Source: an uncultured Candidatus Saccharibacteria bacterium (GTDB lineage Bacteria; Patescibacteriota; Minisyncoccia; Phycocordibacterales; CAIRYW01). Taken from it: a stretch of DNA of 56,276 nt. Position 1 is the first letter of the stretch. The number at the start of each line of letters is the position of its first letter. Below are positions 1-56,276 of the stretch, in pieces. The translations under genes were made by a program, and so were the position numbers. Location of the stretch: contig CAYUPH010000006.1 in assembly GCA_964446625.1 (NCBI GenBank), forward strand, positions 1-56,276, in the 5' to 3' direction. A model generated the notes under the pieces. The model saw only the letters and a list, made by a program, of their open reading frames with translations, ran no database searches and had not been told where the DNA came from.

Positions 1-105
1 GGTTGCTTGGCACCTCCCCGAAGCTTATCGCAGCTTTGCTACGTCCTTCATCGCCTCATTAGAGTCAAGGCATCCACCATATGCTCTTACATTCCTATTA
101 GGAAA
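1..105 (-). rRNA. rrl: 23S rRNA, 5' end only (gene continues leftwards out of the window)
   Basis: Reverse complement of 1-100 reads GGUGGAUGCCUUGACUCUAAUGAGGCGAUGAAGGACGUAGCAAAGCUGCGAUAAGCUUCGGGGAGGUGCCAAGCAACC. This matches the conserved 23S 5' domain (E. coli GGUGGAUGCCCUGGCAGUCAGAGGCGAUGAAGGACGUG..., from memory). The exact 5' end (~100-105) is estimated. Confidence 0.9.
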
Positions 106-205
106 TGTAAAAACCACTTTCTAATTTACTTACTTTTTTGTGTTTGTGTTACCTGCTCTTTCATACTTCGCTCTTGAGAAAAAAGTATGAAAGCGTATTT
201 CTTTT

Positions 206-520
206 TTAGAAACTCAGAGCAGAACGCAATCAATAAACTGATTGCGGTGCGCACTTCGGAATTGCCGAATATTTCATCTTTCGGGGATTAGTGAAATATG
301 AGCTCTCCTTGAGCTAGTGCGCGAATGAACAATGAAAATGAAAACGGAAGCATCCGGTACGACCTATTGGTCAATGGGAAAGCGGGGAGCTTGTATTCAT
401 TTTCAAATTTTTACCGTAGAGGATGTGGGACGACCGGTTGAGAACCGGATACCATGGCAACGAATCAACCGGCCGTCCCTTCCATCCATCAGGGGAAAAT
501 TTTCTGCTCTGAGTTTCTAA
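206..520. repeat. 19-bp perfect long-range inverted repeat (206-224 / 502-520) enclosing ~275 nt of stem-rich sequence in the 23S leader
   Basis: ttagaaactcagagcagaa at 206-224 is the exact reverse complement of ttctgctctgagtttctaa at 502-520. The interior holds several perfect hairpins, including a four-way junction at 248-323. Confidence 0.7.
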
Positions 521-794
521 CGAAGCGTTACTCACGCTTCAAGAAATACCTAAGCCCTCAAAAACTAAAAGTTTTTGAGGACACTCTGTCTACAGTTTTC
601 GAAAAGACCTCAGTTCGCGATTTCTCGCAAAACTTATAACTGTGACAGAATTTAGTTTTCAATGTATGAACCGTCCGGAAAATTTTATGAAAAAAACCGC
701 TTTTCGGCGGCTCTAGATAAAACGCAACTTATGAAAGAAGCTTTATCTATGCCGTTTTTTTATGGTTTTTAACATCTCTATGCGAATGTTGGCA

Positions 795-822
795 ATTATA
801 CTCCTTTCATTATAGATGTCAA
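795..822 (-). promoter_or_regulatory. Near-consensus sigma70-type promoter reading towards the 23S gene
   Basis: Minus strand reads TTGACA (817-822), a 16-nt spacer, then TATAAT (795-800). It lies immediately downstream of the terminators of the preceding operon. Confidence 0.55.
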
Positions 823-867
823 ATCGCCTCTTTTTAAGGGTAAAAGACCCTTAAAAAGAGGCGATTT
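821..867 (-). terminator. Perfect 20-bp hairpin (second of two tandem terminator-like hairpins after the 948..6583 operon)
   Basis: aaatcgcctctttttaaggg / cccttaaaaagaggcgattt with a 7-nt loop. Confidence 0.6.
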
Positions 868-869
868 CA

Positions 870-907
870 GCCCAAAAACACCCCTTTGAAGAGGGGTGTT
901 TTTGGGC
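870..907 (-). terminator. 15-bp hairpin directly downstream of the stop at 948
   Basis: gcccaaaaacacccc / ggggtgtttttgggc with an 8-nt loop. T/A runs lie inside the arms, so it is bidirectional in form. Confidence 0.6.
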
Positions 908-947
908 TACTTTTGAAGCTGTTTTTTACTATTCTTCTACCCTTCCT

Positions 948-1379
948 CTACGCCTGTTTTTCAACTTTTTCCTGAGTATCTTTTTGTTTGTTTTCTTTTC
1001 GTCTAGAAACAAAGTGCCAGATGAGTCCGATTACAATAGAAATCCATGCGATATTTATAAAAACATAAAATGAAATCATTCCAGCAATTGAGGTACGAGG
1101 GTAACAGACTGCCCAACACCCTCCCCCATCTACACTTGATTCAAAAACTCCTTTAAGAAAAAAAGGTGAAACAATAACTAAGAGTGGAAACCATATTTGA
1201 AAAACCTTCTTTGGAAAAAAAACTAAGATCAATGACAAAATTACTGCTGGTAAAAAGAATGCTAATAAAGGAAGAAAAATAGCGTCTCTGTAGTCAATAA
1301 AAAGGAACCCCAAAATACAAATAATTATATATGTAAGTATAAGCAGTAAGATCACTTTTGAATGAGAACTTACTCTCAT
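948..1379 (-). CDS. Small 4-TM membrane protein, paralog 1 of 3 (DGGxCxxxCY family), function unknown
   Basis: Hydrophobic 143-aa ORF. It shares blocks with the next two ORFs (FLPLLAFFLP, FPKKVFQIW, SSVDGGGCWAVCYPR, NIAWISIVIGLIW). Only 2 nt separate it from the upstream paralog. Confidence 0.75.
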   Translation of the reverse strand: MRVSSHSKVILLLILTYIIICILGFLFIDYRDAIFLPLLAFFLPAVILSLILVFFPKKVFQIWFPLLVIVSPFFLKGVFESSVDGGGCWAVCYPRTSIAGMISFYVFINIAWISIVIGLIWHFVSRRKENKQKDTQEKVEKQA

Positions 1380-1381
1380 CT

Positions 1382-1792
1382 TTATTCTCTTTTATCACTT
1401 CTTCTCTTTGAAATAAATTGCCATATAAAACCCGCCACTATGGAAATCCATGCCGTATTGCTAAAAAAGAATGTTGAAGCCATACTTGCAACAAGAGATC
1501 GCGGATAGCAAATCCCTAAACAACTTCCTCCATCAACACTGCTAGAAAACACAACATAAACCACATACATAAAGGTTATAAAACTTAGAACTAACCATAA
1601 TCTATAAATTTTAGACGGAAATAAACTTAAAATTATAAAACCAATAGTTAAGGGTAAAAATAATGCAACTAAGGGAGAGAAAAAAGCGTCTGCTAATTGG
1701 GGATAAGCATAAGAGAAAAGATAAAAAATCCCTGTAGCTAAAATTAAAAGACTTGTAACCATTCGACGTTTATTTTTGTATATTATTAACAT
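1382..1792 (-). CDS. Small 4-TM membrane protein, paralog 2 of 3
   Basis: 136 aa with the motifs SSVDGGSCLGICYPR and NTAWISIVAGFIW. Tandem with its paralogs. Confidence 0.75.
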   Translation of the reverse strand: MLIIYKNKRRMVTSLLILATGIFYLFSYAYPQLADAFFSPLVALFLPLTIGFIILSLFPSKIYRLWLVLSFITFMYVVYVVFSSSVDGGSCLGICYPRSLVASMASTFFFSNTAWISIVAGFIWQFISKRRSDKRE

Positions 1793-1798
1793 ATATAT

Positions 1799-2209
1799 CT
1801 AACTTAATTTATTTTTGTTTATAAAAAGTAATATGCATCCAATTAAAATGGAAATGGACGCGAGGTTTCCAAATAAAAAAACTGACAACTGTATTGCTAA
1901 TATTCCTTTCGTATAACAAAAAGTCCAACACCCGCCGTCTGTATTAGAAGAAAAAATAGCGTATAAGATATATGGTAGTGTTACTAAGGAGCTAAAAAAC
2001 CAGAGAAAATATATTCTTTTAGAAAAAAAAGTAAGTAATAAAGAAAAAAACGTGAGTGGAAGGAGTATCCCAACTATAGGTTGAAGAAAATTTAATTTAA
2101 GAGGTGAAAAGTAAGACGTTGCTATATACAATATTGAAGTAATAATTAGCAAAGCTATTGTAATTATCCATTGAGTTTTTCTTAGGCCAAAGATTTTCAT
2201 TTTATTCAA
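1799..2209 (-). CDS. Small 4-TM membrane protein, paralog 3 of 3
   Basis: 136 aa with the motif SNTDGGCWTFCYTK. Its start overlaps the stop of the lipase gene by 8 nt (an alternative ATG lies 9 nt downstream). Confidence 0.7.
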   Translation of the reverse strand: MNKMKIFGLRKTQWIITIALLIITSILYIATSYFSPLKLNFLQPIVGILLPLTFFSLLLTFFSKRIYFLWFFSSLVTLPYILYAIFSSNTDGGCWTFCYTKGILAIQLSVFLFGNLASISILIGCILLFINKNKLS

Positions 2210-5200
2210 GAAGATCTAAAAGTTGATTGATCATGTTTACTAAAGCATCTGCGTCAGTCTTTGATATAACTTTATGATGATGTTTTCCAAACTTCACCTT
2301 ACTAAGCATTTTGATACTTTTGTTGAAATCTTTTATTTTCTTTATTACTTGTTTATCTTTTGACTTTGAGATAAGTTTCTCAATCTTGCTTAGTCTTTTT
2401 ATTATATCACTTTTTAATTTCTTATTTATATCGAGCCCTTCTACTGTTTTCCGAATAAACCCAAGGTACTCCACCGGAGTTAATTCTTGCCCAGAATTTA
2501 TTTGGATATCAGTTTTACCATTACCTTCAATATCAAGACTTAGTGGATTCTGCTCTTCTTGTCCCACTACTATTTCTCCCTCAGTGTTTGAAGTAGTTGG
2601 TAAATCAGCAAACGTTTGTTCATCAACAGTTTCTCCACCTTCTTGAGATTCAACTTTCATTGTAAATGTTCCTGTGTCTAGACCTGTTAGTTTTATTGTT
2701 GCTTTAGAGTCAGGGTCCAAGTAAATATATTTTGCCTCCCCTATTTCTTCATAAATACTGTTTGGTATATTTTCTTCGATAAAGTAGCTATCAGAATTTG
2801 GATCTTTTACTGTTCCTGTATGGTTTCCATATTCGTCATACGCATCTATAGCAACCGGCGAGTGCATACTAATTTTTAGATTCTTATACGCTGGATCAGT
2901 TGGTTTTTCTGCTGTTATATACTTTGGCAAATCTACCGACCCTGTAATTATATTGTTCACAAGATTCAATATAGGAAGTGCTTCTGTAATATTTTTATGT
3001 TCGAGATTGACACTGTTTTCTTTCAAAAAATCCTTAAAGTTAAAGTAGAGTGTTTTAGCACTAGGTATAACTGCCACACTAGGAGTAACAACGGTTTTGT
3101 CTCCATCAATAGTCTTCACAACTTCATGATCAAGAGAAAAAACACATTTTCCTGTGGAATCTGTCGTGCAACTTGGACTTTTAAAATACTGTATTCCTGA
3201 AGTTGTTAGAATTCCCCACCCTGCAATTTGGTATACCTCTATATTTTCTGGTGGTACCCAGTTATCTAAATCTTGATGTACACTCTCAGAGTTGGATACA
3301 AAACTACTTGTTAGAACATTTGGAGACTGAACATCCTCGTAGCTCGGGTCTTTTCGTTTATCTTTTACCGCACTCAGAAAATCTTTAAGCTCCTCATATG
3401 TGTCTACAGACTCCCCATATATTTTTTTGAAGTTACTTACATCAGCAGAATCGGCTGTAAAAGTAATGAGTGGATCACCGACAGTTCCCATGTATTTCTC
3501 TGAAGGAAGCAAATTGTATGCTGATTTCATATTTTCAGCCAAACCTCTTCCTTGTTTTTTATCAACAACCAACCTTAACTCTAAACCATCTCCATGTAAT
3601 AACGCCGAAACTGCCTCTGACGTACCTAACTGAGGAGGTGAAATCATTACTAGTTTATCAATCAGATTTTGCTTGCCTTGCTCCTGCATTTTTTCTATAA
3701 CCGCTTTTGCAAGGAGCCCCCCATTACTATGAGTGATAATTGTCACCTTTCCTGTTGCAGAGCTACTTGCCATTTTCTCCAATTCAGGAATTATATACTC
3801 GGTTTGTTTTTGTAGCTGAATTCCGTTATTTATTATATCTTTGAAGTCTAGTCTCCAATCGTATGGAAAAGGTCTCCATGCATTTATTTCTTTTTGTGAC
3901 ACTTCATCGTTCATTTTATCTATAAATCTTTTATATATGTCAATATCATAAAAATGGAGCCCTGAATTTGTTCTATCTATAACATCTTTTGTGTATATAC
4001 CTTTGTTTTTTGAGGTTCCATCTTTGTTCATAAACAAGTACTCTACATCTGAAGAAAAAGTTACATTTGGCTCCCATAGCTGGTCTTCTAAAATTTGTTT
4101 TTTATAGAGGCGTGACCCTTGAATTCCCGGAAAGAAAGCCACACTTGACCCAGTTTCTTTTCCTGGTGGCCATGCAGTAAGCCACGGCGAAAAAGGAATA
4201 TTTAAACCATATAAGAGAAGCGTATCTCCTTTTCCGTTTGGATTTCGAACACTTTCAGTTGGTCCACTTTTCTCTCCCCACCAATTTCTCCTTAAGTCTA
4301 TTGGCGCAGAAGTATGGATTATTCCTCCTACACCATTTCCTGAGACAAAGTTTTCAGTAAAATCAACTTTTCCGATAGTGCTATGATACATTTCAAGACC
4401 AGTGCCGTTTCCACTTAAAGTACTTTGATGAATATTCAAATCACTATTATATGACCATATTGCCGAACCGCTTGAGTGGGTCACATTAGAATTCAAGAGC
4501 CAAATTGTAGACGCTTTATCTTCATTGCCATAAAACAAAAGCGAATCATCAAGCGCTCCGTTTACTTGTATATTGTCTGCAAAAAAACTTCCTTCATATA
4601 TCGCGATCACCTTTGACATTTCTGAAAAAAGAGAACTGTCTAAAATAGTAATCTTTGATCCTTCGTAACCTTCAATAAGCGCATTATCTGGTGAATTTAT
4701 TGTACCAAAAGTACTACTTGCTATCGTGACATCAGAGCCCGTAAATGCTTGTACATAACTATCAAGACCGCCTCTAAAGGCTACTTTTTCAAATAGACCT
4801 TTTCCTTCATCCCAAAATCCTAGTGAGCCTGACGTATCGGTAAACCGAGAATTTTCAAAAATATTTAACCCACCAAACATACTAACATCATCTAGATTTT
4901 TAAAGTCAGTATAATTAAATTCGTTTTGTCCATTAAAAAGAAGTAGAGTAAACGGAAGCGCTGGATTTGTAGAGTTAAATGTAATTCTCTTATCACTCGT
5001 TCCTATTGCATCAATTTTACCTTCGATAATTGCTCGTCCCTCAAACAACACCTCAACTCCTGGCTCAATAGTAAGAAGTGCATTAGGAGCAACATATCCT
5101 TGATTTGGAAAAACATAGGGACTTTCCGAAACAGTGAGGGTTATGTTTTCTACTATTTGAGAAGGAAGTCTTGTATCAGCAAAAACACTAAATGGGAAAA

Positions 5201-5237
5201 GGAAGGTAAACACTAAAAAGATAGAATACTTTTTCAT
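2202..5237 (-). CDS. Secreted 1011-aa protein: N-terminal parallel beta-helix-like repeats, LCAT-family alpha/beta-hydrolase (lipase/acyltransferase) domain, C-terminal Ig-like and helical region
   Basis: Signal peptide MKKYSIFLVFTFLFPFSVFA. G/N/S-rich repeats end in RRNWWG. PFPYDWRLDF carries the YDWR hallmark of the LCAT family. The nucleophile elbow is ITHSNGG (Ser codon 3726-3728). ATGA overlap with the upstream gene. Confidence 0.8.
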   Translation of the reverse strand: MKKYSIFLVFTFLFPFSVFADTRLPSQIVENITLTVSESPYVFPNQGYVAPNALLTIEPGVEVLFEGRAIIEGKIDAIGTSDKRITFNSTNPALPFTLLLFNGQNEFNYTDFKNLDDVSMFGGLNIFENSRFTDTSGSLGFWDEGKGLFEKVAFRGGLDSYVQAFTGSDVTIASSTFGTINSPDNALIEGYEGSKITILDSSLFSEMSKVIAIYEGSFFADNIQVNGALDDSLLFYGNEDKASTIWLLNSNVTHSSGSAIWSYNSDLNIHQSTLSGNGTGLEMYHSTIGKVDFTENFVSGNGVGGIIHTSAPIDLRRNWWGEKSGPTESVRNPNGKGDTLLLYGLNIPFSPWLTAWPPGKETGSSVAFFPGIQGSRLYKKQILEDQLWEPNVTFSSDVEYLFMNKDGTSKNKGIYTKDVIDRTNSGLHFYDIDIYKRFIDKMNDEVSQKEINAWRPFPYDWRLDFKDIINNGIQLQKQTEYIIPELEKMASSSATGKVTIITHSNGGLLAKAVIEKMQEQGKQNLIDKLVMISPPQLGTSEAVSALLHGDGLELRLVVDKKQGRGLAENMKSAYNLLPSEKYMGTVGDPLITFTADSADVSNFKKIYGESVDTYEELKDFLSAVKDKRKDPSYEDVQSPNVLTSSFVSNSESVHQDLDNWVPPENIEVYQIAGWGILTTSGIQYFKSPSCTTDSTGKCVFSLDHEVVKTIDGDKTVVTPSVAVIPSAKTLYFNFKDFLKENSVNLEHKNITEALPILNLVNNIITGSVDLPKYITAEKPTDPAYKNLKISMHSPVAIDAYDEYGNHTGTVKDPNSDSYFIEENIPNSIYEEIGEAKYIYLDPDSKATIKLTGLDTGTFTMKVESQEGGETVDEQTFADLPTTSNTEGEIVVGQEEQNPLSLDIEGNGKTDIQINSGQELTPVEYLGFIRKTVEGLDINKKLKSDIIKRLSKIEKLISKSKDKQVIKKIKDFNKSIKMLSKVKFGKHHHKVISKTDADALVNMINQLLDLLE

Positions 5238-6583
5238 CTATTTAAAATATCTCTTAAAAATCTCCAACCTCTATCCGCCCAAGAATCTTCCTCCTCCTCT
5301 TTTTTTACAGCTTCGATTAAAAGAGCAGCGTTTTTATGATTTCCCATTTCTTCAGACTTTTCTAATGTACTTGTTGCTACTTCGATTTTGCTTTTTATTT
5401 CTTCAGTCGAATCAACAGGTATTGTAGATGTGCTACTTTCATTTTCAACTACAACACTCTTTTTATCATCTTGGAAAACTGTTACAGGAAGAAAAGCAAC
5501 GTTTTTATTCATCTCCTTCTTTTTCAAAACCAACTCTTTTCTGTTCGGGTAAAAAAGTCTAGCATCCTCTTTAAAATGAGGAAATGGAAAAGTGATAGAT
5601 CGTCCACCAGAAATAATTGTATCAGGAGCAAAGATAAGCGCCTCGTTTCCATTTGAAAGAATCCATCCCGCAAGATTAACTTCTGTTTTATCATTATTTT
5701 TTATTTCTACATATCCATCTTCACCAAAACCTTCTTTTTCGAGAGAAAAAGAAGGTTCAACTACAACAACTTCTGTTCTTGCAACTGACTCTGATTCACC
5801 AAACTCAGCATTAAGGACAACATTGTATGTTCCAGGGAACATATACACATGCTCAGCCTCCCTCCCACCAACCATACTTCCATCACCAAAAGACCACGAG
5901 TATTTTGCACTTCTTTCGATGGTATCTGTTGATGCATGTGCTAAAAACTCAACCGGAGTATTAACTGTCACAAGTCGCTTTCTCCCTGCGTCAATTTTAA
6001 AATTCTGAGTAGTTTTTTTCTTATATGTTGAAAGCGATACTGGGCTTGAGTGACTAGAAGTATCTGTTCCGGAAGGTGAATCATCGTCTACGTTAGTGTC
6101 GGAAGTTGAATCTCCTTCTGTAGTACTTCCTGTACCATTGTCAGTATTTGTATCGGTATTCCCCGCACCTTCACTTCCCCCACTCCCAACTGTTATCTTC
6201 TGAGATGCAGTAAATTCTCTTCCAGAATCCCTTCCTTTTATTTTAATTGTGAGAGTGTAAGTTCCGTTTGTTTGATCTCTATAATAAAAAGTTCGAGAAG
6301 AAGTATTTTTGCTCATTGTTGTCGTTACTGGATTACCCGTGCTTCCGAGAAATTCTCCTGTTCCAGAAGTTGTACTAAAAGTAACATCGTTTGTTTCATC
6401 AACTTTTTCTGCTACACCCTCAGAGTTTTGAGTCTGAACAGTCAAAGCATCCGAAATGGCGCCAATAGCTACAGTGCGGGGTTCTGTGGTAAACACAAAA
6501 GCGCTAATGTTAGCGCTTTCTGCCCAAGTAAAAAGAGGAAATAAAAGAAGAAATATCAAACAGGATATCTTCACTCGTCTCAT
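5234..6583 (-). CDS. Secreted protein with low-complexity linker, PKD domain and lamin-tail (LTD) domain
   Basis: Signal peptide. YSWSFGDGSMVGGREAEHVYMFPGTYNVVLNA is PKD-like. VEIKNNDKTEVNLAGWILSNGNEALIF is LTD-like. A TATAAT (6593-6598, minus strand) lies 9 nt upstream of the ATG. Confidence 0.8.
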   Translation of the reverse strand: MRRVKISCLIFLLLFPLFTWAESANISAFVFTTEPRTVAIGAISDALTVQTQNSEGVAEKVDETNDVTFSTTSGTGEFLGSTGNPVTTTMSKNTSSRTFYYRDQTNGTYTLTIKIKGRDSGREFTASQKITVGSGGSEGAGNTDTNTDNGTGSTTEGDSTSDTNVDDDSPSGTDTSSHSSPVSLSTYKKKTTQNFKIDAGRKRLVTVNTPVEFLAHASTDTIERSAKYSWSFGDGSMVGGREAEHVYMFPGTYNVVLNAEFGESESVARTEVVVVEPSFSLEKEGFGEDGYVEIKNNDKTEVNLAGWILSNGNEALIFAPDTIISGGRSITFPFPHFKEDARLFYPNRKELVLKKKEMNKNVAFLPVTVFQDDKKSVVVENESSTSTIPVDSTEEIKSKIEVATSTLEKSEEMGNHKNAALLIEAVKKEEEEDSWADRGWRFLRDILNR

Positions 6584-6649
6584 CGTAAAAAAATTATACT
6601 CACCATCTTTTTAATACACAAAATAAATCTGTGGATAATCCCCTCTTTT

Positions 6650-6711
6650 TCAAGGGCGGTCCTTGAGTTTGTTGTGCCATAAGGCTCGTTTGTTACAAGG
6701 ACCGCCCTTGA
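6650..6711. repeat. REP-like hairpin, left copy
   Basis: tcaagggcggtcctt ... aaggaccgcccttga: a 15-bp stem around a ~32-nt loop. Confidence 0.85.
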
Positions 6712-6740
6712 AATTTATAGCAAAAAAAATAAGCAAATAC

Positions 6741-7397
6741 TTACTTTTCAAAAAGTGAATAATTTATCCAAAAATTTATAAAATTTTCAAAAGATCCTTC
6801 TGAAAAATAATCAGGAAAAGAATAAGGATCTAGTATTAAAGATTCTTCTCTCTTTACACCTAAATAATCGTGATAACTTGAAAACATGTATGAATCAAGA
6901 TGTTTCCGGGTTACTTTAAAATCATCAATTCCCTCTGTCTTCCAATTAGGGCAAATAATCTTCACTGGGTTTAAGTGAATGTAGGCATATAAATACTTCA
7001 AATGCTCATCCCGTACACAATGTTCTGCTTTAAATCTACCTTGAAAAAGGGGTCCGGTACGATTGTACTTCTTATTAAAATACATCACATATGCTGTGGA
7101 AAGCTTGCTCATAAAAGAAGAAATTCCACCTTTTTTAATTTCTTTAAGTAGTAAATGGAAGTGATTCCCCATTAAACAATAAGCCCCAATCGCTACGATT
7201 GGGTCACACTTCTCTATCTCACTATATTGCAGATTTGCTACTTCTTTGAAATCTACTTTCTTGTCTCTATTACACACGTACAGCAGTTTTAAAAAGCGCT
7301 GTTTATCTTTATCGGAACGAAAGATTAACCTTTTTTCTACCCCTCTATTATAAACATGGTAGAATTCATCCTCGGAAAATACAATTTTCCTTTCCAT
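6741..7397 (-). CDS. Y1 (HUH) tyrosine transposase, IS200-like / REP-associated RayT-like
   Basis: EFYHVYNRG, the HUH motif in LMGNHFHLLL, GPLFQGRFK, and the catalytic-Tyr motif YAYIHLNPVK. The ATG at 7395-7397 is preferred over the GTG at 7427. Confidence 0.85.
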   Translation of the reverse strand: MERKIVFSEDEFYHVYNRGVEKRLIFRSDKDKQRFLKLLYVCNRDKKVDFKEVANLQYSEIEKCDPIVAIGAYCLMGNHFHLLLKEIKKGGISSFMSKLSTAYVMYFNKKYNRTGPLFQGRFKAEHCVRDEHLKYLYAYIHLNPVKIICPNWKTEGIDDFKVTRKHLDSYMFSSYHDYLGVKREESLILDPYSFPDYFSEGSFENFINFWINYSLFEK

Positions 7398-7437
7398 AAA
7401 AATATTATAATACAATACTATTTCCACTCCAAAGTTT

Positions 7438-7499
7438 TCAAGGGCGGTCCTTGTAACAAACGAGCATTATGCCACAACAAACTCAAGGACCGCCCTTGA
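7438..7499. repeat. REP-like hairpin, right copy (inverted relative to the left copy)
   Basis: Same 15-bp stem. The loop is the reverse complement of the left loop except for 2 positions. Confidence 0.85.
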
Positions 7500-7510
7500 A
7501 AGTTGTTTAT

Positions 7511-7558
7511 AAGTAAATGAAAAAAGAGTCTCAGCAGAGACTCTTTTTTCATTTACTT
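7511..7558 (-). terminator. 22-bp perfect hairpin after the stop at 7563
   Basis: aagtaaatgaaaaaagagtctc agca gagactcttttttcatttactt. Confidence 0.8.
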
Positions 7559-7562
7559 AAGG

Positions 7563-9551
7563 TTAGATTTGCTTGAAGAAGTAGAGGTCAATCTCGGGAA
7601 AATTCTTTATTGACTCATCAATGTACTTTTTGAGGTCTTGGCTTCCTGGAACTTCTGGATTTACTTGAAGCCCTTTATCTGCCCACTCTTTTGCTTCTTT
7701 GAATTTTTGAGCGTAAAGGTACGCAACCGCTTTCATCCAGTACGGCTGAGGCGCCTCTGGTACAAGAGCAATTGCCCTACCCAGCACTTCTTGCGCTTCC
7801 CCTAGTTTATCTTCCCCTAGGAGCATGTAGTAGATTTTAATATCAGCGTAGTTAAGGAGTGCGCGGAAGTTTCGTGGATTTTTGTCTGTATATTCTTTGT
7901 ACTCTTTTTCAAAGATAGCAAGCTCAGCTTTGAGGCCTTCTACTTTCTTTGCATCAGAGAGGATTTCTGGGTGCTCCGAAATACCTCGCTCAAAGTCTGT
8001 CCATGTTCGCCAAAGTACGGCCTGTAAATCAACGGGTGTAGCAAAGAGGCGTGGATAAAGTGCAGTTCGTTTTGCAGAGTTACCTACCGCTCGGATTTCA
8101 CCGTTGACGATTCCTGAATCAATAAAAGGAATAACTTTAAAGAGAAGCGACCAAACTGAGAAAAGAAACAGAACTCCAGCAAAAATATATTTTATAAGCA
8201 AAGGAAGAATATACTCTTTCTCTCCGTCTTTTTCCTCTTGGTGAAGTACTACTACTAAAGCAAGAATGAGCGCGATAAAGGGAAAAGAAATTGATGTATC
8301 AAATCCTGTTTGAAGCTCTATAAGGTGTGCACCTAAGTAAACAAGAAGGAGAGATGCGAGCACACGGTTTTCTTTTTTACTACTTTGAAGTGCAACCTTT
8401 AGAAGAGAAAAAGCAGCAAAGATGTAAACAAGAATATACAGAAAGATTCCTACAGCACCATTTTCAAACGTTTCATCAATAAAAATGTTGTGTGATCGAT
8501 CAAACCATGTCTCCGCTCCATAGCGCTCCTCCATAATTCGACTATCGTAATTTAACTCAAAAGTCTTTTCAAAATTATCTTTACCGTAGCCTAGGAGTGG
8601 TTTTTCTTTTATTAGTTTTTCAGAGGACTCCCATACAAGAACTCGGGCACCAGTCGCTTGGCTTAAGTAGAACTTTCGGACGACTCCATTTTCAGAAAAG
8701 AGTGATACTGCAACCACACAGATAACAACAATACTTGCTAGGACTGTTCCGTACGCAATTTTAGTGCGTAGGGAATTGTTTTTTATCTTTGAAATGAGAA
8801 AGACATACAGAAACCCGACAAGGGAAACAATAAGTGCAAAAGCAGAAGCTCTCGACACTCCAATAAAAGAGAACAAACCTTTTGCTTCCGATTTAGCTAT
8901 ATTTAGAAAGAAGGGGTTAATGACAATGAGTATAAGCAAGAGCGAAGAGACAAAGCGAGGCAACTTTTTTGAAGCAAACAAATAAGAAGCAAAGAAAAAG
9001 TTTGCAAGAAGATACATTGCTGCAAATGTTGAGTTCCCTAAGGTAAATCCATCCATTGTATTTCCCTTAAAAAGAATACCAAAACCCGATGGACTCAGCG
9101 TTGCTAGAATCGAAAAGAGTGCTGCAGCGACAGAACTAACGATAAGTAAAGTATCCCTCTTTTTCTCATCTTTAAAAACTACAACAGCAAGAAGAAAAAA
9201 GATCGCTAACGCAATGAAATACCAAAGCCCTGTTGTTCGGGTAATATTTGAGTAAAAGCTCACCCCAAAGTTTCCTGAAAATATGGCAGGGACAAAAAGC
9301 CAAAGAAAATACAAAATAATTGATACTCCAAATGAAGACTTTAAGATTCCTACTCTATTTTCTTTTTTAAACAGTAGTAACCCCAAAATTAAACCGAGCA
9401 GATTTGCGACTAAGATTAGATTGATTGAACGAGTCGAACTCGGAAAGTAAAGAAATGAACTGTAGTTTAGAAAGGGAAAGATTCCGAAAAAAATAATAAA
9501 GACCCACTGTACTAGTTGACCAAACAGATTTTCTTTTTGAAGTTTTAGCAT
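7563..9551 (-). CDS. Polytopic O-antigen-ligase-like (Wzy_C) membrane protein with C-terminal TPR repeats
   Basis: More than 10 hydrophobic segments. WFDRSHNIFIDETFENGAVG resembles the Wzy_C motif. The C-terminal TPR-like region includes GEAQEVLGRAIALVPEAPQPYWMKAVAYLYAQKFKEA. The start is set at MLKLQ (9549-9551) because 9552-9584 overlaps the upstream terminator. Confidence 0.75.
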   Translation of the reverse strand: MLKLQKENLFGQLVQWVFIIFFGIFPFLNYSSFLYFPSSTRSINLILVANLLGLILGLLLFKKENRVGILKSSFGVSIILYFLWLFVPAIFSGNFGVSFYSNITRTTGLWYFIALAIFFLLAVVVFKDEKKRDTLLIVSSVAAALFSILATLSPSGFGILFKGNTMDGFTLGNSTFAAMYLLANFFFASYLFASKKLPRFVSSLLLILIVINPFFLNIAKSEAKGLFSFIGVSRASAFALIVSLVGFLYVFLISKIKNNSLRTKIAYGTVLASIVVICVVAVSLFSENGVVRKFYLSQATGARVLVWESSEKLIKEKPLLGYGKDNFEKTFELNYDSRIMEERYGAETWFDRSHNIFIDETFENGAVGIFLYILVYIFAAFSLLKVALQSSKKENRVLASLLLVYLGAHLIELQTGFDTSISFPFIALILALVVVLHQEEKDGEKEYILPLLIKYIFAGVLFLFSVWSLLFKVIPFIDSGIVNGEIRAVGNSAKRTALYPRLFATPVDLQAVLWRTWTDFERGISEHPEILSDAKKVEGLKAELAIFEKEYKEYTDKNPRNFRALLNYADIKIYYMLLGEDKLGEAQEVLGRAIALVPEAPQPYWMKAVAYLYAQKFKEAKEWADKGLQVNPEVPGSQDLKKYIDESIKNFPEIDLYFFKQI

Positions 9552-9583
9552 ATAAAAATTATAGAGCAAAAGCCTAAAAAACA

Positions 9584-9612
9584 AAACACCCCGCCTTGCG
9601 GCGGGGTGTTTT
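9584..9612 (-). terminator. Intrinsic terminator after the surface-protein gene
   Basis: aaaacaccccgcc ttgc ggcggggtgtttt. Confidence 0.8.
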
Positions 9613-9651
9613 AGAGATACTTAGCTTACGCTAATACTCGTCTCGCTTAGA

Positions 9652-11496
9652 TTAGTTAAGACCAACGTATGAAGTCTTGTAAGAATCTAGGTTTGAAGTG
9701 TATGAGTTGTAAGTTGCTGTATCTGTAGTGTTCCACTTGATAGCAGTAAGAGCTGCTTTGTACTGTCCTGCAGATCCAGCTGTTGGAAGCTGAACTGTCA
9801 CAACAAGTTCAAATGTTCGCTCTTCTCCTTCTTCGATAGTGTAGTTACCAGTTGTTGTTAGATCATCATCTGAAGATGAAGATGTATCAACCATAGTAAG
9901 TGTTCCAGAAACTCCACCTGTTGTAGATGTTCCAGATCGGTCTACTGCGAAGAGTGAAGCTGCTGCTCCAGATGTTCCAACTAGAGATGATACATAGATA
10001 GTGTCACCTTCAGCCTTTACCTTGAACTTGATCTTGAATGTACCAAGGTCATCGTTTGCAGACTGTCCAGTTGTAACTGAAGTATCAGTGCTCTTTAGAG
10101 CTACCTGGATTCCAGACTCTCGGAATTCTTGTGAATTTCCTAGAGCTGTTCCTGATTTCTCTGTAGAGTTATCAAGCTGATCTCCTTCTTCGTTTTCAAC
10201 ATCCATCATATCTCGGTTAGATGCAGTTACAGAAGCTGTAAGAGTATCTCCGTCATCAAGAGCACCGTCAGTGTTCTCAATGTCAGCAAGAACCTCGAAC
10301 TCTACTGTATCTCCAGCTTCGAGTGTGAAGTCAAGATTGTCGAAAGTAATTGTTGCTGCTCCTGTTGCAGTACTTGAAGCGATAGATTCTGTATACTCTT
10401 CGTCTCCGAGTTTAAGTGTTACAGATCCTGTAGCATCGCTAACATAGTTTCCTGATCCAGGTGTAAGTGTTACTGGGAATTCATCGATAACAACATCTGA
10501 CTTACCGTCAAGTTTCAATTTTCCTGTAAGGAGTGAAACATTGTCAGTTGTGTCTTCTGTGTCAACAAGAACTACTCCAGCTGTTGGTGTGTCAGAAGAT
10601 TTAGAAACTTTAAGTTCTGTATCTGCTGCTGTTCCAAAGCTTACGAAGTTAAGTCCAGCGTTTACTTCTCCAGACTCATCTTCTGTTGTAACAACTCCTG
10701 ATCCATCTTCGAATCGAACGTTAAGAACGTCAACTGACCATGAATCTGAGTCGATATCAGATGAATCAAATGAATTTACTCCATCAACTGTGATGTAGAA
10801 TTTCTCTGTTTCATCAGACTCAACAACTACATTTTTAAGTGTAACTGTTTTTGTGTAAGTGTCGTCGTCTTCTTCGTTGAAGTCGTCAACGTCAACTGAT
10901 CCTACTTCTTTGTCTCCCATCCAGATCTTAGCACCGTCGATGTAATCATCTAGGTGATCAGAATCTCCAGAAGCGTTTCCAGCTGGATCGAATTCAAGTT
11001 TAACAGATCGAATAGCGATATCTCCATCTCGTGAAGCTTCGATTTCGAAACCTGCTACTTTAACATCTTCTTCCCCTTCTCCTACTTCTTCATCATTGTA
11101 CTGAGAAAGTTTAGAGAAATCAGAGATTTCTCCATCTGTTCCTTCAAGTGAAGTTGAAGGTGAAGATGGATTTGAAGGATTTGAAGGTGTTGATGTTGTT
11201 CCTTCAGCTGCTACAGCTGCTCTTGTAAGAGGACCAAAGTATCCTGTTGCAGGAAGTCCTTTTGTTGCTTGGTAAGCTACTACGGCAGCTTTTGTTTGTG
11301 CTCCGAAGTAACCAGTAGCTCCGGCAGGGATTGAAAATCCTTTTCCGATGAGCCATGTCTGGAGAGCTGTTACGTCTGCTCCAGATGAACCCATAGTAAG
11401 GTTCATTGTAAATGTAGCTGCTCCTGCAGATACTACTAGGCTAAGCGCCAATGCAGCTCCTGCAAAACCAGATACGATTTTTGTAAGTTTACTCAT
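9652..11496 (-). CDS. Secreted acidic Ser/Thr/Asp-rich cell-surface protein with N-terminal peptidoglycan-binding (PG_binding_1-like) domain; S-layer-like candidate
   Basis: Signal peptide. GADVTALQTWLIGKGF...GYFGAQTKAAVVAYQATKGLPATGYFGPLTRAAV. The rest is acidic and T/S/D/E-rich. Codon choice looks distinct and biased (tct/act/gct/gaa/gat). It has its own terminator. Confidence 0.75.
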   Translation of the reverse strand: MSKLTKIVSGFAGAALALSLVVSAGAATFTMNLTMGSSGADVTALQTWLIGKGFSIPAGATGYFGAQTKAAVVAYQATKGLPATGYFGPLTRAAVAAEGTTSTPSNPSNPSSPSTSLEGTDGEISDFSKLSQYNDEEVGEGEEDVKVAGFEIEASRDGDIAIRSVKLEFDPAGNASGDSDHLDDYIDGAKIWMGDKEVGSVDVDDFNEEDDDTYTKTVTLKNVVVESDETEKFYITVDGVNSFDSSDIDSDSWSVDVLNVRFEDGSGVVTTEDESGEVNAGLNFVSFGTAADTELKVSKSSDTPTAGVVLVDTEDTTDNVSLLTGKLKLDGKSDVVIDEFPVTLTPGSGNYVSDATGSVTLKLGDEEYTESIASSTATGAATITFDNLDFTLEAGDTVEFEVLADIENTDGALDDGDTLTASVTASNRDMMDVENEEGDQLDNSTEKSGTALGNSQEFRESGIQVALKSTDTSVTTGQSANDDLGTFKIKFKVKAEGDTIYVSSLVGTSGAAASLFAVDRSGTSTTGGVSGTLTMVDTSSSSDDDLTTTGNYTIEEGEERTFELVVTVQLPTAGSAGQYKAALTAIKWNTTDTATYNSYTSNLDSYKTSYVGLN

Positions 11497-12112
11497 TTAT
11501 TTTTTAATTATGATCACTACTAACTAATAAATATTAATAATGTTAGTGATCGTTTATAACTTTGAAAGCTTCTGCACGAGAACCGCGTCGACGTCTCTGT
11601 GCATAGCTTAATGCACTCCATGAAATTAATTTTGAAAAAATTTTCATGAAGCACAATTGCGAAACTTGTTCGCAAATTCACTATCTTATTTTCCCTTTTT
11701 TTCGACGAGAAAAATAAGTTAGTTGTCGTGGTTTAGACTGTGTTCTATCTTTTCTATCGTGGTAGAAAATTGCTTCTATTCAGAAATATTTTATTTTCAA
11801 AGTTCAGGAAATCCAGAGAGTTTTGTCTTTCGGAAATGAACACAAAATTAAGTATTTCGCGTCCATACGGAGAATTATAAGACGGACCCTCTATGGTCTG
11901 CAAATTTGTTTGTGGATAAGTGTCTTTTTTTGAAATCTCACTGTCTAAAAACAGACTTGATTTGGACCAATATCCACGGGGCTATATTAGCATATTAAGC
12001 CCACCTTAGTCAATAAAATTAAGGAAATAAAAACATCATGAAACTAGTCTAAGAATCAGTAAAAGCAGGAAAAAAGAGTTCTAAAATAGCCTCCTATTTA
12101 CACCTCAAACCT

Positions 12113-12913
12113 TTAACTAAGCGAGTACCTGCTCCAACGCCTGTCACCTGTCTTTTTGATTGCTCCTTCCGCTAAGAGACTATTGAGCTCTCTTTGAATT
12201 GTTTTCTCACTGCAGTCTTTTATAGTCTCCGATATGTCCTTAATGGACAAGAACCCCTTCCCTTTTAGTACACCAAGTATCTCAGCTCTGCGAGAATTTT
12301 TGTCTTTAATATTTTCAAAAACCGGCTGTCCTTTTGAAAGAATTTTAGTTTCGTTTTTTTGCTGAACATCTTTTTTGGCTGGGTTATAAAGGACATTATA
12401 TTGTCCTTTATAGGAATGTCCTTTAGTAACTTCTTCCTCCTTCTTTGGGTTTTCAACAGTGAAAAAATCTGTATTTAAAATAATATTTCCTTTTAAAAAC
12501 ACATCTTCTCTCTTCAATTCTATCTCGCTCATAATCTTAGTAATTTCTGCACACATCACACCCGCGTTCATGAGGGACACTTCACCGAGCTTTTGAGCCG
12601 TTTCAAAAAGGACAAGCAGGTCTGCAAGACGAAGAAGAGTAGGGTTTTCACGAGAGGTCATTATGTCCTTTATCTCAGTTGGAAGTGCAATCTTAAGAGA
12701 CAATGTTTCTATTATTCCTTTTAAAGGACTCGTTTCCCTCAGAGTGCTCGCCACCATAAAAGATGCCTCTGAAACTCTTTTTAACTTCTCAAAGACATAT
12801 ACAAGGAATGAGTCCTTTACATAAATACTAGGAAGTTTAGCTCCTGTCTTTGAGATGTTTTGATTGTTGTTTTGAGGATTCATATAGAGTCTTTTATTTT
12901 GTCCCTTTATCAT
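12113..12913 (-). CDS. Hypothetical protein with C-terminal winged-helix DNA-binding domain (DeoR-like HTH)
   Basis: C-terminus LSIKDISETIKDCSEKTIQRELNSLLAEGAIKKTGDRRWSRYSL. Alternative start at MNPQNN (12883). Confidence 0.65.
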   Translation of the reverse strand: MIKGQNKRLYMNPQNNNQNISKTGAKLPSIYVKDSFLVYVFEKLKRVSEASFMVASTLRETSPLKGIIETLSLKIALPTEIKDIMTSRENPTLLRLADLLVLFETAQKLGEVSLMNAGVMCAEITKIMSEIELKREDVFLKGNIILNTDFFTVENPKKEEEVTKGHSYKGQYNVLYNPAKKDVQQKNETKILSKGQPVFENIKDKNSRRAEILGVLKGKGFLSIKDISETIKDCSEKTIQRELNSLLAEGAIKKTGDRRWSRYSLS

Positions 12914-12977
12914 ATAAAAGACATATTTAAAGTCAATTAACTCCTACTTGATTCGTAAGAGAAAAGCATTCTTTTAA

Positions 12978-12986
12978 TGCTATAAT
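12978..12986 (+). promoter_or_regulatory. Extended -10 promoter element (TGCTATAAT) for ftsK
   Basis: tgctataat lies 35 nt upstream of the ftsK ATG. A perfect DnaA-box 9-mer ttatccaca (13000-13008) lies between them. Confidence 0.45.
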
Positions 12987-13020
12987 ATTTAAGTATTAGT
13001 TATCCACAACCTCGTTACAA

Positions 13021-15219
13021 ATGGCATCACAAAAGAAAGAAATAAAAAATAAAGAGAGAAATCATGATCAGTATGAACGTCGGAAACATCTAAAAGACGA
13101 GACCCTTCAGAGCATCTTTGCAATCCTCTCTTTTATAGTAGGAATCTTTCTACTTATCGCTGCATTTCAAAAAGCTGGGGTTGCAGGAAACAAAATTTAT
13201 TCTGCCTTCCATTATCTTTTCGGTGTCGGATACTACCTACTCCCCATCCTCTCTTTTATTATGGGAATTGTTTTCATAAGAACAATAGAAAGAACTTTTT
13301 CTTATACAAAACTTATTGCTGCTTTTTTCTTTTTTGTTTCAGGTCTTGGAATCATCGAACTCTCTAGCAGTGGCTCGGGAGGTTTTTTTGGCAAATTTAT
13401 TTCAGGACCCCTAGTCTCTATGTTTGATGTCTACTTTTCTTTTATCACACTTAGCGCCCTTGTTGTTGTTTCACTTCTTGTTCTTTTTGAAACACACTTA
13501 AGGCAAGATTGGAAAAAACCATTTCTCCTTTTTGGTGGAAGCAAAGAGGAAGACGAAAAATCAGAAACTTTGTCTGAAAGAGAAGAAGAAGTCCTGAACA
13601 AAGCAACACCTCAAAAAGAAATTCAAAACGAAAAAATTGGAGCCCCACTTGTGCACGACATTATTGATACAAAAAAGAGAAAGGAAAAAGAGGAGGAAGA
13701 TTTTATTGGCACTGCGCAGCCGGTTTTACTTAATAAAGAGTACACTCCTCCCCCGCTTTCACTCCTAGAAGGTGACAAAGGAAAACCTGGAGTTGGAGAC
13801 ATTAAAGCAAATGCAAATATAATCAAAAGAACACTCCAGAACTTTGGAATCGTTGTTGAAATGGATGAAGTAACTATCGGTCCTACCGTCACTCGCTATG
13901 CCCTCAAGCCTGCAGAAGGTGTGAAGCTCTCTAAAATAGTAGGACTACAAGATAACCTAGCGCTCGCCCTTGCAGCACCTACAATTCGTATCGAGGCGCC
14001 GATTCCAGGAAAGTCTCTTGTAGGTATTGAAGTACCTAACACTTCTAAAACTACTGTAGGTCTCGGCTCTCTTATTGCATCTAAAGAGTTTGAAACTTCT
14101 GACAAACCTCTTCTTACTGCTATCGGAAAAGATGTTGGGGGTAAAGCTATCTTCTACAACCTTGCAAAAATGCCTCACCTCCTTATTGCAGGAACTACGG
14201 GGTCTGGAAAATCTGTTACCGTGCATGCTATCCTCACCTCCCTTCTCTATCGCAACAGCCCCGATATGCTGAAATTCATCATGGTGGACGCAAAGCGAGT
14301 GGAACTTACTCTATATAATAAGATTGCCCACCTACTTACTCCGGTTATTACAGACGCAAAGAAAACTATTCTCGCCCTCAAATGGGCAGCGAAAGAGATG
14401 GATAGACGCTATGATGTTCTCGAAAAGGAGTCAGTGCGAGACATTCATTCGTATCATAAAAATATTGTTGAGCCTGCACTAAAGAAAAACAAAGGCGTGA
14501 AAGACGCTGTGATGCCTGAAATCATGCCTTACATCGTGATCGTTATCGACGAGTTAGCAGACCTTATGCAAGCATACCCGCGAGAACTTGAAGCATCTAT
14601 TGTGCGCCTTGCACAAATGTCACGAGCGGTTGGAATTCACCTCATCCTTTCAACACAGAGACCTTCAGTAAATGTAATCACTGGTCTTATTAAAGCAAAC
14701 ATCCCGACACGAATTGCTCTCAAAGTAGGAAGCCAAGTGGATTCACGCACAATTATAGACAAAGCAGGCGCAGAAAAGCTTGTCGGACTCGGAGACATGC
14801 TTTTTGCTACACAGGATAACCCAGAACCAGTTCGTATCCAATCCCCTTATATTTCTGAAGGTGAGTTAAAGAGTGTTGTGAAGTACCTGATTGATTCATA
14901 TATAAACGAAGTTCCTTCTCTCGACATTAGTACACAAACTGGAGAAAATACTGAGCCTAATCCTATCTTTGGTTCTGGGTCTTTTTCGGACGGGAGCGAC
15001 GAAGACGAGGACGATCTATACGAAGATGCGAGACAAATAGTTATTGAAGCAGGAAAAGCATCGACTTCATATATACAAAGAAAACTCAGAGTAGGCTACG
15101 CCAGAGCGGCTCGTCTCATGGATATTCTTGAAGAAAAGGGTGTAATTGGTCCAGCAGACGGTTCAAAACCTAGGGAGGTTCTGGTAGAGCGTGGAGAAAG
15201 CGATGTACATATCGACTAA
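13021..15219 (+). CDS. ftsK: DNA translocase FtsK/SpoIIIE
   Basis: N-terminal TM segments. Walker A GTTGSGKS, then VIVIDELADLM. C-terminal gamma wHTH domain ASTSYIQRKLRVGYARAARLMDILEEKGVIG. Confidence 0.95.
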   Translation: MASQKKEIKNKERNHDQYERRKHLKDETLQSIFAILSFIVGIFLLIAAFQKAGVAGNKIYSAFHYLFGVGYYLLPILSFIMGIVFIRTIERTFSYTKLIAAFFFFVSGLGIIELSSSGSGGFFGKFISGPLVSMFDVYFSFITLSALVVVSLLVLFETHLRQDWKKPFLLFGGSKEEDEKSETLSEREEEVLNKATPQKEIQNEKIGAPLVHDIIDTKKRKEKEEEDFIGTAQPVLLNKEYTPPPLSLLEGDKGKPGVGDIKANANIIKRTLQNFGIVVEMDEVTIGPTVTRYALKPAEGVKLSKIVGLQDNLALALAAPTIRIEAPIPGKSLVGIEVPNTSKTTVGLGSLIASKEFETSDKPLLTAIGKDVGGKAIFYNLAKMPHLLIAGTTGSGKSVTVHAILTSLLYRNSPDMLKFIMVDAKRVELTLYNKIAHLLTPVITDAKKTILALKWAAKEMDRRYDVLEKESVRDIHSYHKNIVEPALKKNKGVKDAVMPEIMPYIVIVIDELADLMQAYPRELEASIVRLAQMSRAVGIHLILSTQRPSVNVITGLIKANIPTRIALKVGSQVDSRTIIDKAGAEKLVGLGDMLFATQDNPEPVRIQSPYISEGELKSVVKYLIDSYINEVPSLDISTQTGENTEPNPIFGSGSFSDGSDEDEDDLYEDARQIVIEAGKASTSYIQRKLRVGYARAARLMDILEEKGVIGPADGSKPREVLVERGESDVHID

Positions 15220-15650
15220 TGAGTAAGACACCTGCACAAAAAGCAAAATTCTGGGTACTGGTCGCTTTTTTTGGAATTTTTGTCCTCTATACCCTCTTTG
15301 AACTCTCGAAGGTTATATGGGGGCCGAGCCTTAAAATTGAAACCCCTACTAATGGCGCTCTTCTTTCAGAGAGCGCCTACACCCTAACCGGGACCGCAAA
15401 AAACGTCTCTTTTATATCGGTAAATGACAGACAAATCTATATAAACAAAGATAATCGCTTTACAGAGAAATTGATAGCCCTCCCGGGGTATAATATAATT
15501 AAGGTAGTTGTTCGAGACCGGTTCAACAAAGAGAAAGAAGAGAAAATAGAATTTTATTATGATGGAGGCGAAGAACCCCTTCCCCCAGAGACACCGGTTA
15601 TAGAGAATGAAACAAATGCTTCAAGCAGTTTACCATTAATAGAATCATAA
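15219..15650 (+). CDS. Membrane-anchored protein with a single beta-rich (Ig-like) ectodomain, function unknown
   Basis: One N-terminal TM. TAATG overlap with ftsK. No recognisable catalytic motif. Confidence 0.6.
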   Translation: MSKTPAQKAKFWVLVAFFGIFVLYTLFELSKVIWGPSLKIETPTNGALLSESAYTLTGTAKNVSFISVNDRQIYINKDNRFTEKLIALPGYNIIKVVVRDRFNKEKEEKIEFYYDGGEEPLPPETPVIENETNASSSLPLIES

Positions 15651-15656
15651 AATAGA

Positions 15657-16724
15657 ATGCAAAAGAAAAAAGAAAAAAAGGAGGACAAGAAAACAAATTC
15701 TGGAATTGAGGATACTCTGAAAGCGATCAAAACAAAATTTGGTGATGACTCAATCATGAAACTTGGAGACGCGCCAAAAGTTGAAGTGGGAGCAATCTCT
15801 ACAGGTTCTATTGGTCTCGATGAAGCACTCGGAATTGGTGGACTTCCAAGAGGACGAATTATCGAAATCTTTGGTCCAGAATCGAGTGGAAAGACGACTC
15901 TAACTCTCCATGTGATTTCAGAAGCTCAAAAACTTGGTGGTATCTGTGCCTTTATCGATGCAGAGCACGCACTTGATCCAGAGTATGCAAAGAGAATTGG
16001 TGTTAAAACAAACGAACTCCTTGTAAGCCAGCCAGACACAGGAGAGCAGGCTCTTGAGATTGTAGATTCACTCGTGCGAAGTGGAAAGATTGATGTGATT
16101 GTTGTTGACTCAGTTGCTGCTCTTACTCCAAAAGATGAAATCGAAGGAGACATGGGCTCACACCATGTAGGAAAACAAGCAAGACTAATGGCGCAGGGAC
16201 TGCGAAAACTGACAGCTATTGTCGCTAAAAGCAAAACAATTGTTATTTTCATCAACCAAATTCGAATGCAAATCGGGGTCATGTTTGGAAACCCTGAAAC
16301 CACTCCAGGAGGAAAGGCTCTTAAATTTTACACATCGGTTAGGCTCGATATAAGACGAATTGCTCAAATTAAAAAAGGTGAAGAAGTAATGGGAGGACGA
16401 ACTCGAGTAAAAGTCGTAAAGAACAAAGTGGCTGCACCTTTCAAGCAAACAGAGTTTGACCTTATGTACAACGAAGGAATCTCGAGAGAAGGAGAAATTC
16501 TCGCGCTCGGAGAAAAGATGGGACTCATTGCAAAAAGCGGAAACTCATATAAATACGGCGAAGAAGTCCTGGGAAGAGGTTACGAATCTGCAAGACAGTT
16601 CCTTCGAGAAAATAAAAAAGTCTCAAACGAACTTGTTGGAAAGATTCGGAAGTTTATGAAAGAAGAAGGGTTTGCTGTCTCTCCTACCAAGGCAGACTTA
16701 GAAGACGAAAAACCAGAAGAGTAA
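15657..16724 (+). CDS. recA: Recombinase RecA
   Basis: [68 protein letters not shown]. Confidence 0.97.
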
Positions 16725-16732
16725 AAAATAAA

Positions 16733-17449
16733 ATGTCTGAAAAACCCACACCATATGATCCGGATGGAAGTGTACTTGGAAGCATTATTGATGTAAAAGC
16801 AACGGTAGAAGTAGTTCACACTGGAGAAGCTCCGATAGATTCTTCCGAACCTTCTGGAGACTCAGAGACTACTCCTGCTCCAGATAATCCCTTAAGAAAC
16901 ACTTTTATGAACGAGTTGAATCGCACTGGTCCAGGATTTAACCATGAGCCACCCCGCAGCCCAGAAAAATTAGAAGAAGAAATTGTTAAATGTGTCCGGA
17001 ATAGTGGAATAAATGGTTTTGATCATTTTTTTAATGGTTTACAAAAACCAGAAGAAAGAGACTGTGCTCTTCAGATTGTAACCACTCTCACACCAGAAGA
17101 TATTGCAAGGTCGCTAGAAGTAGATATAGACAGAAATGTAGCAAGTGACCTTTCCCCTGATATTTTTAGCCCACTTCTTGCTAAATATAAGCATTATAAT
17201 ATTCCAGTAGGAAATGCACTTAATGCAGAAAATTCTCAAAGAGTACTGTCTTCGAAATTAGGTAGTGCAATATCATCAAAAATGGCCAAAGCAGAAACAG
17301 CTTGGAGCTTGTTTGGCGGAACCAAAATTAAACCCACTGAAATTGACAGGATTCGAAGTGAAATCACATTGGCACTAAATGAATGGGAGAAACTCGGAGT
17401 AAGTATTAGTCCTCATTTAGACACTCTTGAAGAAAGACTCAAAAGTTAG
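16733..17449 (+). CDS. Hypothetical protein (238 aa)
   Basis: Long ORF 8 nt after recA. No motif I recognise. Confidence 0.55.
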   Translation: MSEKPTPYDPDGSVLGSIIDVKATVEVVHTGEAPIDSSEPSGDSETTPAPDNPLRNTFMNELNRTGPGFNHEPPRSPEKLEEEIVKCVRNSGINGFDHFFNGLQKPEERDCALQIVTTLTPEDIARSLEVDIDRNVASDLSPDIFSPLLAKYKHYNIPVGNALNAENSQRVLSSKLGSAISSKMAKAETAWSLFGGTKIKPTEIDRIRSEITLALNEWEKLGVSISPHLDTLEERLKS

Positions 17450-17471
17450 TTAATACTATCTTTATCTTTGC

Positions 17472-17753
17472 TTGATACAATATTGCGACTGGAAGCGGTC
17501 ACTTCCAGGAGAGATGATACCCAATCATTGTGAAAGCGACTTCGCTTCACTACCCTCTCTTCTTAAAGAGAGAAGTGTGACACCAGGTATTATCCGCCTT
17601 TATAAAAACAATTTAAAAAACATGGCAGACGACAAAGATTTAGAACTTAGACGAGATGGCCAAGAAAGTGAAGAAAATGAAGGAGAAGACAATCCTGAAA
17701 TGACCGAAGCTTCTCCTTCAGAATCTGGAGATGAGGAGGAGGAGAAACAATAA
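17472..17753 (+). CDS. Hypothetical small protein with a strongly acidic C-terminus; start uncertain
   Basis: The track ORF starts at TTG. In-frame ATGs lie at 17514 and 17622. The C-terminus is EENEGEDNPEMTEASPSESGDEEEEKQ. Confidence 0.35.
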   Translation: MIQYCDWKRSLPGEMIPNHCESDFASLPSLLKERSVTPGIIRLYKNNLKNMADDKDLELRRDGQESEENEGEDNPEMTEASPSESGDEEEEKQ

Positions 17754-17790
17754 ATACAAATGAAAGTGCTTTGGGTTAAGACTCTACAGA

Positions 17791-17842
17791 ACAAACAAAA
17801 AACAAAGCGAAGCCCTCGGGCTTCGCTTTGTTTTTTGTTTGT
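17791..17842. terminator. Long bidirectional hairpin between convergent genes
   Basis: acaaacaaaaaacaaagcgaagccc / gggcttcgctttgttttttgtttgt. Confidence 0.8.
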
Positions 17843-17855
17843 ATTTTTTACCTTC

Positions 17856-18422
17856 CTACGCTCTTTCTACATACTCACCTGTTTCAGTATTGATTCGGAG
17901 AACATCTCCTTCGTTCACGAAAATAGGTGCGTTTATAGTAGCTCCAGTTTCAAGAGTTACTACTTTGTTTCCTCCCTTTGCTGTGTCTCCCTTAATTGCT
18001 GGTGGAGCTTCTGTGACTTTAAGATCAACTTTTACAGGGAGCTTCACTCCGATAATCTTCTCATCAAAAAGGACAAGATCAATTATCATATTAGGCTTCA
18101 TGAATCGTCGGCCTTCTCCTAGGGTATCGTCCTCTATTTTAAATCGATCCGCTGGATTTGTTGGGCTACAGAACCACCACTCTCCCCTGTTTGCATACAG
18201 AAACTTTGCTTCTTTTTTCTCAAGCTCGGCTTCTTCTGCTTTGTCAGACTGGTGAAAAGTCATTTCAACCACTCGGCCAGAGATAAGGTTTTTTAGTTTG
18301 GTCTTGTTTTGAGGCTTTCGTTGCTGCATACGGAAAATATGCGCATCGATTACTTCGTATGGATCTCCATCAAGAACAATGTATTTTCTTGTGAGAATCT
18401 CGTTATATTCTAGGATTGCCAT
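17856..18422 (-). CDS. efp: Elongation factor P
   Basis: Colinear with EF-P: LDGDPYEVID...KLKNLISG...KGDTAKGGNKVVTLETGATINAPIFVNEGDVLRINTETGEYVERA. Confidence 0.93.
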   Translation of the reverse strand: MAILEYNEILTRKYIVLDGDPYEVIDAHIFRMQQRKPQNKTKLKNLISGRVVEMTFHQSDKAEEAELEKKEAKFLYANRGEWWFCSPTNPADRFKIEDDTLGEGRRFMKPNMIIDLVLFDEKIIGVKLPVKVDLKVTEAPPAIKGDTAKGGNKVVTLETGATINAPIFVNEGDVLRINTETGEYVERA

Positions 18423-18478
18423 GGGTTTAGATAAAACGATTGTAAATAATCTTTGATAATTATCTTATTCAAGAATTA

Positions 18479-18685
18479 TTATCGAGAAACGAAAGGCACA
18501 AGTGCCATAAATCTTGCTCGTTTGATAGCAAGGTCTAGTTTTCTCTGGTTCTTTGCAGACACACCTGTTCGCTTTCGTGAAAGAATTCGAGCATGTGGGT
18601 TAAGAAACTTCTTTAGAAGCTCTGTGTCTTTGTAGTCAATATGCTGGATATTGTTTTGCTTAAAGAAGCACTGTTTATTCATCAT
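18479..18685 (-). CDS. rpsR: 30S ribosomal protein S18
   Basis: [50 protein letters not shown]. Confidence 0.93.
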
Positions 18686-18712
18686 GTTTTTGTATAAGTT
18701 TGTATTCCGTTT

Positions 18713-19165
18713 TTAAAATGGAATATCTTCAATGTTAATTTCTTCTTCTGGATACTGAATCTCATCGCTTGGCGCTGACTCAGTAGGTTTTGAGCTTCCT
18801 CCCGCATCCTCACGAGGCGCATAGTTTCCTGCTGGCGCACCGCTTGGACCAAATTGGAAGTTCTCTACAACAATCTCAGTTCGGTACTTTTTGTTTCCGT
18901 CCTTATCGTCCCATGACCGTGTTTGAAGTCGGCCTTCTAGGTAGATCGGTCTTCCTTTTTTCATATACTGGCTCACAAGCTCAGCCTGCTTTCCAAATAC
19001 GACAACGTTGTGGTATTCGACGCTTTCTTGTTTTCGCCCGTCTTTGTCCTTCCATGTTCGATTTGTTGCAACCGATAGGTTGGCAACCTGAATTCCCGAT
19101 GGAAGAGCTTTGACCTCCGGATCTCGAGTAAGATTTCCGTAAATTGTTGCTTTGTTTATGTACAT
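18713..19165 (-). CDS. ssb: Single-stranded DNA-binding protein
   Basis: NKATIYGNLTRDPEV, an OB fold, a Gly/Pro-rich linker and the acidic tip EEEINIEDIPF. Confidence 0.93.
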   Translation of the reverse strand: MYINKATIYGNLTRDPEVKALPSGIQVANLSVATNRTWKDKDGRKQESVEYHNVVVFGKQAELVSQYMKKGRPIYLEGRLQTRSWDDKDGNKKYRTEIVVENFQFGPSGAPAGNYAPREDAGGSSKPTESAPSDEIQYPEEEINIEDIPF

Positions 19166-19205
19166 AGCGAGTATTTAGTTAAATAAATAAGAGTAATCCT
19201 CTCTT

Positions 19206-19679
19206 TTATTCTACCACAAGCTCTTCAATAGCTTTGTCTACTTCGCCTTCATCTACGATTTCCTTCTTTTCTTCTCCCTCTTCTTTTTTGCCAGCCACTT
19301 TGTTCTTGTCGACAAATTTAGGAGCGTAAAGAGTATTTTCCTTTACAGTTTTGATAATAAGGAAACGAACAACGTTCGCTAGTTTTTCAACTTCCGCCTT
19401 TAGCTTTTCAGCAGCTTCTGGCTCAGCTTCAAACTTGACCCATCCAAAATACGCTTCGTTAAAAGTCCTCTTTACACCACCAATCACTTTTGAAAGTGAG
19501 TATGCAAGAGTACGAAGCCTTGGAAAGTCTTCTGAGACTACAACCGCTCCTAGACCATCTAGGATAGTTTTAATCTCACCAACCTCGCGAGAAACACCTT
19601 CGTCTCCCGCAATCGGAGCAATGTGAAAGCCTATTTCATAGACTCGCAAATTGTCCTGAGCTTCTGTTTTTTCAGACAT
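19206..19679 (-). CDS. rpsF: 30S ribosomal protein S6 (with acidic C-terminal extension)
   Basis: YEIGFHIAP..., position in the rpsF-ssb-rpsR operon, and RFLIIKT. Confidence 0.85.
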   Translation of the reverse strand: MSEKTEAQDNLRVYEIGFHIAPIAGDEGVSREVGEIKTILDGLGAVVVSEDFPRLRTLAYSLSKVIGGVKRTFNEAYFGWVKFEAEPEAAEKLKAEVEKLANVVRFLIIKTVKENTLYAPKFVDKNKVAGKKEEGEEKKEIVDEGEVDKAIEELVVE

Positions 19680-19774
19680 TCTTTTTATTTATAAACTAAT
19701 AATGCCCTCTATGGGCGCTGTCAATATATCATAGAGGAGGCGATTTGTGAAGCTCCCCTTTTGGTATTAAAAAA

Positions 19775-19799
19775 GCCCGTTTTCCTTCGGAAAACGGGC
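19775..19799 (-). terminator. Intrinsic terminator after tatD
   Basis: gcccgttttcc ttcg gaaaacgggc, followed by a U-run on the minus strand. Confidence 0.8.
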
Positions 19800-19809
19800 A
19801 GAACCTTCG

Positions 19810-20634
19810 TTATATTTTCCACAATCGTTTACTGTTTTGGAGAATCATCTCCGAAAACTCTTCTACCCCTACTCCTTTGATCTCTGCCATCTTTTTTACA
19901 ACCTCTATGACATAAGCTGGCTCACACCTTTTTCCTCGAAAAGGAACGGGGGCTACATATGGTGAGTCGGTTTCCGAGAGAAGTCTGTCTAGAGGGACGG
20001 CCTCCACTAACTCTTTGTACTGCGCCGCAAAAGTTACGACTCCCGTAAACGAAATATGAAAACCCAAATCCAAAAACTCTTTTACATCTTCTAGTGTTCC
20101 CGCAAAAAAATGCGCCTCACCTTCTTTCGCGCCAAGTTCTTTTAAAACACGAAGAGACTCTGCGTATGCGCTTTTCTCATTTCCACTTCGCATATGGAGC
20201 ATAAGGGGCTTTCCTAGTTCAAGTGCAAGCTCGACTTGTCCTCGAAATGCTTTTTCTTGTTTTTCTTCTAAGTCGGGGCTTAGTCTATAAAAATCAAAAC
20301 CACACTCGCCGATACCGACACACTTCGGACTTCCCGCAAGTTTTCTGTAATACTCCTTATCAAATTCCTCTCCGCTTGATTTAAATCCTGGCGTCTCCTG
20401 CCCTATCTCTTCTTCATCATGAAAACTTTCTGTTGTATGAATCGGGTGAAGCCCAACGATTGCCCATAGATTGTCATATTTTTCTGCCAGTTCAACCGCT
20501 TTAGCAGATGTTGCTTTGTTTGTGCCAACAAGTATCGCTCCCACTTCTGCTTCCCGCATGCGCCTCAAAACTTCTTCAAGATCATTCTCAAAGATTTTAA
20601 AATTGAGGTGTGCGTGGTTGTCTATGTATTTCAT
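19810..20634 (-). CDS. tatD: TatD-family metal-dependent hydrolase/DNase
   Basis: YIDNHAHLNF, GLHP, GECGFDFYR, LMLHMRS, ETDSPYVAP. Confidence 0.9.
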   Translation of the reverse strand: MKYIDNHAHLNFKIFENDLEEVLRRMREAEVGAILVGTNKATSAKAVELAEKYDNLWAIVGLHPIHTTESFHDEEEIGQETPGFKSSGEEFDKEYYRKLAGSPKCVGIGECGFDFYRLSPDLEEKQEKAFRGQVELALELGKPLMLHMRSGNEKSAYAESLRVLKELGAKEGEAHFFAGTLEDVKEFLDLGFHISFTGVVTFAAQYKELVEAVPLDRLLSETDSPYVAPVPFRGKRCEPAYVIEVVKKMAEIKGVGVEEFSEMILQNSKRLWKI

Positions 20635-22077
20635 TTATTTCCGGAGAAAAAGAGGAGTTTCAGGAGACTTGTTTTCACTTACACATTTCAAAATCTTTTG
20701 ACTCGTTTCTGGAAGAAATGGTGAGAGCATGTTTCCAATCCCTCCAAGTCTTTTTACTAAGGACTTAATCAGCTCAACTGCTTTTTCTTTATCTGTATTT
20801 ACAAGTTTAAAAGGTTCTTCTGTTTGAATTGTCTTATCCAAGCTTCCAATCTCATTCCAAATTTCGTGCATTGCTCTTTGGAAATCATAGTTTTCTTTTG
20901 CACTTTTTAGCGCATTGTTTTCACCCACCGAAAAATCCTCTACTTTTTCTGTCAGGTTCTGCTCGGCCATTTTCATAATTCTGCTCGTCAGGTTTCCAAT
21001 TCCGTTTGCAAGGTTTGCATTGTAGCTCTCGAGAAGCTTTTCTCTTGAAACAGCAGTATCCTCAAACGGGTGAAAATCTCGAAGCACAAAATACCTAAGA
21101 GCATCAGTGCCGTACTCTTCTACAATCTCTAGTGGGTCAATTGTGTTTCCAAGTGTTTTTGACATTTTGATTCCTCCTTCACCAAGAATAAATCCATCAA
21201 CTACAATCTTGTGTGTATACGGAAGACCTGCGGCCTTAAGCATTGCTTGCCACATTACACCCTGAAAACGAGTGTTGTTTTTGCCGCAGTATTGAGTAGC
21301 TGTTCCCTCCTGCCAAAACTTTTTAAAAGTTTCCTCGTCCTCAGGCCAGCCAAGAGTTGATATGTAGTTTACTAGAGCGTCAAACCACACATACATAACA
21401 TGATCTTCGTCTCCTGGAACGGGAATACCCCAGCTCATTTTGCTTTTGAGGCGAGAAATAGAAAAGTCCTGGAGTCCACGCTTTATAAACTCTCGCATTT
21501 CATTCATCCGATAGCATGGAACAATAAACTCTGGGTTTTCTTCGTAGAATTTTAGAAGTATGTCACTGAAAGCTGAAAATTTAAAAAAGTAATTTTCTTC
21601 TTTTATAATTTCTGGCACCCTGTCGTGTTCAGGACATTTTCCGTCTACTAGCTCTGAGTCAGTTTTTTCTTCTTCGCACCCAACACAATACTTTGCTTCG
21701 TAATTTTTTTTGTAAATATAACCATTCTCGTTACATCTTTTCCAAAACTCCCCTGCAGCTTTTGTGTGGTGCGGGTCTGTTGTACGAATATAGTGTATTC
21801 CCTCCCCTTCTTTTAAAACACCAAATTTCTCAAGGGTTTTTTTATAGAGGTCTGCATAGTAGTCTACATATTCCTGTACCTCTTTTCCTGCTTTTTTTGC
21901 CGACTCTGCAATCTTTGCACCATGCTCGTCTGTACCAGTATTAAAGAAAACATCAAAACCCTCTTCTTTTTTTATTCGAGCCAGGGCGTCTGCACGAATT
22001 ATTTCCACTGCGTGTCCGAGGTGAAGTGGCGCATTTACATACGGAAGAGTAGTTGTAAGGTAAAAAGGTTTTTTCAT
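20635..22077 (-). CDS. metG: Methionine--tRNA ligase (short form)
   Basis: PYVNAPLHLGHAVE (HIGH), a CxxC...C knuckle, KMSKTLGN (KMSKS). Confidence 0.95.
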   Translation of the reverse strand: MKKPFYLTTTLPYVNAPLHLGHAVEIIRADALARIKKEEGFDVFFNTGTDEHGAKIAESAKKAGKEVQEYVDYYADLYKKTLEKFGVLKEGEGIHYIRTTDPHHTKAAGEFWKRCNENGYIYKKNYEAKYCVGCEEEKTDSELVDGKCPEHDRVPEIIKEENYFFKFSAFSDILLKFYEENPEFIVPCYRMNEMREFIKRGLQDFSISRLKSKMSWGIPVPGDEDHVMYVWFDALVNYISTLGWPEDEETFKKFWQEGTATQYCGKNNTRFQGVMWQAMLKAAGLPYTHKIVVDGFILGEGGIKMSKTLGNTIDPLEIVEEYGTDALRYFVLRDFHPFEDTAVSREKLLESYNANLANGIGNLTSRIMKMAEQNLTEKVEDFSVGENNALKSAKENYDFQRAMHEIWNEIGSLDKTIQTEEPFKLVNTDKEKAVELIKSLVKRLGGIGNMLSPFLPETSQKILKCVSENKSPETPLFLRK

Positions 22078-22079
22078 AT

Positions 22080-23132
22080 TTAGTTTAAATTTCTAAGACT
22101 TTCTTTTTGTTTATCCAGGTCGTCCATCAATTCTACCAAAAGCACAGAAACTGGCACAGAGAGAATTACTCCCAGAACTCCTGCAAGTTTTGCTCCGACA
22201 ACAATTGCAATGATCACAATAAGAGGCGAAATACCAACAATTTTCTTTACAACCGCGGGGTAAAGAAGATGGTTTTCTAATTGCTGAACAATAATGTACC
22301 AAAGAGTTACTACAAGTGCGAGCCCAACTCCCTTGTCGAGGAGAGTAAGTGCAATTCCAGGAAGCGCCGAGAGTACCGGCCCAAAAACAGGAATGAGCTC
22401 GAAAACTGCTGCAAGAATTCCAAGTACAAGAGCGTGTTTGATTTTAAAAATCGCAAGTACTGCATACACCAAAAAACCGACAACAACCGCAAGAAGGATT
22501 TGCCCTTGCATCCATGCACCGATTTTTGCCTTTGTTCTCGCCCAAAGACCAATTACATATTTTTCGTACCGAAGCGGAGTCACGATTCGCAAAAAATGTT
22601 CAATACCATTTTCGCTTGCAGAAAAATAAAACGAAAGAACAAAAATCAAAATAACAGATAGAATTCCCCCACCAATTGAACGAGCAGAATTGAAAACACT
22701 TCCCCCACCTACTTCACTAAAGAATTGTGTTTGACCAACCTGCGCTGCAAGTTGTTTTAAAATCGGCACGTACCCTTCGAGCAAACTTTGATTAAGGAGT
22801 GGAATAATTGTGTTTACTTCTTTTGCATAAGTAGGAATATTTTCAATCACAGCAGAAACATCTCCTAAAATGATTGGGATAAGAAAAAGAAACAGTCCTC
22901 CAAAAAGGCTTGCTGTCAAAAAGAAAATTATAATCGCTGCAAGAAGCCGTGGCACTCTTCGTCTTTGAAACCAAGAAATAAATGGTTCAATAGAAGACGC
23001 AAGAACAATCGAAGTACACACTACGAGAACAATATCGAGGAGTTTGTAAAGCAAAATCGCAACACCAATTGCAACGAGTGTTTTAAGGATGGCAGAAAGA
23101 CTGATTGATATTGTTTTGTTGGGTTCTTTCAT
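22080..23132 (-). CDS. AI-2E family transporter (PerM/YhhT-like permease)
   Basis: 8-TM profile, with ELIPVFGPVLSALP and LENHLLYPAVV motifs typical of the family. Confidence 0.85.
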   Translation of the reverse strand: MKEPNKTISISLSAILKTLVAIGVAILLYKLLDIVLVVCTSIVLASSIEPFISWFQRRRVPRLLAAIIIFFLTASLFGGLFLFLIPIILGDVSAVIENIPTYAKEVNTIIPLLNQSLLEGYVPILKQLAAQVGQTQFFSEVGGGSVFNSARSIGGGILSVILIFVLSFYFSASENGIEHFLRIVTPLRYEKYVIGLWARTKAKIGAWMQGQILLAVVVGFLVYAVLAIFKIKHALVLGILAAVFELIPVFGPVLSALPGIALTLLDKGVGLALVVTLWYIIVQQLENHLLYPAVVKKIVGISPLIVIIAIVVGAKLAGVLGVILSVPVSVLLVELMDDLDKQKESLRNLN

Positions 23133-23170
23133 AAAGAGAGAATATCAGAAAAAACCCTAAAAGGTAAGAC

Positions 23171-24439
23171 CTAAATTTTAAGAAATCCCTTGAATTTTGC
23201 CTCATCTTTAAAGGGACCCACAACCGCTAGGTTAAGTGTCTCGTTTTTAAAGATTTTTGATGCCATTTTGAGGACATCTTTTGCTGTTACCTTTCGAATC
23301 TCCTTCTCCTTCTCTTCAGGAGTCTTGATTTTTCGCCCCATAAGGTCTTGGAAGGCATAGAAATCCGCATAAGAGTCAGATGTTTCAAGCGAGAGGTACA
23401 TGTTGCCCACAAGAAGCTCCTTTGCCTTTTCAAGCTCTTCCTTTGAGACTTCTTCACTCTTAATCCTCTTCACTTCCTCTAGGATTGCAGAAAGCCCCTC
23501 CTCTACCCTGTCTTTTGATAAACCAGAAGAGATTGAAAAGTATCCCCGGTCAAGGTATGTACTGTTTCCAGAACGAACATAGTAGCAAATACCCATTTCG
23601 TCCCGAAGTCTCTTAAAGAGCCTCGAGCTCATACCGTGCCCAAGCACCGCTTCGAGTACTTTTATTTTTACATTGTCCGCAAAGGAAATTGGAAAAGTCC
23701 TAAACCCAAGCGAGATGTGTGCTTGATCTGTCTCTTTTGTATGTACTTTTACTGCAGGAGTTTTCTGAGATTCTTTTGTTTTTTCTTTTCCTTCTTTTTT
23801 TGACTTACTAATTCCTTTAAAAGCGTTTTCAATTTCTTTGATTGCTTTTTTCTCATTAAATGCACCAGAGACAACAACAATCGTTCCTTTCGCAACATAG
23901 TGTTTCTTTCGGTATTCGACAATTTGTTCCCGAGTGATACCGCGCACCACTTTCTCATTTCCAATTATTGGACGCCCTGCTGGCTGGTCTCCGTAGAGTA
24001 GTCCCTCAAAAACCTCGCCCACTTTTACATGTGGCATGTCTTCATACATTTTCATTTCTTCAATCACCACACCTTTTTCTCGTTCCATCGCGTCCGGTGA
24101 AATTGTCGGGTGAAGATAAATATCAGAGACTATGTCTATTAGTTTTGAAATATTTTTCTTGTGCGCTTTTGCCCAGTATCCTGTGTACTCTTCTCCGGTA
24201 AAAGCGTTTGACTGCGCTCCGAGACTGTCGAGTTCCCGAGAGATTTGTCCAGTAAGTGGACGACTTTCTGTTCCCTGGAAACACATATGTTCTAGAAAAT
24301 GTGAGAGGCCATTAATTTCTTTTGGCTCATAGTCACTTCCACATGAGACCAAAACCATGACAGTAACCGCTTCGGTACCCTTTACAGGAACTGTAATAAT
24401 TCGAAGACCGTTTTTGAGAGTTGTTTTTTTGTATTGCAT
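23171..24439 (-). CDS. M16-family zinc peptidase (pitrilysin-like)
   Basis: Inverted zinc motif in GLSHFLEHMCFQGT (HxxEH) and a downstream E in VVIEEM. Confidence 0.9.
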   Translation of the reverse strand: MQYKKTTLKNGLRIITVPVKGTEAVTVMVLVSCGSDYEPKEINGLSHFLEHMCFQGTESRPLTGQISRELDSLGAQSNAFTGEEYTGYWAKAHKKNISKLIDIVSDIYLHPTISPDAMEREKGVVIEEMKMYEDMPHVKVGEVFEGLLYGDQPAGRPIIGNEKVVRGITREQIVEYRKKHYVAKGTIVVVSGAFNEKKAIKEIENAFKGISKSKKEGKEKTKESQKTPAVKVHTKETDQAHISLGFRTFPISFADNVKIKVLEAVLGHGMSSRLFKRLRDEMGICYYVRSGNSTYLDRGYFSISSGLSKDRVEEGLSAILEEVKRIKSEEVSKEELEKAKELLVGNMYLSLETSDSYADFYAFQDLMGRKIKTPEEKEKEIRKVTAKDVLKMASKIFKNETLNLAVVGPFKDEAKFKGFLKI

Positions 24440-24464
24440 AGGTCGATTTTAGCAGATTTTTCCA

Positions 24465-24493
24465 AATAAAAAAACGAGCCCTAGTAAGGCTCG
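24465..24493 (-). terminator. Intrinsic terminator (stop codon of the 24481 ORF sits in its loop)
   Basis: cgagcc ctagtaa ggctcg, with a 10-nt A run on the plus strand (a U run on the minus strand). Confidence 0.7.
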
Positions 24494-24930
24494 CCAGGGG
24501 TGAGAACAAATACTCTCCCTCTTAGCTTTGGTGCCTGAAAATGGACACCAAGCGACACTGATTCTCCAGGCAGACCCTCAATTACCCCGTAAGCAGTGCC
24601 CCGCTTTCCTTTATAGTCCCAAGTTGGAAGTAAGCACAGACCTTTCCCTTCTTCACTCGGACCACTCCAGTTGTAAAGCACCCAAAGAAGAAGAGCTGGG
24701 TCCCACCTTCTCGAGGGTAATTTGCGAAAGAGTTTTTGAATGGTTGAAAAACACCCAAGCTCTTTGCAAAAAACTGAAAATTTTACTGGCCCTTGAGGTG
24801 GGTGAAAAAGAGAAGCGTTAAAAAGATTAAGTGCACCCCAGTGCACTATAACTCTTTTCTTGTTTGACTGTGGTGAGCTGTGGAGAATATAATTTTCTTG
24901 CCCCTCATTGGTTGTGAAAAATATACTCAT
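24481..24930 (-). CDS. Hypothetical 149-aa protein of atypical composition (Trp/Gly/Pro-rich); coding status not certain
   Basis: The ORF runs exactly from a TGCTATAAT promoter (9 nt upstream of the ATG) to the terminator. GGG Gly codons are over-used relative to neighbours. I recognise no family. Confidence 0.45.
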   Translation of the reverse strand: MSIFFTTNEGQENYILHSSPQSNKKRVIVHWGALNLFNASLFHPPQGPVKFSVFCKELGCFSTIQKLFRKLPSRRWDPALLLWVLYNWSGPSEEGKGLCLLPTWDYKGKRGTAYGVIEGLPGESVSLGVHFQAPKLRGRVFVLTPGEPY

Positions 24931-24939
24931 ACTAAAGCG

Positions 24940-24948
24940 ATTATAGCA
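24940..24948 (-). promoter_or_regulatory. Extended -10 promoter (TGCTATAAT) 9 nt upstream of ATG 24930
   Basis: Minus strand reads tgctataat-cgctttagt-ATG. Confidence 0.5.
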
Positions 24949-25008
24949 CCACAAGAATAAAATAAAACCTGATAAGGAATTATTTTACAAAAAGACAAAT
25001 TCTTCAAG

Positions 25009-25044
25009 TGTTAACAAATTCTGCTATCGCTAAGTTTGTTAACA
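25009..25044. promoter_or_regulatory. 10-bp perfect inverted repeat with 16-nt spacer, candidate operator
   Basis: tgttaacaaa (25009-25018) and tttgttaaca (25035-25044). Each arm contains the palindrome gttaac. It lies ~65-100 nt upstream of the 24940 promoter. Confidence 0.3.
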
Positions 25045-25094
25045 TTGCTTTGGTAAAAAGTTTTTGAGGTAAGGGTTTGAAAAAAAGGTAACAC

Positions 25095-25123
25095 AAAACC
25101 CGAGCGCGGAGCGCTCGGGTTTT
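25095..25123 (-). terminator. Intrinsic terminator after the 25225 ORF
   Basis: aaaacccgagcgc gga gcgctcgggtttt. Confidence 0.75.
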
Positions 25124-25224
25124 CTCCCAAAAAGACAACTAATTGCGTTCTTGGGTTTTGGATGACTGCCGGTCATCCTGCGGTGAACTCTTTTTTAGTG
25201 AGAGTTCGAAAACACTCAACTTCT

Positions 25225-25698
25225 TCACTGCCCTGGGCGCGGTAGATTGGGCAGTCTCGGATTTTTAGGATAAGTGCCTGGAGGGGCGATTGGCCCTCCA
25301 TTAGCAGCCCTGCGAATCCGATCGCAGTAGGGTTTAACTATCTCCCTTTTCTGACCCGGCAACTTTATCACTCCTCTGAGTAAGAGAATAGTGCAGATAA
25401 AGAAGCAAGGCACTGCTCCAACCAGGATTCCTTGGAGAGACTGCAGATTTGTATCTCCTGTCACCGTAAAGTGAGTCAGGAGAGTTAGCTTGCTGGGGGT
25501 CTTGGAATATTCCGCCCAACCCGTGAATACTCCGCAAGGAATAAGCAGAAGACTGACCGAGAGCAATGCCCCTAGTGCAGAAAACACCATTCCAACCCTC
25601 TGAATGACCTTCAGCCAGTCGAAAACGAAGCTGAAGAGGAAGCCAAGGGAGACGACGGCTGCAAGAGCCGCCCCAATAAGAAGAAGATCAATTTCCAT
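25225..25698 (-). CDS. Hypothetical membrane protein (3-4 TM, Pro/Arg-rich tail), GC-rich relative to surroundings
   Basis: Hydrophobic segments LLLIGAALAAVVSLGFLFSFVF, MVFSALGALLSVSLLLIPCGVF and ILVGAVPCFFICTILLL. The sequence is visibly richer in G+C than the flanking genes. Confidence 0.6.
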   Translation of the reverse strand: MEIDLLLIGAALAAVVSLGFLFSFVFDWLKVIQRVGMVFSALGALLSVSLLLIPCGVFTGWAEYSKTPSKLTLLTHFTVTGDTNLQSLQGILVGAVPCFFICTILLLRGVIKLPGQKREIVKPYCDRIRRAANGGPIAPPGTYPKNPRLPNLPRPGQ

Positions 25699-25733
25699 AT
25701 GAATGGACCTATGTCCTCTATAATACTACCACA

Positions 25734-27095
25734 CTAGACAGTGTTTGTCAATTCCTCTATTTGTACTCTTTTTTGCTCACCTGTATCCCTGTCCCGCACG
25801 GTAACAGTACCGTTTTCGAGCGTATCGAAATCAATCGTCACGCAAAAAGGTGTTCCGATTTCATCTTGTCTCCTGTACCTTTTTCCAATAGTTCCCGCTT
25901 CGTCAAAAAGCACATTTCCAAACTCTTTTTTTAGAACTCCAAAGACTTCCCTTGCCTTCGCAACAAGCTCTGGCCGGTTTTTAAGTAGAGGCAAAACAGC
26001 AACACGAACTGGTGCAACATTTTTGTGGAGCTTTAGGAAAACTCTCGGTTCCTCCCCCATTTCGTCTTCTGTGTACGCGTCCGAGAGAACCGCAAGAAGT
26101 GTTCTTCCTACTCCAAAAGACGGTTCGATCACGTGTGGAACAAACCTCTCTTTTGTTTCTTCATCAAAATACGACAAATCTACTTTTGAAGCTTCAGAGT
26201 GAGCCTTCAGGTCAAAATCTGTTCGGTATGCAAGACCGTAAAGCTCTTTTTTTCCAAAAGGAAAATCAAACTCGAAATCTATTGTTCTCTTTGAGTAATG
26301 CGCCCTGTCTTCTGGTGCTACTTCGAGCTCATGTACGGCACTTTCAGCAAGTCCAATGTCATCTTTTATAAAAGACCACATTTCTGTACGAAACTCTTCG
26401 AATTTCGCTTCCCAGTCTTTTTGATTTACAAAATACTCTATTTCCATTTGTTCAAGTTCACGCACACGGAAAATAAAATCTCGAGGTGCAATTTCGTTTC
26501 GGAATGCTTTTCCAATTTGTGCCATACCAAAAGGAAGTTTTGGATGAATCGAATCCATAATGTTTTTAAAGTTTACAAACATTCCTCCCGCAGTTTCTGG
26601 TCGAAGGTAAGAAACAGAAGAGTCGTCCTCGATTGCTCCAATATGAGTCTTGAGCATCATATTGAATTGTCTTACATCTCCAAGAGGGTTTCCTTCGGGA
26701 CTTTTTATTTGCTTTTCTTTGATTAGTTTATCCATCTCAGAAAGTGACATTCCTTTTGGGTCAGTGCCCGCTTCTTCTAGAAGGTGGTCAGCTCGGTATC
26801 TTTTTTTAGTTTTAAGGTCTTCAACAAGAGGATCAGAAAAGCCTGCGACGTGTCCAGACGCTTTCCATACATTTTGATTCATAAGGATTGCAGCGTCCAT
26901 GCCGTACATGTCTTCTCGCGAAAGAACAAATCTCTTCCACCAGAGGTTTTCTATATTTTTCTTTAGCGCAACACCAAGAGGTCCGTAATCCCATGTACCA
27001 GCGAGCCCTCCGTAAATTTCAGATCCTTGAAAGATAAATCCTCGCCTTTTACAAAGCGAAATGATTTTCTCCATTTTGTTGTCCTTTTGTTCCAT
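25734..27095 (-). CDS. glyQS: Glycine--tRNA ligase (class II, homodimeric GlyQS type)
   Basis: RGFIFQGSEIYGGLAGTWDYGPLG, LRPETAGGMFVNF, QIGKAFRNEIAPR, EPSFGVGRT. TGATAATAT lies 6 nt upstream of the ATG at 27095. Confidence 0.95.
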   Translation of the reverse strand: MEQKDNKMEKIISLCKRRGFIFQGSEIYGGLAGTWDYGPLGVALKKNIENLWWKRFVLSREDMYGMDAAILMNQNVWKASGHVAGFSDPLVEDLKTKKRYRADHLLEEAGTDPKGMSLSEMDKLIKEKQIKSPEGNPLGDVRQFNMMLKTHIGAIEDDSSVSYLRPETAGGMFVNFKNIMDSIHPKLPFGMAQIGKAFRNEIAPRDFIFRVRELEQMEIEYFVNQKDWEAKFEEFRTEMWSFIKDDIGLAESAVHELEVAPEDRAHYSKRTIDFEFDFPFGKKELYGLAYRTDFDLKAHSEASKVDLSYFDEETKERFVPHVIEPSFGVGRTLLAVLSDAYTEDEMGEEPRVFLKLHKNVAPVRVAVLPLLKNRPELVAKAREVFGVLKKEFGNVLFDEAGTIGKRYRRQDEIGTPFCVTIDFDTLENGTVTVRDRDTGEQKRVQIEELTNTV

Positions 27096-27132
27096 AGGGC
27101 TATATTATCAGCCTTTAGAAAAAATACCAAAA

Positions 27133-29076
27133 CTACTCAAGAATCTTGTCTTCACCAAAGTCATACTGTGGGTCCGCCTGAAGAATTGTAGTAAGAACTT
27201 TGAAAGTATTGATAATGTTAGTTTCTGTAAATGTGTCTTTTGCGGAAAGTGTTGAAACACTTAGAAGGTCAGGTGCGAGTCCTACTTGAGAGAGGCTTGG
27301 GGTAAAGGCTATCTGGAATGACACTTGTCTAAGAGAACCCTCCCCTCCATTTGCATATACTTTTCCAAGATCCCAGACTACTTGCCTTGAATCTTTGTCA
27401 TAAGAAATTTTTTCTGTCCCCGGAGATGTTCGTCCTGTCCAATCGATATATGACGGAAGTGTTGCGGTCACGCGCGCTCCGTCGATATCATTTAGCGTGT
27501 TTGTGACAGTCCAAGTGACAGTGTACTGGTTTAATTTTTCTACATGGGCTGGAATTGTTCCTGCATTTTGAAATGGACCAATGCTCTGAACAATCTGCGC
27601 AACAACTCGAGAATCTGCTTCAAGCTTTATCTTTCGTGTTGTCGTTGTAATGAGCTCCTCGGGAACATTGTTCTCCGAAAGCCTTTTTCCTTTTACTGTT
27701 ATTTGCACATCTACTTCTTGGTTTTTCTTTAGGGCTCCTTCAGCTACATATGGGCTGTATGTAAGAAAATCAAAGTTAAGAACTCCTTCTGCTCCAGGCT
27801 CAAGAACTTCGAGAGTTTTAGACTCGAACTTTGTCCATCGAATGAGGTTTTCGCTTGCCCTGTAAAACCCTTCGTTTGAGTTAAGAGACTTCTTGTCTAC
27901 CATAGGTCCTAGAACTTTTGCTTCAACAACTGCATCAATAACAGGAACTGAAAGATTGTTTTTCCAATCGATTTTTACTGGAACCGATTTTCCGCTTTTT
28001 GCGACATACGTGTCCGAGCCGGCATGTGAGTTCAAAGCAATCTGAGTTGATACAAAAGGCTTTTCAACAACAACTCCTTTTTCTACACGAGAAATAAGGC
28101 TTGCAATTGAAGATGGGTCGTCTTTGCTTCTGCCACCGATTGAGAAAATAAAGTATTTGTCTCCGCTTTGCCCACCTGTAATTGACCCCTTTAGAGTAAT
28201 TTTCTTTTTGCTTTGAGGCGCCATGTCGCCGAGACTCCATACATTTTTTCCAGAAATAGTAGCGGGGTTTGCGCTTCGTAGTTCATACCCAAACGGAAGG
28301 TCAGCGGTTAAAATAACATCTTTGATTACTTCTTTTGAGTTTGAAGTGACAGTTACTTCAATAGGCAGTTCTTGACCCACACTAATACGCCCCAAAACAG
28401 AAACTTCTATTGCAACTGGTGAAGAACCAATCAAAAACTCATATCCACCATCTTTAGTAAATACACTGTTTGATGTTTCAAGCCTGTATTCAAGTGAAGT
28501 GCTGATTTTTGGTCTTTCGCCTTCTTCACCAAAAAAGACTGCAGAGATTGTTTTCCTAATAGTTTCTCCACTTTGAATTGTGCCCACAGGGATTCTTTCG
28601 CGAGGCAAATCTGTGCTCCCGTCAGTCGCTTTCTTTGTCCCCTTTGGATATTCAACAAGAAGGTCTGCCAAAATAATCGGCACTTCGTTTTTGTTCGTAA
28701 CCGCTACATCAAAACTAACCGGTTCACCAGCAGGCGCAGAAATAGGTCCAATCACTTCAATTCCAATGTTCGAAGGTGAAATCACATTTGATCCTTTAAA
28801 GTAAACGAGCGCAGCATAGCTAAACGCTCCAATAAAAAAGATAAGCGAGGCAATCAGAAAAAAGCGAAGTACAGTTCCGCTTTTGTCGGTTGAAGTGTCT
28901 TCTGAAGGATTCTCTTCCTTTACTCCTTCCCACTCTTCTTTTGGAGCTGTGTTATGTTTTCTAAGGTCAAGAGAGAATGTGTTTGGAAACTCAGTATTAC
29001 GCGAGTAGATAGCCTCTTTTAGTTTATCAATCCGACTTGGTGCTTTGTCGTTTTGTTGGTCTTTGTTTTCTTCCAC
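27133..29076 (-). CDS. Large single-pass membrane protein with repeated beta-sandwich (CARDB/DUF11-like) ectodomains, function unknown
   Basis: The N-terminal ~70 aa are polar, followed by one TM (VLRFFLIASLIFFIGAFSYAALVYF) and ~550 aa of beta-rich repeats. Confidence 0.7.
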   Translation of the reverse strand: MEENKDQQNDKAPSRIDKLKEAIYSRNTEFPNTFSLDLRKHNTAPKEEWEGVKEENPSEDTSTDKSGTVLRFFLIASLIFFIGAFSYAALVYFKGSNVISPSNIGIEVIGPISAPAGEPVSFDVAVTNKNEVPIILADLLVEYPKGTKKATDGSTDLPRERIPVGTIQSGETIRKTISAVFFGEEGERPKISTSLEYRLETSNSVFTKDGGYEFLIGSSPVAIEVSVLGRISVGQELPIEVTVTSNSKEVIKDVILTADLPFGYELRSANPATISGKNVWSLGDMAPQSKKKITLKGSITGGQSGDKYFIFSIGGRSKDDPSSIASLISRVEKGVVVEKPFVSTQIALNSHAGSDTYVAKSGKSVPVKIDWKNNLSVPVIDAVVEAKVLGPMVDKKSLNSNEGFYRASENLIRWTKFESKTLEVLEPGAEGVLNFDFLTYSPYVAEGALKKNQEVDVQITVKGKRLSENNVPEELITTTTRKIKLEADSRVVAQIVQSIGPFQNAGTIPAHVEKLNQYTVTWTVTNTLNDIDGARVTATLPSYIDWTGRTSPGTEKISYDKDSRQVVWDLGKVYANGGEGSLRQVSFQIAFTPSLSQVGLAPDLLSVSTLSAKDTFTETNIINTFKVLTTILQADPQYDFGEDKILE

Positions 29077-29098
29077 GCCTTTATTATATCAAAAAGGT

Positions 29099-29671
29099 TT
29101 ACAAGTGGCTTGCGGAGATACCCTTGTTGATGAGGGAAACAAGTTCTACCCTCTCTGCGCTAGGCAACTCTTTTTGGAGAGTACCACTTCCCATTTCTAA
29201 AACTGGTGTCGTGACAGCATTGATTGGAATGTACCCGAGCGCATAAAGAATTTGAAGCGAGAAAATAATTTCTGCATCTTTCTCTTTGTGTGGAGCAATA
29301 CCAGCGAGATTTTCAAACATACTTCGAATATATGCAAAAAGAAGATCGTTTTTTTCTTCTCCATGAACAAGACTTTGCAACAGTTTCGTAGACCTTAAAA
29401 AAACTTTGTACCCCGGTGTGCCGTATGGAAGCTCCTCTATTTCTTCTACTTCAAGAAGTCTCCACACTTCTCTTCCTTTTAGAAGCGTCACACTAAGAAG
29501 CGCGCCTTTCCGAAGCGCACCAGAGAGTTTTGCACCTTCTCGCCGTACACTTTTTGCAAGCACACGCAGAAACCCAAAACCTTCGCAAAAAAGTGAAAGC
29601 ATTTTATCATCCTCGCCTGTGTTTGCTTCAGCAATTAAAAAACAAAACGATGAGTACTTACTATGCGCCAT
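29099..29671 (-). CDS. recO: DNA repair protein RecO-like (short form)
   Basis: N-terminal OB-fold pattern GEDDKMLSLFCEGFGFLRVLAKSVRREGAKLSGALRKGALLSVTL. Overlaps ileS by 11 nt. No Zn-finger cysteines. Confidence 0.6.
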   Translation of the reverse strand: MAHSKYSSFCFLIAEANTGEDDKMLSLFCEGFGFLRVLAKSVRREGAKLSGALRKGALLSVTLLKGREVWRLLEVEEIEELPYGTPGYKVFLRSTKLLQSLVHGEEKNDLLFAYIRSMFENLAGIAPHKEKDAEIIFSLQILYALGYIPINAVTTPVLEMGSGTLQKELPSAERVELVSLINKGISASHL

Positions 29672-32600
29672 AAGGAGCTACTGAAACCGTAAACTCCATG
29701 TCACCAAGCTGAAGAGTTTTACCGTTTGTAGATGTGTACTTTGTTTCAAATGCACCAACAACTCGCGAGACGTCTTCCATAAGAGAAGCTTCGCTGAGGA
29801 GTTTTTTTCCTGCGTCGTTTGAAGAAAGGGTAAGTGTAATTTTTTGCTCTTGAATGAAACCTGCTTCTTTTCGCATATCCTGTATAAAACGGATAAGCTC
29901 CCTACCTGCTCCCTCAAGAATAAGTGACTCGGTTAAAGTAAAATCAAGTTCAATTTTTTCTTGGAGAGCACTTTCAACAATTACCTCTTTTACATTGATC
30001 TCATCTTTCAAAATCTCTTTTAATTCGTTTTCGAGATCTTTTCCAATTTTAATGCTTTGAAGAGGTTGTTTTACTTTTATATTTTCTTTATTTCTTTCCT
30101 GAAGAGCGAGAGACGCGAGACGTCTGACTTCTACCATGTCTGAAATAATAGTCTCGTTGTACTCCATGAGTTTCGGCCACTCTGCAAGGTGAACACTTTC
30201 CACCTTGTCTTCTGCTTCAATCTTTTGGTACAGATCCTCTGCGAAAAATGGAGCAAATGGAGCAAGTATCTTTGCAAAGTTTTGCAGAACAAATCCGAGT
30301 GTTGCCACAGCATCTTTGTTTCCTTCTCGAAGTGCTTCTCTTGATCGCCGTAGGTACCATGTCGACAAATCATCTATAAAGAGTCGCATTTCTCGCACAG
30401 GTTCGAGGATCTGGAACTTATCCATATGCTCGCTCACTTTCTTTTCAAGGAGAGACAGTCTACTTAAAATCCATACATCGAGAGAGCGTGTGCTTCGGTC
30501 ATGAATAGGAGCACTCTCCCCTTTGCTTTGCTCATAGAAAACATACACATTTGAAAGAATGTTAAAGAATTTTTTTCGTACCTCATCTACAGTTCGTTCG
30601 TCGAAGTTTTTACTTTCTCCTGGCTGATTGACACTATAAAGCCAAAGTCTAAGCGTATCGACTCCGTACTTATCAGCCATTTCCCACGGATCAATAACAT
30701 TTCCAAGAGACTTAGACATTTTCTTGCCATCTTTGTCGAGAAGGTGTCCAAGACAGATTACATTTTTATACGCCTTTCCTTTTCCAAGAAGGTTTGAGAC
30801 AGCGTGCAGAGTATAGAACCACCCACGCGTCTGATCAATCGCTTCGGAAATAAAATCTGCCGGAAAAGATTTTCCTGTATCAATTTCGTTTTTATTTTCA
30901 AAAGGATAATGATTTTGAGCAAACGGCATTGCACCAGAATCGAACCAAACATCCATCACTTCCTTTACCCTCTTTAGAGCTGTCCCTTTTTTTGAGACCA
31001 ATGTAATTTCATCGATATAAGGCTTGTGTAAATCAAGTTTAAAATCATCGTCATGCGGAAGAGGCACAAACGAAAGCGTTTCAAAACCGGCATACGGCAA
31101 ATAGTTTACCCCAGGAGTATAAATCACCTCAGTCGCTTTGTCGTCTGCTCCCGCTGCAACAACCTTAAGAAGTTTAGCTGGACCATCATGAGTCACAATG
31201 AGGATCGTTTTTCCTTCGTAAGTTTTTTCGAGATCATACAAAAACTCCCCCATTCTCTTTTTTGTTTCCCTGAGAGTTTCTCCACCTCCAACAGATTCGT
31301 TCAAGCGAAACTCAAAATTTGGAAAATACTTTGTAAAGTCACTTGCTTTAAAACCTGAAATATCTCCAAAGTCTTCTTCCCGGATGCGCTCGTCTATAAA
31401 TACTTTCTTATCAAGCGCTGCGGCAACAATCTCTGCAGTCTCCCGGGTCCTTTGGAGTGGCGAAGAAATAATAAGGTCAATATTTTCTGAAAGGAGTTTT
31501 GCTCCTGCGTTCTTTGCTTCTTCTTTTCCCTTTGCAGTGAGTGCATGTGCTTCTTCTGTATCGCTACTTAGTATTCCTTTTATATTATGCTCCGCCTCTG
31601 CGTGTCGCATAATTATGTATCTGTTTCCTGACTTTTTTGTAAAAGATTTTAGTTCTTCAATTGAAGACGGAATAAATCTTTCTTCACCATTTTCACTTTC
31701 CCACACAGGAAGAGGAGTTCCCCAGTATCTTTCTCTTGAGATTGCCCAATCTTTTATGTCGCGAAGCCATTCACCAAAACGCCCTTCTCGTATATACTCT
31801 GGCTCCCAACCAATTGTTTTGTTTTCTTCTACTAACGTGTCGCGAAGTGTCGAAACTCCAATGTACCAAGAATCTCTCGCAAAATAGATAAGAGGGGTTT
31901 TACATCTCCAGCAGTGCGGGTATGAGTGTTCGTATTTTTCTTTTTTAAAGAGGAGTCCCCTTCCTGCTAAATCTTTTATGACATCTACTGCAACTTCCTC
32001 GTCTTTTACAAAACGGTTTGCAAGAAATCCACACCACTCATAAAAAGTTCCGTCGTTTCTTACAGTGTGTTTCTTTGGTAAACCAATTTTGCTTCCGAGA
32101 ACAAAGTCATCCGCCCCATACATAACCGCGGTGTGCACAATTCCAGTTCCATCTGTTGTTGTCACAAAGTCAGCGGGGTAAACTTTAAAAGCTTTGGAAA
32201 TGTCCTCTCCATTTTTTGTAAGCTCATCTTTTAAGAATGGATAGAGGGGTTCGTAAGAAAGAGACAAGAGATTCTCACCTTTAAACTCTTTTCTTAATTC
32301 ATCTTTAGTAAATCCAAGTTTTTCAGAAAGTTCCAACGCAACGATGTGGTTCTTTCCTTCTTTTTCAAAAACACCATAGGAGATATTCTCTCCCACTGCA
32401 AGCGCGACGTTTCCTGGAAGTGTCCACGGTGTTGTTGTCCACGCGACTATATAACTTTCACTAGGAAGCTCGAGCGCTTCGGGATTTAAAATTTTAAAGC
32501 TGGCGTAAACAGATAAATCTTTTACATCTTCGTAGCCTTGAGCAAGCTCATGACTTGAAAGCGCAGTTCCACACCTTGGGCACCATGGCACAACTTTGTA

Positions 32601-33128
32601 ATCTTTGTAGAGCAGATTTTTATCATTGACAGTCTTTACAATATTCCATACTGATTCAATGTAGCTATTGTCGAATGTAAAGTATGCTTTTTCCAAATCT
32701 ACCCAATATCCAATTCTTTCTGTAAATTTTTTCCACAGATCAATGTACTGAAGAACGCTTGCTTTGCATTTCTTGTTAAACTCGGCAACACCGAACTCTT
32801 CAATTTCTTTTTTTGATTTGAGTCCAAGCTCTTTTTCTACTTGAAGCTCTACTGGAAGTCCGTGTGTATCCCACCCTGCTCGGCGCACCACTTTAAAGCC
32901 CTTCATTGTTTTGTATCGAGGAATCACATCTTTGAAGCTTCGAGCCTCTACGTGGTGAATTCCTGGCTTTCCGTTTGCAGTCGGTGGACCCTCAAAAAAC
33001 ACAAAATCACCCTGAGGTGCGTCCTTTTCCTCGGTTTTTTTAAATATGCCTTTCTCCTTCCAGAACCCAAGGACCCTTTCCTCCATGAGGGCTAAGTCAG
33101 ATTTTTGTGTTTCGTTGTTTTCGCTCAT
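29661..33128 (-). CDS. ileS: Isoleucine--tRNA ligase (type 2-like) carrying an inserted histidine-phosphatase domain
   Basis: PPTANGKPGIHHV (HIGH region), a CP1 editing domain (TTTPWTLPGN), WAISRERYWGTPLPVW, KMSKSLGN. The insertion is described separately. Confidence 0.95.
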   Translation of the reverse strand: MSENNETQKSDLALMEERVLGFWKEKGIFKKTEEKDAPQGDFVFFEGPPTANGKPGIHHVEARSFKDVIPRYKTMKGFKVVRRAGWDTHGLPVELQVEKELGLKSKKEIEEFGVAEFNKKCKASVLQYIDLWKKFTERIGYWVDLEKAYFTFDNSYIESVWNIVKTVNDKNLLYKDYKVVPWCPRCGTALSSHELAQGYEDVKDLSVYASFKILNPEALELPSESYIVAWTTTPWTLPGNVALAVGENISYGVFEKEGKNHIVALELSEKLGFTKDELRKEFKGENLLSLSYEPLYPFLKDELTKNGEDISKAFKVYPADFVTTTDGTGIVHTAVMYGADDFVLGSKIGLPKKHTVRNDGTFYEWCGFLANRFVKDEEVAVDVIKDLAGRGLLFKKEKYEHSYPHCWRCKTPLIYFARDSWYIGVSTLRDTLVEENKTIGWEPEYIREGRFGEWLRDIKDWAISRERYWGTPLPVWESENGEERFIPSSIEELKSFTKKSGNRYIIMRHAEAEHNIKGILSSDTEEAHALTAKGKEEAKNAGAKLLSENIDLIISSPLQRTRETAEIVAAALDKKVFIDERIREEDFGDISGFKASDFTKYFPNFEFRLNESVGGGETLRETKKRMGEFLYDLEKTYEGKTILIVTHDGPAKLLKVVAAGADDKATEVIYTPGVNYLPYAGFETLSFVPLPHDDDFKLDLHKPYIDEITLVSKKGTALKRVKEVMDVWFDSGAMPFAQNHYPFENKNEIDTGKSFPADFISEAIDQTRGWFYTLHAVSNLLGKGKAYKNVICLGHLLDKDGKKMSKSLGNVIDPWEMADKYGVDTLRLWLYSVNQPGESKNFDERTVDEVRKKFFNILSNVYVFYEQSKGESAPIHDRSTRSLDVWILSRLSLLEKKVSEHMDKFQILEPVREMRLFIDDLSTWYLRRSREALREGNKDAVATLGFVLQNFAKILAPFAPFFAEDLYQKIEAEDKVESVHLAEWPKLMEYNETIISDMVEVRRLASLALQERNKENIKVKQPLQSIKIGKDLENELKEILKDEINVKEVIVESALQEKIELDFTLTESLILEGAGRELIRFIQDMRKEAGFIQEQKITLTLSSNDAGKKLLSEASLMEDVSRVVGAFETKYTSTNGKTLQLGDMEFTVSVAPYGA
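31149..31622 (-). other. Histidine-phosphatase (PGAM/phosphoglycerate-mutase-like) domain inserted in IleRS (aa ~503-660)
   Basis: YIIMRHAEAEHN (RH catalytic pair, codons 31602-31607), SSPLQRTRETA, IREEDFGDISG and LIVTHDGP are in the canonical order. Confidence 0.8.
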
Positions 33129-33360
33129 TGTCTTTTCGGCTATCTTACCATGTATTTTAGAGATTGAAAAAACGAGGGTTTTGGTATAGGATAAATTCTC
33201 GGTGAGAGTTCACCGACTCAAAATGAGATACACTTATATCAAACAGCGCCGTTGTCTCTGTTCTGACCGTCGTCACTGCTCTTTGTGTCGTCAACGATAC
33301 AGCAACTGTCGACAGCGCTAGTCTTCCCACCCTCCCCATAAAGGAGGCTTTTTTTATTCT

Positions 33361-34269
33361 TTACGCTGTTACTTGTGCAGTTTTGCAAGTCTCAGAGCAG
33401 AAAGCATAACCCCCTTCCTCGCTACAATCAGGACACACTACAAGGTGCTTGTGGCAGAGTTCGTTTGCACAGTTCACATAATTTTCAGAGGCTTTTCCGC
33501 ATTTGTCGCATTTACTTATGATTTCTCTATTTCCTCCAAAGTCCATGACAACACGGTTATCAAATGTGTAGAGAGTTCCAAGAAAATCTTCGCCCGGATA
33601 CTTTTCCATATATGTATGCATTCCCCCATCAAGCTGGTAGACATCTTTAAAACCTTTCTTAAGAAGATACCCGCTCATTTTTTCACATCGCACTCCCCCA
33701 GTACAAACTGTCAAAACTTTTTTGTCTTTTAAATTTTCAATTTTTTCAACAATTTGTGGAAGGTCGCGAGAGTTTTCCATGCCCGGGTCAATAGAATTTT
33801 TAAAGTGCCCTACTTTATACTCGTAACTGTTTCGCATATCCACAATATAAAATTCCTCCCCTTTCTCGTACCATTTTTTTAGTTCATCCGCGGGAAGATG
33901 CCTTCCTGTAAGTGCGTTCGGGTTTACATCATCTTCACCGAGGCGAAGAGAAACAATTTCTTTCTTTACTTTCACTTTAAGTTTTGGAAAAGCCTCCCCT
34001 GTTCCTGGACTTGTTTTAAAATGAATTCCGCGCAGGTTTCCCATGTGGCGAGTGTCTGGCGAGCTCCCGATTTTAGAAATTGCTTCTTTGTATTTTTCTA
34101 TGTCCTCAGGTTTACCTTCAAGAGTTGCATTAATTCCCTCTTCTGCAACAATAATTCGCCCCTTAAAACCAAAGGCTGCGCAAATTCCCCTGTTCCAAGC
34201 CGCAAGCGCTTCGGGGTTTGGAATTGGTGCGTATTTGTAAAATAGTAAAACTGTATACTCTTCTTTCAT
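33361..34269 (-). CDS. trhO: Rhodanese-domain protein of the UPF0176/YceA (TrhO, tRNA U34 hydroxylase) family
   Basis: LLFYKY N-terminus, rhodanese loop VCTGGVRCEK and a C-terminal Cys-rich tail. Confidence 0.85.
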   Translation of the reverse strand: MKEEYTVLLFYKYAPIPNPEALAAWNRGICAAFGFKGRIIVAEEGINATLEGKPEDIEKYKEAISKIGSSPDTRHMGNLRGIHFKTSPGTGEAFPKLKVKVKKEIVSLRLGEDDVNPNALTGRHLPADELKKWYEKGEEFYIVDMRNSYEYKVGHFKNSIDPGMENSRDLPQIVEKIENLKDKKVLTVCTGGVRCEKMSGYLLKKGFKDVYQLDGGMHTYMEKYPGEDFLGTLYTFDNRVVMDFGGNREIISKCDKCGKASENYVNCANELCHKHLVVCPDCSEEGGYAFCSETCKTAQVTA

Positions 34270-34297
34270 ATATATACTTTTATCATAAAACCTAAAA

Positions 34298-34332
34298 CAA
34301 AAAAAGACCCGAGCTTTGGTGGGTCTTTTTTT
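34298..34332 (-). terminator. Intrinsic terminator after the DoxX gene
   Basis: agaccc (10-nt loop) gggtct, flanked by A7/T7 runs. Confidence 0.65.
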
Positions 34333-34343
34333 GTTTTCCGTAT

Positions 34344-34928
34344 TTAAGCGTGTGTATGTCCGTCGCCGTGGTGGTGTGAGTGACCGTGATCATGACAGTG
34401 CCCTGCGTGGCAACCTTCTCCTTTTCCGCAACCTACTGCTTTACAGAGACCACATTTCTCGGCAAGAGCGTGGCACTTACATGCGCACCACTTGTGAACT
34501 GAGTAAGCCCCTGAACCAAGAAACATTTCTGCCAAAAGTCCAAAGAGAAGAACGATATCAATTTCAATAACATTGTAGATAAAAGAAAATTTATCGTAGA
34601 AAGGAACTGGTGTTGGACTAGCGTCTATTTGTGGAAGAACAAAACCAAGGAGTTTTGCCTTTACAATAGCAACGAGCATAACAACCACAAGTGCCGCTGT
34701 CGCGTAACATGTGAAAATTCCGAAGATCAAAAAGAGACCTCCAACAATTTCTGTGACCGCTGTAAGGTGAAACAAGAAATTTCCCGCGCTCCCAAACAGA
34801 TTAGTAAAAAATGGTAAAGCCTGTTCTTTGTTTACAAACTTATCAACTCCATGAAGGACAAACGGAAGACCTACTGCAATTCGCAGAAGCAAAAGTCCGA
34901 GATTTTTTTTCATTGGTGAACAATGCAT
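34344..34928 (-). CDS. DoxX-family membrane protein with C-terminal Cys/His-rich metal-binding-like tail
   Basis: LLLLRIAVGLPFVLHGVDKF is a DoxX-like start, followed by 4 TM. The tail is KWCACKCHALAEKCGLCKAVGCGKGEGCHAGHCHDHGHSHHHGDGHTHA. The likely start is MKKNL (34913). Confidence 0.8.
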   Translation of the reverse strand: MHCSPMKKNLGLLLLRIAVGLPFVLHGVDKFVNKEQALPFFTNLFGSAGNFLFHLTAVTEIVGGLFLIFGIFTCYATAALVVVMLVAIVKAKLLGFVLPQIDASPTPVPFYDKFSFIYNVIEIDIVLLFGLLAEMFLGSGAYSVHKWCACKCHALAEKCGLCKAVGCGKGEGCHAGHCHDHGHSHHHGDGHTHA

Positions 34929-34969
34929 ATTTTTAACGATTATATTAACTTTTAATTTTCCCTATTATC

Positions 34970-36676
34970 TCACATCTCCTCCGGGATGTTAATTCCAAGG
35001 AGGAATAGTCCCTGCTCTAACACCCTTCCAAAAAGATGCGCTAGTGCAAGCCTGTGAGCTGTCTCTTTGTCATCTTTGTCTATAATTTTGTTGTGCGCGT
35101 AAAAGTTATTGAACTCACTTGTCAGACGAAGCAAATATTCCACCAAAAGATTTGGTGATTTTTCTTCAAATGCTCTGTGTGCCACAGCACCAAAACGACA
35201 CAGAAGCTTTTCTAAAAAGAGCACTTTCCTCTCTCCTCCTATGTATATTGGCACAATCCCCTCTGCTGCCGCTTTTTTTAAAAGAGAAGCTACTCGCACT
35301 CCTGCATACAGAAGGTATGGCCCCGAGTCACCGTCGAACGACATAGACTTTTCTCGATCAAAAACAATATCCTTTCCAGGCGATTGCCTTAGAATCGAAA
35401 ACTTTATTGCAGAAACCGCAATCTTTTCTGCCACTTCTTTTTTCTTTTCGGGGGTCATATCACGCTCTTCCATTTTCTTGAGCGCTTTTTCTTCCATCTC
35501 AAGGAGAAGTTCCTCACCTGTAATAATATTTCCTTTTCTCGAACTCATCTTCCCATCACTAAACCTAAGCATTCCATGGCCGATAAATTTTGTCTTCTTT
35601 GCTTCGTCTGGGTGAAGCAGGAACATTACCCGTCTGAGAACCTTAAAGTAGTCGCTAATCTCGTTAGCGGAAGTAATAACAGACAAATCAAACTTATGTC
35701 GCTCAGATTTTGTAAAAAAGAGTGCGAGTTCTTTTGCTTCATAGGTTGGAAGTCCCTCAGAGTTTAGAAAAACTCTTGTGTGAAGGCCAAAACGCTCACC
35801 CGGAAACACAACAGCACCCTCACTTTCTTCAAACAAAAACCCTAGGTTTTCTGTCACAATTTCCTTTGCCAAGTCCACAACTTCACTTTCAAAAATAAAC
35901 TCATCAAAACGTGTATCAAGTTTTTTGTAGATTTTGTCGAAGTAAAGAAGACTCCACTCTTTTCCCTTTTTGTAATACACCTCAAGATCCGCGTCACTTT
36001 TTTCAAAAAGCTTTTTATTTATCGCCCTAATTTCAGATTTTGCAGTTTCATCGTCTTCATACGCATGTGCTCCGACAACATACGCATCTCCCATAAACTT
36101 GATCTTGTCTGCAATACTGTCGTCGTCATGCGGAAAACCTGCGCGCGCTTTTTGCATTGCCCAAATTGTTTTTGCAACATGAAGCCCTATATCTCCTTGG
36201 TAACAAATTCTTTTTATGTGAGCACCTTGAAATTCGCAAAGCCGGCTTAGTGTCTCACCAACCGCATTTGCCATGAGGTGCCCAATATGAAAAGCCTTAA
36301 AAGGATTTGGGTCAGTGTACTCAAAAAGAGCAGTCTGCCCTTCCATACTATGTCCGCGTCCAGGAATCTTTTCTTTGTAGAGCTCTGCACACTCTGCTCT
36401 AAAATACTCGTCTTTTATATAAAAATTTAAGAAACCAGGTCCGGCTATTTCTACTTTTTCCAGTTCGGGAATAGCAGAAAAATCTAAGTTGTCTTTAATT
36501 TTCTCCGCAAATTCGTTTGCACCCATTCCAAACGCTCCGCAGTGTTTTAGAGCAACATTTGAAGTAAAGTCTCCATTTTTTATATTTTCTGGGTGTTCAA
36601 TATGTATTTCGGCCCCAGGAAGACTGAGCTTTTCTAAGGTAGAACCGATTACAGATTTTAGTTTACTGACTATCAT
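34970..36676 (-). CDS. argS: Arginine--tRNA ligase
   Basis: DPNPFKAFHIGHLMANAVGE (HIGH), MSSRKGN (a degenerate KMSK) and a C-terminal DALR-type anticodon-binding region. Confidence 0.93.
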   Translation of the reverse strand: MIVSKLKSVIGSTLEKLSLPGAEIHIEHPENIKNGDFTSNVALKHCGAFGMGANEFAEKIKDNLDFSAIPELEKVEIAGPGFLNFYIKDEYFRAECAELYKEKIPGRGHSMEGQTALFEYTDPNPFKAFHIGHLMANAVGETLSRLCEFQGAHIKRICYQGDIGLHVAKTIWAMQKARAGFPHDDDSIADKIKFMGDAYVVGAHAYEDDETAKSEIRAINKKLFEKSDADLEVYYKKGKEWSLLYFDKIYKKLDTRFDEFIFESEVVDLAKEIVTENLGFLFEESEGAVVFPGERFGLHTRVFLNSEGLPTYEAKELALFFTKSERHKFDLSVITSANEISDYFKVLRRVMFLLHPDEAKKTKFIGHGMLRFSDGKMSSRKGNIITGEELLLEMEEKALKKMEERDMTPEKKKEVAEKIAVSAIKFSILRQSPGKDIVFDREKSMSFDGDSGPYLLYAGVRVASLLKKAAAEGIVPIYIGGERKVLFLEKLLCRFGAVAHRAFEEKSPNLLVEYLLRLTSEFNNFYAHNKIIDKDDKETAHRLALAHLFGRVLEQGLFLLGINIPEEM

Positions 36677-37322
36677 TTTCTATATATGACCAAATCTTCT
36701 CATGAATTGTCTCGGGTGGCAAAACATTTGCCCCCTCCATACAATCCACTCTTTTCCAAAAGGCGTCTTTTTGAAGCATGAACTTTCCTGCTTCTTTTGA
36801 GTTTTTGAGGTATTCAAAATCCGAATCTGCGGCATCCTTAATTCCCTCTCGTTTTGAAATGAGTTCAATCGATGCTTCAAGCGTCATGTCCAAATAGAAA
36901 ACCACACTTGGCTTAAGTATGTGAAGCACATCGTATTCCATTTTTGAGAGCCATACAAGAAAATCTTCTCTCTCTTTTTCTGTGCGCAGTTTTCCTCCCT
37001 GGTGAATTTGGTTTGAAGTCACATACCTATCAAGTACCACCGTTTTCCCTTCTGCGAGCCACGTTTTTATTTTATCCATCGTTTCAAAGCGATCGCACGC
37101 ATACAAAACTGAAGCAATCTTTGGATCGGTTTTTATAAAATCCCCGTGCTTTCCATCCAGGCACTCACGAATGAGGGCTCCAAAAAGATTATCCTCGTAG
37201 CGAGGGAATCGCAAAGACTCCGAAGGAACCCCCTCTTTTTTAAGGCGCTGAAGAAGCAAATCTGTTTGAGTAGTCTTCCCTGACCCGTCACTTCCTTCGA
37301 TAACAATTAAATTTGCTTTCAT
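36663..37322 (-). CDS. tmk: Thymidylate (dTMP) kinase
   Basis: LIVIEGSDGSGKTTQ (P-loop) and DRYVTSNQIHQ. Overlaps argS by 14 nt. Confidence 0.92.
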   Translation of the reverse strand: MKANLIVIEGSDGSGKTTQTDLLLQRLKKEGVPSESLRFPRYEDNLFGALIRECLDGKHGDFIKTDPKIASVLYACDRFETMDKIKTWLAEGKTVVLDRYVTSNQIHQGGKLRTEKEREDFLVWLSKMEYDVLHILKPSVVFYLDMTLEASIELISKREGIKDAADSDFEYLKNSKEAGKFMLQKDAFWKRVDCMEGANVLPPETIHEKIWSYIENDSQ

Positions 37323-37326
37323 TTTT

Positions 37327-38475
37327 CTACTTGTTCTTTATCCGAGGTGGCCTCTTAATTCCTAAAGCGTACTTAGTTTCTCCTGCATCACTTCCCCTTG
37401 GTTTTAAAGTATTAACAAACATCGGTCGAGAAAGTTTGTCATAGACCTCTTTTGATACTGTAGATCGAGGGAGAGGTGAAGGTGTGAAAAAGGCATGCGT
37501 AAATCTCTTGAAAAAAGATGGCTTCTTATGTTTTACATTTTCATACACTCTTTCTACTGCATCCCTTAGACCAGCAGTATTTGTAACAGATTGAATTAGA
37601 TACTCACCTTTCCCATTTGCAGTATCAAAAATTCCTTCGATCATATCGAGCAAATCATTCCTTCTAAAAAGTTGCTTACTTCCTTGAAGTCCGTGCTCAA
37701 GTGCAGGCGCATACAGTATTACAGCTTCAAGATCTTGGCGGGTCTTCGCCATTTGAAGCCTATACTTAAAATCATTCCATTCCTCTTCTGTTGAACCCTC
37801 TCTCTTTTCAATTTCTTCTGCACTCACAGTGTCTTTATACAAAGAACCGTCTGACATTTCATACTCTCGAGTTGCAGTTGCAATGTCTTCTTGTAGCACT
37901 ATTGCTTTATTTTCTATCTCCAAAAGCTTTGTCACCTTTTCCCTCAACCCCTCAGCTATTGGAAGTGCATCAATACCATAGCGGTGACTAAACACGCCGC
38001 GGACAAGTTCTTGCACTTTTTCTTTTGAGTATGTTCCCGAATCAGAAGCCAAACCATTAAAACTTTCTGACTCAATAAATGCAAACAAATCTTTTTTGTT
38101 TGCAATTTTTGTAAATAAACCATCTTCTTTCTCTGGTATACCTTCTGGTTTTCCCATTTGCGCAAGAAAAGCTTCCCTATCTGCCTCAACTCTTTTGCAC
38201 CACTCCACTTTCGCACGAATTTTTTTTGCAGCCACACTATCCGTCGGCAAAGCTTCAATACCCTTTACCCTGTTATAGACTGACGCTAAATATTCCTCTG
38301 CCGCCTTCTGGTCTGCTTCGGTTTTTATCTCATCAAATAGCGTTAGTAAAAACCATGCATCAATAGAAGCATTTCCCATTCCATCTCTCATTTTATATAC
38401 CACAATAAAATTTTCCGACAACCCCTCGAGTGGGTCTTTTTTCTCTGGTAAAGGTGTACTAAAAATTTCTCCCAT
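37327..38475 (-). CDS. Hypothetical 382-aa protein with three internal repeats and a basic C-terminus
   Basis: The recurring module appears as VYNRVKGIEALPTDSVAAKKIRAKV, VFSHRYGIDALPIAEGLREKV and IFDTANGKGEYLIQSVTNTAGLRDAV. It is packed between glyA and tmk (gaps of 1 and 4 nt). Confidence 0.65.
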   Translation of the reverse strand: MGEIFSTPLPEKKDPLEGLSENFIVVYKMRDGMGNASIDAWFLLTLFDEIKTEADQKAAEEYLASVYNRVKGIEALPTDSVAAKKIRAKVEWCKRVEADREAFLAQMGKPEGIPEKEDGLFTKIANKKDLFAFIESESFNGLASDSGTYSKEKVQELVRGVFSHRYGIDALPIAEGLREKVTKLLEIENKAIVLQEDIATATREYEMSDGSLYKDTVSAEEIEKREGSTEEEWNDFKYRLQMAKTRQDLEAVILYAPALEHGLQGSKQLFRRNDLLDMIEGIFDTANGKGEYLIQSVTNTAGLRDAVERVYENVKHKKPSFFKRFTHAFFTPSPLPRSTVSKEVYDKLSRPMFVNTLKPRGSDAGETKYALGIKRPPRIKNK

Positions 38476-38476
38476 A

Positions 38477-39649
38477 CTATCTTGAAATAATATCTATAAT
38501 TCTCTCTGCGATTTTTTGGAAATCTTTTTCTTTCTTTCCGCGAGTTGTTTCTGCGGCAGTTCCAAACCTAATTCCAGAAGGATCAAATGGTGAGCGAGTT
38601 TCTCCAGGAATTGTGTTTACGTTTGCAATGATTCCTGCTTTTTCAAGACGGTCAACCACTTCTTTTGCAGGAACTCCTTTTCCACCCTGCCACACATCAA
38701 CCAAAATCATGTGACTGTCAGTTCCTCCTGAAACAACTCGTATACCACCTTTTTGTAGTGCCTTCGAAAATGCTTTTGCGTTTTTGATAATCTGCTTTGC
38801 GTACTTTTTGAAGTCTGCCCTGCCCGCCTCTTCGAGTGCAACTGCAATTCCTGCAATCTGACTTTCGTGGGGACCACCTTGAAGTCCTGGAAAAACTGCT
38901 TTATCAATTTTTTTGTTAAGTTCTCTGTCGTCTCTTCGAGAAAAAATCATTGCACCTCTTGGTCCTCGCAATGTCTTGTGTGTAGTTGTTGTTACTACAT
39001 CTACAAAAGGAAATGGACTGGGATACGCTTTCCCAGCAACAAGACCTGCTAAGTGCGACATATCAGCCATAAGAATTGCGCCTGTTGCGTCTGCAATTTC
39101 TCTAAACTTTTTCCAATCAACCAATCGCGGGTACGCAGTAAACCCGCAGACAATGAGCGCTGGTTTTTCCTTTAGCGCTTTTTTCTTTAGTTCCTCATAA
39201 TCGAGAACTTCAGTTTTTGAATCAACTTCAAACGGTACACTTTCCCAAAACTTTCCTGTAATTGAAACTTTCTGTCCATGTGAAAGATGTCCTCCTGAAG
39301 AAAGTGTCATACCCATAATTTTTTCCCCTTTTGGAACAAGCCCCAGGTAAACCGCCAAATTTGCGTTTGCACCAGAGAGCGGTTGTACATTGACTGCCCA
39401 CTCTTTTTCTTTGACTCCAAACGCTTTGAGCGCCCGATTTTGACAGAGTGTCTCAAGCTCATCGACAAACACATTTCCTTTGTAGTAGCGCGCTCCTGGG
39501 TAACCTTCTGCGTATTTATTATCAAACACCGAACCTAGTGCTTGAAGCACCTCCTTTGAACAGTAGTTCTCTGATGCAATGAGGTTAATAACTTTCTTTT
39601 GTCTCGCCTCTTCTTTTTTTATAAGCTCAAAAATTTTTTTATCGTTCAT
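38477..39649 (-). CDS. glyA: Serine hydroxymethyltransferase
   Basis: LIASENY, GYPGARYY, VTTTTHKTLRGPRGA (PLP-binding Lys). Confidence 0.96.
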   Translation of the reverse strand: MNDKKIFELIKKEEARQKKVINLIASENYCSKEVLQALGSVFDNKYAEGYPGARYYKGNVFVDELETLCQNRALKAFGVKEKEWAVNVQPLSGANANLAVYLGLVPKGEKIMGMTLSSGGHLSHGQKVSITGKFWESVPFEVDSKTEVLDYEELKKKALKEKPALIVCGFTAYPRLVDWKKFREIADATGAILMADMSHLAGLVAGKAYPSPFPFVDVVTTTTHKTLRGPRGAMIFSRRDDRELNKKIDKAVFPGLQGGPHESQIAGIAVALEEAGRADFKKYAKQIIKNAKAFSKALQKGGIRVVSGGTDSHMILVDVWQGGKGVPAKEVVDRLEKAGIIANVNTIPGETRSPFDPSGIRFGTAAETTRGKKEKDFQKIAERIIDIISR

Positions 39650-39660
39650 AAGATTAGATT

Positions 39661-39685
39661 TAAGAATTAAGATTTAGGAATTAAG
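39661..39685. repeat. IR-family arm (left arm flanking the four-helix-bundle gene)
   Basis: taagaattaagatttaggaattaag is 24/25 identical to the reverse complement of 44484-44508. Confidence 0.85.
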
Positions 39686-40050
39686 AATGATTTTGTTTTA
39701 CTAATTAGTCCTTGTAAAAGTTTGTGCGTTTGCTTAATTTGTTCTTCTATTTTTTGAGAATCAGCTACACCCATTAATTTTACATCTCTTGCTATGAAAA
39801 GCTGGTTGGTTAATTCAATTAGTGATCCTTGTGCAATGTAATTAAATTGAAGCTTTTCTTTATAACCTTGTCTTCCGAACCCTTCAGCAATGTTTGAGGT
39901 TATCGAAACCGCTGACCGATTCATCTGACTTGCGAGACCAAAAAGTTCTTCCTTCGGAAACTTTTTTGTCATTTGATAAATCAATATCACTAACTTGTGT
40001 CCTTCTTGCCACGCAATTAGATCAGTGAATTGTTTTATCTTTTTTTCCAT
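39667..40050 (-). CDS. Four-helix-bundle protein (23S rRNA intervening-sequence protein family, TIGR02436-like)
   Basis: FTDLIAWQEGHKLVILIYQMTKKFPKEELFGLASQMNRSAVSITSNIAEGFGRQ...QGSLIELTNQL. The ATG at 40048-40050 is preferred over the longer track ORF. Confidence 0.85.
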   Translation of the reverse strand: MEKKIKQFTDLIAWQEGHKLVILIYQMTKKFPKEELFGLASQMNRSAVSITSNIAEGFGRQGYKEKLQFNYIAQGSLIELTNQLFIARDVKLMGVADSQKIEEQIKQTHKLLQGLISKTKSFLIPKS

Positions 40051-40051
40051 T

Positions 40052-40082
40052 CTTAAATCATAATTCTTAAAACTTAATTCTT
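40052..40082. repeat. IR-family arm (right arm flanking the four-helix-bundle gene)
   Basis: The reverse complement aagaattaagttttaagaatta matches the left-arm core aagaattaagatttaggaatta at 20 of 22 positions. Confidence 0.75.
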
Positions 40083-40583
40083 GTATATTCGCTCGCTTCC
40101 TTCTAAAAGATATACATTTATTATACCAGCAGCAATCATTGAATCCCAACATGGCTTACAGCACCACCAGTGGCCATGAAGGTAGAGGTCAGCACCCTTT
40201 ACCGCTTCGGCGCCATGTTTTGAGACCGCTTCCCTTATAGCTGATCTTTCGGCGTGATTCTTGTTTGTGACACAACCAGGGCAAAGCCAGTATTTTTGCC
40301 CACTTTTTACTTTAAAAAACTTGCGGACACAGACTCCGGCCGCATGTAGCTTTACAAACGGTTTGTATGAAAAAACTGAATGATTTGCTCCCCTGCCTAT
40401 TATTTTCCCGTCTTTTACCACCACAGCACCTGTTGGGTGGTTTAAATCGGTACTCATTTCACGCCAGGCTTTTTCCGCTTCAATCATAAAGGGGTTTTCC
40501 TGGGGAACATAAAGTATTGACCTCCCCTCTGGCATGTATGGATATATAATTTTTGTTGAATCCTCTCCCATGAGTAGTATCAT
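40074..40583 (-). CDS. dCMP deaminase (ComEB/CDA zinc-deaminase fold)
   Basis: TGAVVVKDGKIIGRGAN, HAERSAI (H-A-E zinc motif), CKPCWDSM (PCxxC-like). Alternative start at MPEGR (40535). Confidence 0.85.
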   Translation of the reverse strand: MILLMGEDSTKIIYPYMPEGRSILYVPQENPFMIEAEKAWREMSTDLNHPTGAVVVKDGKIIGRGANHSVFSYKPFVKLHAAGVCVRKFFKVKSGQKYWLCPGCVTNKNHAERSAIREAVSKHGAEAVKGADLYLHGHWWCCKPCWDSMIAAGIINVYLLEGSERIYKN

Positions 40584-40590
40584 ATATGGT

Positions 40591-41460
40591 ATGACGAAGT
40601 TTGACCAGATATACCAAGATATTCTAAAACGGATTCTAAAAGAAGGGATTGAGGAAACTTCTTCACTTCAAAAAGTGAAAACAAAATCCCTCCCTGGTGT
40701 TCACTTTCAAATTGATTTGGAAAAAGACGGCTTCCCTCTCCTCACAATTCGAAAGATTCCTGTAAAAATGTTTACAGCGGAACAAATTTGGTTTCTCTCT
40801 GGAGCACGAAAGCCCGACGATTTTCTCCGGGACTATACAAAAGTATGGGACGCATTTACTAACCCAAACGATGTTGTCACCGTTGCTTACGGGTTTAGAT
40901 GGCGAAAATATTTTGGACGAGATCAAATACAGTCTCTTGTTGAACTCCTTCAAAAAGAGCCTCTTAGTAGACACGGTGTTGTTATTGCCTGGGATCCAGG
41001 AAGCGACGGGCTTTCACTCATTAAAAAAGCAAACGTTCCTTGTCCCTTTTCTTTTGTAGTAAACATAATCGGCGGACGACTCAATATGCATAACATAGTA
41101 CGCTCAAACGACATGTATCTTGGCGCACCTGCTGACATAGCAGGCTTTGCACTCCTTCAGACAATTCTGGCGCAAAAGTTAAAAGTTAAAGTCGGAGTGT
41201 ATAGTCACTCGATTTCAAACGCGCATATTTACGAGAACCAGTTTTCTGCCGCAAAAGAATTAGTTGCTCGAAAAAACAATCACAAAAAAATTACCATCTC
41301 TCTTCCAAAGAATGCTTTTGACCGGGCGGAAAAGAAAGACAAAAAACTTCTTGAGGAAATAGTAAAGGAGTTTGAAAAGCAGTACAAACCTATGGAGAAC
41401 ATAAAGGGGGTGAAAATTGTGACATGGAATGACCAAATAAAAAAACAAAAAAGAAAATAA
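40591..41460 (+). CDS. Divergent thymidylate-synthase (ThyA) family enzyme with Asp at the pyrimidine-specificity position; substrate uncertain
   Basis: TAEQIWFLSG, AYGFRWR, SRHGVVIAW, catalytic VPCPF (Cys codon 41041-41043), VRSNDMYLGAPADIAGF (Asp codon 41134-41136) and SNAHIYENQ. Start set at MTKFDQIY; the track ORF starts at 40534. Confidence 0.8.
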   Translation: MTKFDQIYQDILKRILKEGIEETSSLQKVKTKSLPGVHFQIDLEKDGFPLLTIRKIPVKMFTAEQIWFLSGARKPDDFLRDYTKVWDAFTNPNDVVTVAYGFRWRKYFGRDQIQSLVELLQKEPLSRHGVVIAWDPGSDGLSLIKKANVPCPFSFVVNIIGGRLNMHNIVRSNDMYLGAPADIAGFALLQTILAQKLKVKVGVYSHSISNAHIYENQFSAAKELVARKNNHKKITISLPKNAFDRAEKKDKKLLEEIVKEFEKQYKPMENIKGVKIVTWNDQIKKQKRK

Positions 41461-41461
41461 T

Positions 41462-42130
41462 ATGGCAATCCTAACAAAAACAAAAATATTAGAGCGAGTA
41501 ACAAAAGGCGAAATTGTATTTAAGCCAAACCTTGATGAGTTTCAAATCCAAGCCCACGCAATAGATATGCGCCTTGGGTATACATTTCTCATACCAAAGC
41601 AGTGGCACCTTACGGATAAAGGAAGAGAGGCGCTTCGAATCGACCATCTAGACAAGAATCGAAAAGACTATTTTGAAGTGATTGAACTCGAAGAGAGACA
41701 GTTTTTTGAGCTTCTCCCTGGAGAGTATGTTCTCGCATCTACTCTAGAGAGTGTCAAAGTTCCAGACGACCTAATGGCGGTTCTCTACCCTCGTAGTTCA
41801 ACGAATCGAAAAGGGCTTTCGGTAGATTTAACAGGAATTGTAGACTCAGGATACGAAGGACAACTTGTTATTCCAATTCGAAACAACACTAACTCTCAGG
41901 TGGTGAAACTCTACCCTGGGGAGAGGTTTTGTCAGATTGTTTTTGAGGCGCTCGATGAAGCTGTAATTGCAGAGAAATCTCGATACCACCAAAAAGATAT
42001 TGTAGAGGGTTTCATTATGACAAAGGAGAACAAACAGAAAAGAGACTCTGAAGAGATAAGCTATGTATCAGAAGGAAGAATCCGAGAATTAAAAAAAGAG
42101 AAGTCTGCACACCATGGAGATAAAGTTTAA
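41462..42130 (+). CDS. dcd: dCTP deaminase family protein (Dcd), with a charged C-terminal extension
   Basis: AIDMRLG, YPRSSTNRKGLSV, IVDSGYEGQLVIPIRNN, GERFCQIVF. Confidence 0.85.
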   Translation: MAILTKTKILERVTKGEIVFKPNLDEFQIQAHAIDMRLGYTFLIPKQWHLTDKGREALRIDHLDKNRKDYFEVIELEERQFFELLPGEYVLASTLESVKVPDDLMAVLYPRSSTNRKGLSVDLTGIVDSGYEGQLVIPIRNNTNSQVVKLYPGERFCQIVFEALDEAVIAEKSRYHQKDIVEGFIMTKENKQKRDSEEISYVSEGRIRELKKEKSAHHGDKV

Positions 42131-42542
42131 AAAACTTGACCCTCGAGCGACAGCTCCTCAAAAAGGTTACCCAGACGATGCAGCCTTCGATCTCTTTGCT
42201 CTCAACGAGACTGTGGTTGAAGCAAAAAGTTCTGCTTGGATAAAAACAGGAATTGCTTTCGAGATTCCCGAAGGGTATGCGGGGCTCATTTGGGACAAAA
42301 GTAGTGTTGCGCACAAGTGGAACATTACAAAAATCGGTGGAGTTTTTGATGCTGGCTACAGAGGGGACATCACTATCGGCCTCCACAACCTCTCAAACGA
42401 AAGTCACACTTTTAAATCGGGAGATAAAATTGCTCAAATTATCTTCGCTCCCACTCCCCTTTTTGAACTAAAAGAGTCCGATACACTTTCTGAATCAGTT
42501 CGAGGTGAAAAGAGGTTTGGGAGTAGTGGACTTCGAATTTAA
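42114..42542 (+). CDS. dut: dUTP diphosphatase (trimeric dUTPase)
   Basis: DAAFDLFA, DKSSVAHKWNI, GVFDAGYRGDITIGLHNLS, KIAQIIF, RGEKRFGSSG. Overlaps dcd by 17 nt. Confidence 0.9.
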   Translation: MEIKFKKLDPRATAPQKGYPDDAAFDLFALNETVVEAKSSAWIKTGIAFEIPEGYAGLIWDKSSVAHKWNITKIGGVFDAGYRGDITIGLHNLSNESHTFKSGDKIAQIIFAPTPLFELKESDTLSESVRGEKRFGSSGLRI

Positions 42543-42569
42543 AAGATAATTTTTTGATATAATACACAC

Positions 42570-43073
42570 ATGAAAGTTTTTATAATCGCAGCACAAACAA
42601 TAGACGGGTTCATTGCAAAAGACAGTAGCCACCCTGCTTTTTGGACTAGCAAAGAAGACAAAAAAAGATTTGTTGAGCTTACTTCACACGCAGGAGTTTG
42701 CGTCATGGGACACGCAACATTCAAAACCCTTCCTCGTCCTCTTAAAGAAAGACTAAACATTGTTTACACACGAAGCGCGGAAACATTTGAAGGCGCGGAG
42801 ACAACATCCGATGATCCAATAACACTTATACAAAAACTAGAAGACCGTGGTTTCAAGGAAGTTGCAATCTGTGGAGGCTCAACAATTTACAGTCTTTTTC
42901 TAAAAGCAGGAGTCGTTGATACTATCTATCTTACAATCGAGCCTATTGTTTTTGGTGAAGGAGTTTCTCTTTTTAACACTCCGTTTAATACCCAATTCGA
43001 ACTTGTAAGTCATGAAAAAACAGAAGGTGGTGCACTTCTTCTCGAGTATCGAGTAAAAAATAAATTGATATAA
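42570..43073 (+). CDS. Dihydrofolate-reductase-fold protein (DHFR / RibD C-terminal family)
   Basis: MKVFIIAAQTIDGFIA, VMGHATFKTLPRPLKERLNIVYTR, AICGGSTIYSLFL. Confidence 0.75.
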   Translation: MKVFIIAAQTIDGFIAKDSSHPAFWTSKEDKKRFVELTSHAGVCVMGHATFKTLPRPLKERLNIVYTRSAETFEGAETTSDDPITLIQKLEDRGFKEVAICGGSTIYSLFLKAGVVDTIYLTIEPIVFGEGVSLFNTPFNTQFELVSHEKTEGGALLLEYRVKNKLI

Positions 43074-43085
43074 AAAAACGCCAGC

Positions 43086-43751
43086 TTACTTTGCATGGCG
43101 ATTGAAAAAATAGGCAACCTCCCTCGCAAGATTAATTTCGAAAGTTGAGGCAAGCGAAATTAACCTTTCAAGAAAATCGCCCATCTCTTCCACGATCTTC
43201 TTTTCCTCGGAGTTTCGTAAGAACTCAATCGTCCACTCATCACCTTCCTCGGAAAGATGGAGTGCGCGGATAAGTTTTGCTTCGAAACTCCTATCGTTAG
43301 GGTAAACCCTCCAGTCCGACGCCTGGAATGCACCAAACGACTGCTTTAGCTTGGGTGGATGGTTTCCCTTCATCCGAAAGAGCGGCCTAGGAACACCCGG
43401 ATTTGTGCATGTGCAAGGACAATCTCCACAATACACACACTTCCCAGGGTACCCCTTCGTTATTACTTCCTGCACACAAATCTTTCGACTCGAGGCAAAA
43501 AACACAAGCATCAAAAACGCTTGAACAATTCGCTCAACAGGAATCTCTTCCTGCTTACGAACTTGCCTAACGATTTTTTTCTTGTGCTCTATTAGCTCTG
43601 CGAGCCACTTGTCTCGCTCAAGAGCTTTCTCAGGAAATATAAGATCAGGAAATTTTTCTTTTCTACTTTCAGTAGCCTCTTGGAGCTGCCGAAAGGTATA
43701 CGCCCCATTTGTTGGGAGTTTCATGTTTTCTGCCCTAAAACTACTCCCCAC
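43086..43751 (-). CDS. Tandem MazG-like (all-alpha NTP pyrophosphohydrolase-like) protein with a central Cys cluster
   Basis: Two helical halves carry acidic motifs: LAELIEHKK...EEIPVERIVQAFLMLVFFA and LSEEGDEWTIEF...EEMGDFLERLISLA. They are separated by GKCVYCGDCPCTCTNPG. The likely start is MKLPTNG (43724). Confidence 0.5.
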   Translation of the reverse strand: MGSSFRAENMKLPTNGAYTFRQLQEATESRKEKFPDLIFPEKALERDKWLAELIEHKKKIVRQVRKQEEIPVERIVQAFLMLVFFASSRKICVQEVITKGYPGKCVYCGDCPCTCTNPGVPRPLFRMKGNHPPKLKQSFGAFQASDWRVYPNDRSFEAKLIRALHLSEEGDEWTIEFLRNSEEKKIVEEMGDFLERLISLASTFEINLAREVAYFFNRHAK

Positions 43752-43766
43752 CTAACTAAAAGTCAA

Positions 43767-43793
43767 TAAAAAAACCAGCAATTGCTTTGCTGG
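43767..43793 (-). terminator. Intrinsic terminator after the 36-aa ORF
   Basis: ccagca attgctt tgctgg, followed by U8 on the minus strand. Confidence 0.7.
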
Positions 43794-43796
43794 CGA

Positions 43797-43907
43797 TTAA
43801 GTCTTCCTCTCGTTGCAAAAGATAAATCCAGCAACAATCGAGGACAAGAGCCCTAAGAATCCAATTGTAGCGAAATTTTCCCAAATCCAATCAAGGAGCG
43901 TTTTCAT
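43797..43907 (-). CDS. Candidate 36-aa single-TM peptide (below the ORF-track cutoff)
   Basis: ATG..TAA encoding MKTLLDWIWENFATIGFLGLLSSIVAGFIFCNERKT. It lies between the rplK terminator and its own terminator. AGGAG lies ~15 nt upstream. Confidence 0.3.
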   Translation of the reverse strand: MKTLLDWIWENFATIGFLGLLSSIVAGFIFCNERKT

Positions 43908-43935
43908 AATTAAAATTTTACTCCTATCTCCCAAA

Positions 43936-43968
43936 AAGAAAAGCCCCGCCGGAGGCGGGGCTTTTCTT
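43936..43968 (-). terminator. Intrinsic terminator directly after rplK
   Basis: aaaagccccgc cggag gcggggctttt. Confidence 0.85.
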
Positions 43969-43976
43969 TTTTTTCT

Positions 43977-44402
43977 TTATCCAACCACTTCGACGCCCAT
44001 TGAGTGGCAAGTTCCTTCGATAATCTTCATTGCTCCTTCTAGGTCTTTTGCATTTAGGTCAACCATTTTCTTTTCTGCAATTTCCTTGATTTGAGCCCTT
44101 GTAATCTTTCCTGCTTTTTTCTTTAGGTTTGTTCCTGATCCTTTATCAATCTTGATAGCTTTTAGAACAAGACTTGATGCTGGCGGAGTTTTAAGAACAA
44201 AGTCGTAACTTCGGTCTTCGTAAACTGTAATTACAACCGGAACAATGTCTCCTGCCATCTGAGCTGTCGCTGCATTAAATTTTGTAACGAAGTCTCCGAT
44301 AGCAATACCTGCCTGTCCAAGTGCGGGTCCAACTGGTGGCGCTGGAGTTGCTTTTCCAGCAGGGATGACAAGTTTTAGCTGTTTTGTGATTTTCTTTGCC
44401 AT
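43977..44402 (-). CDS. rplK: 50S ribosomal protein L11
   Basis: [25 protein letters not shown]... Confidence 0.96.
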
Positions 44403-44435
44403 TTCTACTTTTCTTAAAATAATAAATTCTGCGTC

Positions 44436-44508
44436 TAAGAATTACTTTTAAGAATTAATGTGCCGAGAAGCTCCTAGTGGCGGCTTAATTCCTAAATCGT
44501 AATTCTTA
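44436..44508. repeat. Cargo-less palindromic copy of the IR family (two ~25-nt arms, 23-nt spacer) in the nusG-rplK spacer
   Basis: The arms are taagaattacttttaagaattaatg (44436-44460) and cttaattcctaaatcgtaattctta (44484-44508). The right arm is 24/25 identical (reverse complement) to 39661-39685. Confidence 0.85.
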
Positions 44509-44521
44509 AACTTTTCTCTCC

Positions 44522-45064
44522 TTATATTCGTCTTACTTGTAGGAAATCGAGTTCTACTGGAGTTTCTCGTCCGAACATAGATACGAGAACTTTTACTTTT
44601 CCTCTTTCTCTGTCTACTTCGTCTACCTTTCCTTCAAGGTCTTTAAATGGACCATCAACAATTCCGACAATGTCTCCCTCATCAAGATCAATATTGTGTT
44701 TTGGAAGATCGCTTTGCATTCGTCTAAATAGTTCGTCTACTTCTTTCTTTTCTACAGGAACTGGAAAAACTCCTGACCCTACGAATCCTGTTACTCGAGG
44801 TGTGTTTCGTACCACATACCAAGAATCATCAGTTACAATCATGTCTACCAGGACATATCCTGGATAGATTTTTTCTTCTTCCTCTACCCTTTTGTTTCCT
44901 TTGATTTTGATTTTCTTTTCTGTAGGAACGATTACATTAAAAATCTTGTCCTCCATCTGGAGTGACTCGATTCGCTGTTTTAGGTTTTTTGCAACCGCGT
45001 TTTCGTATCCAGCGTATGTATGAATTGCGTACCAATTGCGCTCTCCTTCTGCTTGCTTTGACAT
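44522..45064 (-). CDS. nusG: Transcription termination/antitermination factor NusG
   Basis: WYAIHTYAGYENAV (NGN domain) and GDIVGIVDGPFKDLEGKVDEVD (KOW domain). Confidence 0.95.
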   Translation of the reverse strand: MSKQAEGERNWYAIHTYAGYENAVAKNLKQRIESLQMEDKIFNVIVPTEKKIKIKGNKRVEEEEKIYPGYVLVDMIVTDDSWYVVRNTPRVTGFVGSGVFPVPVEKKEVDELFRRMQSDLPKHNIDLDEGDIVGIVDGPFKDLEGKVDEVDRERGKVKVLVSMFGRETPVELDFLQVRRI

Positions 45065-45068
45065 AGTT

Positions 45069-45254
45069 TTATCTAAAGTTAAGAATTTTTTCGACTGCTA
45101 ACTTGAAAATAAAATCGAATACTCCAAGGTAAATTGAAACTGCAAGTGAAATTAAAATAACAAGAACAGTAAAAAAGATTGTCTGCTTTCGCGATGGAAA
45201 GCTAACGTGTGCCATTTCTGCTTTTACTTCTCCAAAATAATTTTTTAGTGACAT
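45069..45254 (-). CDS. secE: Preprotein translocase subunit SecE
   Basis: 61 aa with a single TM. FGEVKAEMAHVSFPSRKQ pattern and the canonical position upstream of nusG. Confidence 0.85.
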   Translation of the reverse strand: MSLKNYFGEVKAEMAHVSFPSRKQTIFFTVLVILISLAVSIYLGVFDFIFKLAVEKILNFR

Positions 45255-45341
45255 AGGATTATTTTATACCTTTCTTTTGACTACGACTAGTCTTTTTAAG
45301 GCTTTCCTTACTAAAAAACCCCTTCCGGGGGTTACAAGACA

Positions 45342-45369
45342 ATAATATCATTTTAAGCAGGTTTGTCAA
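45342..45369 (-). promoter_or_regulatory. Candidate sigma70-type promoter for secE-nusG-rplK
   Basis: Minus strand reads TTGACA (45364-45369), a 16-nt spacer, then TATTAT (45342-45347). A hairpin plus U-run follows within ~25 nt, which makes the call ambiguous. Confidence 0.35.
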
Positions 45370-45371
45370 TC

Positions 45372-45400
45372 AAAAAGCCCTACCTAAGGTAGGGCTTTTT
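45372..45400 (-). terminator. Intrinsic terminator after the SIMPL-domain gene
   Basis: aaaaagccctacc taa ggtagggcttttt. Confidence 0.8.
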
Positions 45401-45415
45401 GCCTCAAAATAGGGC

Positions 45416-46213
45416 TTAGTCGTCGATTCGGTAAGTTACAGAAACATTGACTGTAATCTTGCTCTGTCCCTTTGGAAGATCTGGAGTAGGCGCAGCTGCC
45501 TTCATTACTCCTCCTCCGTAATCCATGCTCATAGACTCAGCATACATTGGCATAGCGTCTGGATTCTCGTAGTAAGACATAATCTCTTCAATATCGATTC
45601 CAAGGTCCTCAGAAAGCTTTTCAGCTTTTGCCTTCGCATCAGCAATTGCCTTTGTTCGAGCTTCAGCCTTTAGAGCTTCTTCATCGTCCACAGAGAAAGT
45701 AAGTCCAGAAAGAGTACTTGCTCCAAGCTCTCCAATCTTTGTAATAAGATCAGCGGCTTTGTCAGCGTTTCGTACTTTTACTCGTACATCGTATCCTGCT
45801 GTGTATCCCACAATCACAGATTTTCCATTTGGACATCCGTACTGAGTACATACTCCTTGCTTGTACTCATACTTTGGAGAAAAGCTTGTTGAAACTGTAA
45901 TATCTTTTTCCTCTACACCAGCATCTTTGATGTATTTCATCGCAGCGTTGTGCTTTTCAGTTGCTTTGGTTTGAGCCTCAGTGACTGTTGCACCTTCCTC
46001 AGAAACTCCATAAGAGAATGTTGCAATGTTTGGCACTGCAGTTACCTCTCCTACTCCGTTTACTGTAATAGCGTTGTAAGATGGCATTCCACCATTCTTG
46101 TATTTCTTGACCTGGCCAATTGAGGCAGTAAGAAGGAAAACTCCAAGAAGAATGAGAACACCGAGAACAGCTTTTTTAAAAACGTCAGATTTAAAAAGTT
46201 CTTCGTTATTCAT
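45416..46213 (-). CDS. SIMPL-domain (DUF541) secreted/membrane-anchored protein
   Basis: N-terminal TM, then ITVNGVGEVTAVPNIATFSYGVSEEG...KGQSKITVNVSVTYRI. Confidence 0.8.
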   Translation of the reverse strand: MNNEELFKSDVFKKAVLGVLILLGVFLLTASIGQVKKYKNGGMPSYNAITVNGVGEVTAVPNIATFSYGVSEEGATVTEAQTKATEKHNAAMKYIKDAGVEEKDITVSTSFSPKYEYKQGVCTQYGCPNGKSVIVGYTAGYDVRVKVRNADKAADLITKIGELGASTLSGLTFSVDDEEALKAEARTKAIADAKAKAEKLSEDLGIDIEEIMSYYENPDAMPMYAESMSMDYGGGVMKAAAPTPDLPKGQSKITVNVSVTYRIDD

Positions 46214-46319
46214 TTACTTTTAATTATTCTAATAATACTCAAGACCAAAGCCTAAAGTGGAGCTATTTTAGCATAAAATTTTAGTTATGACACAAGGAGA
46301 AAGAGAGGCCTCGTTTGGA

Positions 46320-47222
46320 CTACATTCGGCCGCTTTTTTGGTCTTTGTATGCTTTAAAAAGGTTCTCAAAAAGAGAGGCGACCGTCATGGGGCCAATACC
46401 ACCTGGAACTGGAGAGATTTTACTTACCACTTTGCTAACTGTCGCAAAATCGACATCCCCAACTAATTTTATTTTTGGATTTTCCTCTAATTCTTTTTTT
46501 CCTTTTTCAGCGTTTGTTCCTACATCAACAACAACTTGGTTTTTTGAAAAATACTTTTTATCAAAAAACTTTGCCTTTCCAACAGAGACAATGACTACAT
46601 CGGCTGTTTTTGTGAGTTTCTCAAGGTCTTCTGTTTTACTATGCGCAACTGTCACAGTTGCATTCTCTTTGAGAAGGAGCATTGCAACAGGTTTTCCTAC
46701 AAGAAGCGAGCGCCCAATGACAACCACCTTTTTTCCTGAAAGAGCGACTTTGTAATGCTTAAGAAGAGTAATAATACCTCGCGCTGTTGCAGGAATAAGC
46801 CCCGCAGGAACGGTTCTTGGATCACTTCCGCCAAATGCGCTTTCGTAGAGGAGTCCTGCGTTTCTTGAGTGTAGTCCATCAACATCTTTTCGTGGGTCAA
46901 TTTCTTCTATAACAGCAAAGCGGTCAACGTGTTTTGGGAGTGGAAGTTGAACAATAATTCCGTGTACAGAAAAATCTAGGTTAAGGTCACGGATTTCTGC
47001 AATGATTTCTTTTTGTGTCGCTTCTTCGGGAAGAGTGATTCGCCTTACTTCTGCGCCAACTTGTTTTCCAAAAGACACCTTTCGCTCAATATACGCACTC
47101 GACTCTTTCTTGTCCCCCACCTGAATAATCGCAAGGGTTGGCGCACCAAGCTCCTTCGCTTCCTGCGTTAGTTTTTTTGCAATCTTTTGTGAAACTAATT
47201 TTCCGTCGAGAATTTCTGCCAT
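46320..47222 (-). CDS. folD: Bifunctional 5,10-methylene-THF dehydrogenase/cyclohydrolase
   Basis: ILDGKLVSQKI, LAIIQVGD, HGIIVQLPLP, DVDG, VVVIGRSLLVGKP, PVPGGIGPMTVA. TGCTAAAGT lies 6 nt upstream of the ATG. Confidence 0.95.
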   Translation of the reverse strand: MAEILDGKLVSQKIAKKLTQEAKELGAPTLAIIQVGDKKESSAYIERKVSFGKQVGAEVRRITLPEEATQKEIIAEIRDLNLDFSVHGIIVQLPLPKHVDRFAVIEEIDPRKDVDGLHSRNAGLLYESAFGGSDPRTVPAGLIPATARGIITLLKHYKVALSGKKVVVIGRSLLVGKPVAMLLLKENATVTVAHSKTEDLEKLTKTADVVIVSVGKAKFFDKKYFSKNQVVVDVGTNAEKGKKELEENPKIKLVGDVDFATVSKVVSKISPVPGGIGPMTVASLFENLFKAYKDQKSGRM

Positions 47223-47250
47223 AAGAACACTTTAGCATTTTTGTGACAAT

Positions 47251-47275
47251 AAAAAAAGCAGTCCCGAGGGACTGC
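47251..47275 (-). terminator. Intrinsic terminator just upstream of the folD promoter
   Basis: gcagtccc ga gggactgc, followed by U7 on the minus strand. Confidence 0.75.
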
Positions 47276-47280
47276 TGAAG

Positions 47281-47508
47281 CTACACTACCATAGCATCGG
47301 CTCGTTGAGCGATAGGTGGGATTTCTCTGGCAACTGTCGCTAGCCTGCTTAATCCTCTAACAGCTTCATGAATTGAGGGGCACACGAAACTGTAAACAAA
47401 ATCAGTGTTCCGTGTCCAACCTTCGAATTTGAAGGAGATTCTCCCAGCTATTAACGAGCGAACCTTTGCTTGGCACTCTGGGCATACTATTACAAAGAAC
47501 TGTTTCAT
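47281..47508 (-). CDS. Candidate 75-aa Cys-containing small protein; the region may instead be a structured RNA
   Basis: MKQFFVIVCPECQAKVRSL...VCPSIHEAV. The ORF ends 5 nt before the terminator. The region is GC-rich and stem-rich, and there is no SD. Confidence 0.3.
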   Translation of the reverse strand: MKQFFVIVCPECQAKVRSLIAGRISFKFEGWTRNTDFVYSFVCPSIHEAVRGLSRLATVAREIPPIAQRADAMVV

Positions 47509-47554
47509 TTTCTCGAGACAAGTGAGTCCGGGAATTCGGGCCCACTTTCCTAAA

Positions 47555-47585
47555 GAAAAACCTCCGCCCATGGGGCGGAGGTTTT
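47555..47585. terminator. Strong GC-rich 9-bp hairpin flanked by A and T runs (bidirectional terminator form) with no obvious upstream gene on either strand
   Basis: aaaaa cctccgccc atg gggcggagg tttt. Confidence 0.5.
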
Positions 47586-47721
47586 GGAAAATCTTTGAAA
47601 TCAATTTACACAAAACAAACCTCGCCCGGGGCGGTATTCCAGAAAAAGAAACCGAAGTAAAAGTTTTGTGTTTTTGATACCTTCATATAGGTAGAAAAAA
47701 TGTTACCATATAGGAAAAAGT

Positions 47722-49131
47722 ATGCAAGAGGACAAAAAAACAGAAGTAAAGAGGTGGATAAGGGTAAGTGGAGCGGAGTATAAGGACGGCGAAGTACTCT
47801 ACTTTGCGACGCGCGAAATGCGCATAGAAGATAACCCTTCTCTTCTTTTTGCAGAAAGTTTTGCAAAAGAAAAGAAAACTGCGTTCGCAGTATCATACAA
47901 TCTTGAAACTGGTTTTCTTGGTGGCTCGTACCGAAGCCATGCATTTAAAGTAAAGGGACTAAAAGAATTTTCAGAAAACCTGGAGAAAAAAAATATTCCC
48001 TTCTTTCTTTTTTCTGGAGAAAAGACAATTGAAAGTGTTGTAGATTTTATAGAGGCTCACAAAATCGGCGCGCTTGTAACAGACTTCTGTCCCCTTTCCT
48101 CTCACAAAGCATGGCTTCGACACCTTAGACAAAAGCTATCAATTCCCATCTTTATTGTTGATTCTCACAATATCGTCCCCACTTGGGTTTCAAGCCAAAA
48201 ACAAGAATACGGCGCATATACCCTCCGGCCAAAAATCACAAAACTCCTCCCTTCTTTTTTAAAGGAACTTCCTCCTCTCAAAAAACAGACCGCACTCTTT
48301 AGTGTAAAACCCAAAGAAATAAATTGGGAAAATATGCTAAGTGACTTTCCAGACAAAAGTACTCCAGAAAGTACGGATTTTCTCCCGGGCGAAAAGGAAG
48401 CAAAAAAAGTCTTATCTAGATTTTTGGAAGACAAAATTCGAGGCTATGCAGAAAAAAGAAATGATCCGCTTCAGGACTTTCAGTCGAACCTTTCTCCTTA
48501 CCTCCACTACGGACAAATTAGTGCGCTCCGTATCGCTCTTGAAGCTTTGAAAATTTTAAATCTACCTTTTGAAAAAGTTTTTCATCCTCTTAAAAATGCC
48601 GCCTCTTCGAAAACTGAACATGTATCTGCCTTCCTTGAAGAACTAATTGTGCGCAGAGAACTCGCAGACAACTTTTGCTTCTACAATGAAAAATATGATT
48701 CTTTCGATGGTTTTCCCGACTGGGCAAAAAATAGCCTCACTGACGCTAAAGGAGACGAGAGAGAGTTTGTGTATACAAAAAAAGAATTTGAGGAGGCAAA
48801 AACACACGACAACCTCTGGAACGCCTGCCAAAGAGAAATGGTCCTTACAGGCAAAATGCATGGCTATATGCGAATGTACTGGGCAAAGAAAATCCTAGAG
48901 TGGACCAAATCACCCGAAGAAGCTCTTAAAATTGCTATTTACTTAAACGATAAATACGAACTAGACGGCAGAGACCCAAATGGCTACGCAGGAATTGCAT
49001 GGAGTATTGGAGGTGTGCACGACAGAGCATGGTTTCCCCGAAAAGTTTTCGGCCTTGTAAGGTACATGGCGCGAAGCGGCTGTGACAAAAAGTTTGATAC
49101 AAAAGCCTACATAAAAAAGTGGGTCAAATAA
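47722..49131 (+). CDS. phr: Deoxyribodipyrimidine photolyase, class II
   Basis: GKMHGYMRMYWAKKILEW, LNDKYELDGRDPNGYAGIAWSIGGVHDRAW, RYMARSGCDKKF. Confidence 0.92.
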   Translation: MQEDKKTEVKRWIRVSGAEYKDGEVLYFATREMRIEDNPSLLFAESFAKEKKTAFAVSYNLETGFLGGSYRSHAFKVKGLKEFSENLEKKNIPFFLFSGEKTIESVVDFIEAHKIGALVTDFCPLSSHKAWLRHLRQKLSIPIFIVDSHNIVPTWVSSQKQEYGAYTLRPKITKLLPSFLKELPPLKKQTALFSVKPKEINWENMLSDFPDKSTPESTDFLPGEKEAKKVLSRFLEDKIRGYAEKRNDPLQDFQSNLSPYLHYGQISALRIALEALKILNLPFEKVFHPLKNAASSKTEHVSAFLEELIVRRELADNFCFYNEKYDSFDGFPDWAKNSLTDAKGDEREFVYTKKEFEEAKTHDNLWNACQREMVLTGKMHGYMRMYWAKKILEWTKSPEEALKIAIYLNDKYELDGRDPNGYAGIAWSIGGVHDRAWFPRKVFGLVRYMARSGCDKKFDTKAYIKKWVK

Positions 49132-49145
49132 AAAAGGACCTTAAG

Positions 49146-49526
49146 TTAGGTCCGTAGCCATTTACCGATTTGTTCCCAACATATTTTTTCTCCGGAGGGA
49201 AAAACGTATGAAGAGTGAATTTTTGTTTCCAAGACGTCACTACATAACACTACCTTGTCGAAAGTGCCCGGCGCCTCTTGTGAATTCCCAATTAACCTAC
49301 CAAGAGGGACACAAAGTGGGATTAGGTTTTTTTGGGTTAAAACCATCACCTGTTCCCATTGGATTCTCGAATCTTGAGAAAGGAAAATCCAAACCTCATG
49401 TCCTACGTGCGTCATACCCCTTAACACGCCTTCAGCTGAAGGTCGAAGGCGATAAACTGTCATCGAAAAAGAATCAGGGGTAGTGCTCTCCTCGAAGAGA
49501 GCCCTGAAGTCGAAAATAATTTTCAT
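49146..49526 (-). CDS. Hypothetical 126-aa protein (orphan)
   Basis: Intact ORF between the photolyase and msrA. Its stop lies inside the hairpin ggacc ttaagtta ggtcc. No motif recognised. Confidence 0.4.
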   Translation of the reverse strand: MKIIFDFRALFEESTTPDSFSMTVYRLRPSAEGVLRGMTHVGHEVWIFLSQDSRIQWEQVMVLTQKNLIPLCVPLGRLIGNSQEAPGTFDKVVLCSDVLETKIHSSYVFPSGEKICWEQIGKWLRT

Positions 49527-49564
49527 GCTTCCCCTGTTTTAACACAGATGTAGAAAATGAACAA

Positions 49565-50101
49565 TTACTCCTTCCAATTGATTTTCTTTTGCTCTCGAAT
49601 CTCACACACTTTATTTGCCCACACCTCTTTTCCTGAGCCTCTCCTGTATGCGTTATAGTGCTCGGGATTTTTTTCGCTATATCTTTGGTGGTATTCCTCT
49701 GCTTTTATAAAATTTGTAAAAGGCAAAACTTCTGTTTTGATACTTTTCTCATATAACTTTGAATCTTCGAGCTCTTTAATGAGCCCTTCTGCTATTTGTT
49801 TTTCTGCTACACTTTCAAAATAGATTGCAGTTTTGTAGGACTCCCCTCTATCAAAAAATTGCCCGCCTTCATCTGTTGGATCAATATGATCAAGAAAAAA
49901 CTGGCATATCCTTTTAAAGGATGTTTTCTCATCATCAAAAAGGACAAAGACACCTTCTCGAAAACCGTTGTGGTTTTCATAAGTTGCAGTACTTCCCTCG
50001 CCCACATATCCACTTTCCACTTCGAGAACCCCAGGAAGACTCCGAAGATCATGCTCGGTACACCAGAAACACCCACCTGCAAAATATGCACTCCTGCGCA
50101 T
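49565..50101 (-). CDS. msrA: Peptide methionine (S)-sulfoxide reductase MsrA
   Basis: AYFAGGCFWCTEHD, GYVGE, IDPTDEGGQFFDRG, YHQRY. Confidence 0.95.
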   Translation of the reverse strand: MRRSAYFAGGCFWCTEHDLRSLPGVLEVESGYVGEGSTATYENHNGFREGVFVLFDDEKTSFKRICQFFLDHIDPTDEGGQFFDRGESYKTAIYFESVAEKQIAEGLIKELEDSKLYEKSIKTEVLPFTNFIKAEEYHQRYSEKNPEHYNAYRRGSGKEVWANKVCEIREQKKINWKE

Positions 50102-51465
50102 TAGATTTTCTTTAGGAAAGAAACATAAAATGTACTTCCTCCCCCTTCAGTTGATTCAAACCAAATCTTTCCTTTGTGTTTTTCGATAATAATTTTTGAA
50201 AAGTAGAGTCCAAGACCAGTACCCGATATGTGGACTGTACGCGCATTTGATGCTCTGTAAAACTTTTTAAAGAGGTTTCCTTGTTCTGCAACAGGAATTC
50301 CGATACCAGTGTCTTTTAGATAGATTGTATGCATATCGCCATTATCAATGTATCCAACTCTAATCGAGCTTCGGTCTGGTGAATATTTGATAGAGTTAGC
50401 AATAATGTTAGTAAAGACTCGTCCTATCTTTGAACCATCACAATCTGAAAAAACTTTTTCAGGAAGGTTCCCTTCATACACGATAGAAATATCTTTCTTT
50501 GCAAGCGAGTCCTTTAAGTCTCCTGCTGCTCCTTTTACAATATCAACAAGGTTTGCAGTTTGCTTCTTCAATACAAGTTCTGTGTCGCGCTCTAGGTGAG
50601 ACGCCTCGAGAAAATCTTCTACAAGATTTCCAAAATCTTCTGCTTGCATATAAAGATCATTTATAAAAGACTGTTGTGGCTGATCAAGTTTTCCAAGTTC
50701 TTCTTCGTAAAGCATTCCAAGCCCACCTTTAATTCTTGTCACGAAGCCACGAATTTCGTGTGACATAAAAGAAGAGAACTCCATTTTTATGTTGTTAAGC
50801 TCGTTGTTCTTGTTTGTAATTCGAATTCGGTAAATCACAAGGAAAAAGAGAGCAACAAAAATCGAGATAACAAGAGAAAGTGCACTCGCATAAAAAATCT
50901 GTGATAAATACTCCGATGCAGGTGTGTCGATACCAATAAGGGCTATTGGTAAGTTTGTATCAGGTGAAAGCACGGGTGCGTAGGCGCTTACCCATTCTCC
51001 ATAACTGTCGGTGTAAGGTCCATCTGCAAAAGCTTTTCCTTCTAGAAAATTTCGAATCTCATAATCCTGAGACTCAATATATACTTCTCCTGGCCCTGAG
51101 TATCCATTTGAGCCAGGAAGCTCGGAATCAACATAAAAGAAAAGTTTTTGTATATCATCTCTGTAGCCCATAAGGTACACAAAGCGCGCGTCTGGACTAA
51201 CTGCTTTTATATCTACCATTTTCTTCTTAAGGTACGCGTAGTCCGTGCTTTCTAAATCTCGCTCATCTCCTTTGAGTTGAAGGATTGGGCTACGATGAAT
51301 AGTTTTTGCAATAACAGATACACGATTAATCAGAGATTCCTTTTGCTTTTCAGCAACAATGTCACCTATATACCACGCACTTCCGATACCCAAAAGAAGC
51401 ACAGCAGTAATTTGAGTTGCAATATAATACTTCGATGTAAACATCTTACTAAAATCCATGCACAC
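50101..51465 (-). CDS. Sensor histidine kinase (two TM flanking an extracytoplasmic domain; HisKA + HATPase_c)
   Basis: H-box FSSFMSHEIRGF, N-box NIIANSIKYS, G-boxes DTGIGI and GTGLGL. Its stop overlaps the msrA start by 1 nt. Confidence 0.9.
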   Translation of the reverse strand: MCMDFSKMFTSKYYIATQITAVLLLGIGSAWYIGDIVAEKQKESLINRVSVIAKTIHRSPILQLKGDERDLESTDYAYLKKKMVDIKAVSPDARFVYLMGYRDDIQKLFFYVDSELPGSNGYSGPGEVYIESQDYEIRNFLEGKAFADGPYTDSYGEWVSAYAPVLSPDTNLPIALIGIDTPASEYLSQIFYASALSLVISIFVALFFLVIYRIRITNKNNELNNIKMEFSSFMSHEIRGFVTRIKGGLGMLYEEELGKLDQPQQSFINDLYMQAEDFGNLVEDFLEASHLERDTELVLKKQTANLVDIVKGAAGDLKDSLAKKDISIVYEGNLPEKVFSDCDGSKIGRVFTNIIANSIKYSPDRSSIRVGYIDNGDMHTIYLKDTGIGIPVAEQGNLFKKFYRASNARTVHISGTGLGLYFSKIIIEKHKGKIWFESTEGGGSTFYVSFLKKI

Positions 51466-51492
51466 ATTATACCAAAAACTTAATAAAAGAAC

Positions 51493-51960
51493 CTATGCGT
51501 GGTGATACTTACTTCCCTTTTGGATAGAAACTGCCCTATAAATTTGCTCGAGGACTATCATTCGAACAAGCATATGAGGAAAAGTAAACTTAGAAAGTGA
51601 GATAATACTTTTTGATTTCTCTTTTAAAGAAGCAGAAACACCAAACGCTCCCCCGATAATAAATACAATGCTTCCCACAGAATTATCTTCAAGTTTTTTT
51701 AAAAATACTGCAAACTCCTCTGAAGAATATTCTTTTCCTTTCTCATCAAACAAAACGGTGTATGCACCCTGCGGAACAGATTTTAAAATTTTCTCCGCTT
51801 CTTCATTTTTACCCTTTTCGTCTTCGGGTGATTCTGCGACCCCTGGAACAAAAAGCCAAGACAGTGTGTGCTCTGCACGAAGTCTTTTCTCGTATTCTGA
51901 TACAAAGTCCTCTACTTCAAGAGTGTTCTTTTTTCCAACGCTAATTATTTTTATATTCAT
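51493..51960 (-). CDS. rlmH: 23S rRNA (pseudouridine1915-N3)-methyltransferase RlmH (SPOUT)
   Basis: 155 aa. MNIKIISVGK..., FIIGGAFGVS, LSLSKFTFPHMLVRMIVLEQIYRA. Confidence 0.9.
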   Translation of the reverse strand: MNIKIISVGKKNTLEVEDFVSEYEKRLRAEHTLSWLFVPGVAESPEDEKGKNEEAEKILKSVPQGAYTVLFDEKGKEYSSEEFAVFLKKLEDNSVGSIVFIIGGAFGVSASLKEKSKSIISLSKFTFPHMLVRMIVLEQIYRAVSIQKGSKYHHA

Positions 51961-52003
51961 GTTTTTTACAATCTTATGCTAGCATAGGCGTACAGACAAA
52001 CAA

Positions 52004-52738
52004 ATGCTTACAAAAGGACGAATTAGTTTCATACAAAGCCTGAAAGACAAAAAGGTGCGAAGCCGAAAAGCTGTTTTTGTTGTTGAAGGTGAAAAGTCAG
52101 TTATTGAAATCCTCAAATCAAATTTTGATGTCCTTGAGTGCTATGCAACAAGACACTTTATAAATGCAAACAAAAATCTTTTAAACTCAAAGAAGATTCA
52201 CGCGGAAGCAGTTGAAGAAGGAGAGCTCCGAAAAATTAGCTTTCTTGAAACTCCTCAAGAAGTCCTCCTCATAGCAAAGCAAAAACAAAATACCCTTCCC
52301 CAAAAACTTACTGGAAAAATTCTCGCTCTCGACAATGTTCGCGATCCTGGAAACCTTGGAACAATTATCCGTATTGCAGACTGGTACGGAATCAAAGAGA
52401 TTGTGTGTAGCGAAAACTGTGCCGACCTATGGAACAATAAAGTAATTTCTGCTTCAATGGGTTCTTTTTGTAGAGTAAAAGTCTACTACGCTTCTCTTTC
52501 AAAAGTTTTGTCAGAGACAAAACTTCCTGTACTCGGTGCGTTTCTTAAAGGAGAAAATGCACATAAATTCAGTTTCCCTTCTGAAGGAATTCTTGTTCTT
52601 GGCAATGAAGCAAACGGAATTAGTGACGATATTAAATCTTATATAACTCACAAAATAACTATTCCTCGCTTTGGCGAGGCAGAGTCCCTCAATGTGAGCG
52701 TGTCAGGTGCTGTTCTTCTAGATAACTGGGCTCGATAA
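52004..52738 (+). CDS. TrmH/SpoU-family RNA 2'-O-methyltransferase
   Basis: DNVRDPGNLGTIIRIA, LVLGNEANGIS, IPRFGEAESLNVSVSGAVLL. Confidence 0.9.
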   Translation: MLTKGRISFIQSLKDKKVRSRKAVFVVEGEKSVIEILKSNFDVLECYATRHFINANKNLLNSKKIHAEAVEEGELRKISFLETPQEVLLIAKQKQNTLPQKLTGKILALDNVRDPGNLGTIIRIADWYGIKEIVCSENCADLWNNKVISASMGSFCRVKVYYASLSKVLSETKLPVLGAFLKGENAHKFSFPSEGILVLGNEANGISDDIKSYITHKITIPRFGEAESLNVSVSGAVLLDNWAR

Positions 52739-52739
52739 C

Positions 52740-52904
52740 TTACTCTCCGAGTCTCCACCCAAGCCAGATTCCTGCAAAGGCGCCAAGTGCCGAGAAAATT
52801 ATTGATGAAAAAGAAAACACACTAGCACCCCAAAGACTTGGAATGAAGCTTCCGACTATTGAACCTACCGACAAAAATAACCACACGAGTGCTTTTCTAC
52901 TCAT
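52740..52904 (-). CDS. Candidate 54-aa two-TM Gly/Ser-rich membrane peptide (below the ORF-track cutoff)
   Basis: ATG..TAA encoding MSRKALVWLFLSVGSIVGSFIPSLWGASVFSFSSIIFSALGAFAGIWLGWRLGE. TATACT lies 6 nt upstream of the ATG. Confidence 0.45.
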   Translation of the reverse strand: MSRKALVWLFLSVGSIVGSFIPSLWGASVFSFSSIIFSALGAFAGIWLGWRLGE

Positions 52905-52940
52905 GTGTATAGTATACAGGGAGAAAACATTTTTTTAAAT

Positions 52941-53015
52941 TGGGGCGACTAGAGAGAATCGAACTCTCGATACCGGATCCACAGACCGGAGTTTTACCAC
53001 TAAACTATAGCCGCC
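52941..53015 (-). tRNA. tRNA-His (GUG) with encoded G-1 and encoded 3' CCA
   Basis: Reverse complement G-GCGGCUA UA GUUU AGUGGUA AAAC U CCGGU CUGUGGA UCCGG UAUC GAGAG UUCGAUU CUCUC UAGUCGC C CCA. Confidence 0.9.
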
Positions 53016-53058
53016 ATACCACCAAGTTATATCAAACTTTTAGAAAATTTGAAAGCTC

Positions 53059-53826
53059 CTACTTAAAAGCAGGCAGGAGATACGGGGAAAGCTTTGCGTA
53101 ATCTATTGTTACAATCGGTGTACCTACCACATGTGGACCCACTTGGTAATCAGAAAATCTCACTTTAAACCCTGACTCAGAGAGCATGAACGCTCCGAAG
53201 TTTTCTAGACTTGGCGCTGTTCCAGCCAAGGCTTCTGTATATGTTTGAAGTTTAGGATCGGTTTCTTTCAACTCAGCTAAAGATTCATCTGAAAGCGCTT
53301 TGAGGTAATTAGTTTTTTGATCAAACACCTCAGAGAGAGTTAGTCTTTTTCCCGTTTTCAAATCAAAAACAAAAGATTCAAGAGCAGTAATTCCATGCGC
53401 TCCTCCTGTATAAACATAATCTTCAAACATCACATTTGCCACAGACAGCTTTTTGTTTACTTCTGCCTCATAGCGGATAGTCAGGTTTAATCCTAGGTCC
53501 CCTCTTCCTTCTGCGTAAGGCTCTTTTAGAATGGTTTCGAACTCAACTTTTTCGTCAGCAATTATCTTTTCTACCTCACCCTTGATAGTTTGATTTATTT
53601 TCTCTACCGTCGGTGCACTTCCCTCAAAAACTGGATACTCAACATCAATCTCGTACTTTCCTGCTGTCGTTTCTTTTATAGTCTGTTTTTTTTGCGTTAC
53701 TTCACCTACGTTTTCTACTCGAGTTTCTTCTGGCGGAGTAGGAACAGGATCCTCTTCAAAAACAAAGACATAAATAGCCGCCATCACAAACACGATAAAA
53801 AAGAGAATTAGATGAGATTTTTTCAT
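53059..53826 (-). CDS. Membrane-anchored DUF4163/DUF3298 (RsiV/PdaC-type) domain protein
   Basis: N-terminal TM and the hallmark YVYTGGAHG. Confidence 0.8.
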   Translation of the reverse strand: MKKSHLILFFIVFVMAAIYVFVFEEDPVPTPPEETRVENVGEVTQKKQTIKETTAGKYEIDVEYPVFEGSAPTVEKINQTIKGEVEKIIADEKVEFETILKEPYAEGRGDLGLNLTIRYEAEVNKKLSVANVMFEDYVYTGGAHGITALESFVFDLKTGKRLTLSEVFDQKTNYLKALSDESLAELKETDPKLQTYTEALAGTAPSLENFGAFMLSESGFKVRFSDYQVGPHVVGTPIVTIDYAKLSPYLLPAFK

Positions 53827-53852
53827 AGAGTTTAATTATATCACAAACTTTG

Positions 53853-53936
53853 TGCGCGAGGGGAGATTTGAACTCCCACGCCCTTACGAGCGCTACCACC
53901 TCAAGGTAGTGCGTCTACCAGTTTCGCCACCCGCGC
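53853..53936 (-). tRNA. tRNA-Leu (GAG), long variable arm, CCA not encoded
   Basis: Reverse complement GCGCGGG UG GCGA AACUGGUAGA CGC A CUACC UUGAGGU GGUAG CGCUCGUAAGGGCGU GGGAG UUCAAAU CUCCC CUCGCGC A. Confidence 0.9.
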
Positions 53937-53988
53937 ATTTTTATAGCCTCCCCTACTATACTTAAGATTTTATCTATTTTCAACTTCT

Positions 53989-54020
53989 AAAACAAAAGAC
54001 CCCTTTCGGGGTCTTTTGTT
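53989..54020 (-). terminator. Intrinsic terminator after rplS
   Basis: aaaacaaaagacccc tttc ggggtcttttgtttt. Confidence 0.85.
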
Positions 54021-54425
54021 TTAAGCTTCTACTTCTTTTGCTTCTTCGCTTTGTGTTGGTTCGTCTGCTCTTACCATCTCCATCTTCATTCGTTTATTCA
54101 TTTCTTTCTGAGCTTTTCGTCTAACGAAGTATAGTTTTGATCGTCGGACTTTTGCGTGTTTTGTTACTTCGATTTTATCGATAAGTGGAGAGTATAGTGG
54201 GAAAATCTTTTCAACTCCGTATCCACCCGCAACTCGTCTTACTGTAAATGTTGCTCCAGCTTCAGCACCGTGTTTTCGAGCAAGCACAAGACCTTCGAAC
54301 ATTTGAATTCGAGTTTTCCCTTTTTCTTGAATTTTCTGGTACACCTTTACAGTGTCTCCTGATTTCATAAGGAGATTCTTTCTTTCTTCAACGTTTACTG
54401 GCGATGTCTTTGCTGTTGCTTTCAT
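54021..54425 (-). CDS. rplS: 50S ribosomal protein L19 (with basic/acidic C-terminal extension)
   Basis: [66 protein letters not shown]. Confidence 0.95.
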
Positions 54426-54488
54426 AGCTTTTATTTATATGTTTGTAGGCGATACTTTATCACGCCCAGTCTATTTTATCAACCCCCT

Positions 54489-55232
54489 TTAGAGCTTTAT
54501 GAGGCAAAAACCCTCTAAATCCCACTTTTTAAGGGCTTTTTGGAAATCCTCTGGGAATGGTGCCTCTACCTCTACCTCTTTTCCCTCTGTATCTTTAAAG
54601 GTTAACTTACCCGCATGGAGCGCTTGCCTCGTAAACCCCAGAGATTCGACTCGTCTGCCTCCATACAGAAAATCAGCCACTATCGGGTGTCCAATAGATG
54701 AAAGATGGACTCTAATCTGGTGAGTCCTGCCAGTTTCTGGCCAAAGCACTGCAAACGATAGACCTTCACTGCTTTTGATTATCTTGTAACGAGTACGCGC
54801 TTCTCGAGCCTCGCCTCTAATTTTGTTCCCTGTCGCCCACTTGCGAATACTCTCAGTACTACGCCCGATAGCTCGGTCAATAATTCCTCTTTCGTCCCTT
54901 GGCTTTCCATGACAAAAAGCATAGTAAGTTTTTTTTACATTTCTGCTTTTAAATGCACTCTTGAAGTAGTCGAAACCTTCATTCGTGCGTGCAACAATAA
55001 GAAGACCTGTTGTGTCCTTGTCGAGCCTGTGTACAATTCCATGTCTTGGAACAAAGACACCAGGAGAAACCTCAAGTGACTCTCCTACCCCTTCTGCTTC
55101 TGGATACATATCTAACACAATATCTGCAACAGTTTCTTCTGTAGTTTTCCCATCGCTATGAACAGAAATATGTGCAGGCTTTAGAAGAACCGCGTAGTCC
55201 TTTTTTTCAAGTAAAATCTTTAGTTTAGGCAT
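54489..55232 (-). CDS. RluA-family pseudouridine synthase (no S4 domain)
   Basis: HRLDKDTTGLLIVA (catalytic Asp motif), KTYYAFCHG, GRTHQIRVHL. Confidence 0.9.
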   Translation of the reverse strand: MPKLKILLEKKDYAVLLKPAHISVHSDGKTTEETVADIVLDMYPEAEGVGESLEVSPGVFVPRHGIVHRLDKDTTGLLIVARTNEGFDYFKSAFKSRNVKKTYYAFCHGKPRDERGIIDRAIGRSTESIRKWATGNKIRGEAREARTRYKIIKSSEGLSFAVLWPETGRTHQIRVHLSSIGHPIVADFLYGGRRVESLGFTRQALHAGKLTFKDTEGKEVEVEAPFPEDFQKALKKWDLEGFCLIKL

Positions 55233-55235
55233 GTT

Positions 55236-56165
55236 TTACACAATCTCACCAGTCTTCAGTTTTCGGTGTGATTTGAGGAAAAAGTAACCGACAATTCCAA
55301 AAGTTGCAAGCGGTGAAAGCCACTCAGGTACATGCGCACCGAAAGCATGGAGTATCATGATTGCACCTAGAACGAAAATTGAGTACATTGCCCCATTTTT
55401 TATATAGATATATTTTTTTACTCTTTCAATATTTGAAATCGTAAACTTTCGCAAAACAAATGCTCCAATACCATTTCCTAGAAGAATGAGTGGTATAGAA
55501 AGAGTGAAAGCAAAAGCTCCAAGAACACCATCAATAGAAAAAGTGGAGTCAATCACTTCAAGATACAGAATTTTAGAAAAATCTGATTTTGCAGAAGAAT
55601 GTGATAACAAAGCCTTTTCACTTTCTTCTGCAGTTTGTTTAAAACCATGGGTCATAAAAAAAGCAGTTGATCCTATTACCGCACTAAACGCCATAACTGG
55701 ATTAACTTTGAGTGCAATCCACACAATGACAGAAAGAAAAATTGAAGCAATTGCATAAAACCATGCACCCTGAGAATGAAAAAACTTTTCTCCAAAAAGA
55801 CCGTAGTTTTTTGGTTCAAGAAAAAGCCAATGTAGGAAAAGGAAAACGAGGAATATTCCACCCCCAAGAAGGAGTACTGGTGCGCTTTTTTGAATTGAGT
55901 CGATAACTGCGGGATTGTTCGAAAACGAAGCGGTAAAGGATCCAATAAATCCAAGCGACGGATTTGTCGCAAAAACAATAACCCAAGGAAGTAATCCTCT
56001 TACAATAAAAACAGCAAAAAGTAGGCCCCAAAAAAGGAACCATTTTCGTGCTTTCGCTGACATTGTATCGAGGACCTCTGCGTTGACTATTGCATTGTCG
56101 ATACTTGAAATTATTTCAAACAATGCAAGTCCTCCTACTGTAAGTAACATGGGTACAATTTCCAT
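55236..56165 (-). CDS. Integral membrane protein, DUF475 / TerC-like family
   Basis: FEIISSIDNAIVNAEVL motif near the N-terminus, a second SIDGVLGAFAFT repeat, and ~8 TM. Confidence 0.8.
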   Translation of the reverse strand: MEIVPMLLTVGGLALFEIISSIDNAIVNAEVLDTMSAKARKWFLFWGLLFAVFIVRGLLPWVIVFATNPSLGFIGSFTASFSNNPAVIDSIQKSAPVLLLGGGIFLVFLFLHWLFLEPKNYGLFGEKFFHSQGAWFYAIASIFLSVIVWIALKVNPVMAFSAVIGSTAFFMTHGFKQTAEESEKALLSHSSAKSDFSKILYLEVIDSTFSIDGVLGAFAFTLSIPLILLGNGIGAFVLRKFTISNIERVKKYIYIKNGAMYSIFVLGAIMILHAFGAHVPEWLSPLATFGIVGYFFLKSHRKLKTGEIV

Positions 56166-56221
56166 AATCGGTATTATACATCGGGTTGATTTTTTTAGAA
56201 AATACGGTAAATTAGAGAAAC

Positions 56222-56276
56222 GCGCGATTAGCTCAGTTGGTAGAGCAACCCGTTTACACCGGGAAGGTCATAGGTT
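56222..56276 (+). tRNA. tRNA-Val (UAC), 5' ~55 nt (truncated by the window end)
   Basis: GCGCGAU UA GCUC AGUUGGUA GAGC A ACCCG UUUACAC CGGGA AGGUC AUAGGUU... Confidence 0.8.

Follow-up and report, generated by a model that had tools for sequence, protein, structure and literature searches.

The window, by which we mean the whole stretch of 56,276 nucleotides that was analysed, carries ileS at 29661..33128 (stop codon included) on the minus strand, which also encodes all the other features located below. The gene is a single intact open reading frame of 1155 amino acids for a type-2 isoleucyl-tRNA synthetase (IleRS) with a phosphatase domain nested inside it. The N-terminal IleRS part (aa 1-496, 31641..33128) comprises the first half of the Rossmann fold, the CP core, the CP1 editing domain, CP2 and the first arm of CP3, and the C-terminal part (aa 692-1155, 29664..31055) the second arm of CP3, the second half of the Rossmann fold, the anticodon-binding domain and the type-2 C-terminal domains (DUF5915). 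The protein scores 859.7 bits against the IleRS equivalog model TIGR00392 (cut-off 621.4), the nearest NCBIfam models being MupA/MupB-like, and Pfam recognises tRNA-synt_1, Anticodon_1 (aa 884-1025) and DUF5915 (aa 1030-1150; 43 bits against a cut-off of 27). Its top PDB matches are the IleRS2 structures 8c8w and 8c8u, and 1ile, and an AF2 model of the full protein (pLDDT 81.3) also has IleRS2 structures as its top Foldseek matches. Window residues 15-495 align with residues 13-476 of P. megaterium IleRS2 (8c8w) and residues 692-1105 with 480-908, the C-terminal part as a whole being matched to residues 480-1026. The CP1 editing domain matches 1wk8 and 1wny (E=8.5e-32), the CP-core zinc site is kept (PWCPRCGT, 32565-32588; PHCWRCKT, 31896-31919) and KMSKS is read in the translation at 30708-30722. 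By its equivalog model, editing domain, KMSKS motif and C-terminal domains the host enzyme is therefore of type 2.

The preliminary description of this DNA had listed the HIGH motif among the elements present, together with CP1 editing and KMSKS. The last two are there, but in the translation the class I signature has the swapped form G-I-H-H (aa 56-59, 32952..32963), a GxHH variant, in place of H-x-G-H. Among 30 homologues P55, H58 and H59 do not vary and G56 and I57 hardly do, and the best PDB match, 8c8w, is itself a GVHH mutant. The G/AXHH signature is known only in IleRS2, is compatible with activity and is described as conferring mupirocin hyper-resistance (Brkic et al. 2023, PMC10485003), so that G-I-H-H is no argument against IleRS2 membership. 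Beside ileS, a recO-like gene (29099..29671, Pfam RecO_N) has its start overlapping the ileS stop by 11 nt, and argS (ArgRS, 34970..36676, from Pfam) is the upstream anchor of a conserved neighbourhood.

The domain inserted in CP3

The inserted segment spans aa 497-691 (31056..31640) and consists of a branch-1 histidine-phosphatase domain with short linkers at the tip of the CP3 hairpin. Its boundaries were set from the 8c8w alignment, where the gap between residues 476 and 480 falls at window residues 495 and 692, and from the alignment of homologues; the 31059-31646 given earlier corresponds to aa 495-690 on translation. About 196 window residues thus stand in place of three in P. megaterium IleRS2. 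The preliminary description had read a full histidine-phosphatase domain here and had proposed a Pfam search, an AlphaFold model and a homologue search, all of which bear it out. Pfam His_Phos_1 (PF00300) matches aa 505-662 (31143..31616) over profile positions 2-162 of 194 with E=6e-32 and 111.3 bits against a cut-off of 21.7, and the insert on its own gives E=3.6e-33 and 115.3 bits. Its best PDB match by phmmer is 4ij5 (E=4.3e-15). The AF2 model of the insert (pLDDT 94.9, pTM 0.91) takes the histidine-phosphatase fold and superposes on PspA (4ij5, 4ij6) with TM 0.81-0.82 and rmsd 2.2-2.5 A, followed in the Foldseek ranking by 9mmh (the riboflavin-pathway HFP), GpgP, CobC and PhoE; there are 320 PDB matches at E<=1e-3, and the top 50 of these 320 all belong to the histidine-phosphatase superfamily. 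By profile, motifs and alpha/beta fold the insert is a member of branch 1 of that superfamily.

The label PGAM-like, under which the domain had been introduced, is better replaced by that of a small phosphatase of the PhoE/PspA/CobC kind, since the dPGM equivalog cut-offs are not reached. A role in glycolysis as cofactor-dependent phosphoglycerate mutase is highly improbable. Its best NCBIfam match is indeed the archaeal dPGM model NF038349, but at 98-102 bits against a cut-off of 225, with TIGR01258 at 33 against 81.7 and the other dPGM models far under their cut-offs; moreover, the domain measures about 165-195 aa and lacks both the cap insertion and the C-terminal tail of the mutase, and classical dPGM/BPGM structures give TMt values of 0.53-0.65 as opposed to 0.72-0.79 for phosphatases, the monomeric S. 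pombe PGM (1fzt, 0.75) being the exception. The insert is also below the cut-offs for PspA (NF045917, 75-78 against 350), CobC (TIGR03162, 80-81 against 162.9), SixA (TIGR00249, 32 against 74.5) and GpmB (NF002901, 50-53 against 261), so that, for all its resemblance to these enzymes, it can be filed under none of them by NCBIfam thresholds.

The catalytic elements come in the canonical order claimed before, as borne out by the translation and by their near-invariance in about 140 domain copies. R508-H509 (31602..31607) form an RHG-type motif, here R-H-A, with H509 the predicted phospho-acceptor; in the translation and alignments they are followed by R560 (31449..31451), the second phosphate-pocket arginine, in an SPLxRTxET motif, by E584 (31377..31379), the predicted general acid, and by H647 (31188..31190), the second catalytic histidine, in the motif T-H-D-G-P. 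Among 30 full-length homologues that share just 36-56% identity over the insert, no variation is seen at R508, H509, S556, R560, T564, R625 and H647, and very little at N515 and E584. In a wider set 84/86 single copies have the R-H pair, as do 21/22 tandem and 29/31 stand-alone ones, the rest being gaps or truncations, and R560 is invariant in all 86, 22 and 31 of them; the position of E584 holds E in 82 of the 86 single copies (D in the other four) and in all 22 tandem ones, while H647 is found in 83/86, 22/22 and 30/31 copies, respectively. This essentially invariant set suggests that catalysis is under selection in nested, tandem and stand-alone copies. By analogy with the chemistry of the superfamily, a phosphomonoester would be hydrolysed through a phospho-His509 intermediate, with R508, R560 and H647 holding the phosphoryl group and E584 acting as proton donor. 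In the window H509 is followed by A instead of G, a replacement found in 6/86 single and 4/22 tandem copies, and H647 by D, as in the subclade to which the window belongs, where most other copies have G; these two replacements of G could lower the activity of the window copy.

The host site was expected to be a short connector between conserved IleRS blocks. A connector it is, but by alignment the tip of the CP3 zinc-knuckle subdomain; what had been called the catalytic core is in fact a peripheral and structurally variable subdomain, whose topology differs between IleRS structures (PMC7191050), and the site is on that account permissive. The first knuckle (aa 476-483, WESENGEE, 31680..31703) has lost the CxxC zinc ligands of relatives and the second (aa 708-722, ITLVSKKGTALKRVK, 30963..31007) the CxC ligands, so that all four CP3 cysteines are gone in the window and its near relatives (WESENGEE and LVSKKGTALKR against CxxC and CxC). 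In the alignment P0034, P0041, P0075, P0083, P0086, P0089 and P0105 keep both CxxC and the insert; since several members thus retain zinc ligands together with the insert, the insertion preceded the loss of the cysteines. The second knuckle is in some relatives a further insertion site (A') for another phosphatase copy.

The absence of the four cysteines could be taken to mean that the domain is a structural or regulatory module, replacing the zinc knuckle as a scaffold, mediating dimerisation or sensing a phospho-metabolite to tune IleRS, with hydrolysis irrelevant. Histidine phosphatases of the PspA type are often dimers, and proteins with two copies could pair them intramolecularly. We regard such a module as very unlikely, however, because every architecture retains the catalytic residues almost without change, the insertion came before the cysteines were lost, and the stand-alone form described below shows that a scaffold role in CP3 is unnecessary.

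Spread of the nested, tandem and stand-alone architectures

The nested architecture is genuine and widespread. All of the 120 best homologues (120/120) carry PF00133 together with PF00300, and the GTDB search yielded at least 514 confirmed stretches; in the 80 of these loci that we took, the N-terminal IleRS part, the insert and the C-terminal IleRS part are colinear in 80/80 and in one frame in 79. The loci belong to Patescibacteria and come from many independent assemblies and samples, the insertion being common to hundreds of such assemblies. GC content stays at 0.39-0.42 across the insert, with no compositional break, and no boundary repeats were found at its edges. The continuous 1155-aa frame with IleRS flanks on both sides agrees with the in-frame insertion into a complete IleRS stated at the outset, and the recurrence of the architecture with the flat GC agrees with the view that neither an assembly or gene-fusion artefact nor a pseudogene is involved. 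We found no support for an assembly chimera, a frameshifted pseudogene or a mis-assembly fusion; against the continuous frame, the uniform composition and the same arrangement in so many independent samples, its probability is negligible. A search of the full-text literature found no description of a phosphatase paired with IleRS, in agreement with what had been said before.

In related lineages a separate phosphatase gene of about 190 aa lies directly upstream of an ileS without the insert, and these stand-alone proteins match the insert profile at E 1e-45 to 1e-51. The gene adjoins ileS in 37 of the 39 loci with enough context, 36 on the same strand and one convergent. Loci L081-L169 divide into 41 nested (plus two truncated), 36 adjacent on the same strand, one convergent and seven with no IleRS match, five of these seven having flanks too short to tell; no adjacent ileS was seen at L088 (1.3 kb downstream, with RecO there instead) or at L117 (1.7 kb). 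None of 169 loci contains two copies, and at no locus do the nested and the stand-alone form occur together. Nested and adjacent states interleave on the IleRS tree, with mixed groups at 95-100% support in bootstrapped NJ trees built from metagenomic contigs, and the adjacency of phosphatase and ileS holds down to about 40% IleRS identity.

The order ArgRS-(phosphatase)-IleRS-RecO-DUF11-class II aaRS-M16 peptidase is conserved, also at the split-form loci L081 and L084; in split-form loci the phosphatase gene lies between argS and ileS, where the window has DoxX and TrhO genes. In most of L081-L169 the gene next upstream of the phosphatase or IleRS is that of ArgRS, and ArgRS and RecO are likewise conserved neighbours. 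Because CPR genomes generally conserve housekeeping synteny, adjacency alone is weak evidence of functional coupling.

There are four IleRS insertion sites overall (A, A', B and C), the window copy being in CP3, and in Gracilibacteria and Peregrinibacteria His_Phos is found at three further IleRS sites, often in two copies; the two-copy protein P0149 is present in two independent samples. Copies cluster by site between proteins, at 37-54% identity, against just 23-26% within one protein, and both copies are therefore old and maintained. In P0459, two HAD phosphatase domains with intact DxDGV motifs occupy site B and there is no His_Phos, which would indicate that the activity, not the fold, is under selection. 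Four relatives (P0460, P0475, P0481 and P0483) combine the phosphatase with AAA_33/AAA_18 P-loop domains whose GxxGxGKT motifs are intact. IleRS proteins of Gracilibacteria and Peregrinibacteria also often have GNAT alongside His_Phos. Mobile or unrelated inserts (DUF559, an IS200-like Y1 transposase, GNAT) are seen in IleRS of related lineages as well, and given these the IleRS loops may simply be permissive landing sites.

From there it is a short step to proposing that a general housekeeping or metabolic phosphatase (for instance a PspA-like phosphoserine phosphatase or a PhoE-like scavenger), sharing the ileS operon, was neutrally captured in the loops and is unrelated to isoleucylation. 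The generally conserved housekeeping synteny, the uptake of DUF559, Y1_Tnp and GNAT by the loops of relatives, the metabolic phosphatases among the best matches and the presence in the window of SHMT and a thymidylate cluster, both serine-consuming, speak for such a capture. We nevertheless consider it unlikely, in that nesting of the phosphatase has recurred, at four different sites, the nested state strictly excludes the adjacent one (169 loci), two diverged copies were retained in the long term, a non-homologous HAD phosphatase was recruited into the same host and adjacency persists to about 40% IleRS identity. The patterns of nesting, exclusivity, copy retention and HAD recruitment are hard to explain without selection keeping the phosphatase with IleRS; likewise, the split or adjacent form, the several sites and the HAD analogue favour a phosphatase activity needed beside IleRS over a random moonlighting fusion.

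Possible role of the phosphatase

Phosphatase and IleRS form a conserved partnership with interchangeable architectures, namely an upstream gene, a CP3-nested copy, and one or two copies in other loops. The best reading of these data, which we hold to be probable, is that selection keeps an autonomous and active phosphomonoesterase in the company of IleRS; the insert itself would be an ancient and apparently active small phosphatase of the PhoE/PspA/CobC type nested in CP3 of a housekeeping type-2 IleRS. Since site and copy number vary and a covalent link seems dispensable, the phosphatase would be an autonomous module kept with IleRS. It would be present in the same amount and the same place as IleRS, possibly in a complex, and would not take part, from an exact position, in the chemistry of aminoacylation or editing. 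As for the substrate, our leading guess is a diffusible phosphomonoester, be it a small metabolite or a nucleotide; this is the least supported step of the proposal, and we would consider it about equally likely to prove right or wrong.

A tRNA substrate is unlikely, although it is the alternative that we take most seriously. The nested phosphatase would here strip the 3'- or 2'-phosphate from damaged tRNA on the synthetase for repair and charging, the phosphate coming from an opened 2',3'-cyclic phosphate or from 3'-(pyro)phosphorylation by a toxin, and the nested P-loop kinase of relatives would give the 5'-kinase half, as in T4 Pnkp, which consists of a P-loop kinase and a HAD-type 3'-phosphatase. 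In support of such end-healing, the partner IleRS binds tRNA, Gracilibacteria and Peregrinibacteria relatives pair the phosphatase with P-loop domains with intact motifs, and one relative (P0459) uses a HAD phosphatase in its place. With a median pI of 9.84 and a net charge of +9.3 per 100 aa, the stand-alone forms are far more basic than the nested ones (9.13) and than their own IleRS partners (9.22), as would fit a free protein needing its own RNA affinity, but these charge differences partly follow proteome composition; the window insert is acidic (pI 5.5). To our knowledge no RNA 3'-phosphatase is known in the histidine-phosphatase superfamily. The nearest relatives in sequence and structure are all small-molecule phosphatases whose active site is capped, which argues against tRNA ends; tRNA repair would, moreover, not be expected to be specific to IleRS, and no RNA ligase was seen in the neighbourhoods examined. 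The Pnkp-like pairing of 5'-kinase and 2',3'-phosphatase modules is not found in the window protein, in which Pfam detects no P-loop kinase domain, kinase-like inserts occurring only in distant relatives. In a broader version, IleRS of Patescibacteria might be the platform on which damaged tRNA is repaired or its quality controlled; the phosphatase (His_Phos, though HAD in one lineage) is nested or adjacent and in some lineages is joined by a nested P-loop kinase and GNAT, and tRNA ends that are damaged or modified by toxins (3'-P, 2',3'>P, 3'-pyrophosphate, 5'-OH) would be healed on the synthetase before charging. We offer this as a speculative possibility that we think improbable. If true, RNA repair would be coupled to an aaRS, for which no precedent is known, and the histidine-phosphatase superfamily would gain its first nucleic-acid 3'-phosphatase.

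Whichever its substrate, a large radiation of uncultured bacteria retains a second and unrelated catalytic activity alongside IleRS, as a neighbour gene, nested at four loops, in one or two copies, and once as a non-homologous phosphatase. Aminoacyl-tRNA synthetases are among the best-studied enzymes, and their known inserted domains serve editing or tRNA binding; we know of no aminoacylation step that needs phosphate-ester hydrolysis. The strong comparative-genomic signal suggests that in these organisms such hydrolysis is needed wherever isoleucyl-tRNA is made. The substrate could reveal a hitherto unknown connection of translation with metabolism in organisms of reduced genome, a function in tRNA repair or as an antitoxin, or a resistance mechanism, the GxHH motif of the host being already associated with mupirocin hyper-resistance. 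Split and fused versions both occur in nature, making the system directly testable, and the repeated nesting of a domain at a permissive site is a clean natural case of use to protein engineering.

Comparison with known systems

Kinase and phosphatase are joined in one polypeptide in T4 Pnkp and in PFK-2/FBPase-2, the latter a P-loop kinase with His_Phos_1 whose structures 1bif and 1tip are weak to moderate matches of the insert. Some relatives of the window IleRS share this combination, with a kinase-like P-loop domain, whereas the window protein differs in having no kinase, and the host is another one. A further parallel is the bifunctional RNase H/acid phosphatase of the Rv2228c/RnhC type (NF005567, the second-best NCBIfam match of the insert at 89-93 bits, under the cut-off of 326), where, as here, one polypeptide contains a CobC-like histidine phosphatase and an enzyme acting on nucleic acid; the RNase H and phosphatase domains of that type are autonomous. 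Its fusion is end to end and the partner RNase HI, whereas in the window the domain is nested and the partner an aminoacyl-tRNA synthetase. NCBIfam NF040702 (ileS_w_GNAT, isoleucine--tRNA ligase with an N-acetyltransferase domain) is a curated precedent for an extra enzymatic domain in IleRS of the Patescibacteria type; the window protein scores 335 bits against its cut-off of 1999 and has no GNAT Pfam match, and the name of the model omits a phosphatase. With the type-2 IleRS that carry G/AXHH (PMC10485003, 8c8w) the window host shares its GIHH signature, DUF5915 and its best match, 8c8w, but described IleRS2 have a short CP3, with a zinc knuckle or none, and, unlike the window protein, no reported catalytic domain there. 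The insert itself has the fold, the RH...R...E...H order and the length of about 190 aa of PspA (4ij5), PhoE (1h2e), the CobC alpha-ribazole phosphatase (6nru), GpgP (4qih) and HFP (9mmh), with TM 0.76-0.82, rmsd 2.2-3.0 A and 20-28% identity; those enzymes are free-standing and act on defined small substrates, whereas the phosphatase described here is nested in, or encoded beside, an aminoacyl-tRNA synthetase.

Host enzyme and identity of the nested domain

The isoleucyl-tRNA synthetase (IleRS) of the window is encoded by a single uninterrupted open reading frame of 1155 amino acids (ileS, 29661..33128, minus strand), whose product reaches 859.7 bits against TIGR00392 (cut-off 621.4) and carries the Pfam domains tRNA-synt_1, Anticodon_1 and DUF5915. 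In NCBIfam the type-2 MupA/MupB enzymes are nearest to it, and the best solved structures for it are those of P. megaterium IleRS2 (8c8w/8c8u) and T. thermophilus IleRS (1ile). The preliminary description had listed a HIGH element in this enzyme; the class I signature is instead G-I-H-H and not H-x-G-H (aa 56-59; 32952-32963, minus strand), and over the 30 aligned phosphatase-carrying homologues this motif is conserved, with both histidines invariant and the G and I at least nearly so. The host enzyme is an IleRS2 of the G/AXHH type, the swapped form for which mupirocin hyper-resistance of IleRS2 has been reported (PMC10485003).

The guest domain is a PhoE/PspA/CobC-like phosphatase. The coordinates originally proposed for it were exact, 31059-31646 corresponding to aa 495-690 on translation, and its catalytic residues were located on the minus strand at 31602-31607 (R508/H509), 31449-31451 (R560), 31377-31379 (E584) and 31188-31190 (H647). 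Pfam agreed with the initial assignment to the histidine phosphatases: His_Phos_1 matches aa 505-662 of the whole protein (E=6e-32) and the insert alone with E=3.6e-33 and 115 bits (cut-off 21.7), and no second His_Phos copy was found in the window. The top sequence matches of the insert are small phosphatases, led by PspA (4ij5, E=4e-15), after which come PhoE, CobC and Entamoeba PSP. An AlphaFold model of aa 497-691 (pLDDT 94.9, pTM 0.91) superposes on PspA with a TM of 0.81-0.82 and an rmsd of 2.2-2.5 Å, and also on the histidine-family phosphatase of the riboflavin pathway (9mmh), glucosyl-3-phosphoglycerate phosphatase, CobC and PhoE; the classical dPGM/BPGM mutases superpose more poorly, with the exception of the monomeric S. 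pombe PGM (1fzt). The insert reached none of the NCBIfam equivalog thresholds for dPGM, PspA, CobC, SixA and GpmB. It therefore belongs to the histidine-phosphatase superfamily and resembles its small-molecule phosphatases, but cannot be equated with any named enzyme.

Alignment of the homologues showed that R508, H509, S556, R560, T564, R625 and H647 are invariant and G510, N515 and E584 nearly so, A510 and D648 of the window being minority states that recur in other members. The insert diverges faster than its host (36-56% versus 58-64% identity among homologues). When the full-length enzyme was modelled (pLDDT 81.3), the insert was the most confident part (block pLDDT 86-95), and a Foldseek search with this full-length model returned IleRS structures only.

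A real, ancient and widespread insertion

The phosphatase domain in IleRS is real, ancient and widespread. A chimeric join or a recent insertion was ruled out, since GC content is flat over the junctions and neither direct nor inverted repeats lie at the boundaries; the same observations, together with the colinear order of N-terminal IleRS part, insert and C-terminal IleRS part in 80 of the 80 best GTDB loci, uphold the earlier view that the architecture is no artefact. All of the 120 best homologues (54-62% identity; 1116-1270 aa save one fragment) combine PF00133 with PF00300, and their source names (Paceibacterota, Vogelbacteria, 'Patescibacteria group') are patescibacterial. A scan of GTDB with one genome per species and the insert alignment as query confirmed at least 514 stretches, such scan counts being lower bounds or possibly counting stretches twice; the best 80 loci among them belong to Taylor-, Nomura-, Vogel-, Kaiser-, Yonath- and Zambryskibacteria, Paceibacteria and Minisyncoccia, and 79 of these 80 are in a single frame. 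In the remaining one, L062, the frame shifts at 4600-4732, past the insert and ahead of the C-terminal IleRS part, through either a sequencing error or decay of the copy. Many representative proteins of 700-760 aa start about 50 aa before the domain and resemble the product of a gene split at the insertion site. A split IleRS was ruled out; because their N-termini fall at a conserved internal Met (M425, M507) or have no Met, these representatives are truncated gene calls.

In the alignment to 8c8w, residues 13-476 of that structure are matched by aa 15-495 of the window enzyme and those from 480 on by aa 692 and following, and therefore about 196 residues replace three at the insertion point. 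The segments flanking the insert are the two arms of CP3, a small subdomain that follows CP2 and precedes the second half of the Rossmann fold; in T. thermophilus IleRS it bears a zinc knuckle, and among IleRS structures it varies in topology (PMC7191050). All four CP3 cysteines are gone in the window and its nearest relatives, the knuckle motifs reading WESENGEE (31680-31703) and LVSKKGTALKR (30963-31007) on the minus strand, and the CP-core zinc site is retained (32565-32588 and 31896-31919, minus strand). Since several homologues keep the CxxC...CxC ligands alongside the insert, the insertion predates the loss of the zinc site.

Other sites, several copies and neighbouring genes

Some representatives have two to four His_Phos matches. 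Excising the domains and aligning the remainder to the IleRS core of the window placed them at four sites: A, the aa 496/692 junction at the CP3 tip; A', around aa 717-722 in the second CP3 knuckle; B, around aa 743-748, after DSGAMPFAQ-HYPFEN; and C, around aa 869-880, in the loop preceding the anticodon-binding helices. Two domains are present in P0142, P0188, P0197, P0238, P0149, P0196, P0140, P0199 and P0218 (loci L170, L171 and L174), and the pairs occupy distinct sites, A and A' (P0149, seen in two independent samples), B and C (P0142, whose cluster lies on contigs of up to 1.06 Mb), or A and C. Copies at the same site are 37-54% identical across proteins and the two copies within one protein only 23-26%, so that both copies are old and a recent tandem duplication is ruled out as the source of the two-copy proteins. 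The catalytic signature is intact in every copy of the multi-site proteins, and purifying selection acts on the catalytic residues in all architectures.

The relatives of P0142, whose taxa were assigned indirectly through homologue names, are called Gracilibacteria, Peregrinibacteria and Peribacteria; PF00300 is present in almost all of them and extra nested domains in many, through which the IleRS of Gracilibacteria and Peregrinibacteria (P0399, P0460, P0475, P0481, P0483 and many more) attain 1400-1860 aa. The extra domains comprise a GNAT acetyltransferase, which is the architecture behind NCBIfam NF040702, P-loop kinase domains (AAA_33/AAA_18/Zeta-toxin-like) with GxxGxGKT intact, DUF559 (a Vsr-like endonuclease) and, in the region of the editing domain, an IS200-like Y1 transposase. 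The Gracilibacteria-like P0459 (1504 aa) has no His_Phos and contains at site B two HAD phosphatase domains (566-760 and 770-960, with DFDGV/DNDGV), apparently a non-homologous replacement of the histidine phosphatase. Neither the position nor the number of copies is constant, and the same host enzyme can accommodate a phosphatase of another fold. In P0121 (L172 366-3851, also L173), a divergent class I synthetase with 22% identity to the N-terminal part of the window enzyme, His_Phos matches four times, once near window aa 433 and three times at CP3; its reading frame stops at a TAA inside the fourth copy, the frame past the stop is still phosphatase-like, and the same sequence occurs in two assemblies. 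A pseudogene, a split gene and read-through are all conceivable here.

The search of 1.84 billion representative proteins with the insert profile yielded 426 clusters (E<=1e-30), including, next to IleRS proteins, many Met-starting proteins of about 190-210 aa that have no IleRS flanks (E 1e-45 to 1e-51). This stand-alone family is patescibacterial, with names including Staskawiczbacteria and 'Patescibacteria group', is annotated as 'histidine phosphatase family protein' or 'PhoE', and is markedly basic (median pI 9.84 versus 5.5 for the window insert). The gene of P0194 (L081 8001-8570) lies 1 nt upstream of an insert-less IleRS of 931 aa (L081 8572-11367), in the synteny of the window (ArgRS - phosphatase - IleRS - x - RecO - DUF11 - class II aaRS - M16 peptidase); P0204 and P0211 have the same arrangement, P0187, with truncated context, is consistent with it, and the P0165 gene is convergent with its IleRS. 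Among 89 loci tallied from a metagenome scan with stand-alone sequences and from individual gene look-ups, 41 (plus 2 truncated) are nested, 36 have the phosphatase directly upstream of an insert-less ileS on the same strand (L081, L084, L086, L090, L094 and others), 1 is convergent, 7 have no IleRS hit and 2 have no hit. Flanks are too short in five of the seven, and the others, L088 and L117, have no adjacent ileS within 1.3-1.7 kb downstream. At L088 (288-920, P0180; contig of 2.1 kb) recO follows, after a small opposite-strand ORF, in the place of ileS. Nested and adjacent forms occur together in 0 of 169 loci, as do two copies: the phosphatase is kept with IleRS covalently or as an adjacent gene, never both.

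The interval between ileS and argS, which holds the phosphatase gene in split-form genomes, contains in the window two other genes, one for a TrhO-like rhodanese (33361-34269) and one for a His/Cys-rich DoxX protein (34344-34928), both on the minus strand. Synthetase genes are unusually dense from 20635 to 36676 (minus strand), with a short MetRS-like ORF of 480 aa (20635-22077), a class II tRNA-synt_2b/HGTP synthetase (25734-27095), IleRS and ArgRS (34970-36676), all likewise on the minus strand. A recO-like ORF with a weak RecO_N match (E=6e-9) starts at 29671, before the ileS stop (29661-29663) is reached, and this overlap of 11 nt is suggestive of translational coupling. A compact deoxypyrimidine/folate cluster lies at 36663-43073 (thymidylate kinase, SHMT, dCMP deaminase, thymidylate synthase, dCTP deaminase and DHFR), in which a '23S rRNA intervening sequence protein' ORF (39667-40152) overlaps a deaminase ORF (40074-40583).

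A bootstrapped NJ tree built on the IleRS core from metagenomic contigs (suffix n, nested; a, adjacent) has the two states interleaved, and therefore the state has changed several times. Fourteen stand-alone types form an unmixed clade supported at 100%, and mixed groups are found at 95-100% (L093n with L110a/L120a/L156a; L096n/L097n/L113n with L111a/L137a; L081a among 15 nested). Either relocation, by repeated insertion or excision, or allelic replacement by recombination could account for the changes. The phosphatase-domain tree (165 columns) has low resolution and conflicts in part with that of IleRS; the phosphatases of L156 and L136, for instance, group together at 100% and their IleRS do not.

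Possible role and known counterparts

The functional statements made here all derive from sequence. The insert would be an active phosphomonoesterase using the phospho-histidine mechanism of its superfamily, and it may constitute an autonomous module whose presence with IleRS is under selection; it probably does not serve the synthetic or editing site as a component fixed in an exact position. From its structural neighbours and capped active site we favour a small phosphomonoester as the substrate. A role as a tRNA-end phosphatase is rather unlikely; it would fit a partner enzyme that binds tRNA, the basic character of the stand-alone forms and the relatives that co-nest a P-loop kinase or the HAD alternative, a pairing of kinase and HAD phosphatase being reminiscent of T4 Pnkp. 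Possibly the phosphatase is a pure hitch-hiker, associated with IleRS without selection, as the order of housekeeping genes is conserved in general and mobile inserts are tolerated in IleRS loops; this leaves the repeated nesting, the mutual exclusivity and the HAD analogue unaccounted for. Since both split and fused pairs occur in nature, why phosphatase and IleRS are associated can be tested directly.

A phosphatase in IleRS would surprise the specialist in aminoacyl-tRNA synthetases. Full-text literature searching found no description of one, in agreement with what the preliminary description had stated, and neither a 2026 survey of domain insertions (PMC13114784) nor a 2026 preprint on IleRS domain evolution (10.64898/2026.02.03.703510) mentions it. 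The domain pair is already visible in databases, where the Pfam hits are precomputed and one JGI protein is named 'isoleucyl-tRNA synthetase/phosphohistidine phosphatase SixA/...'. The closest precedents include the NCBIfam family 'ileS_w_GNAT', a curated and unpublished combination of an enzyme domain with IleRS, and the actinobacterial RNase H/acid-phosphatase (NF005567), which in contrast to the nested domain is an end-to-end fusion.

Follow-up and report, generated by a model that had tools for sequence, protein, structure and literature searches.

A conserved chromosomal gene block in Paceibacterota carries a cytosine-type ThyA homolog and may supply thymidylate by way of 5-methyl-dCMP

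Does a bacterial gene cluster that resembles a phage DNA-modification toolkit modify DNA, or does it make dTMP? The cluster in question lies in a 56,276-nt stretch of an uncultured Candidatus Saccharibacteria bacterium (GCA_964446625.1 CAYUPH010000006.1:1-56276), hereafter called the window. An earlier note had described it as a complete, T4-like set of enzymes for C5 modification of pyrimidine deoxynucleotides and had offered three readings: an ordinary dTMP regulon, a pathway to a modified deoxycytidylate, or a non-canonical route to dTMP. Profile searches upheld the gene order, the coordinates and most of the family assignments in that description, and true starts were set for the four-helix-bundle gene (39667-40050, minus strand) and the ThyA-family gene (40591).

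Table 1. Features of the gene block and its surroundings, with positions counted from the first nucleotide of the window.
Feature	Coordinates	Strand	Evidence
tmk, dTMP kinase	36663..37322	-	PF02223 E 1e-23; TIGR00041 90.4 bits, cutoff 83.25
382-aa ORF, function unassigned	37327..38475	-	no Pfam, NCBIfam or PHROG family
glyA, serine hydroxymethyltransferase	38477..39649	-	PF00464 E 1.6e-158; NF000586 510 bits, cutoff 335
23S rRNA-IVP-type four-helix-bundle gene, 127 aa	39667..40050	-	PF05635 E 5.7e-35; TIGR02436 115.7 bits
zinc-dependent CDA-fold deaminase	40074..40583	-	PF00383 55.8 bits; PF14437
short divergent control region, deaminase/ThyA homolog	40556..40607	.	promoter-like hexamers overlapping, both strands
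ThyA-family enzyme, 289 aa	40591..41460	+	PF00303 E 3.4e-51
DCD-fold protein, 222 aa	41462..42130	+	PF22769 E 3.1e-35; TIGR02274 118.9 bits, cutoff 92.8
dut, trimeric dUTPase	42114..42542	+	PF00692 E 1.3e-25; TIGR00576 112.4 bits, cutoff 102.55
dihydrofolate reductase	42570..43073	+	PF00186 E 2.8e-18, 66.6 bits; RibD_C 5.6e-18
MazG-like ORF, 212 aa	43086..43724	-	Cys4 knuckle + one EExxE...ExxD motif
folD, methylene-THF dehydrogenase/cyclohydrolase	46320..47222	-	PF02882 E 2e-56; PF00763 E 6.5e-33

The block consists of two back-to-back operons of pyrimidine-deoxynucleotide and folate genes, with intergenic gaps of -17 (the overlap of dut with the DCD-like gene) to +27 bp. Only 7 bp separate the longest deaminase and ThyA-family ORFs, where two sigma-70-like matches (9/12 each; 40556-40583 on the plus strand and 40607-40579 on the minus strand) bear a weak resemblance to the consensus. 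The tmk gene overlaps argS by 14 nt, and folD lies 2.57 kb past the end of the block.

We compared this arrangement with 35 Patescibacteria (Paceibacterota) loci whose ThyA proteins are 57-83% identical. The core layout recurs throughout: glyA and the deaminase, the divergent ThyA and DCD-like genes, rplK-nusG, and folD. The deaminase is adjacent and divergent to the thy gene in 33 of 33 assessable loci, and the DCD-like gene directly follows thy in 34 of 35. In most loci glyA is upstream of the deaminase, DHFR belongs to the layout beside thy or the DCD-like gene, and folD sits a few kb past rplK-nusG. The position of dut differs between loci, and tmk is inside the cluster in part of them. 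Such clustering exceeds chance, and the synteny that the earlier note had proposed checking is conserved.

Three of the ORFs that the earlier note counted fall outside the conserved module. The 382-aa ORF, which has no homolog in the 35 loci, is a passenger, and a BLAST self-comparison revealed no internal repeat in what had been called an unknown repeat protein. Likewise absent from the 35 loci, the four-helix-bundle gene is a lineage-specific insertion. The third, described as a tandem MazG-like protein, keeps one MazG-like half, weakly supported, and is not tandem, as there is a single invariant EExxE...ExxD motif. In its own search no Pfam family reaches threshold (MazG, E 0.068), its close relatives below an E-value of 1e-7 number only three to four, and its low-confidence structure model gave no significant fold match. 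Across its family, Pfam MazG matches four of seven members (best 4.4e-5) and PRA-PH two of seven, with C96/C99/C104/C106, H156, E159/E160/E163 and E180/D183 invariant in all seven. It is possibly an accessory NTP pyrophosphohydrolase.

Could the block, then, have come recently from a phage, as an island or a prophage remnant that carries a DNA-modification cassette? The closest relatives of its ThyA homolog outside Patescibacteria are indeed phage-borne, and in one IMG/VR contig a ThyA of 49% identity lies next to a deaminase of 37% identity. However, the same position between argS and rplK-nusG in all 35 diverged genomes contradicts recent arrival. As the earlier note had observed, the GC content of the block (0.39-0.42) is close to that of its flanks, with no shift, and the scanned ORFs of at least 100 aa in the 56-kb window showed no domains of phage structural proteins, terminases or integrases. 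A recent island is thus barely credible, and we conclude that this is a conserved chromosomal housekeeping gene block of Paceibacterota, not a prophage.

The most telling gene in the block encodes the ThyA homolog. It has Asp182 at the position of E. coli N177 (nt 41134-41136), the residue to which the earlier note had drawn attention, together with Pro152 in place of H147 and Asn148 in place of L143. The nucleophile is kept (Cys151, equivalent to C146), and Arg166, Ser167, Asp169, Glu58 and Tyr94 are also intact. The full N-C-P-D signature occurs in all 35 Patescibacteria loci. Among the 120 nearest database homologs, Asp177 is universal and Pro147 is found in 117; Asp177 also occurs in 117 of the 150 nearest 50%-identity representatives. 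Replacing Asn177 with Asp in thymidylate synthase changes the substrate from dUMP to dCMP, and the Xp12 homolog and five of seven deaminase-linked metavirome ThyA homologs make 5mdCMP (10.1101/2024.12.05.627091; PMC8670742). The cytosine-using enzymes MilA, BcmA and T4 dCMP hydroxymethylase (CH) are likewise marked by Asp (PMC5175136).

The position of the enzyme in the family points the same way. In a rough neighbor-joining tree rooted on T4 gp42, without support values, it falls inside an Asp177 clade, and canonical enzymes with L/H/N at the three sites form a distinct one. This Asp177/Pro147/Asn143 clade includes the ThyA homologs of the Xp12/PaMx74 phage group, which are reported dCMP C5-methyltransferases. 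Asn143, Pro147, Asp177 and two indels are common to our protein and the enzymes of phages PaMx74, Donnerlittchen and RcSimone. These three matched at 1e-40 to 1e-45 in a phage-collection search, where the listed td genes of T4-like and KVP40-like phages matched at 1e-17 to 1e-26; in a small local BLAST database, identity to PaMx74-type enzymes was 31-34% (E 1e-49 to 1e-55). The phage relatives sit in MazG/ThyA(Asp177)/deaminase/DHFR cassettes or phage replication modules, and some fusion proteins join an Asp177 ThyA to a deaminase or to a MazG-like PRA-PH domain. The likeness to a phage toolkit for deoxycytidine modification and thymidylate is thus one of descent, not of analogy alone. We propose that the ThyA homolog is a dCMP C5-methyltransferase, which would convert dCMP and CH2-THF to 5-methyl-dCMP and DHF.

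Asp177 would also suit a different cytosine product, namely hydroxymethylation of dCMP as by T4 gp42, or use of CMP as by MilA and BcmA, leading to a modified base or a metabolite. The residue at Arg127', a position that contributes to ribo versus deoxy preference in MilA (PMC5175136), is His here and His or Gln in its clade, differing from both canonical thymidylate synthases and the phage enzymes. On the other hand, the Ser167 equivalent is of the deoxy type by the criterion of the same study (PMC5175136), a MilA-like representative fused to LOG (P0244) carries Leu143 and branches elsewhere in the tree, and we found neither a glycosyltransferase nor an N-glycosidase in the block. The DHFR, which resembles that of phage RcSimone (29% identity, E 2.9e-13; phrog_316, E 4.3e-21), shares the operon in most genomes. 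Its presence implies that DHF is produced, hence reductive methylation rather than hydroxymethylation. We therefore consider such a product very doubtful.

T4 itself, which the earlier note had given as its example, turns out not to be the closest model. Its enzymes (gp56 dCTPase/dUTPase, gp42, Cd, Frd and gp1) do share with the block the removal or conversion of dCTP, folate-dependent C5 modification of dCMP, and rephosphorylation. Although gp42 also has Asp at the specificity position, its residue 147 is Thr, the shared indels are missing, and in the tree rooted on gp42 it groups with neither the canonical nor the Asp177 clade. It is a hydroxymethylase that releases THF, not DHF. The T4 genes for dNTP synthesis are scattered in the genome and do not form one cassette; gene 42 lies between b-gt and imm. 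A promiscuous gp1-type kinase is also absent from the block. The proper comparator is the module of Xp12, PaMx74 (Pamexvirus) and their relatives, which comprises a MazG-like NTP pyrophosphohydrolase, a ThyA-family dCMP methyltransferase, a 5mC-selective deaminase and DHFR.

The gene downstream of thy had been called dcd and assigned to draining dCTP by deamination. Its membership of the DCD family is clear (Table 1), but we reject a canonical dCTP deaminase, as the catalytic Glu of the TLE motif (E. coli E138) is Pro138 here (nt 41873-41875) and Pro in all 35 orthologs. The classical feed from dCTP through dUTP into dUMP would thus be absent. The protein retains Asp128, the Tyr and the RSS...R motif, and its motif III is nearly identical to that of E. 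coli Dut (VDSGYEGQLVI versus IDSDYQGQLMI). The Glu is retained in all three viral DCD-family homologs that we checked (SRV, PhiF1 and HGTV-1). Two unrelated phage-like contigs also combine an Asp177 ThyA and a deaminase with a Pro-variant DCD: in L130 the DCD gene adjoins a deaminase-ThyA fusion, and in L136 it is about 2.7 kb from the other two. We propose that the protein is a (d)NTP pyrophosphatase acting on dCTP, which we favor, or on dUTP.

The zinc deaminase has the catalytic residues H110/E112/C142/C145 and an additional invariant site (H80/C85/C101/C104) with a GHWWCC motif. In the PDB, its profile gave the best matches with the dCMP deaminases 4p9c and 2hvv (about 1e-8), closely followed by RibD and TadA. 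An AlphaFold model (pLDDT 84.4) found S. mutans dCMP deaminase as the top Foldseek match (9.6e-6), and neither search puts the protein clearly nearer to dCMP deaminases than to RibD or TadA. Identity to the phage cassette deaminases is only about 25%; the subfamily of the window's own deaminase adjoins an Asp177 ThyA in L136 and in a viral contig (L086). Linked deaminases favor 5mC and yield thymidine nucleotides (10.1101/2024.12.05.627091; PMC8670742), and deaminase-TS co-localization is common in modified contigs (70%) and rare in unmodified ones (6%). We propose that this enzyme converts 5-methyl-dCMP to dTMP.

The comparison with Xp12 and PaMx74 raises another possibility: dCTP would be destroyed and 5-methyl-dCMP raised to 5-methyl-dCTP and incorporated, so that most or all genomic C is 5mC, with part of the pool deaminated to thymidine nucleotides. 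The ThyA clade and the neighboring pyrophosphatase, deaminase and DHFR match phages with full replacement of C by 5mC, a putative dedicated non-deaminating pyrophosphatase adjoins thy in nearly every locus, and mSCD-B5, the one characterized linked phage deaminase, uses triphosphates as substrates and not 5mdCMP. Yet the sole kinase of the block is an ordinary Tmk, whose YxxxR base-binding motif (residue 73) and DRY motif (residue 97), each with a role in thymidylate kinases, are both kept, whereas in several sister phage modules thy adjoins a gene resembling a dNMP kinase or a dNK. A T:G-repair or EndoIII-like gene is reported in Xp12 and AXL1 and, in the Donnerlittchen cassette, adjoins the MazG gene, but we found none like it within the window. 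GC content is about 40% with no obvious decay, and a literature search gave no report of 5mC-substituted Patescibacteria DNA. We regard a 5mC genome as distinctly unlikely. The Xp12/PaMx74 module differs in that ours is chromosomal, a lineage-wide core feature linked with glyA, tmk, dut and folD, with a Glu-less DCD-fold putative pyrophosphatase instead of MazG, a distinct deaminase subfamily with its extra Cys/His site, and His at Arg127'.

A more conventional reading is an ordinary regulon in which the ThyA homolog, its Asp177 notwithstanding, works as a dUMP-dependent thymidylate synthase, the deaminase turns dCMP into dUMP, Dut and the DCD-like protein turn dUTP into dUMP, and DHFR, GlyA and FolD recycle folate. 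The enzyme scores above the cutoff of TIGR03284, the NCBI model for thymidylate synthase (125.3 versus 108.35 bits), its catalytic residues are intact except at 143, 147 and 177, sources name it thymidylate synthase, and CPR papers treat thyA as canonical. All eight families (ThyA, DHFR, SHMT, FolD, Tmk, Dut, DCD fold and CDA-fold deaminase) belong to the thyA-folA cycle, in which dcd/dut or dCMP deaminase feeds dUMP, and thyA-DHFR linkage is its usual pattern, seen in 45 canonical Asn177 Clostridia loci. Dut here shows motif III and the C-terminal motif V (RGEKRFGSSG), and together with the deaminase it could make dUMP, which counts against a route through 5-methyl-dCMP. So does the Dut-like motif III of the Glu-less DCD homolog, which could simply be another dUTPase, in which case every neighbor would feed dUMP by classical logic.

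Several observations tell against this ordinary regulon. Asp177 tracks cytosine substrates in mutagenesis and in every characterized natural enzyme, and the three-site signature and indels group the protein with dCMP methylases, not canonical synthases. The deaminase Glu is missing from the DCD homolog, and two dUTPases per operon would be redundant for a minimal genome. In the 45 Clostridia loci we detected neither a deaminase nor a DCD-like gene near thyA, and the rarity of deaminase-TS pairs in unmodified contigs also fits poorly. We consider an ordinary regulon rather unlikely.

Among the alternatives in the earlier note, the evidence favors a non-canonical route to dTMP. In our best model, which we put at about even chances, the DCD-fold pyrophosphatase that lost its deaminase Glu would hydrolyze dCTP to dCMP, perhaps assisted in some strains by the MazG-like protein. 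The ThyA homolog would reductively methylate dCMP with 5,10-methylene-THF, giving 5-methyl-dCMP and dihydrofolate, and the divergently transcribed deaminase would convert 5-methyl-dCMP to dTMP. Tmk, whose retained thymine-type motifs count in favor of this route, would make dTDP as the final step. DHFR, GlyA and FolD would regenerate the folate, with GlyA restoring 5,10-methylene-THF, and Dut would remove dUTP. Against this scheme stand the low identity of the deaminase to the phage cassette enzymes, the triphosphate substrates of mSCD-B5, and the His or Gln at Arg127'. From the observed gene identities, active-site residues, clade membership, synteny and co-occurrence, we infer all substrates, the order of steps and the role as the cell's only route to dTMP.

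Parts of this scheme have precedents. The Xp12/PaMx74 phages are reported to supply thymidine nucleotides by deaminating a 5-methyl-dC nucleotide without a second thymidylate synthase, as we propose here. In humans, DCTPP1 and DCTD take 5-methyl-dCTP through 5-methyl-dCMP to dTMP, so an NTP pyrophosphatase and then a dCMP-family deaminase make thymidylate from 5-methyl-dC nucleotides. That is a salvage or clean-up side route beside canonical thymidylate synthase, whereas in these bacteria dTMP biosynthesis would run mainly along this path, with the 5-methyl group added de novo by the ThyA homolog. If the model is correct, these bacteria would make thymidylate by methylation first and deamination second, without a dUMP intermediate.

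The protein encoded by the ThyA-family gene matches the thymidylate synthase (TS) profile PF00303 (E = 3.4e-51), scores 125.3 bits against TIGR03284 (cutoff 108.35) and aligns to TS structures in the PDB with E-values down to 1.6e-32. In alignments with solved TS, its 'LGAPADIAGF' stands against 'LGVPFNIASY' and its 'NVPCPFS' against 'LPPCHCL'. The canonical uracil-type set of residues is absent: in E. coli numbering, the homolog has aspartate at Asn177, the uracil-specifying residue of canonical TS, together with proline at His147 and asparagine at Leu143 (Asp182, Pro152 and Asn148 in the window protein, whose Cys151 corresponds to Cys146). The key residue calls are visible independently of the E. 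coli reference sequences in the PDB alignments. Cys146, the phosphate-binding Arg166/Ser167, Glu58 and Tyr94 are kept in the window protein and in 120/120 homologs. Asp169 is likewise intact, and Arg127' is replaced by histidine or glutamine in this clade.

These substitutions are characteristic of a large group. Asp177 occurs in all 120 nearest homologs and Pro147 in 117 of them, and the full N-C-P-D signature is present at each of 35 related Patescibacteria loci; 45 Clostridia loci from the same scan, which served as canonical controls, carry Asn177. When 1.84 billion cluster representatives were searched exhaustively, the 150 nearest sequences, whose cluster names were uninformative, included 117 with Asp177, of which 90 combine it with Pro147. 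In a neighbour-joining tree rooted on T4 gp42 and drawn without support values, the 26 sequences with His147/Asn177 group with E. coli in a clade of their own, so that the N/x/D and L/H/N clades lie apart. The best matches in a phage collection were Pamexvirus and its relatives (PaMx74, PaMx28, AAT-1, Donnerlittchen, DoCa5 and Rhodobacter Rc phages); tblastn E-values were 1e-40 to 1e-45 for the Pamexvirus type and 1e-17 to 1e-26 for the T4-like and KVP40-like td genes listed. The enzymes of PaMx74, Donnerlittchen and RcSimone align with the same three-site signature and share two indels with the window protein, a deletion after 'YGxRWR' and an insertion before the catalytic cysteine. T4 gp42, in contrast, lacks these indels, has Thr147 and falls outside both main clades of the tree rooted on it. 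The T4 set, used as the comparator in the earlier note, was thus dropped as the closest model in favor of Xp12 and PaMx74. By these sequence features, the ThyA homolog groups with the Xp12-type dCMP C5-methyltransferases and not with canonical TS.

Published work on such enzymes gives this grouping a functional context. Positions 177 and 147 best separate the TS homologs of cytosine-modified contigs from those of unmodified ones, and the Asn177Asp substitution turns TS into a dCMP methylase (PMC8670742). Aspartate occupies this position in all cytosine-using members (T4 CH, MilA and BcmA) and asparagine in the uracil-using ones (PMC5175136). 5mdCMP was the product of the Xp12 homolog and of five of the seven metavirome homologs linked to a deaminase, and in Xp12 and PaMx74 5-methylcytosine (5mC) replaces cytosine (bioRxiv 10.1101/2024.12.05.627091). 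The same block also encodes Dut, a deaminase and a DCD homolog resembling dUTPase, as would suit an ordinary dUMP-dependent synthase that happens to carry Asp177. We nevertheless regard such a synthase as rather unlikely, given that every known Asp177 precedent and the clade membership point away from it.

The block itself (36663-43751) lies among housekeeping genes on a Patescibacteria (Parcubacteria/Paceibacterota) chromosome, as the names of the nearest homologs in their sources indicate. It is flanked by genes for FtsK, RecA, EF-P, SSB, S6, TatD, MetRS, IleRS, ArgRS, L11, NusG, FolD, photolyase and L19. Most family assignments made within it by the earlier note agree with the profile matches. 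Its genes are tightly packed, with intergenic gaps of -17 to +27 bp and only 7 bp between the divergent deaminase and ThyA ORFs. Coding overlaps of 14 nt between argS and tmk (36663-36676) and of 17 nt between the DCD-like gene and dut (42114-42130) would fit translational coupling within operons as compact as these.

Features of the block and other window genes discussed in the text
Feature	Position	Strand	Placement or content
tmk	within 36663-43751		
Unknown ORF, 382 aa	37327-38475	-	between tmk and glyA
glyA	within the block		after the 382-aa ORF
23S-IVP four-helix-bundle gene	39667-40050 (true start)	-	between glyA and the deaminase gene
CDA-fold deaminase gene	40074-40583	-	divergent to the ThyA-family gene
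ThyA-family gene	40591-41460 (true start 40591)	+	followed by the DCD-family gene, dut and DHFR gene in the same direction
DCD-like gene	41462-42130	+	
212-aa ORF	43086-43724	-	convergent to the ThyA-DCD-dut-DHFR run
folD	2.57 kb past the block		
IleRS ORF	29661-33128	-	1155 aa; His_Phos_1 domain at aa 505-662
Y1 transposase-domain ORF	6741-7427	-	IS200-like, E = 2.5e-7
Surface protein (probable)	2202-5237	-	1011 aa; beta-helix and LCAT/PGAP1-like lipase domains
Surface protein (probable)	5234-6583	-	449 aa; PKD and lamin-tail domains

Elsewhere in the window, the phosphoglycerate-mutase-like domain of the IleRS (E = 6e-32) interrupts the catalytic domain midway, which makes it an unusual fusion or insertion. 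The two large, probable surface proteins may be host-interaction factors of an episymbiont.

To place the block in its lineage, we scanned one genome per GTDB species and recovered 35 Patescibacteria loci with the ThyA homolog (57-83% identity), all with the block in the same place. Their common frame runs argS, (tmk), (dut), glyA and deaminase, then divergently ThyA, DCD-like and (DHFR), followed by rplK-nusG and folD. The deaminase gene adjoins the ThyA gene divergently in all 33 loci in which upstream DNA is present, and the DCD-like gene follows thy in 34/35. The conserved module thus comprises deaminase, ThyA, DCD-like protein and DHFR; glyA, tmk, dut and folD are encoded close to it. The module is old and vertically maintained, not an island. 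In line with the earlier note, the ORFs of at least 100 aa scanned in the 56-kb window showed no integrase, terminase or phage structural domains, and GC content resembles that of the flanks and stays flat at 0.39-0.42. A prophage or phage island was rejected on the grounds of synteny, composition and gene content, and the idea that the block arrived recently on such an island is almost certainly wrong.

The gene following thy, called dcd in the earlier note, does belong to the DCD family: it matches PF22769 (E = 3.1e-35), exceeds the cutoff of the NCBI dCTP deaminase model TIGR02274 (118.9 against 92.8 bits) and has 4xjc as its best PDB match (1e-15). The identification as a dCTP deaminase did not survive inspection of the active site. 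The catalytic glutamate (E138 in the 'TLE' motif of E. coli) is replaced by Pro138 in the window protein and in 35/35 orthologs, so that 'GQLVIPIRN' stands where the solved DCDs aligned over the motif show '...TLE...', with the exception of 9ln0, which has methionine. The glutamate is kept in E. coli Dcd, in the M. tuberculosis and B. halodurans structures and in all three viral DCD-family homologs checked (SRV ORF168, PhiF1 ORF65 and HGTV-1 gp107). The structures 9ln0, 9ln3 and 8y1w are proteins of 155-156 aa labelled 'dCTP deaminase'; the aligned 9ln0/9ln3 sequence reads 'LTLML', with methionine at the catalytic position. It may represent another natural DCD-fold enzyme without the glutamate or an engineered mutant, and would be a useful structural comparator either way.

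What the window protein keeps is a motif III-like 'VDSGYEGQLVI' (E. coli Dut has 'IDSDYQGQLMI') and the RSS...R motif. It lacks dUTPase motif V, its C-terminus is of the DCD type, and it scores 48.5 bits against NF002598 (cutoff 130). A scan of viral contigs with this protein gave a single weak match. Since the glutamate is lost while the dUTPase-like motif III and RSS...R are retained, the protein is best read as a predicted nucleotide pyrophosphatase. The same operon encodes a canonical Dut with all motifs, which makes a different substrate the more economical choice; the DCD-like protein would then act on dCTP or 5-methyl-dCTP rather than as a second dUTPase.

The divergently encoded deaminase has a CDA fold with the HAE and PCxxC motifs of the zinc site, in which H110, E112, C142 and C145 are invariant. 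It also has an additional invariant site (H80/C85/C101/C104) and a 'GHWWCC' motif. Its AlphaFold model (pLDDT 84.4) matches CDA folds. In profile and fold searches dCMP deaminases ranked first by small margins, with RibD, guanine deaminase and TadA close behind; a single-sequence PDB search returned no dCMP deaminases, and the TIGR02571 score was 25 bits (cutoff 219). It is a zinc deaminase with the CDA fold, and its subfamily is a distinct one that occurs only in Patescibacteria and in some phage-like contigs. In the metavirome study, a linked deaminase, mSCD-B5, was selective for 5-methyl-dCTP, and deamination of the 5mC nucleotide pool provided thymidine nucleotides without a second TS (10.1101/2024.12.05.627091).

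The DHFR is clear at the family level. Its place in the operon suggests that the ThyA homolog releases DHF, that is, that it methylates rather than hydroxymethylates; the T4-type hydroxymethylase, in contrast, works without DHF production. Together with the active-site residues, this linkage points to an enzyme that would convert dCMP and CH2-THF to 5-methyl-dCMP and DHF. Hydroxymethylation, or use of a ribonucleotide substrate, seems highly improbable in light of the DHFR, with the Arg127' change to histidine or glutamine as a caveat. Tmk scores above the cutoff of its equivalog model, and its base-binding Tyr/Arg and DRY motifs are intact.

The remaining ORFs of the block lie outside the conserved module. 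The 212-aa ORF, described in the earlier note as a tandem MazG-like protein, carries a Cys4 knuckle and an EExxE...ExxD motif whose E159/E160/E163 and E180/D183 are invariant in seven family members. Its Pfam MazG match is below threshold (E = 0.068, 13.9 bits, cutoff 22), and four of seven relatives match that family (best 4.4e-5). Comparison with phage MazG by hhalign gave a probability of 0.1, and the structural model (pLDDT 54.6) had no Foldseek match below E = 1. Read as 43086-43751, this ORF had no match in Pfam, NCBIfam, PHROGs or the PDB and just one database homolog. We therefore abandoned the tandem arrangement; the invariant motif and the matches of relatives weakly suggest a single MazG-like half, present among the related loci in a few close relatives only. 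The 382-aa ORF, thought earlier to be a repeat protein, showed no repeats in a BLAST self-comparison, had no family match and had no homolog in the related loci or the libraries searched. Within the operon it is a passenger specific to this strain. The four-helix-bundle gene encodes a 23S rRNA-IVP/Avd-like protein. Neither gene occurs at any of the 35 related loci, and from this absence the latter looks like a recent, mobile-type insertion into a conserved operon.

The association of Asp177 ThyA with deaminases and pyrophosphatases recurs in phage-like contigs. In the metavirome study, 70% of the dCMP-deaminase genes of modified contigs were located within 3 kb of a TS gene, compared with 6% of those in unmodified contigs, and PRA-PH pyrophosphohydrolase domains also co-localized (10.1101/2024.12.05.627091). 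Annotated cassettes of the PaMx74 type contain a MazG-like pyrophosphohydrolase, ThyA, dCMP deaminase and DHFR. In one ThyA cluster representative, P0135, a dCMP-deaminase domain is naturally fused to an Asp177 ThyA. The fusion gene lies at 8001-9973 of a 58-kb Logan contig (SRR28892722), probably a phage, with a class I RNR and a VanY/PG-binding gene nearby; the next gene is of the DCD family and has proline at the glutamate site ('KLIFPIQN'). A second representative, P0123, is 48% identical to the window ThyA. Its phage-like module encodes a deaminase of the window subfamily ('YGHYHVCDEC') and, at a distance of about 2.7 kb, a protein of the DCD-like type that reads 'TLVLPL'. In a third, P0203, the domain fused to the Asp177 ThyA is PRA-PH (MazG-like). 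On contig IMGVR_UViG_3300020045_010740, dut, deaminase (37% identical to that of the window), ThyA (49% identical, N-C-P-D signature) and a 108-aa MazG lie together at 900-3100, adjoined by lysis-like and tail-like genes; this contig may belong to a phage that infects Patescibacteria and has cytosine-modified DNA. Other sister representatives adjoin PolA, SSB, DnaB, YqaJ or terminase, and have a deaminase, a dNMP-kinase-like gene or an NTP-pyrophosphatase beside thy. At the 45 canonical Clostridia loci only DHFR was found beside thyA, with queries that could miss divergent deaminases. From the phage-like modules of its sister representatives, we conclude that the Paceibacterota clade is embedded in a largely phage-borne radiation, and that Asp177 ThyA, deaminase and nucleotide pyrophosphatase behave as one functional unit.

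Compared by BLAST with three phage cassettes, the ten block proteins gave matches for ThyA (1e-49 to 1e-55) and DHFR (3e-13 to 2e-6), a weak one for the deaminase (0.007) and none for the MazG-like ORF. The window ThyA resembles the Xp12 type in its linked deaminase, DHFR and nucleotide pyrophosphatase. Unlike the phage MazG, however, the window pyrophosphatase belongs to another fold family (DCD), and unlike the Xp12-type enzymes, which serve phage genomes with 5mC DNA, the window gene resides on a housekeeping chromosome and is conserved in 35 genomes.

These observations suggest a route to thymidylate through cytosine nucleotides. The DCD-fold pyrophosphatase would convert dCTP to dCMP, the ThyA homolog would methylate dCMP to 5-methyl-dCMP with release of DHF, the deaminase would yield dTMP, and Tmk would phosphorylate it to dTDP. 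DHFR, GlyA and FolD would recycle the folate, and Dut would remove dUTP. We consider this model an even call. An Xp12-like genome with 5mC in place of cytosine is improbable. In its most explicit form, the chromosomes of Paceibacterota, a large lineage of ultra-small bacteria, would carry 5mC for most or all cytosine, made at the nucleotide level. The enzymes used would be a dCMP methylase of the phage type, a DCD-fold pyrophosphatase that destroys dCTP and a deaminase selective for 5mC. We hold this to be quite improbable; if true, it would be the first cellular organism with wholesale pre-replicative base substitution.

The enzymology is already known from phages. We found no prior description of its lineage-wide use in cellular housekeeping in the searchable, open-access literature on Parcubacteria and Patescibacteria, and CPR papers treat thyA as canonical. 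That the linked DCD homolog has lost its catalytic glutamate, and that this variant recurs alongside Asp177 ThyA, likewise seems to be undescribed. If the route through 5-methyl-dCMP is correct, pipelines would be misannotating 'thymidylate synthase' entries, about 2,000 at the least, as well as the linked 'dCTP deaminase' genes without the catalytic glutamate, and models of CPR metabolism and of its folate dependence would need revision. Cellular 5mC-selective deaminases and a new DCD-fold pyrophosphatase would be enzymes of practical interest. A further question is whether the module passed from such hosts to phages or in the opposite direction. Synthesis of thymidylate from dUMP by ThyA or ThyX is regarded as universal in cells, and the methylation of dCMP followed by deamination has so far been reported only for phages with 5mC DNA. 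If the model holds, the housekeeping synthesis of dTMP in an entire bacterial lineage would run on chemistry of the phage type, and cells would have a third way of solving the thymidylate problem, one that bypasses dUMP.

Follow-up and report, generated by a model that had tools for sequence, protein, structure and literature searches.

A thymidylate synthase homologue of Paceibacteria is a candidate deoxycytidylate C5-methyltransferase of the phage Xp12 type

A gene of the thymidylate synthase (TS) family in Paceibacteria, a CPR lineage of ultra-small bacteria, probably encodes a housekeeping deoxycytidylate C5-methyltransferase of the type known from phage Xp12. It lies at positions 40591 to 41460 of the window, by which we mean the whole 56,276-nucleotide stretch of DNA that was analyzed. 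From its sequence and that of its neighbors, we propose that thymidylate may be made by the series dCTP to dCMP to 5-methyl-dCMP (with DHF released) to dTMP to dTDP, in which the cytosine nucleotide is methylated first and deaminated afterwards. To our knowledge, de novo thymidylate synthesis in cells is thought to rest on two families, ThyA and ThyX, both of which methylate dUMP. The chemistry proposed here is known from Xp12, and its use for cellular housekeeping appears to be undescribed: literature searches turned up neither a dCMP-methylating TS in cells or in the CPR nor a bacterial route to dTMP by way of 5-methyl-dCMP, and the CPR literature treats the gene as an ordinary thyA. The features concerned are as follows.

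36663 to 37322, minus strand: thymidylate kinase (Tmk), dTMP to dTDP (Pfam Thymidylate_kin, E = 1e-23)
38477 to 39649, minus strand: serine hydroxymethyltransferase (SHMT), regenerating CH2-THF (open reading frame; PF00464 at the same place in loci L004 and L007)
40074 to 40583, minus strand: lineage-specific CDA-fold mononucleotide deaminase, predicted to convert 5-methyl-dCMP to dTMP (Pfam dCMP_cyt_deam_1, E = 4.7e-15)
40591 to 41460, plus strand: TS-fold protein of the Asp177/Asn143/Pro147 type, predicted dCMP C5-methyltransferase (PF00303, residue mapping, Xp12 clade, AF2 model)
41041 to 41043, plus strand: codon TGT of Cys151, the catalytic nucleophile, equivalent to E. coli Cys146, in the motif NVPCP (translation and alignment)
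41134 to 41136, plus strand: codon GAC of Asp182, equivalent to E. coli Asn177, the pyrimidine-specificity position (translation and alignment)
41462 to 42130, plus strand: DCD-like protein of the trimeric-dUTPase superfamily, predicted dNTP diphosphatase (Pro at the E. coli Glu138 site)
42114 to 42542, plus strand: conventional dUTPase (Dut; TIGR00576, 112 bits, above cut-off), overlapping the DCD-like gene by 17 nt
42570 to 43073, plus strand: dihydrofolate reductase (DHFR), recycling the DHF expected from reductive methylation (Pfam DHFR_1, E = 2.8e-18)

Translation of 40591 to 41460 on the plus strand gives a protein of 289 amino acids, the same sequence as that quoted in an earlier note on this DNA. 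The start at 40591 is backed by an identical 289-residue database protein and by homologues that open with M(T/A)xFD; a longer reading frame from 40534 lacks such support. Alignment with Pfam Thymidylat_synt (PF00303), a check that the note had suggested, gave a full-length family match (E = 2.7e-51, profile positions 2 to 251 of 266), and an AF2 model (pLDDT 90.7) has the full TS fold, with TM scores of 0.76 to 0.84 to solved TS structures. Among the NCBIfam TS equivalogs, the protein scores 125.7 with TIGR03284 (cut-off, 108.35) and 116 to 144 with NF002497, NF002496, NF002495, and NF002499, whose cut-offs are 325 to 405. It carries a TS annotation everywhere in databases. Within the nucleotide operon of the window it is the sole TS gene, and no second TS was found among the window's other large open reading frames. 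TS genes of the Asp177 type occur in at least 301 species-level genomes.

These properties would also suit a classical TS that turns dUMP into dTMP while tolerating Asp177, or that accepts both substrates. The neighboring deaminase would then be an ordinary dCMP deaminase, as in the Gram-positive route through ComEB and ThyA, and the DCD-like protein and Dut would be dUTPases supplying dUMP. The full fold, the retention of all residues for covalent catalysis and folate binding, the TIGR03284 score above its cut-off, and an operon shared with Dut, DHFR, SHMT, and Tmk all agree with this explanation, as does the Parcubacteria literature, which counts thyA (COG0207) as a near-core gene. A published core table for Parcubacteria has thyA but no thyX. 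We nevertheless consider a classical TS unlikely, and the pyrimidine-specificity position speaks against it.

At that position, the earlier note had read by eye an Asp in place of Asn177 of E. coli ThyA (whose numbering is used here), an Asn that hydrogen-bonds O4/N3 of uracil. The register was right. In a HMMER alignment to solved TS structures, the query segment RSNDMYLGAPADIAGF falls on RSADIFLGVPFNIASY, with the Asp on the Asn177/Asn229 column, and MAFFT alignments with E. coli ThyA put it in the same Asn177 column; the codon positions given for this Asp (GAC) and for the nucleophilic Cys (TGT) were exact. Asp177 is present in all 120 nearest homologues and in 80 of 80 species-level GTDB Patescibacteria genomes, and it covaries with Asn143, Pro147, and Phe83. 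Representatives with the canonical signature Leu143/His147 have Asn177 almost without exception, so that an Asp would hardly be expected in a classical TS. The exchange Asn177Asp/Asn229Asp turns TS into a dCMP methylase, and positions 177 and 147 best discriminate phage contigs with modified cytosine (PMC8670742; PMC13326640). The change seen here is that classic switch to dCMP, and the invariant Asp177 comes with Asn143, Pro147, and Phe83 just as in a clade whose tested members methylate dCMP; both observations argue against dUMP as the substrate.

Alignment to E. coli ThyA bears out the earlier claim that the core catalytic elements are kept: Glu58, Trp80, Tyr94, Arg126, Cys146, Arg166, Ser167, Asp169, His207, and Tyr209 are all retained, and Cys146, Glu58, Tyr94, Arg166, Asp169, and His207/Tyr209 are invariant among homologues. 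The shell found in canonical ThyA has changed, with His147 replaced by Pro, Leu143 by Asn, Trp83 by Phe, and Arg127 by His or Gln. Other clues proposed from the sequence carry less weight. Loss of the DRTGTGT motif (Arg21) is real in the window protein, which has Leu in that column, but it is a quirk of a subclade, since Arg21 is kept in 100 of 120 family members; and the tetrad RSND, taken as a sign of kinship with gp42, is not diagnostic, since Xp12-type enzymes read RSSD.

The likeness of RSND to gp42, the Asp that occupies the specificity position, and a relative of the Asp177 kind that carries a fused LOG/SLOG domain (P0244) could point instead to a dCMP/CMP hydroxymethylase like T4 gp42 or MilA, whose product, 5-hydroxymethyl-(d)CMP, would go into modified DNA or a secondary metabolite. 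We hold this to be very improbable. An acidic residue (Asp/Glu) at position 143 marks hydroxymethylases, and Asn169 marks the 5-hydroxy-dCMP synthase (PMC13326640). Residue 143 is Asn in 120 of 120 homologues, none of which has an acidic residue there, and Asp169 is found in every one of the 120 homologues and 80 genomes, with no instance of the Asn169 of the RB69/DLP3-type synthase. Moreover, hydroxymethylases do without a C-terminal tail, release THF, and have no need of DHFR (PMC6400193; PMC5175136), whereas the window protein has the folate-closing tail (IKGxxI.., aligned to 'IKAPVAI') and DHFR is syntenic in many Paceibacteria and in the cassettes of Xp12, PaMx74, and L104. In a structure search, TS folds outrank gp42-type hydroxymethylases by far, and the surrounding genes of the window include none for a glycosyltransferase, an N-glycosidase, or biosynthesis. 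Residues 143 and 169 and the tail thus led us to reject both hydroxymethylase and 5-hydroxy-dCMP synthase as assignments. The earlier note had allowed for either a methyl or a hydroxymethyl product; the tail, the syntenic DHFR, Asn143, and Asp169 favor methyl.

The phylogeny agrees with an assignment to the Xp12 type. In a neighbor-joining tree (54 taxa, 100 replicates), a check also recommended in the note, the window protein groups with the Xp12 clade, outside canonical TS. The Asn143/Asp177 clade, which contains the Xp12 and PaMx74-like TS homologues, split from canonical TS in 90 of 100 bootstraps, and the Paceibacteria group forms a separate subclade inside it. Phe83, Asn143, Pro147, and Asp177 occur together in the TS homologues of Xp12, PaMx74, Donnerlittchen, and RcSimone as well. 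The window TS further shares with Xp12 and PaMx74 the NVPCP motif, a DGL insertion, and the loss of the loop before a shared GRDQ motif. Its best phage matches are Xp12/PaMx74-like (E = 1e-40 to 1e-45), and the match to Xp12 TS itself has an E value of 6e-49. Membership in this clade supports the dCMP-type call that the earlier note had made. The DNA of phage Xp12 carries 5-methylcytosine. In vivo, 5-methyl-dC is made by the Xp12 TS homologue and, among seven deaminase-linked Asp177 homologues from metagenomes, by five (bioRxiv 10.1101/2024.12.05.627091).

The closest relatives outside the CPR were found in phage-like contigs, one of which carries a Vsr gene. The trio of an Asp177 TS, a deaminase, and a Glu-less DCD-like protein recurs in phage-like contigs, and its recurrence in 5mC-type phage modules would be unexpected if the enzyme were a classical TS. 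Fusions occur as well, joining a deaminase to an Asp177 TS in the phage-like contig P0135 and MazG to a TS in P0203.

In the window, the deaminase gene is divergently oriented to the TS gene, with its start codon on the opposite strand, 7 nt from the TS start. It adjoins the TS divergently in 77 of 80 genomes, with the zinc-binding motifs HAE and PCxxC intact. Deaminase genes also adjoin the Asp177 TS in all four of the other relatives examined, and one of these deaminases, encoded in a phage-like contig, shares 39% identity with that of the window. The window protein is highly divergent: the top structural matches of its AF2 model are dCMP deaminases, at TM scores of only about 0.45 to 0.5; a sequence search of the PDB returned no dCMP deaminase, only RibD, guanine deaminase, and TadA at E > 1e-4. 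Scored against TIGR02571, it reaches 25 bits where ComEB membership has a cut-off of 219. Orthology with the Xp12 dCMP deaminase was considered and rejected, the direct BLASTP comparison being insignificant (E = 0.04). The allosteric motif G(Y/W)N(A/G) of the dCMP deaminase DCTD (PMC12088426) is absent from the protein, which reads GANH or GANQ. Known dCMP deaminases accept 5-methyl-dCMP (PMC12088426). Xp12 obtains thymidylate by deaminating methylated dC nucleotides. Counting against the proposed route, however, the one phage partner deaminase to have been characterized, mSCD-B5, works on the triphosphate and not on the monophosphate (bioRxiv 10.1101/2024.12.05.627091).

A tension recognized from the start was that the flanking dcd and dut genes should produce dUMP, the substrate of a classical TS. 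It is now largely dissolved. The DCD-like protein (222 amino acids) scores above the TIGR02274 cut-off and keeps Ser111, Arg115, the hydrolytic Asp128, and the phosphate-binding Arg-Ser-Ser, but Pro replaces the catalytic Glu138 in 120 of 120 homologues and in all 75 genome copies, and a one-residue deletion is found at positions 124/125. Glu138 is known to be essential for dCTP deaminase, as Johansson et al. reportedly found in 2005, and E138A structures exist (1XS4 and 1XS6). Given the lost residue and the synteny, the protein probably does not deaminate and is predicted to be a diphosphatase of dCTP, 5-methyl-dCTP, or dUTP; without the catalytic Glu, it probably supplies neither dUTP nor dUMP. 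A classical TS would give no reason for this Glu to be lost in every genome, although plain dUTPases with a DCD fold exist and the archaeal dUTPase model NF002598 matches the DCD-like protein weakly. What remains of the tension is Dut, which is genuine and does make dUMP in the window operon; its gene is not a constant part of the cluster, as only some genomes have it and its position varies.

The Pro-variant DCD-like gene also lies beside an Asp177 TS in the phage-like contigs L011 and L106, and it takes the place that a MazG/HAD pyrophosphohydrolase has in cassettes of the Xp12 type. As a control, IMG/VR was scanned with an alignment headed by E. coli Dcd; the viral DCDs recovered keep the Glu and have no TS nearby. 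The same scan with an alignment of Paceibacteria DCD-like proteins only gave no matches.

Taken together, the cluster could work as follows. The Glu-less DCD-like protein would hydrolyze dCTP to dCMP and PPi, and it may also sanitize 5-methyl-dCTP or dUTP; dCMP might alternatively or additionally come from salvaged DNA. In the TS homologue, Cys151 would serve as the nucleophile while Asp182 protonates and recognizes N3/N4 of cytosine; the methylene group of CH2-THF would be moved to C5 and then reduced by hydride transfer, giving 5-methyl-dCMP and DHF. The divergent deaminase would convert 5-methyl-dCMP to dTMP and Tmk would phosphorylate dTMP to dTDP, with DHFR and SHMT, and FolD nearby, closing the folate cycle. 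We infer these substrates and products, the order of the steps, and a role as the organism's main dTMP route from the gene content and residues described above. Because deamination, hydrolysis, and methylation would run in a different order, dUMP would not be an obligatory intermediate.

As judged from genome neighborhoods with flanks of 10 kb or less, the conserved cluster has SHMT, Tmk, and the deaminase on one strand, while the opposite strand carries the Asp177 TS, the DCD-like gene, and DHFR. Most of the 80 loci have SHMT, and Tmk directly adjoins the deaminase in L004 and L007. The flanking genes are housekeeping ones (ArgRS, IleRS, L11, NusG, and SecE). A prophage or a recent transfer was rejected as the origin of the locus, since GC content is flat at about 0.40 across it and the housekeeping flanks are syntenic across genera.

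The kit of pyrophosphatase, Asp177 TS, deaminase, and DHFR parallels that of Xp12 and PaMx74, and by analogy Paceibacteria might do as Xp12 does: 5-methyl-dCMP would be phosphorylated by Tmk or another kinase, 5-methylcytosine would stand for much or all of the cytosine in their DNA, the deaminase would siphon off only a part of the pool to thymidine, and the DCD-like protein would be a dCTPase keeping dCTP out of DNA. The nearest non-CPR relatives, being in phage-like contigs of which one has Vsr, would fit this, and short-read metagenomics would hide such a substitution. We think it very improbable. Nothing in the window suggests that 5mC-containing DNA is handled, the cluster is built around the use of dTMP (Tmk and SHMT), and the scheme needs replication and repair that are independent of dCTP, of which no report was found in the literature. 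Between the fates that the earlier note had set side by side, a modified cytosine in DNA and a deaminase bypass to dTMP, the bypass is favored by the adjacent deaminase (77 of 80 genomes), the P0135 fusion, and the presence of SHMT and Tmk in the cluster.

If dCMP is indeed methylated first and deaminated after, dCMP to 5-methyl-dCMP to dTMP would be a third route to thymidylate, operating in a very large and abundant bacterial lineage and avoiding dUMP and dUTP by natural means. The module it uses is otherwise known solely in phages that place 5-methylcytosine in their DNA, and such a route would suggest that phages and CPR bacteria exchanged modules of nucleotide metabolism long ago. Metabolic reconstructions of the CPR would change, as "thyA," "dcd," and "dCMP deaminase" would be functional misannotations, and a family of 5-methyl-dC-nucleotide deaminases and a Glu-less DCD-fold pyrophosphatase could become enzymes for biotechnology. 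Should 5-methylcytosine stand for much or all of the cytosine in their DNA, Paceibacteria would be the first case of wholesale base substitution in a cellular organism.

Among known systems, the enzyme of Xanthomonas phage Xp12 (EC 2.1.1.54) resembles the window TS in its TS-fold clade, in Phe83/Asn143/Pro147/Asp177, in NVPCP, and in its indels. The resemblance extends to the cassette: Xp12 and the PaMx74-like Pseudomonas phages combine a pyrophosphohydrolase, the TS homologue, a dCMP-family deaminase, and DHFR, and the window likewise links a CDA-fold deaminase, DHFR, and a predicted dNTP pyrophosphatase. In Xp12, too, a methylated dC nucleotide is proposed to be deaminated to give thymidylate, as we propose for Paceibacteria. 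Yet the Paceibacteria TS is only 31 to 34% identical to proven Xp12-type enzymes. It has Asn at residue 168, where Xp12 has Ser, and Ala, Ser, or Thr at residue 176, where Xp12 has Tyr; its C-terminal tail is longer and of the canonical type, unlike that of Xp12. The pyrophosphatase slot holds a Glu-less DCD homologue rather than MazG/HAD, and the deaminase belongs to another subfamily than that of Xp12 (BLASTP E value as above). The phage 5mC-selective deaminases (mSCD-B5 and the Xp12 5-methyl-dCTP deaminase) are, like the window deaminase, encoded beside an Asp177 TS and proposed to yield T nucleotides from methylated dC nucleotides, but mSCD-B5 requires a triphosphate, whereas the Paceibacteria protein represents a separate subfamily with a Cys-rich insertion. 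Finally, the Xp12 module is a phage DNA-modification cassette, while in Paceibacteria the genes stand in a housekeeping operon of the cell, together with SHMT and Tmk, and do so class-wide.

Canonical ThyA (EC 2.1.1.45; E. coli and L. casei) has the same fold as the window TS (TM about 0.8), the same dimer-type architecture and catalytic residues, and is also alike in its C-terminal tail, expected DHF product, and DHFR linkage; the window TS differs from it in Asp177, Pro147, Asn143, Phe83, and His/Gln127 and falls outside the canonical clade. The engineered enzymes E. coli N177D and L. casei N229D follow the same one-residue logic from uracil to cytosine, and in a PDB sequence search the N229D structure (1njc) ranks among the top matches to the window TS. 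These are laboratory mutants in a canonical background, whereas the Asp of Paceibacteria is natural and ancient, and positions 83, 143, and 147 have changed with it in compensation. T4 gp42 and MilA share the Asp at the specificity position and act on cytosine nucleotides, but they have an acidic residue 143, no TS-type C-terminal tail, and THF as a product, none of which is a feature of the window TS. Dcd and the bifunctional Dcd:Dut, lastly, are matched by the DCD-like protein at Ser111, Arg115, and Asp128 and set apart from it by the Pro that stands in place of Glu138.

The open reading frame at 40591-41460 (+) translates to the 289-aa thymidylate synthase (TS) homolog quoted in the earlier note, which had placed its nucleophilic Cys at codon 41041-41043 and an Asp, instead of the uracil-specifying Asn, at GAC 41134-41136; both codons (TGT for the Cys) lie where claimed. 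The protein matches Pfam Thymidylat_synt over nearly the full profile (E = 2.7e-51). When aligned by HMMER to solved thymidylate synthases, the query RSNDMYLGAPADIAGF falls on RSADIFLGVPFNIASY, placing the Asp in the column of Asn177 in Escherichia coli (Asn229 in L. casei), and MAFFT alignment with E. coli ThyA gives the identical register, so that the by-eye reading of this site is upheld. The core catalytic residues are kept, as the note had proposed (E. coli numbering throughout: Glu58, Trp80, Tyr94, Arg126, Cys146, Arg166, Ser167, Asp169, His207, and Tyr209). Loss of the DRTGTGT motif with Arg21 is likewise real, but it is a peculiarity of a sub-clade, Arg21 being kept in 100 of the 120 nearest homologs.

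With Asp in place of Asn at position 177, TS becomes a dCMP methylase (Hardy & Nalivaika 1992 and Liu & Santi 1992, both cited by PMC8670742), and in viral metagenomes, residues 177 and 147 best separate TS homologs on modified-cytosine contigs from those on other contigs (PMC8670742). An enzyme acting on dCMP might instead hydroxymethylate it. Hydroxymethylation is associated with an acidic residue 143 and 5-hydroxylation with Asn169 (PMC13326640); the C-terminal tail of TS is missing from hydroxymethylases, whose folate product is THF and which do not depend on DHFR (PMC6400193; PMC5175136). The window protein has Asn143, as in the Xanthomonas phage Xp12, along with Asp169 and a C-terminal segment that aligns with IKAPVAI of E. 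coli. Its predicted model is a full-length TS fold (pLDDT 90.7; TM 0.76-0.84 to solved TS), with gp42-type hydroxymethylases far down the structural ranking. Because of Asn143, Asp169, the tail, and the full-length model, reductive methylation of dCMP is the best-supported predicted chemistry, and a hydroxymethylase is the least probable reading that we consider.

Among the 120 nearest homologs, Asp177 and Asn143 (canonical Leu) are invariant, and Phe83 (119), Asn168 (118), and Pro147 (canonical His; 117) are nearly so; residue 127 is His or Gln, not Arg. Two co-varying states emerged when 1.8 billion cluster representatives (50% identity) were searched: canonical (Trp83, Arg127, Leu143, His147, Phe176, and Asn177) and D-type (Phe83, Asn143, Pro147 with some other residues at 147, and Asp177). 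D-type sequences form one clade, apart from canonical TS in 90 of 100 bootstraps of a phylogeny built by neighbor joining only, with three groups: Paceibacteria, phage-like contigs, and a large group that includes the homologs of Xp12, of the Pseudomonas phage PaMx74, and of relatives. The best phage-database matches of the window protein are Xp12-like enzymes (E = 1e-40 to 1e-45), which, like it, carry an NVPCP motif and an inserted "DGL" and have lost a loop, whereas classical phage td genes reach about 1e-26; the Xp12 homolog itself is 32% identical (E = 6e-49). In Xp12 DNA, cytosine is replaced by 5-methylcytosine; its TS homolog made 5-methyl-dC when expressed in E. coli, as did five of seven metagenomic deaminase-linked Asp177 homologs, and the neighboring deaminase was proposed to draw on the methylated pool to make thymidine nucleotides (bioRxiv 10.1101/2024.12.05.627091; PMC12088426 cites earlier studies of Xp12). 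Asp177 TS also occurs naturally fused to a CDA deaminase (P0135, L011:10001-11302), to a MazG/PRA-PH pyrophosphohydrolase (P0203), and to a LOG/SLOG domain (P0244), which is Rosetta-stone evidence for three different upstream or downstream partners. On another phage-like contig (L104, JGI 3300072492), Asp177 TS, DHFR, and the T:G mismatch endonuclease Vsr are consecutive at 6001-7854, with PolA adjoining, a gene set expected of a virus with 5-methylcytosine DNA.

The TS homolog lies among the following genes.

Gene cluster around the TS homolog
36663-37322 (-): tmk
37327-38475 (-): 382-aa protein between tmk and glyA, sub-threshold Fez1 match only
38477-39649 (-): glyA (SHMT)
39667-40152 (-): "23S rRNA intervening-sequence protein" (four-helix bundle; Pfam E = 5.7e-35), an insertion between glyA and the deaminase gene
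40074-40583 (-): CDA-fold deaminase
40591-41460 (+): TS homolog, predicted dCMP methylase
41462-42130 (+): "dCTP deaminase" homolog (DCD-like)
42114-42542 (+): dut
42570-43073 (+): DHFR
43086-43751 (-): 221-aa ORF directly after DHFR, Cys-rich motif CVYCGDCPCTC, no Pfam match
46320-47222 (-): FolD (methylene-THF dehydrogenase/cyclohydrolase), just past the L11-NusG-SecE block
47722-49131 (+): photolyase-family gene, just past the same block

The last two genes add to the region's folate theme. The window is part of a cellular genome: it encodes FtsK, RecA, several aminoacyl-tRNA synthetases, L11, NusG, SecE, and tRNAs, and GC content (~0.40) is flat over the TS locus. Its 1155-aa isoleucyl-tRNA synthetase (29661-33128, -) has a His_Phos_1 (histidine-phosphatase) domain inserted midway through its catalytic domain, as does that of another Paceibacteria genus (L004:883-4365). 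When one genome per GTDB species was scanned, 301 genomes had a relative of the TS homolog, and the best 80 are all Patescibacteria; the homologs are found in Parcubacteria/Paceibacteria, members of the Candidate Phyla Radiation (CPR), namely, Kaiser-, Taylor-, Adler-, Nomura-, and Colwellbacteria and Minisyncoccia. Many of the species-representative assemblies with this cluster are titled "uncultured Candidatus Saccharibacteria"; since their proteins are 65 to 83% identical to Paceibacteria ones, the title is probably a blanket mislabel of the submitting pipeline.

Loci from two distant genera (L004 and L007) share the core of SHMT, Tmk, and deaminase, then TS, DCD-like gene, and DHFR. In the 80 species genomes, the deaminase gene is divergently adjacent to TS in 77, the other three being contig edges, and the DCD-like gene follows TS in about 77; genes for SHMT, Tmk, and DHFR occur often, and Dut is variable. 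The divergent start codons are 7 nt apart in the window (40583-40591) and 36 to 87 nt apart in L007 and L004; with the 7-nt gap, each promoter must fall within the coding region of the opposite gene, unless the transcripts are leaderless, and the short gap implies tightly coupled expression. The four-helix-bundle gene is absent from the glyA-deaminase position in L004 and L007; its ORF runs 79 nt into the 3' end of the deaminase gene, though the true start is probably an internal Met. Near the position of the 382-aa protein, L004 has a DUF2914 protein, and the slot after DHFR holds, in other genomes, an F420-ligase-like/ATP-grasp pair (possibly for folate polyglutamylation) or FolB.

The deaminase belongs to a Paceibacteria-specific family (514 matches, generically named "deaminase"). 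Comparison across the 80 genomes shows the HAE and PCxxC zinc motifs kept; its score is far under the ComEB cut-off, and the allosteric G(Y/W)N(A/G) motif of DCTD enzymes (as defined in PMC12088426) is missing (GANH in the window; family consensus GANQ). Its AF2 model (pLDDT 84) is closest to mononucleotide dCMP/dCTP deaminases (TM ~0.45-0.5). A deaminase encoded immediately downstream of a D-type TS on a phage-like contig shares 39% identity with the window deaminase (E = 9e-31), and every other D-type TS relative examined has a deaminase nearby. Classical dCMP deaminases accept 5-methyl-dCMP (PMC12088426). Kinship with the Xp12 enzyme might suggest that 5-methylcytosine enters the cell's own DNA in the manner of Xp12; we regard this as very unlikely.

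The earlier note saw a tension in the flanking dcd and dut genes, whose product dUMP is the substrate of a classical TS. The DCD-like protein scores above the TIGR02274 cut-off, yet alignments to solved DCDs and E. coli Dcd place Pro in the column of catalytic Glu138 ("LVIPIRN" versus "IVLEFYN"). This Pro is found in 120 of 120 homologs and 75 of 75 readable loci, beside a one-residue deletion, while Ser111, Arg115, and the hydrolytic Asp128 are invariant. Genes of the Pro variant include 41462-42130 (+) in the window, L004:10850-11491, L007:9674-10309, and, adjoining D-type TS genes on phage-like contigs, L011:11335-11973(-) and L106:6131-6616(-). Seven ordinary viral DCDs taken as a control all keep Glu, and none has a TS nearby. 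The Glu-less family is annotated "dCTP deaminase" everywhere and always accompanies Asp177 TS. Judging from its sequence, the DCD-like protein is probably not a deaminase; from the lost residue and guilt by association, we infer that it is probably a dNTP diphosphatase (dCTP to dCMP, and/or clean-up of 5-methyl-dCTP or dUTP), the family label probably being a mis-annotation. In Xp12-type cassettes, a MazG/HAD pyrophosphohydrolase occupies the equivalent slot. The tension is mostly removed, because the DCD-like enzyme no longer obliges the cluster to make dUMP; a true Dut does lie in the window, which fits ordinary dUTP sanitation. The most serious alternative, though a rather unlikely one, is that the TS homolog acts on dUMP in spite of its Asp, as a classical or dual-specificity enzyme.

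We consider it reasonably likely that the Asp177 TS and the deaminase form a route to dTMP via 5-methyl-dCMP. The dCMP would come from dCTP by the putative DCD-like diphosphatase or from salvaged DNA; Asp177 TS would convert it to 5-methyl-dCMP plus DHF, the deaminase would yield dTMP, and Tmk would form dTDP, with DHFR and SHMT recycling folate and FolD 3 kb away. Every substrate and product here, and the standing of the module as the main dTMP route, we infer from the residues, clade, synteny, fusions, and Glu loss described.

Both this chemistry and the pairing of TS with a deaminase are already known from Xp12-type phages. Full-text literature searches returned no description of a cellular housekeeping dCMP-methylation route to thymidylate, and CPR papers treat the TS gene as an ordinary thyA. 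What appears new is that the pair has been fixed as a housekeeping module for thymidylate in a whole bacterial class, together with a TS sub-clade of its own, a new sub-family of deaminases, and a DCD-fold partner that lacks Glu. Since the nearest non-CPR relatives of the TS, deaminase, and DCD-like proteins are all in phage-like contigs, these sequences suggest that phages and CPR bacteria exchanged the module long ago.
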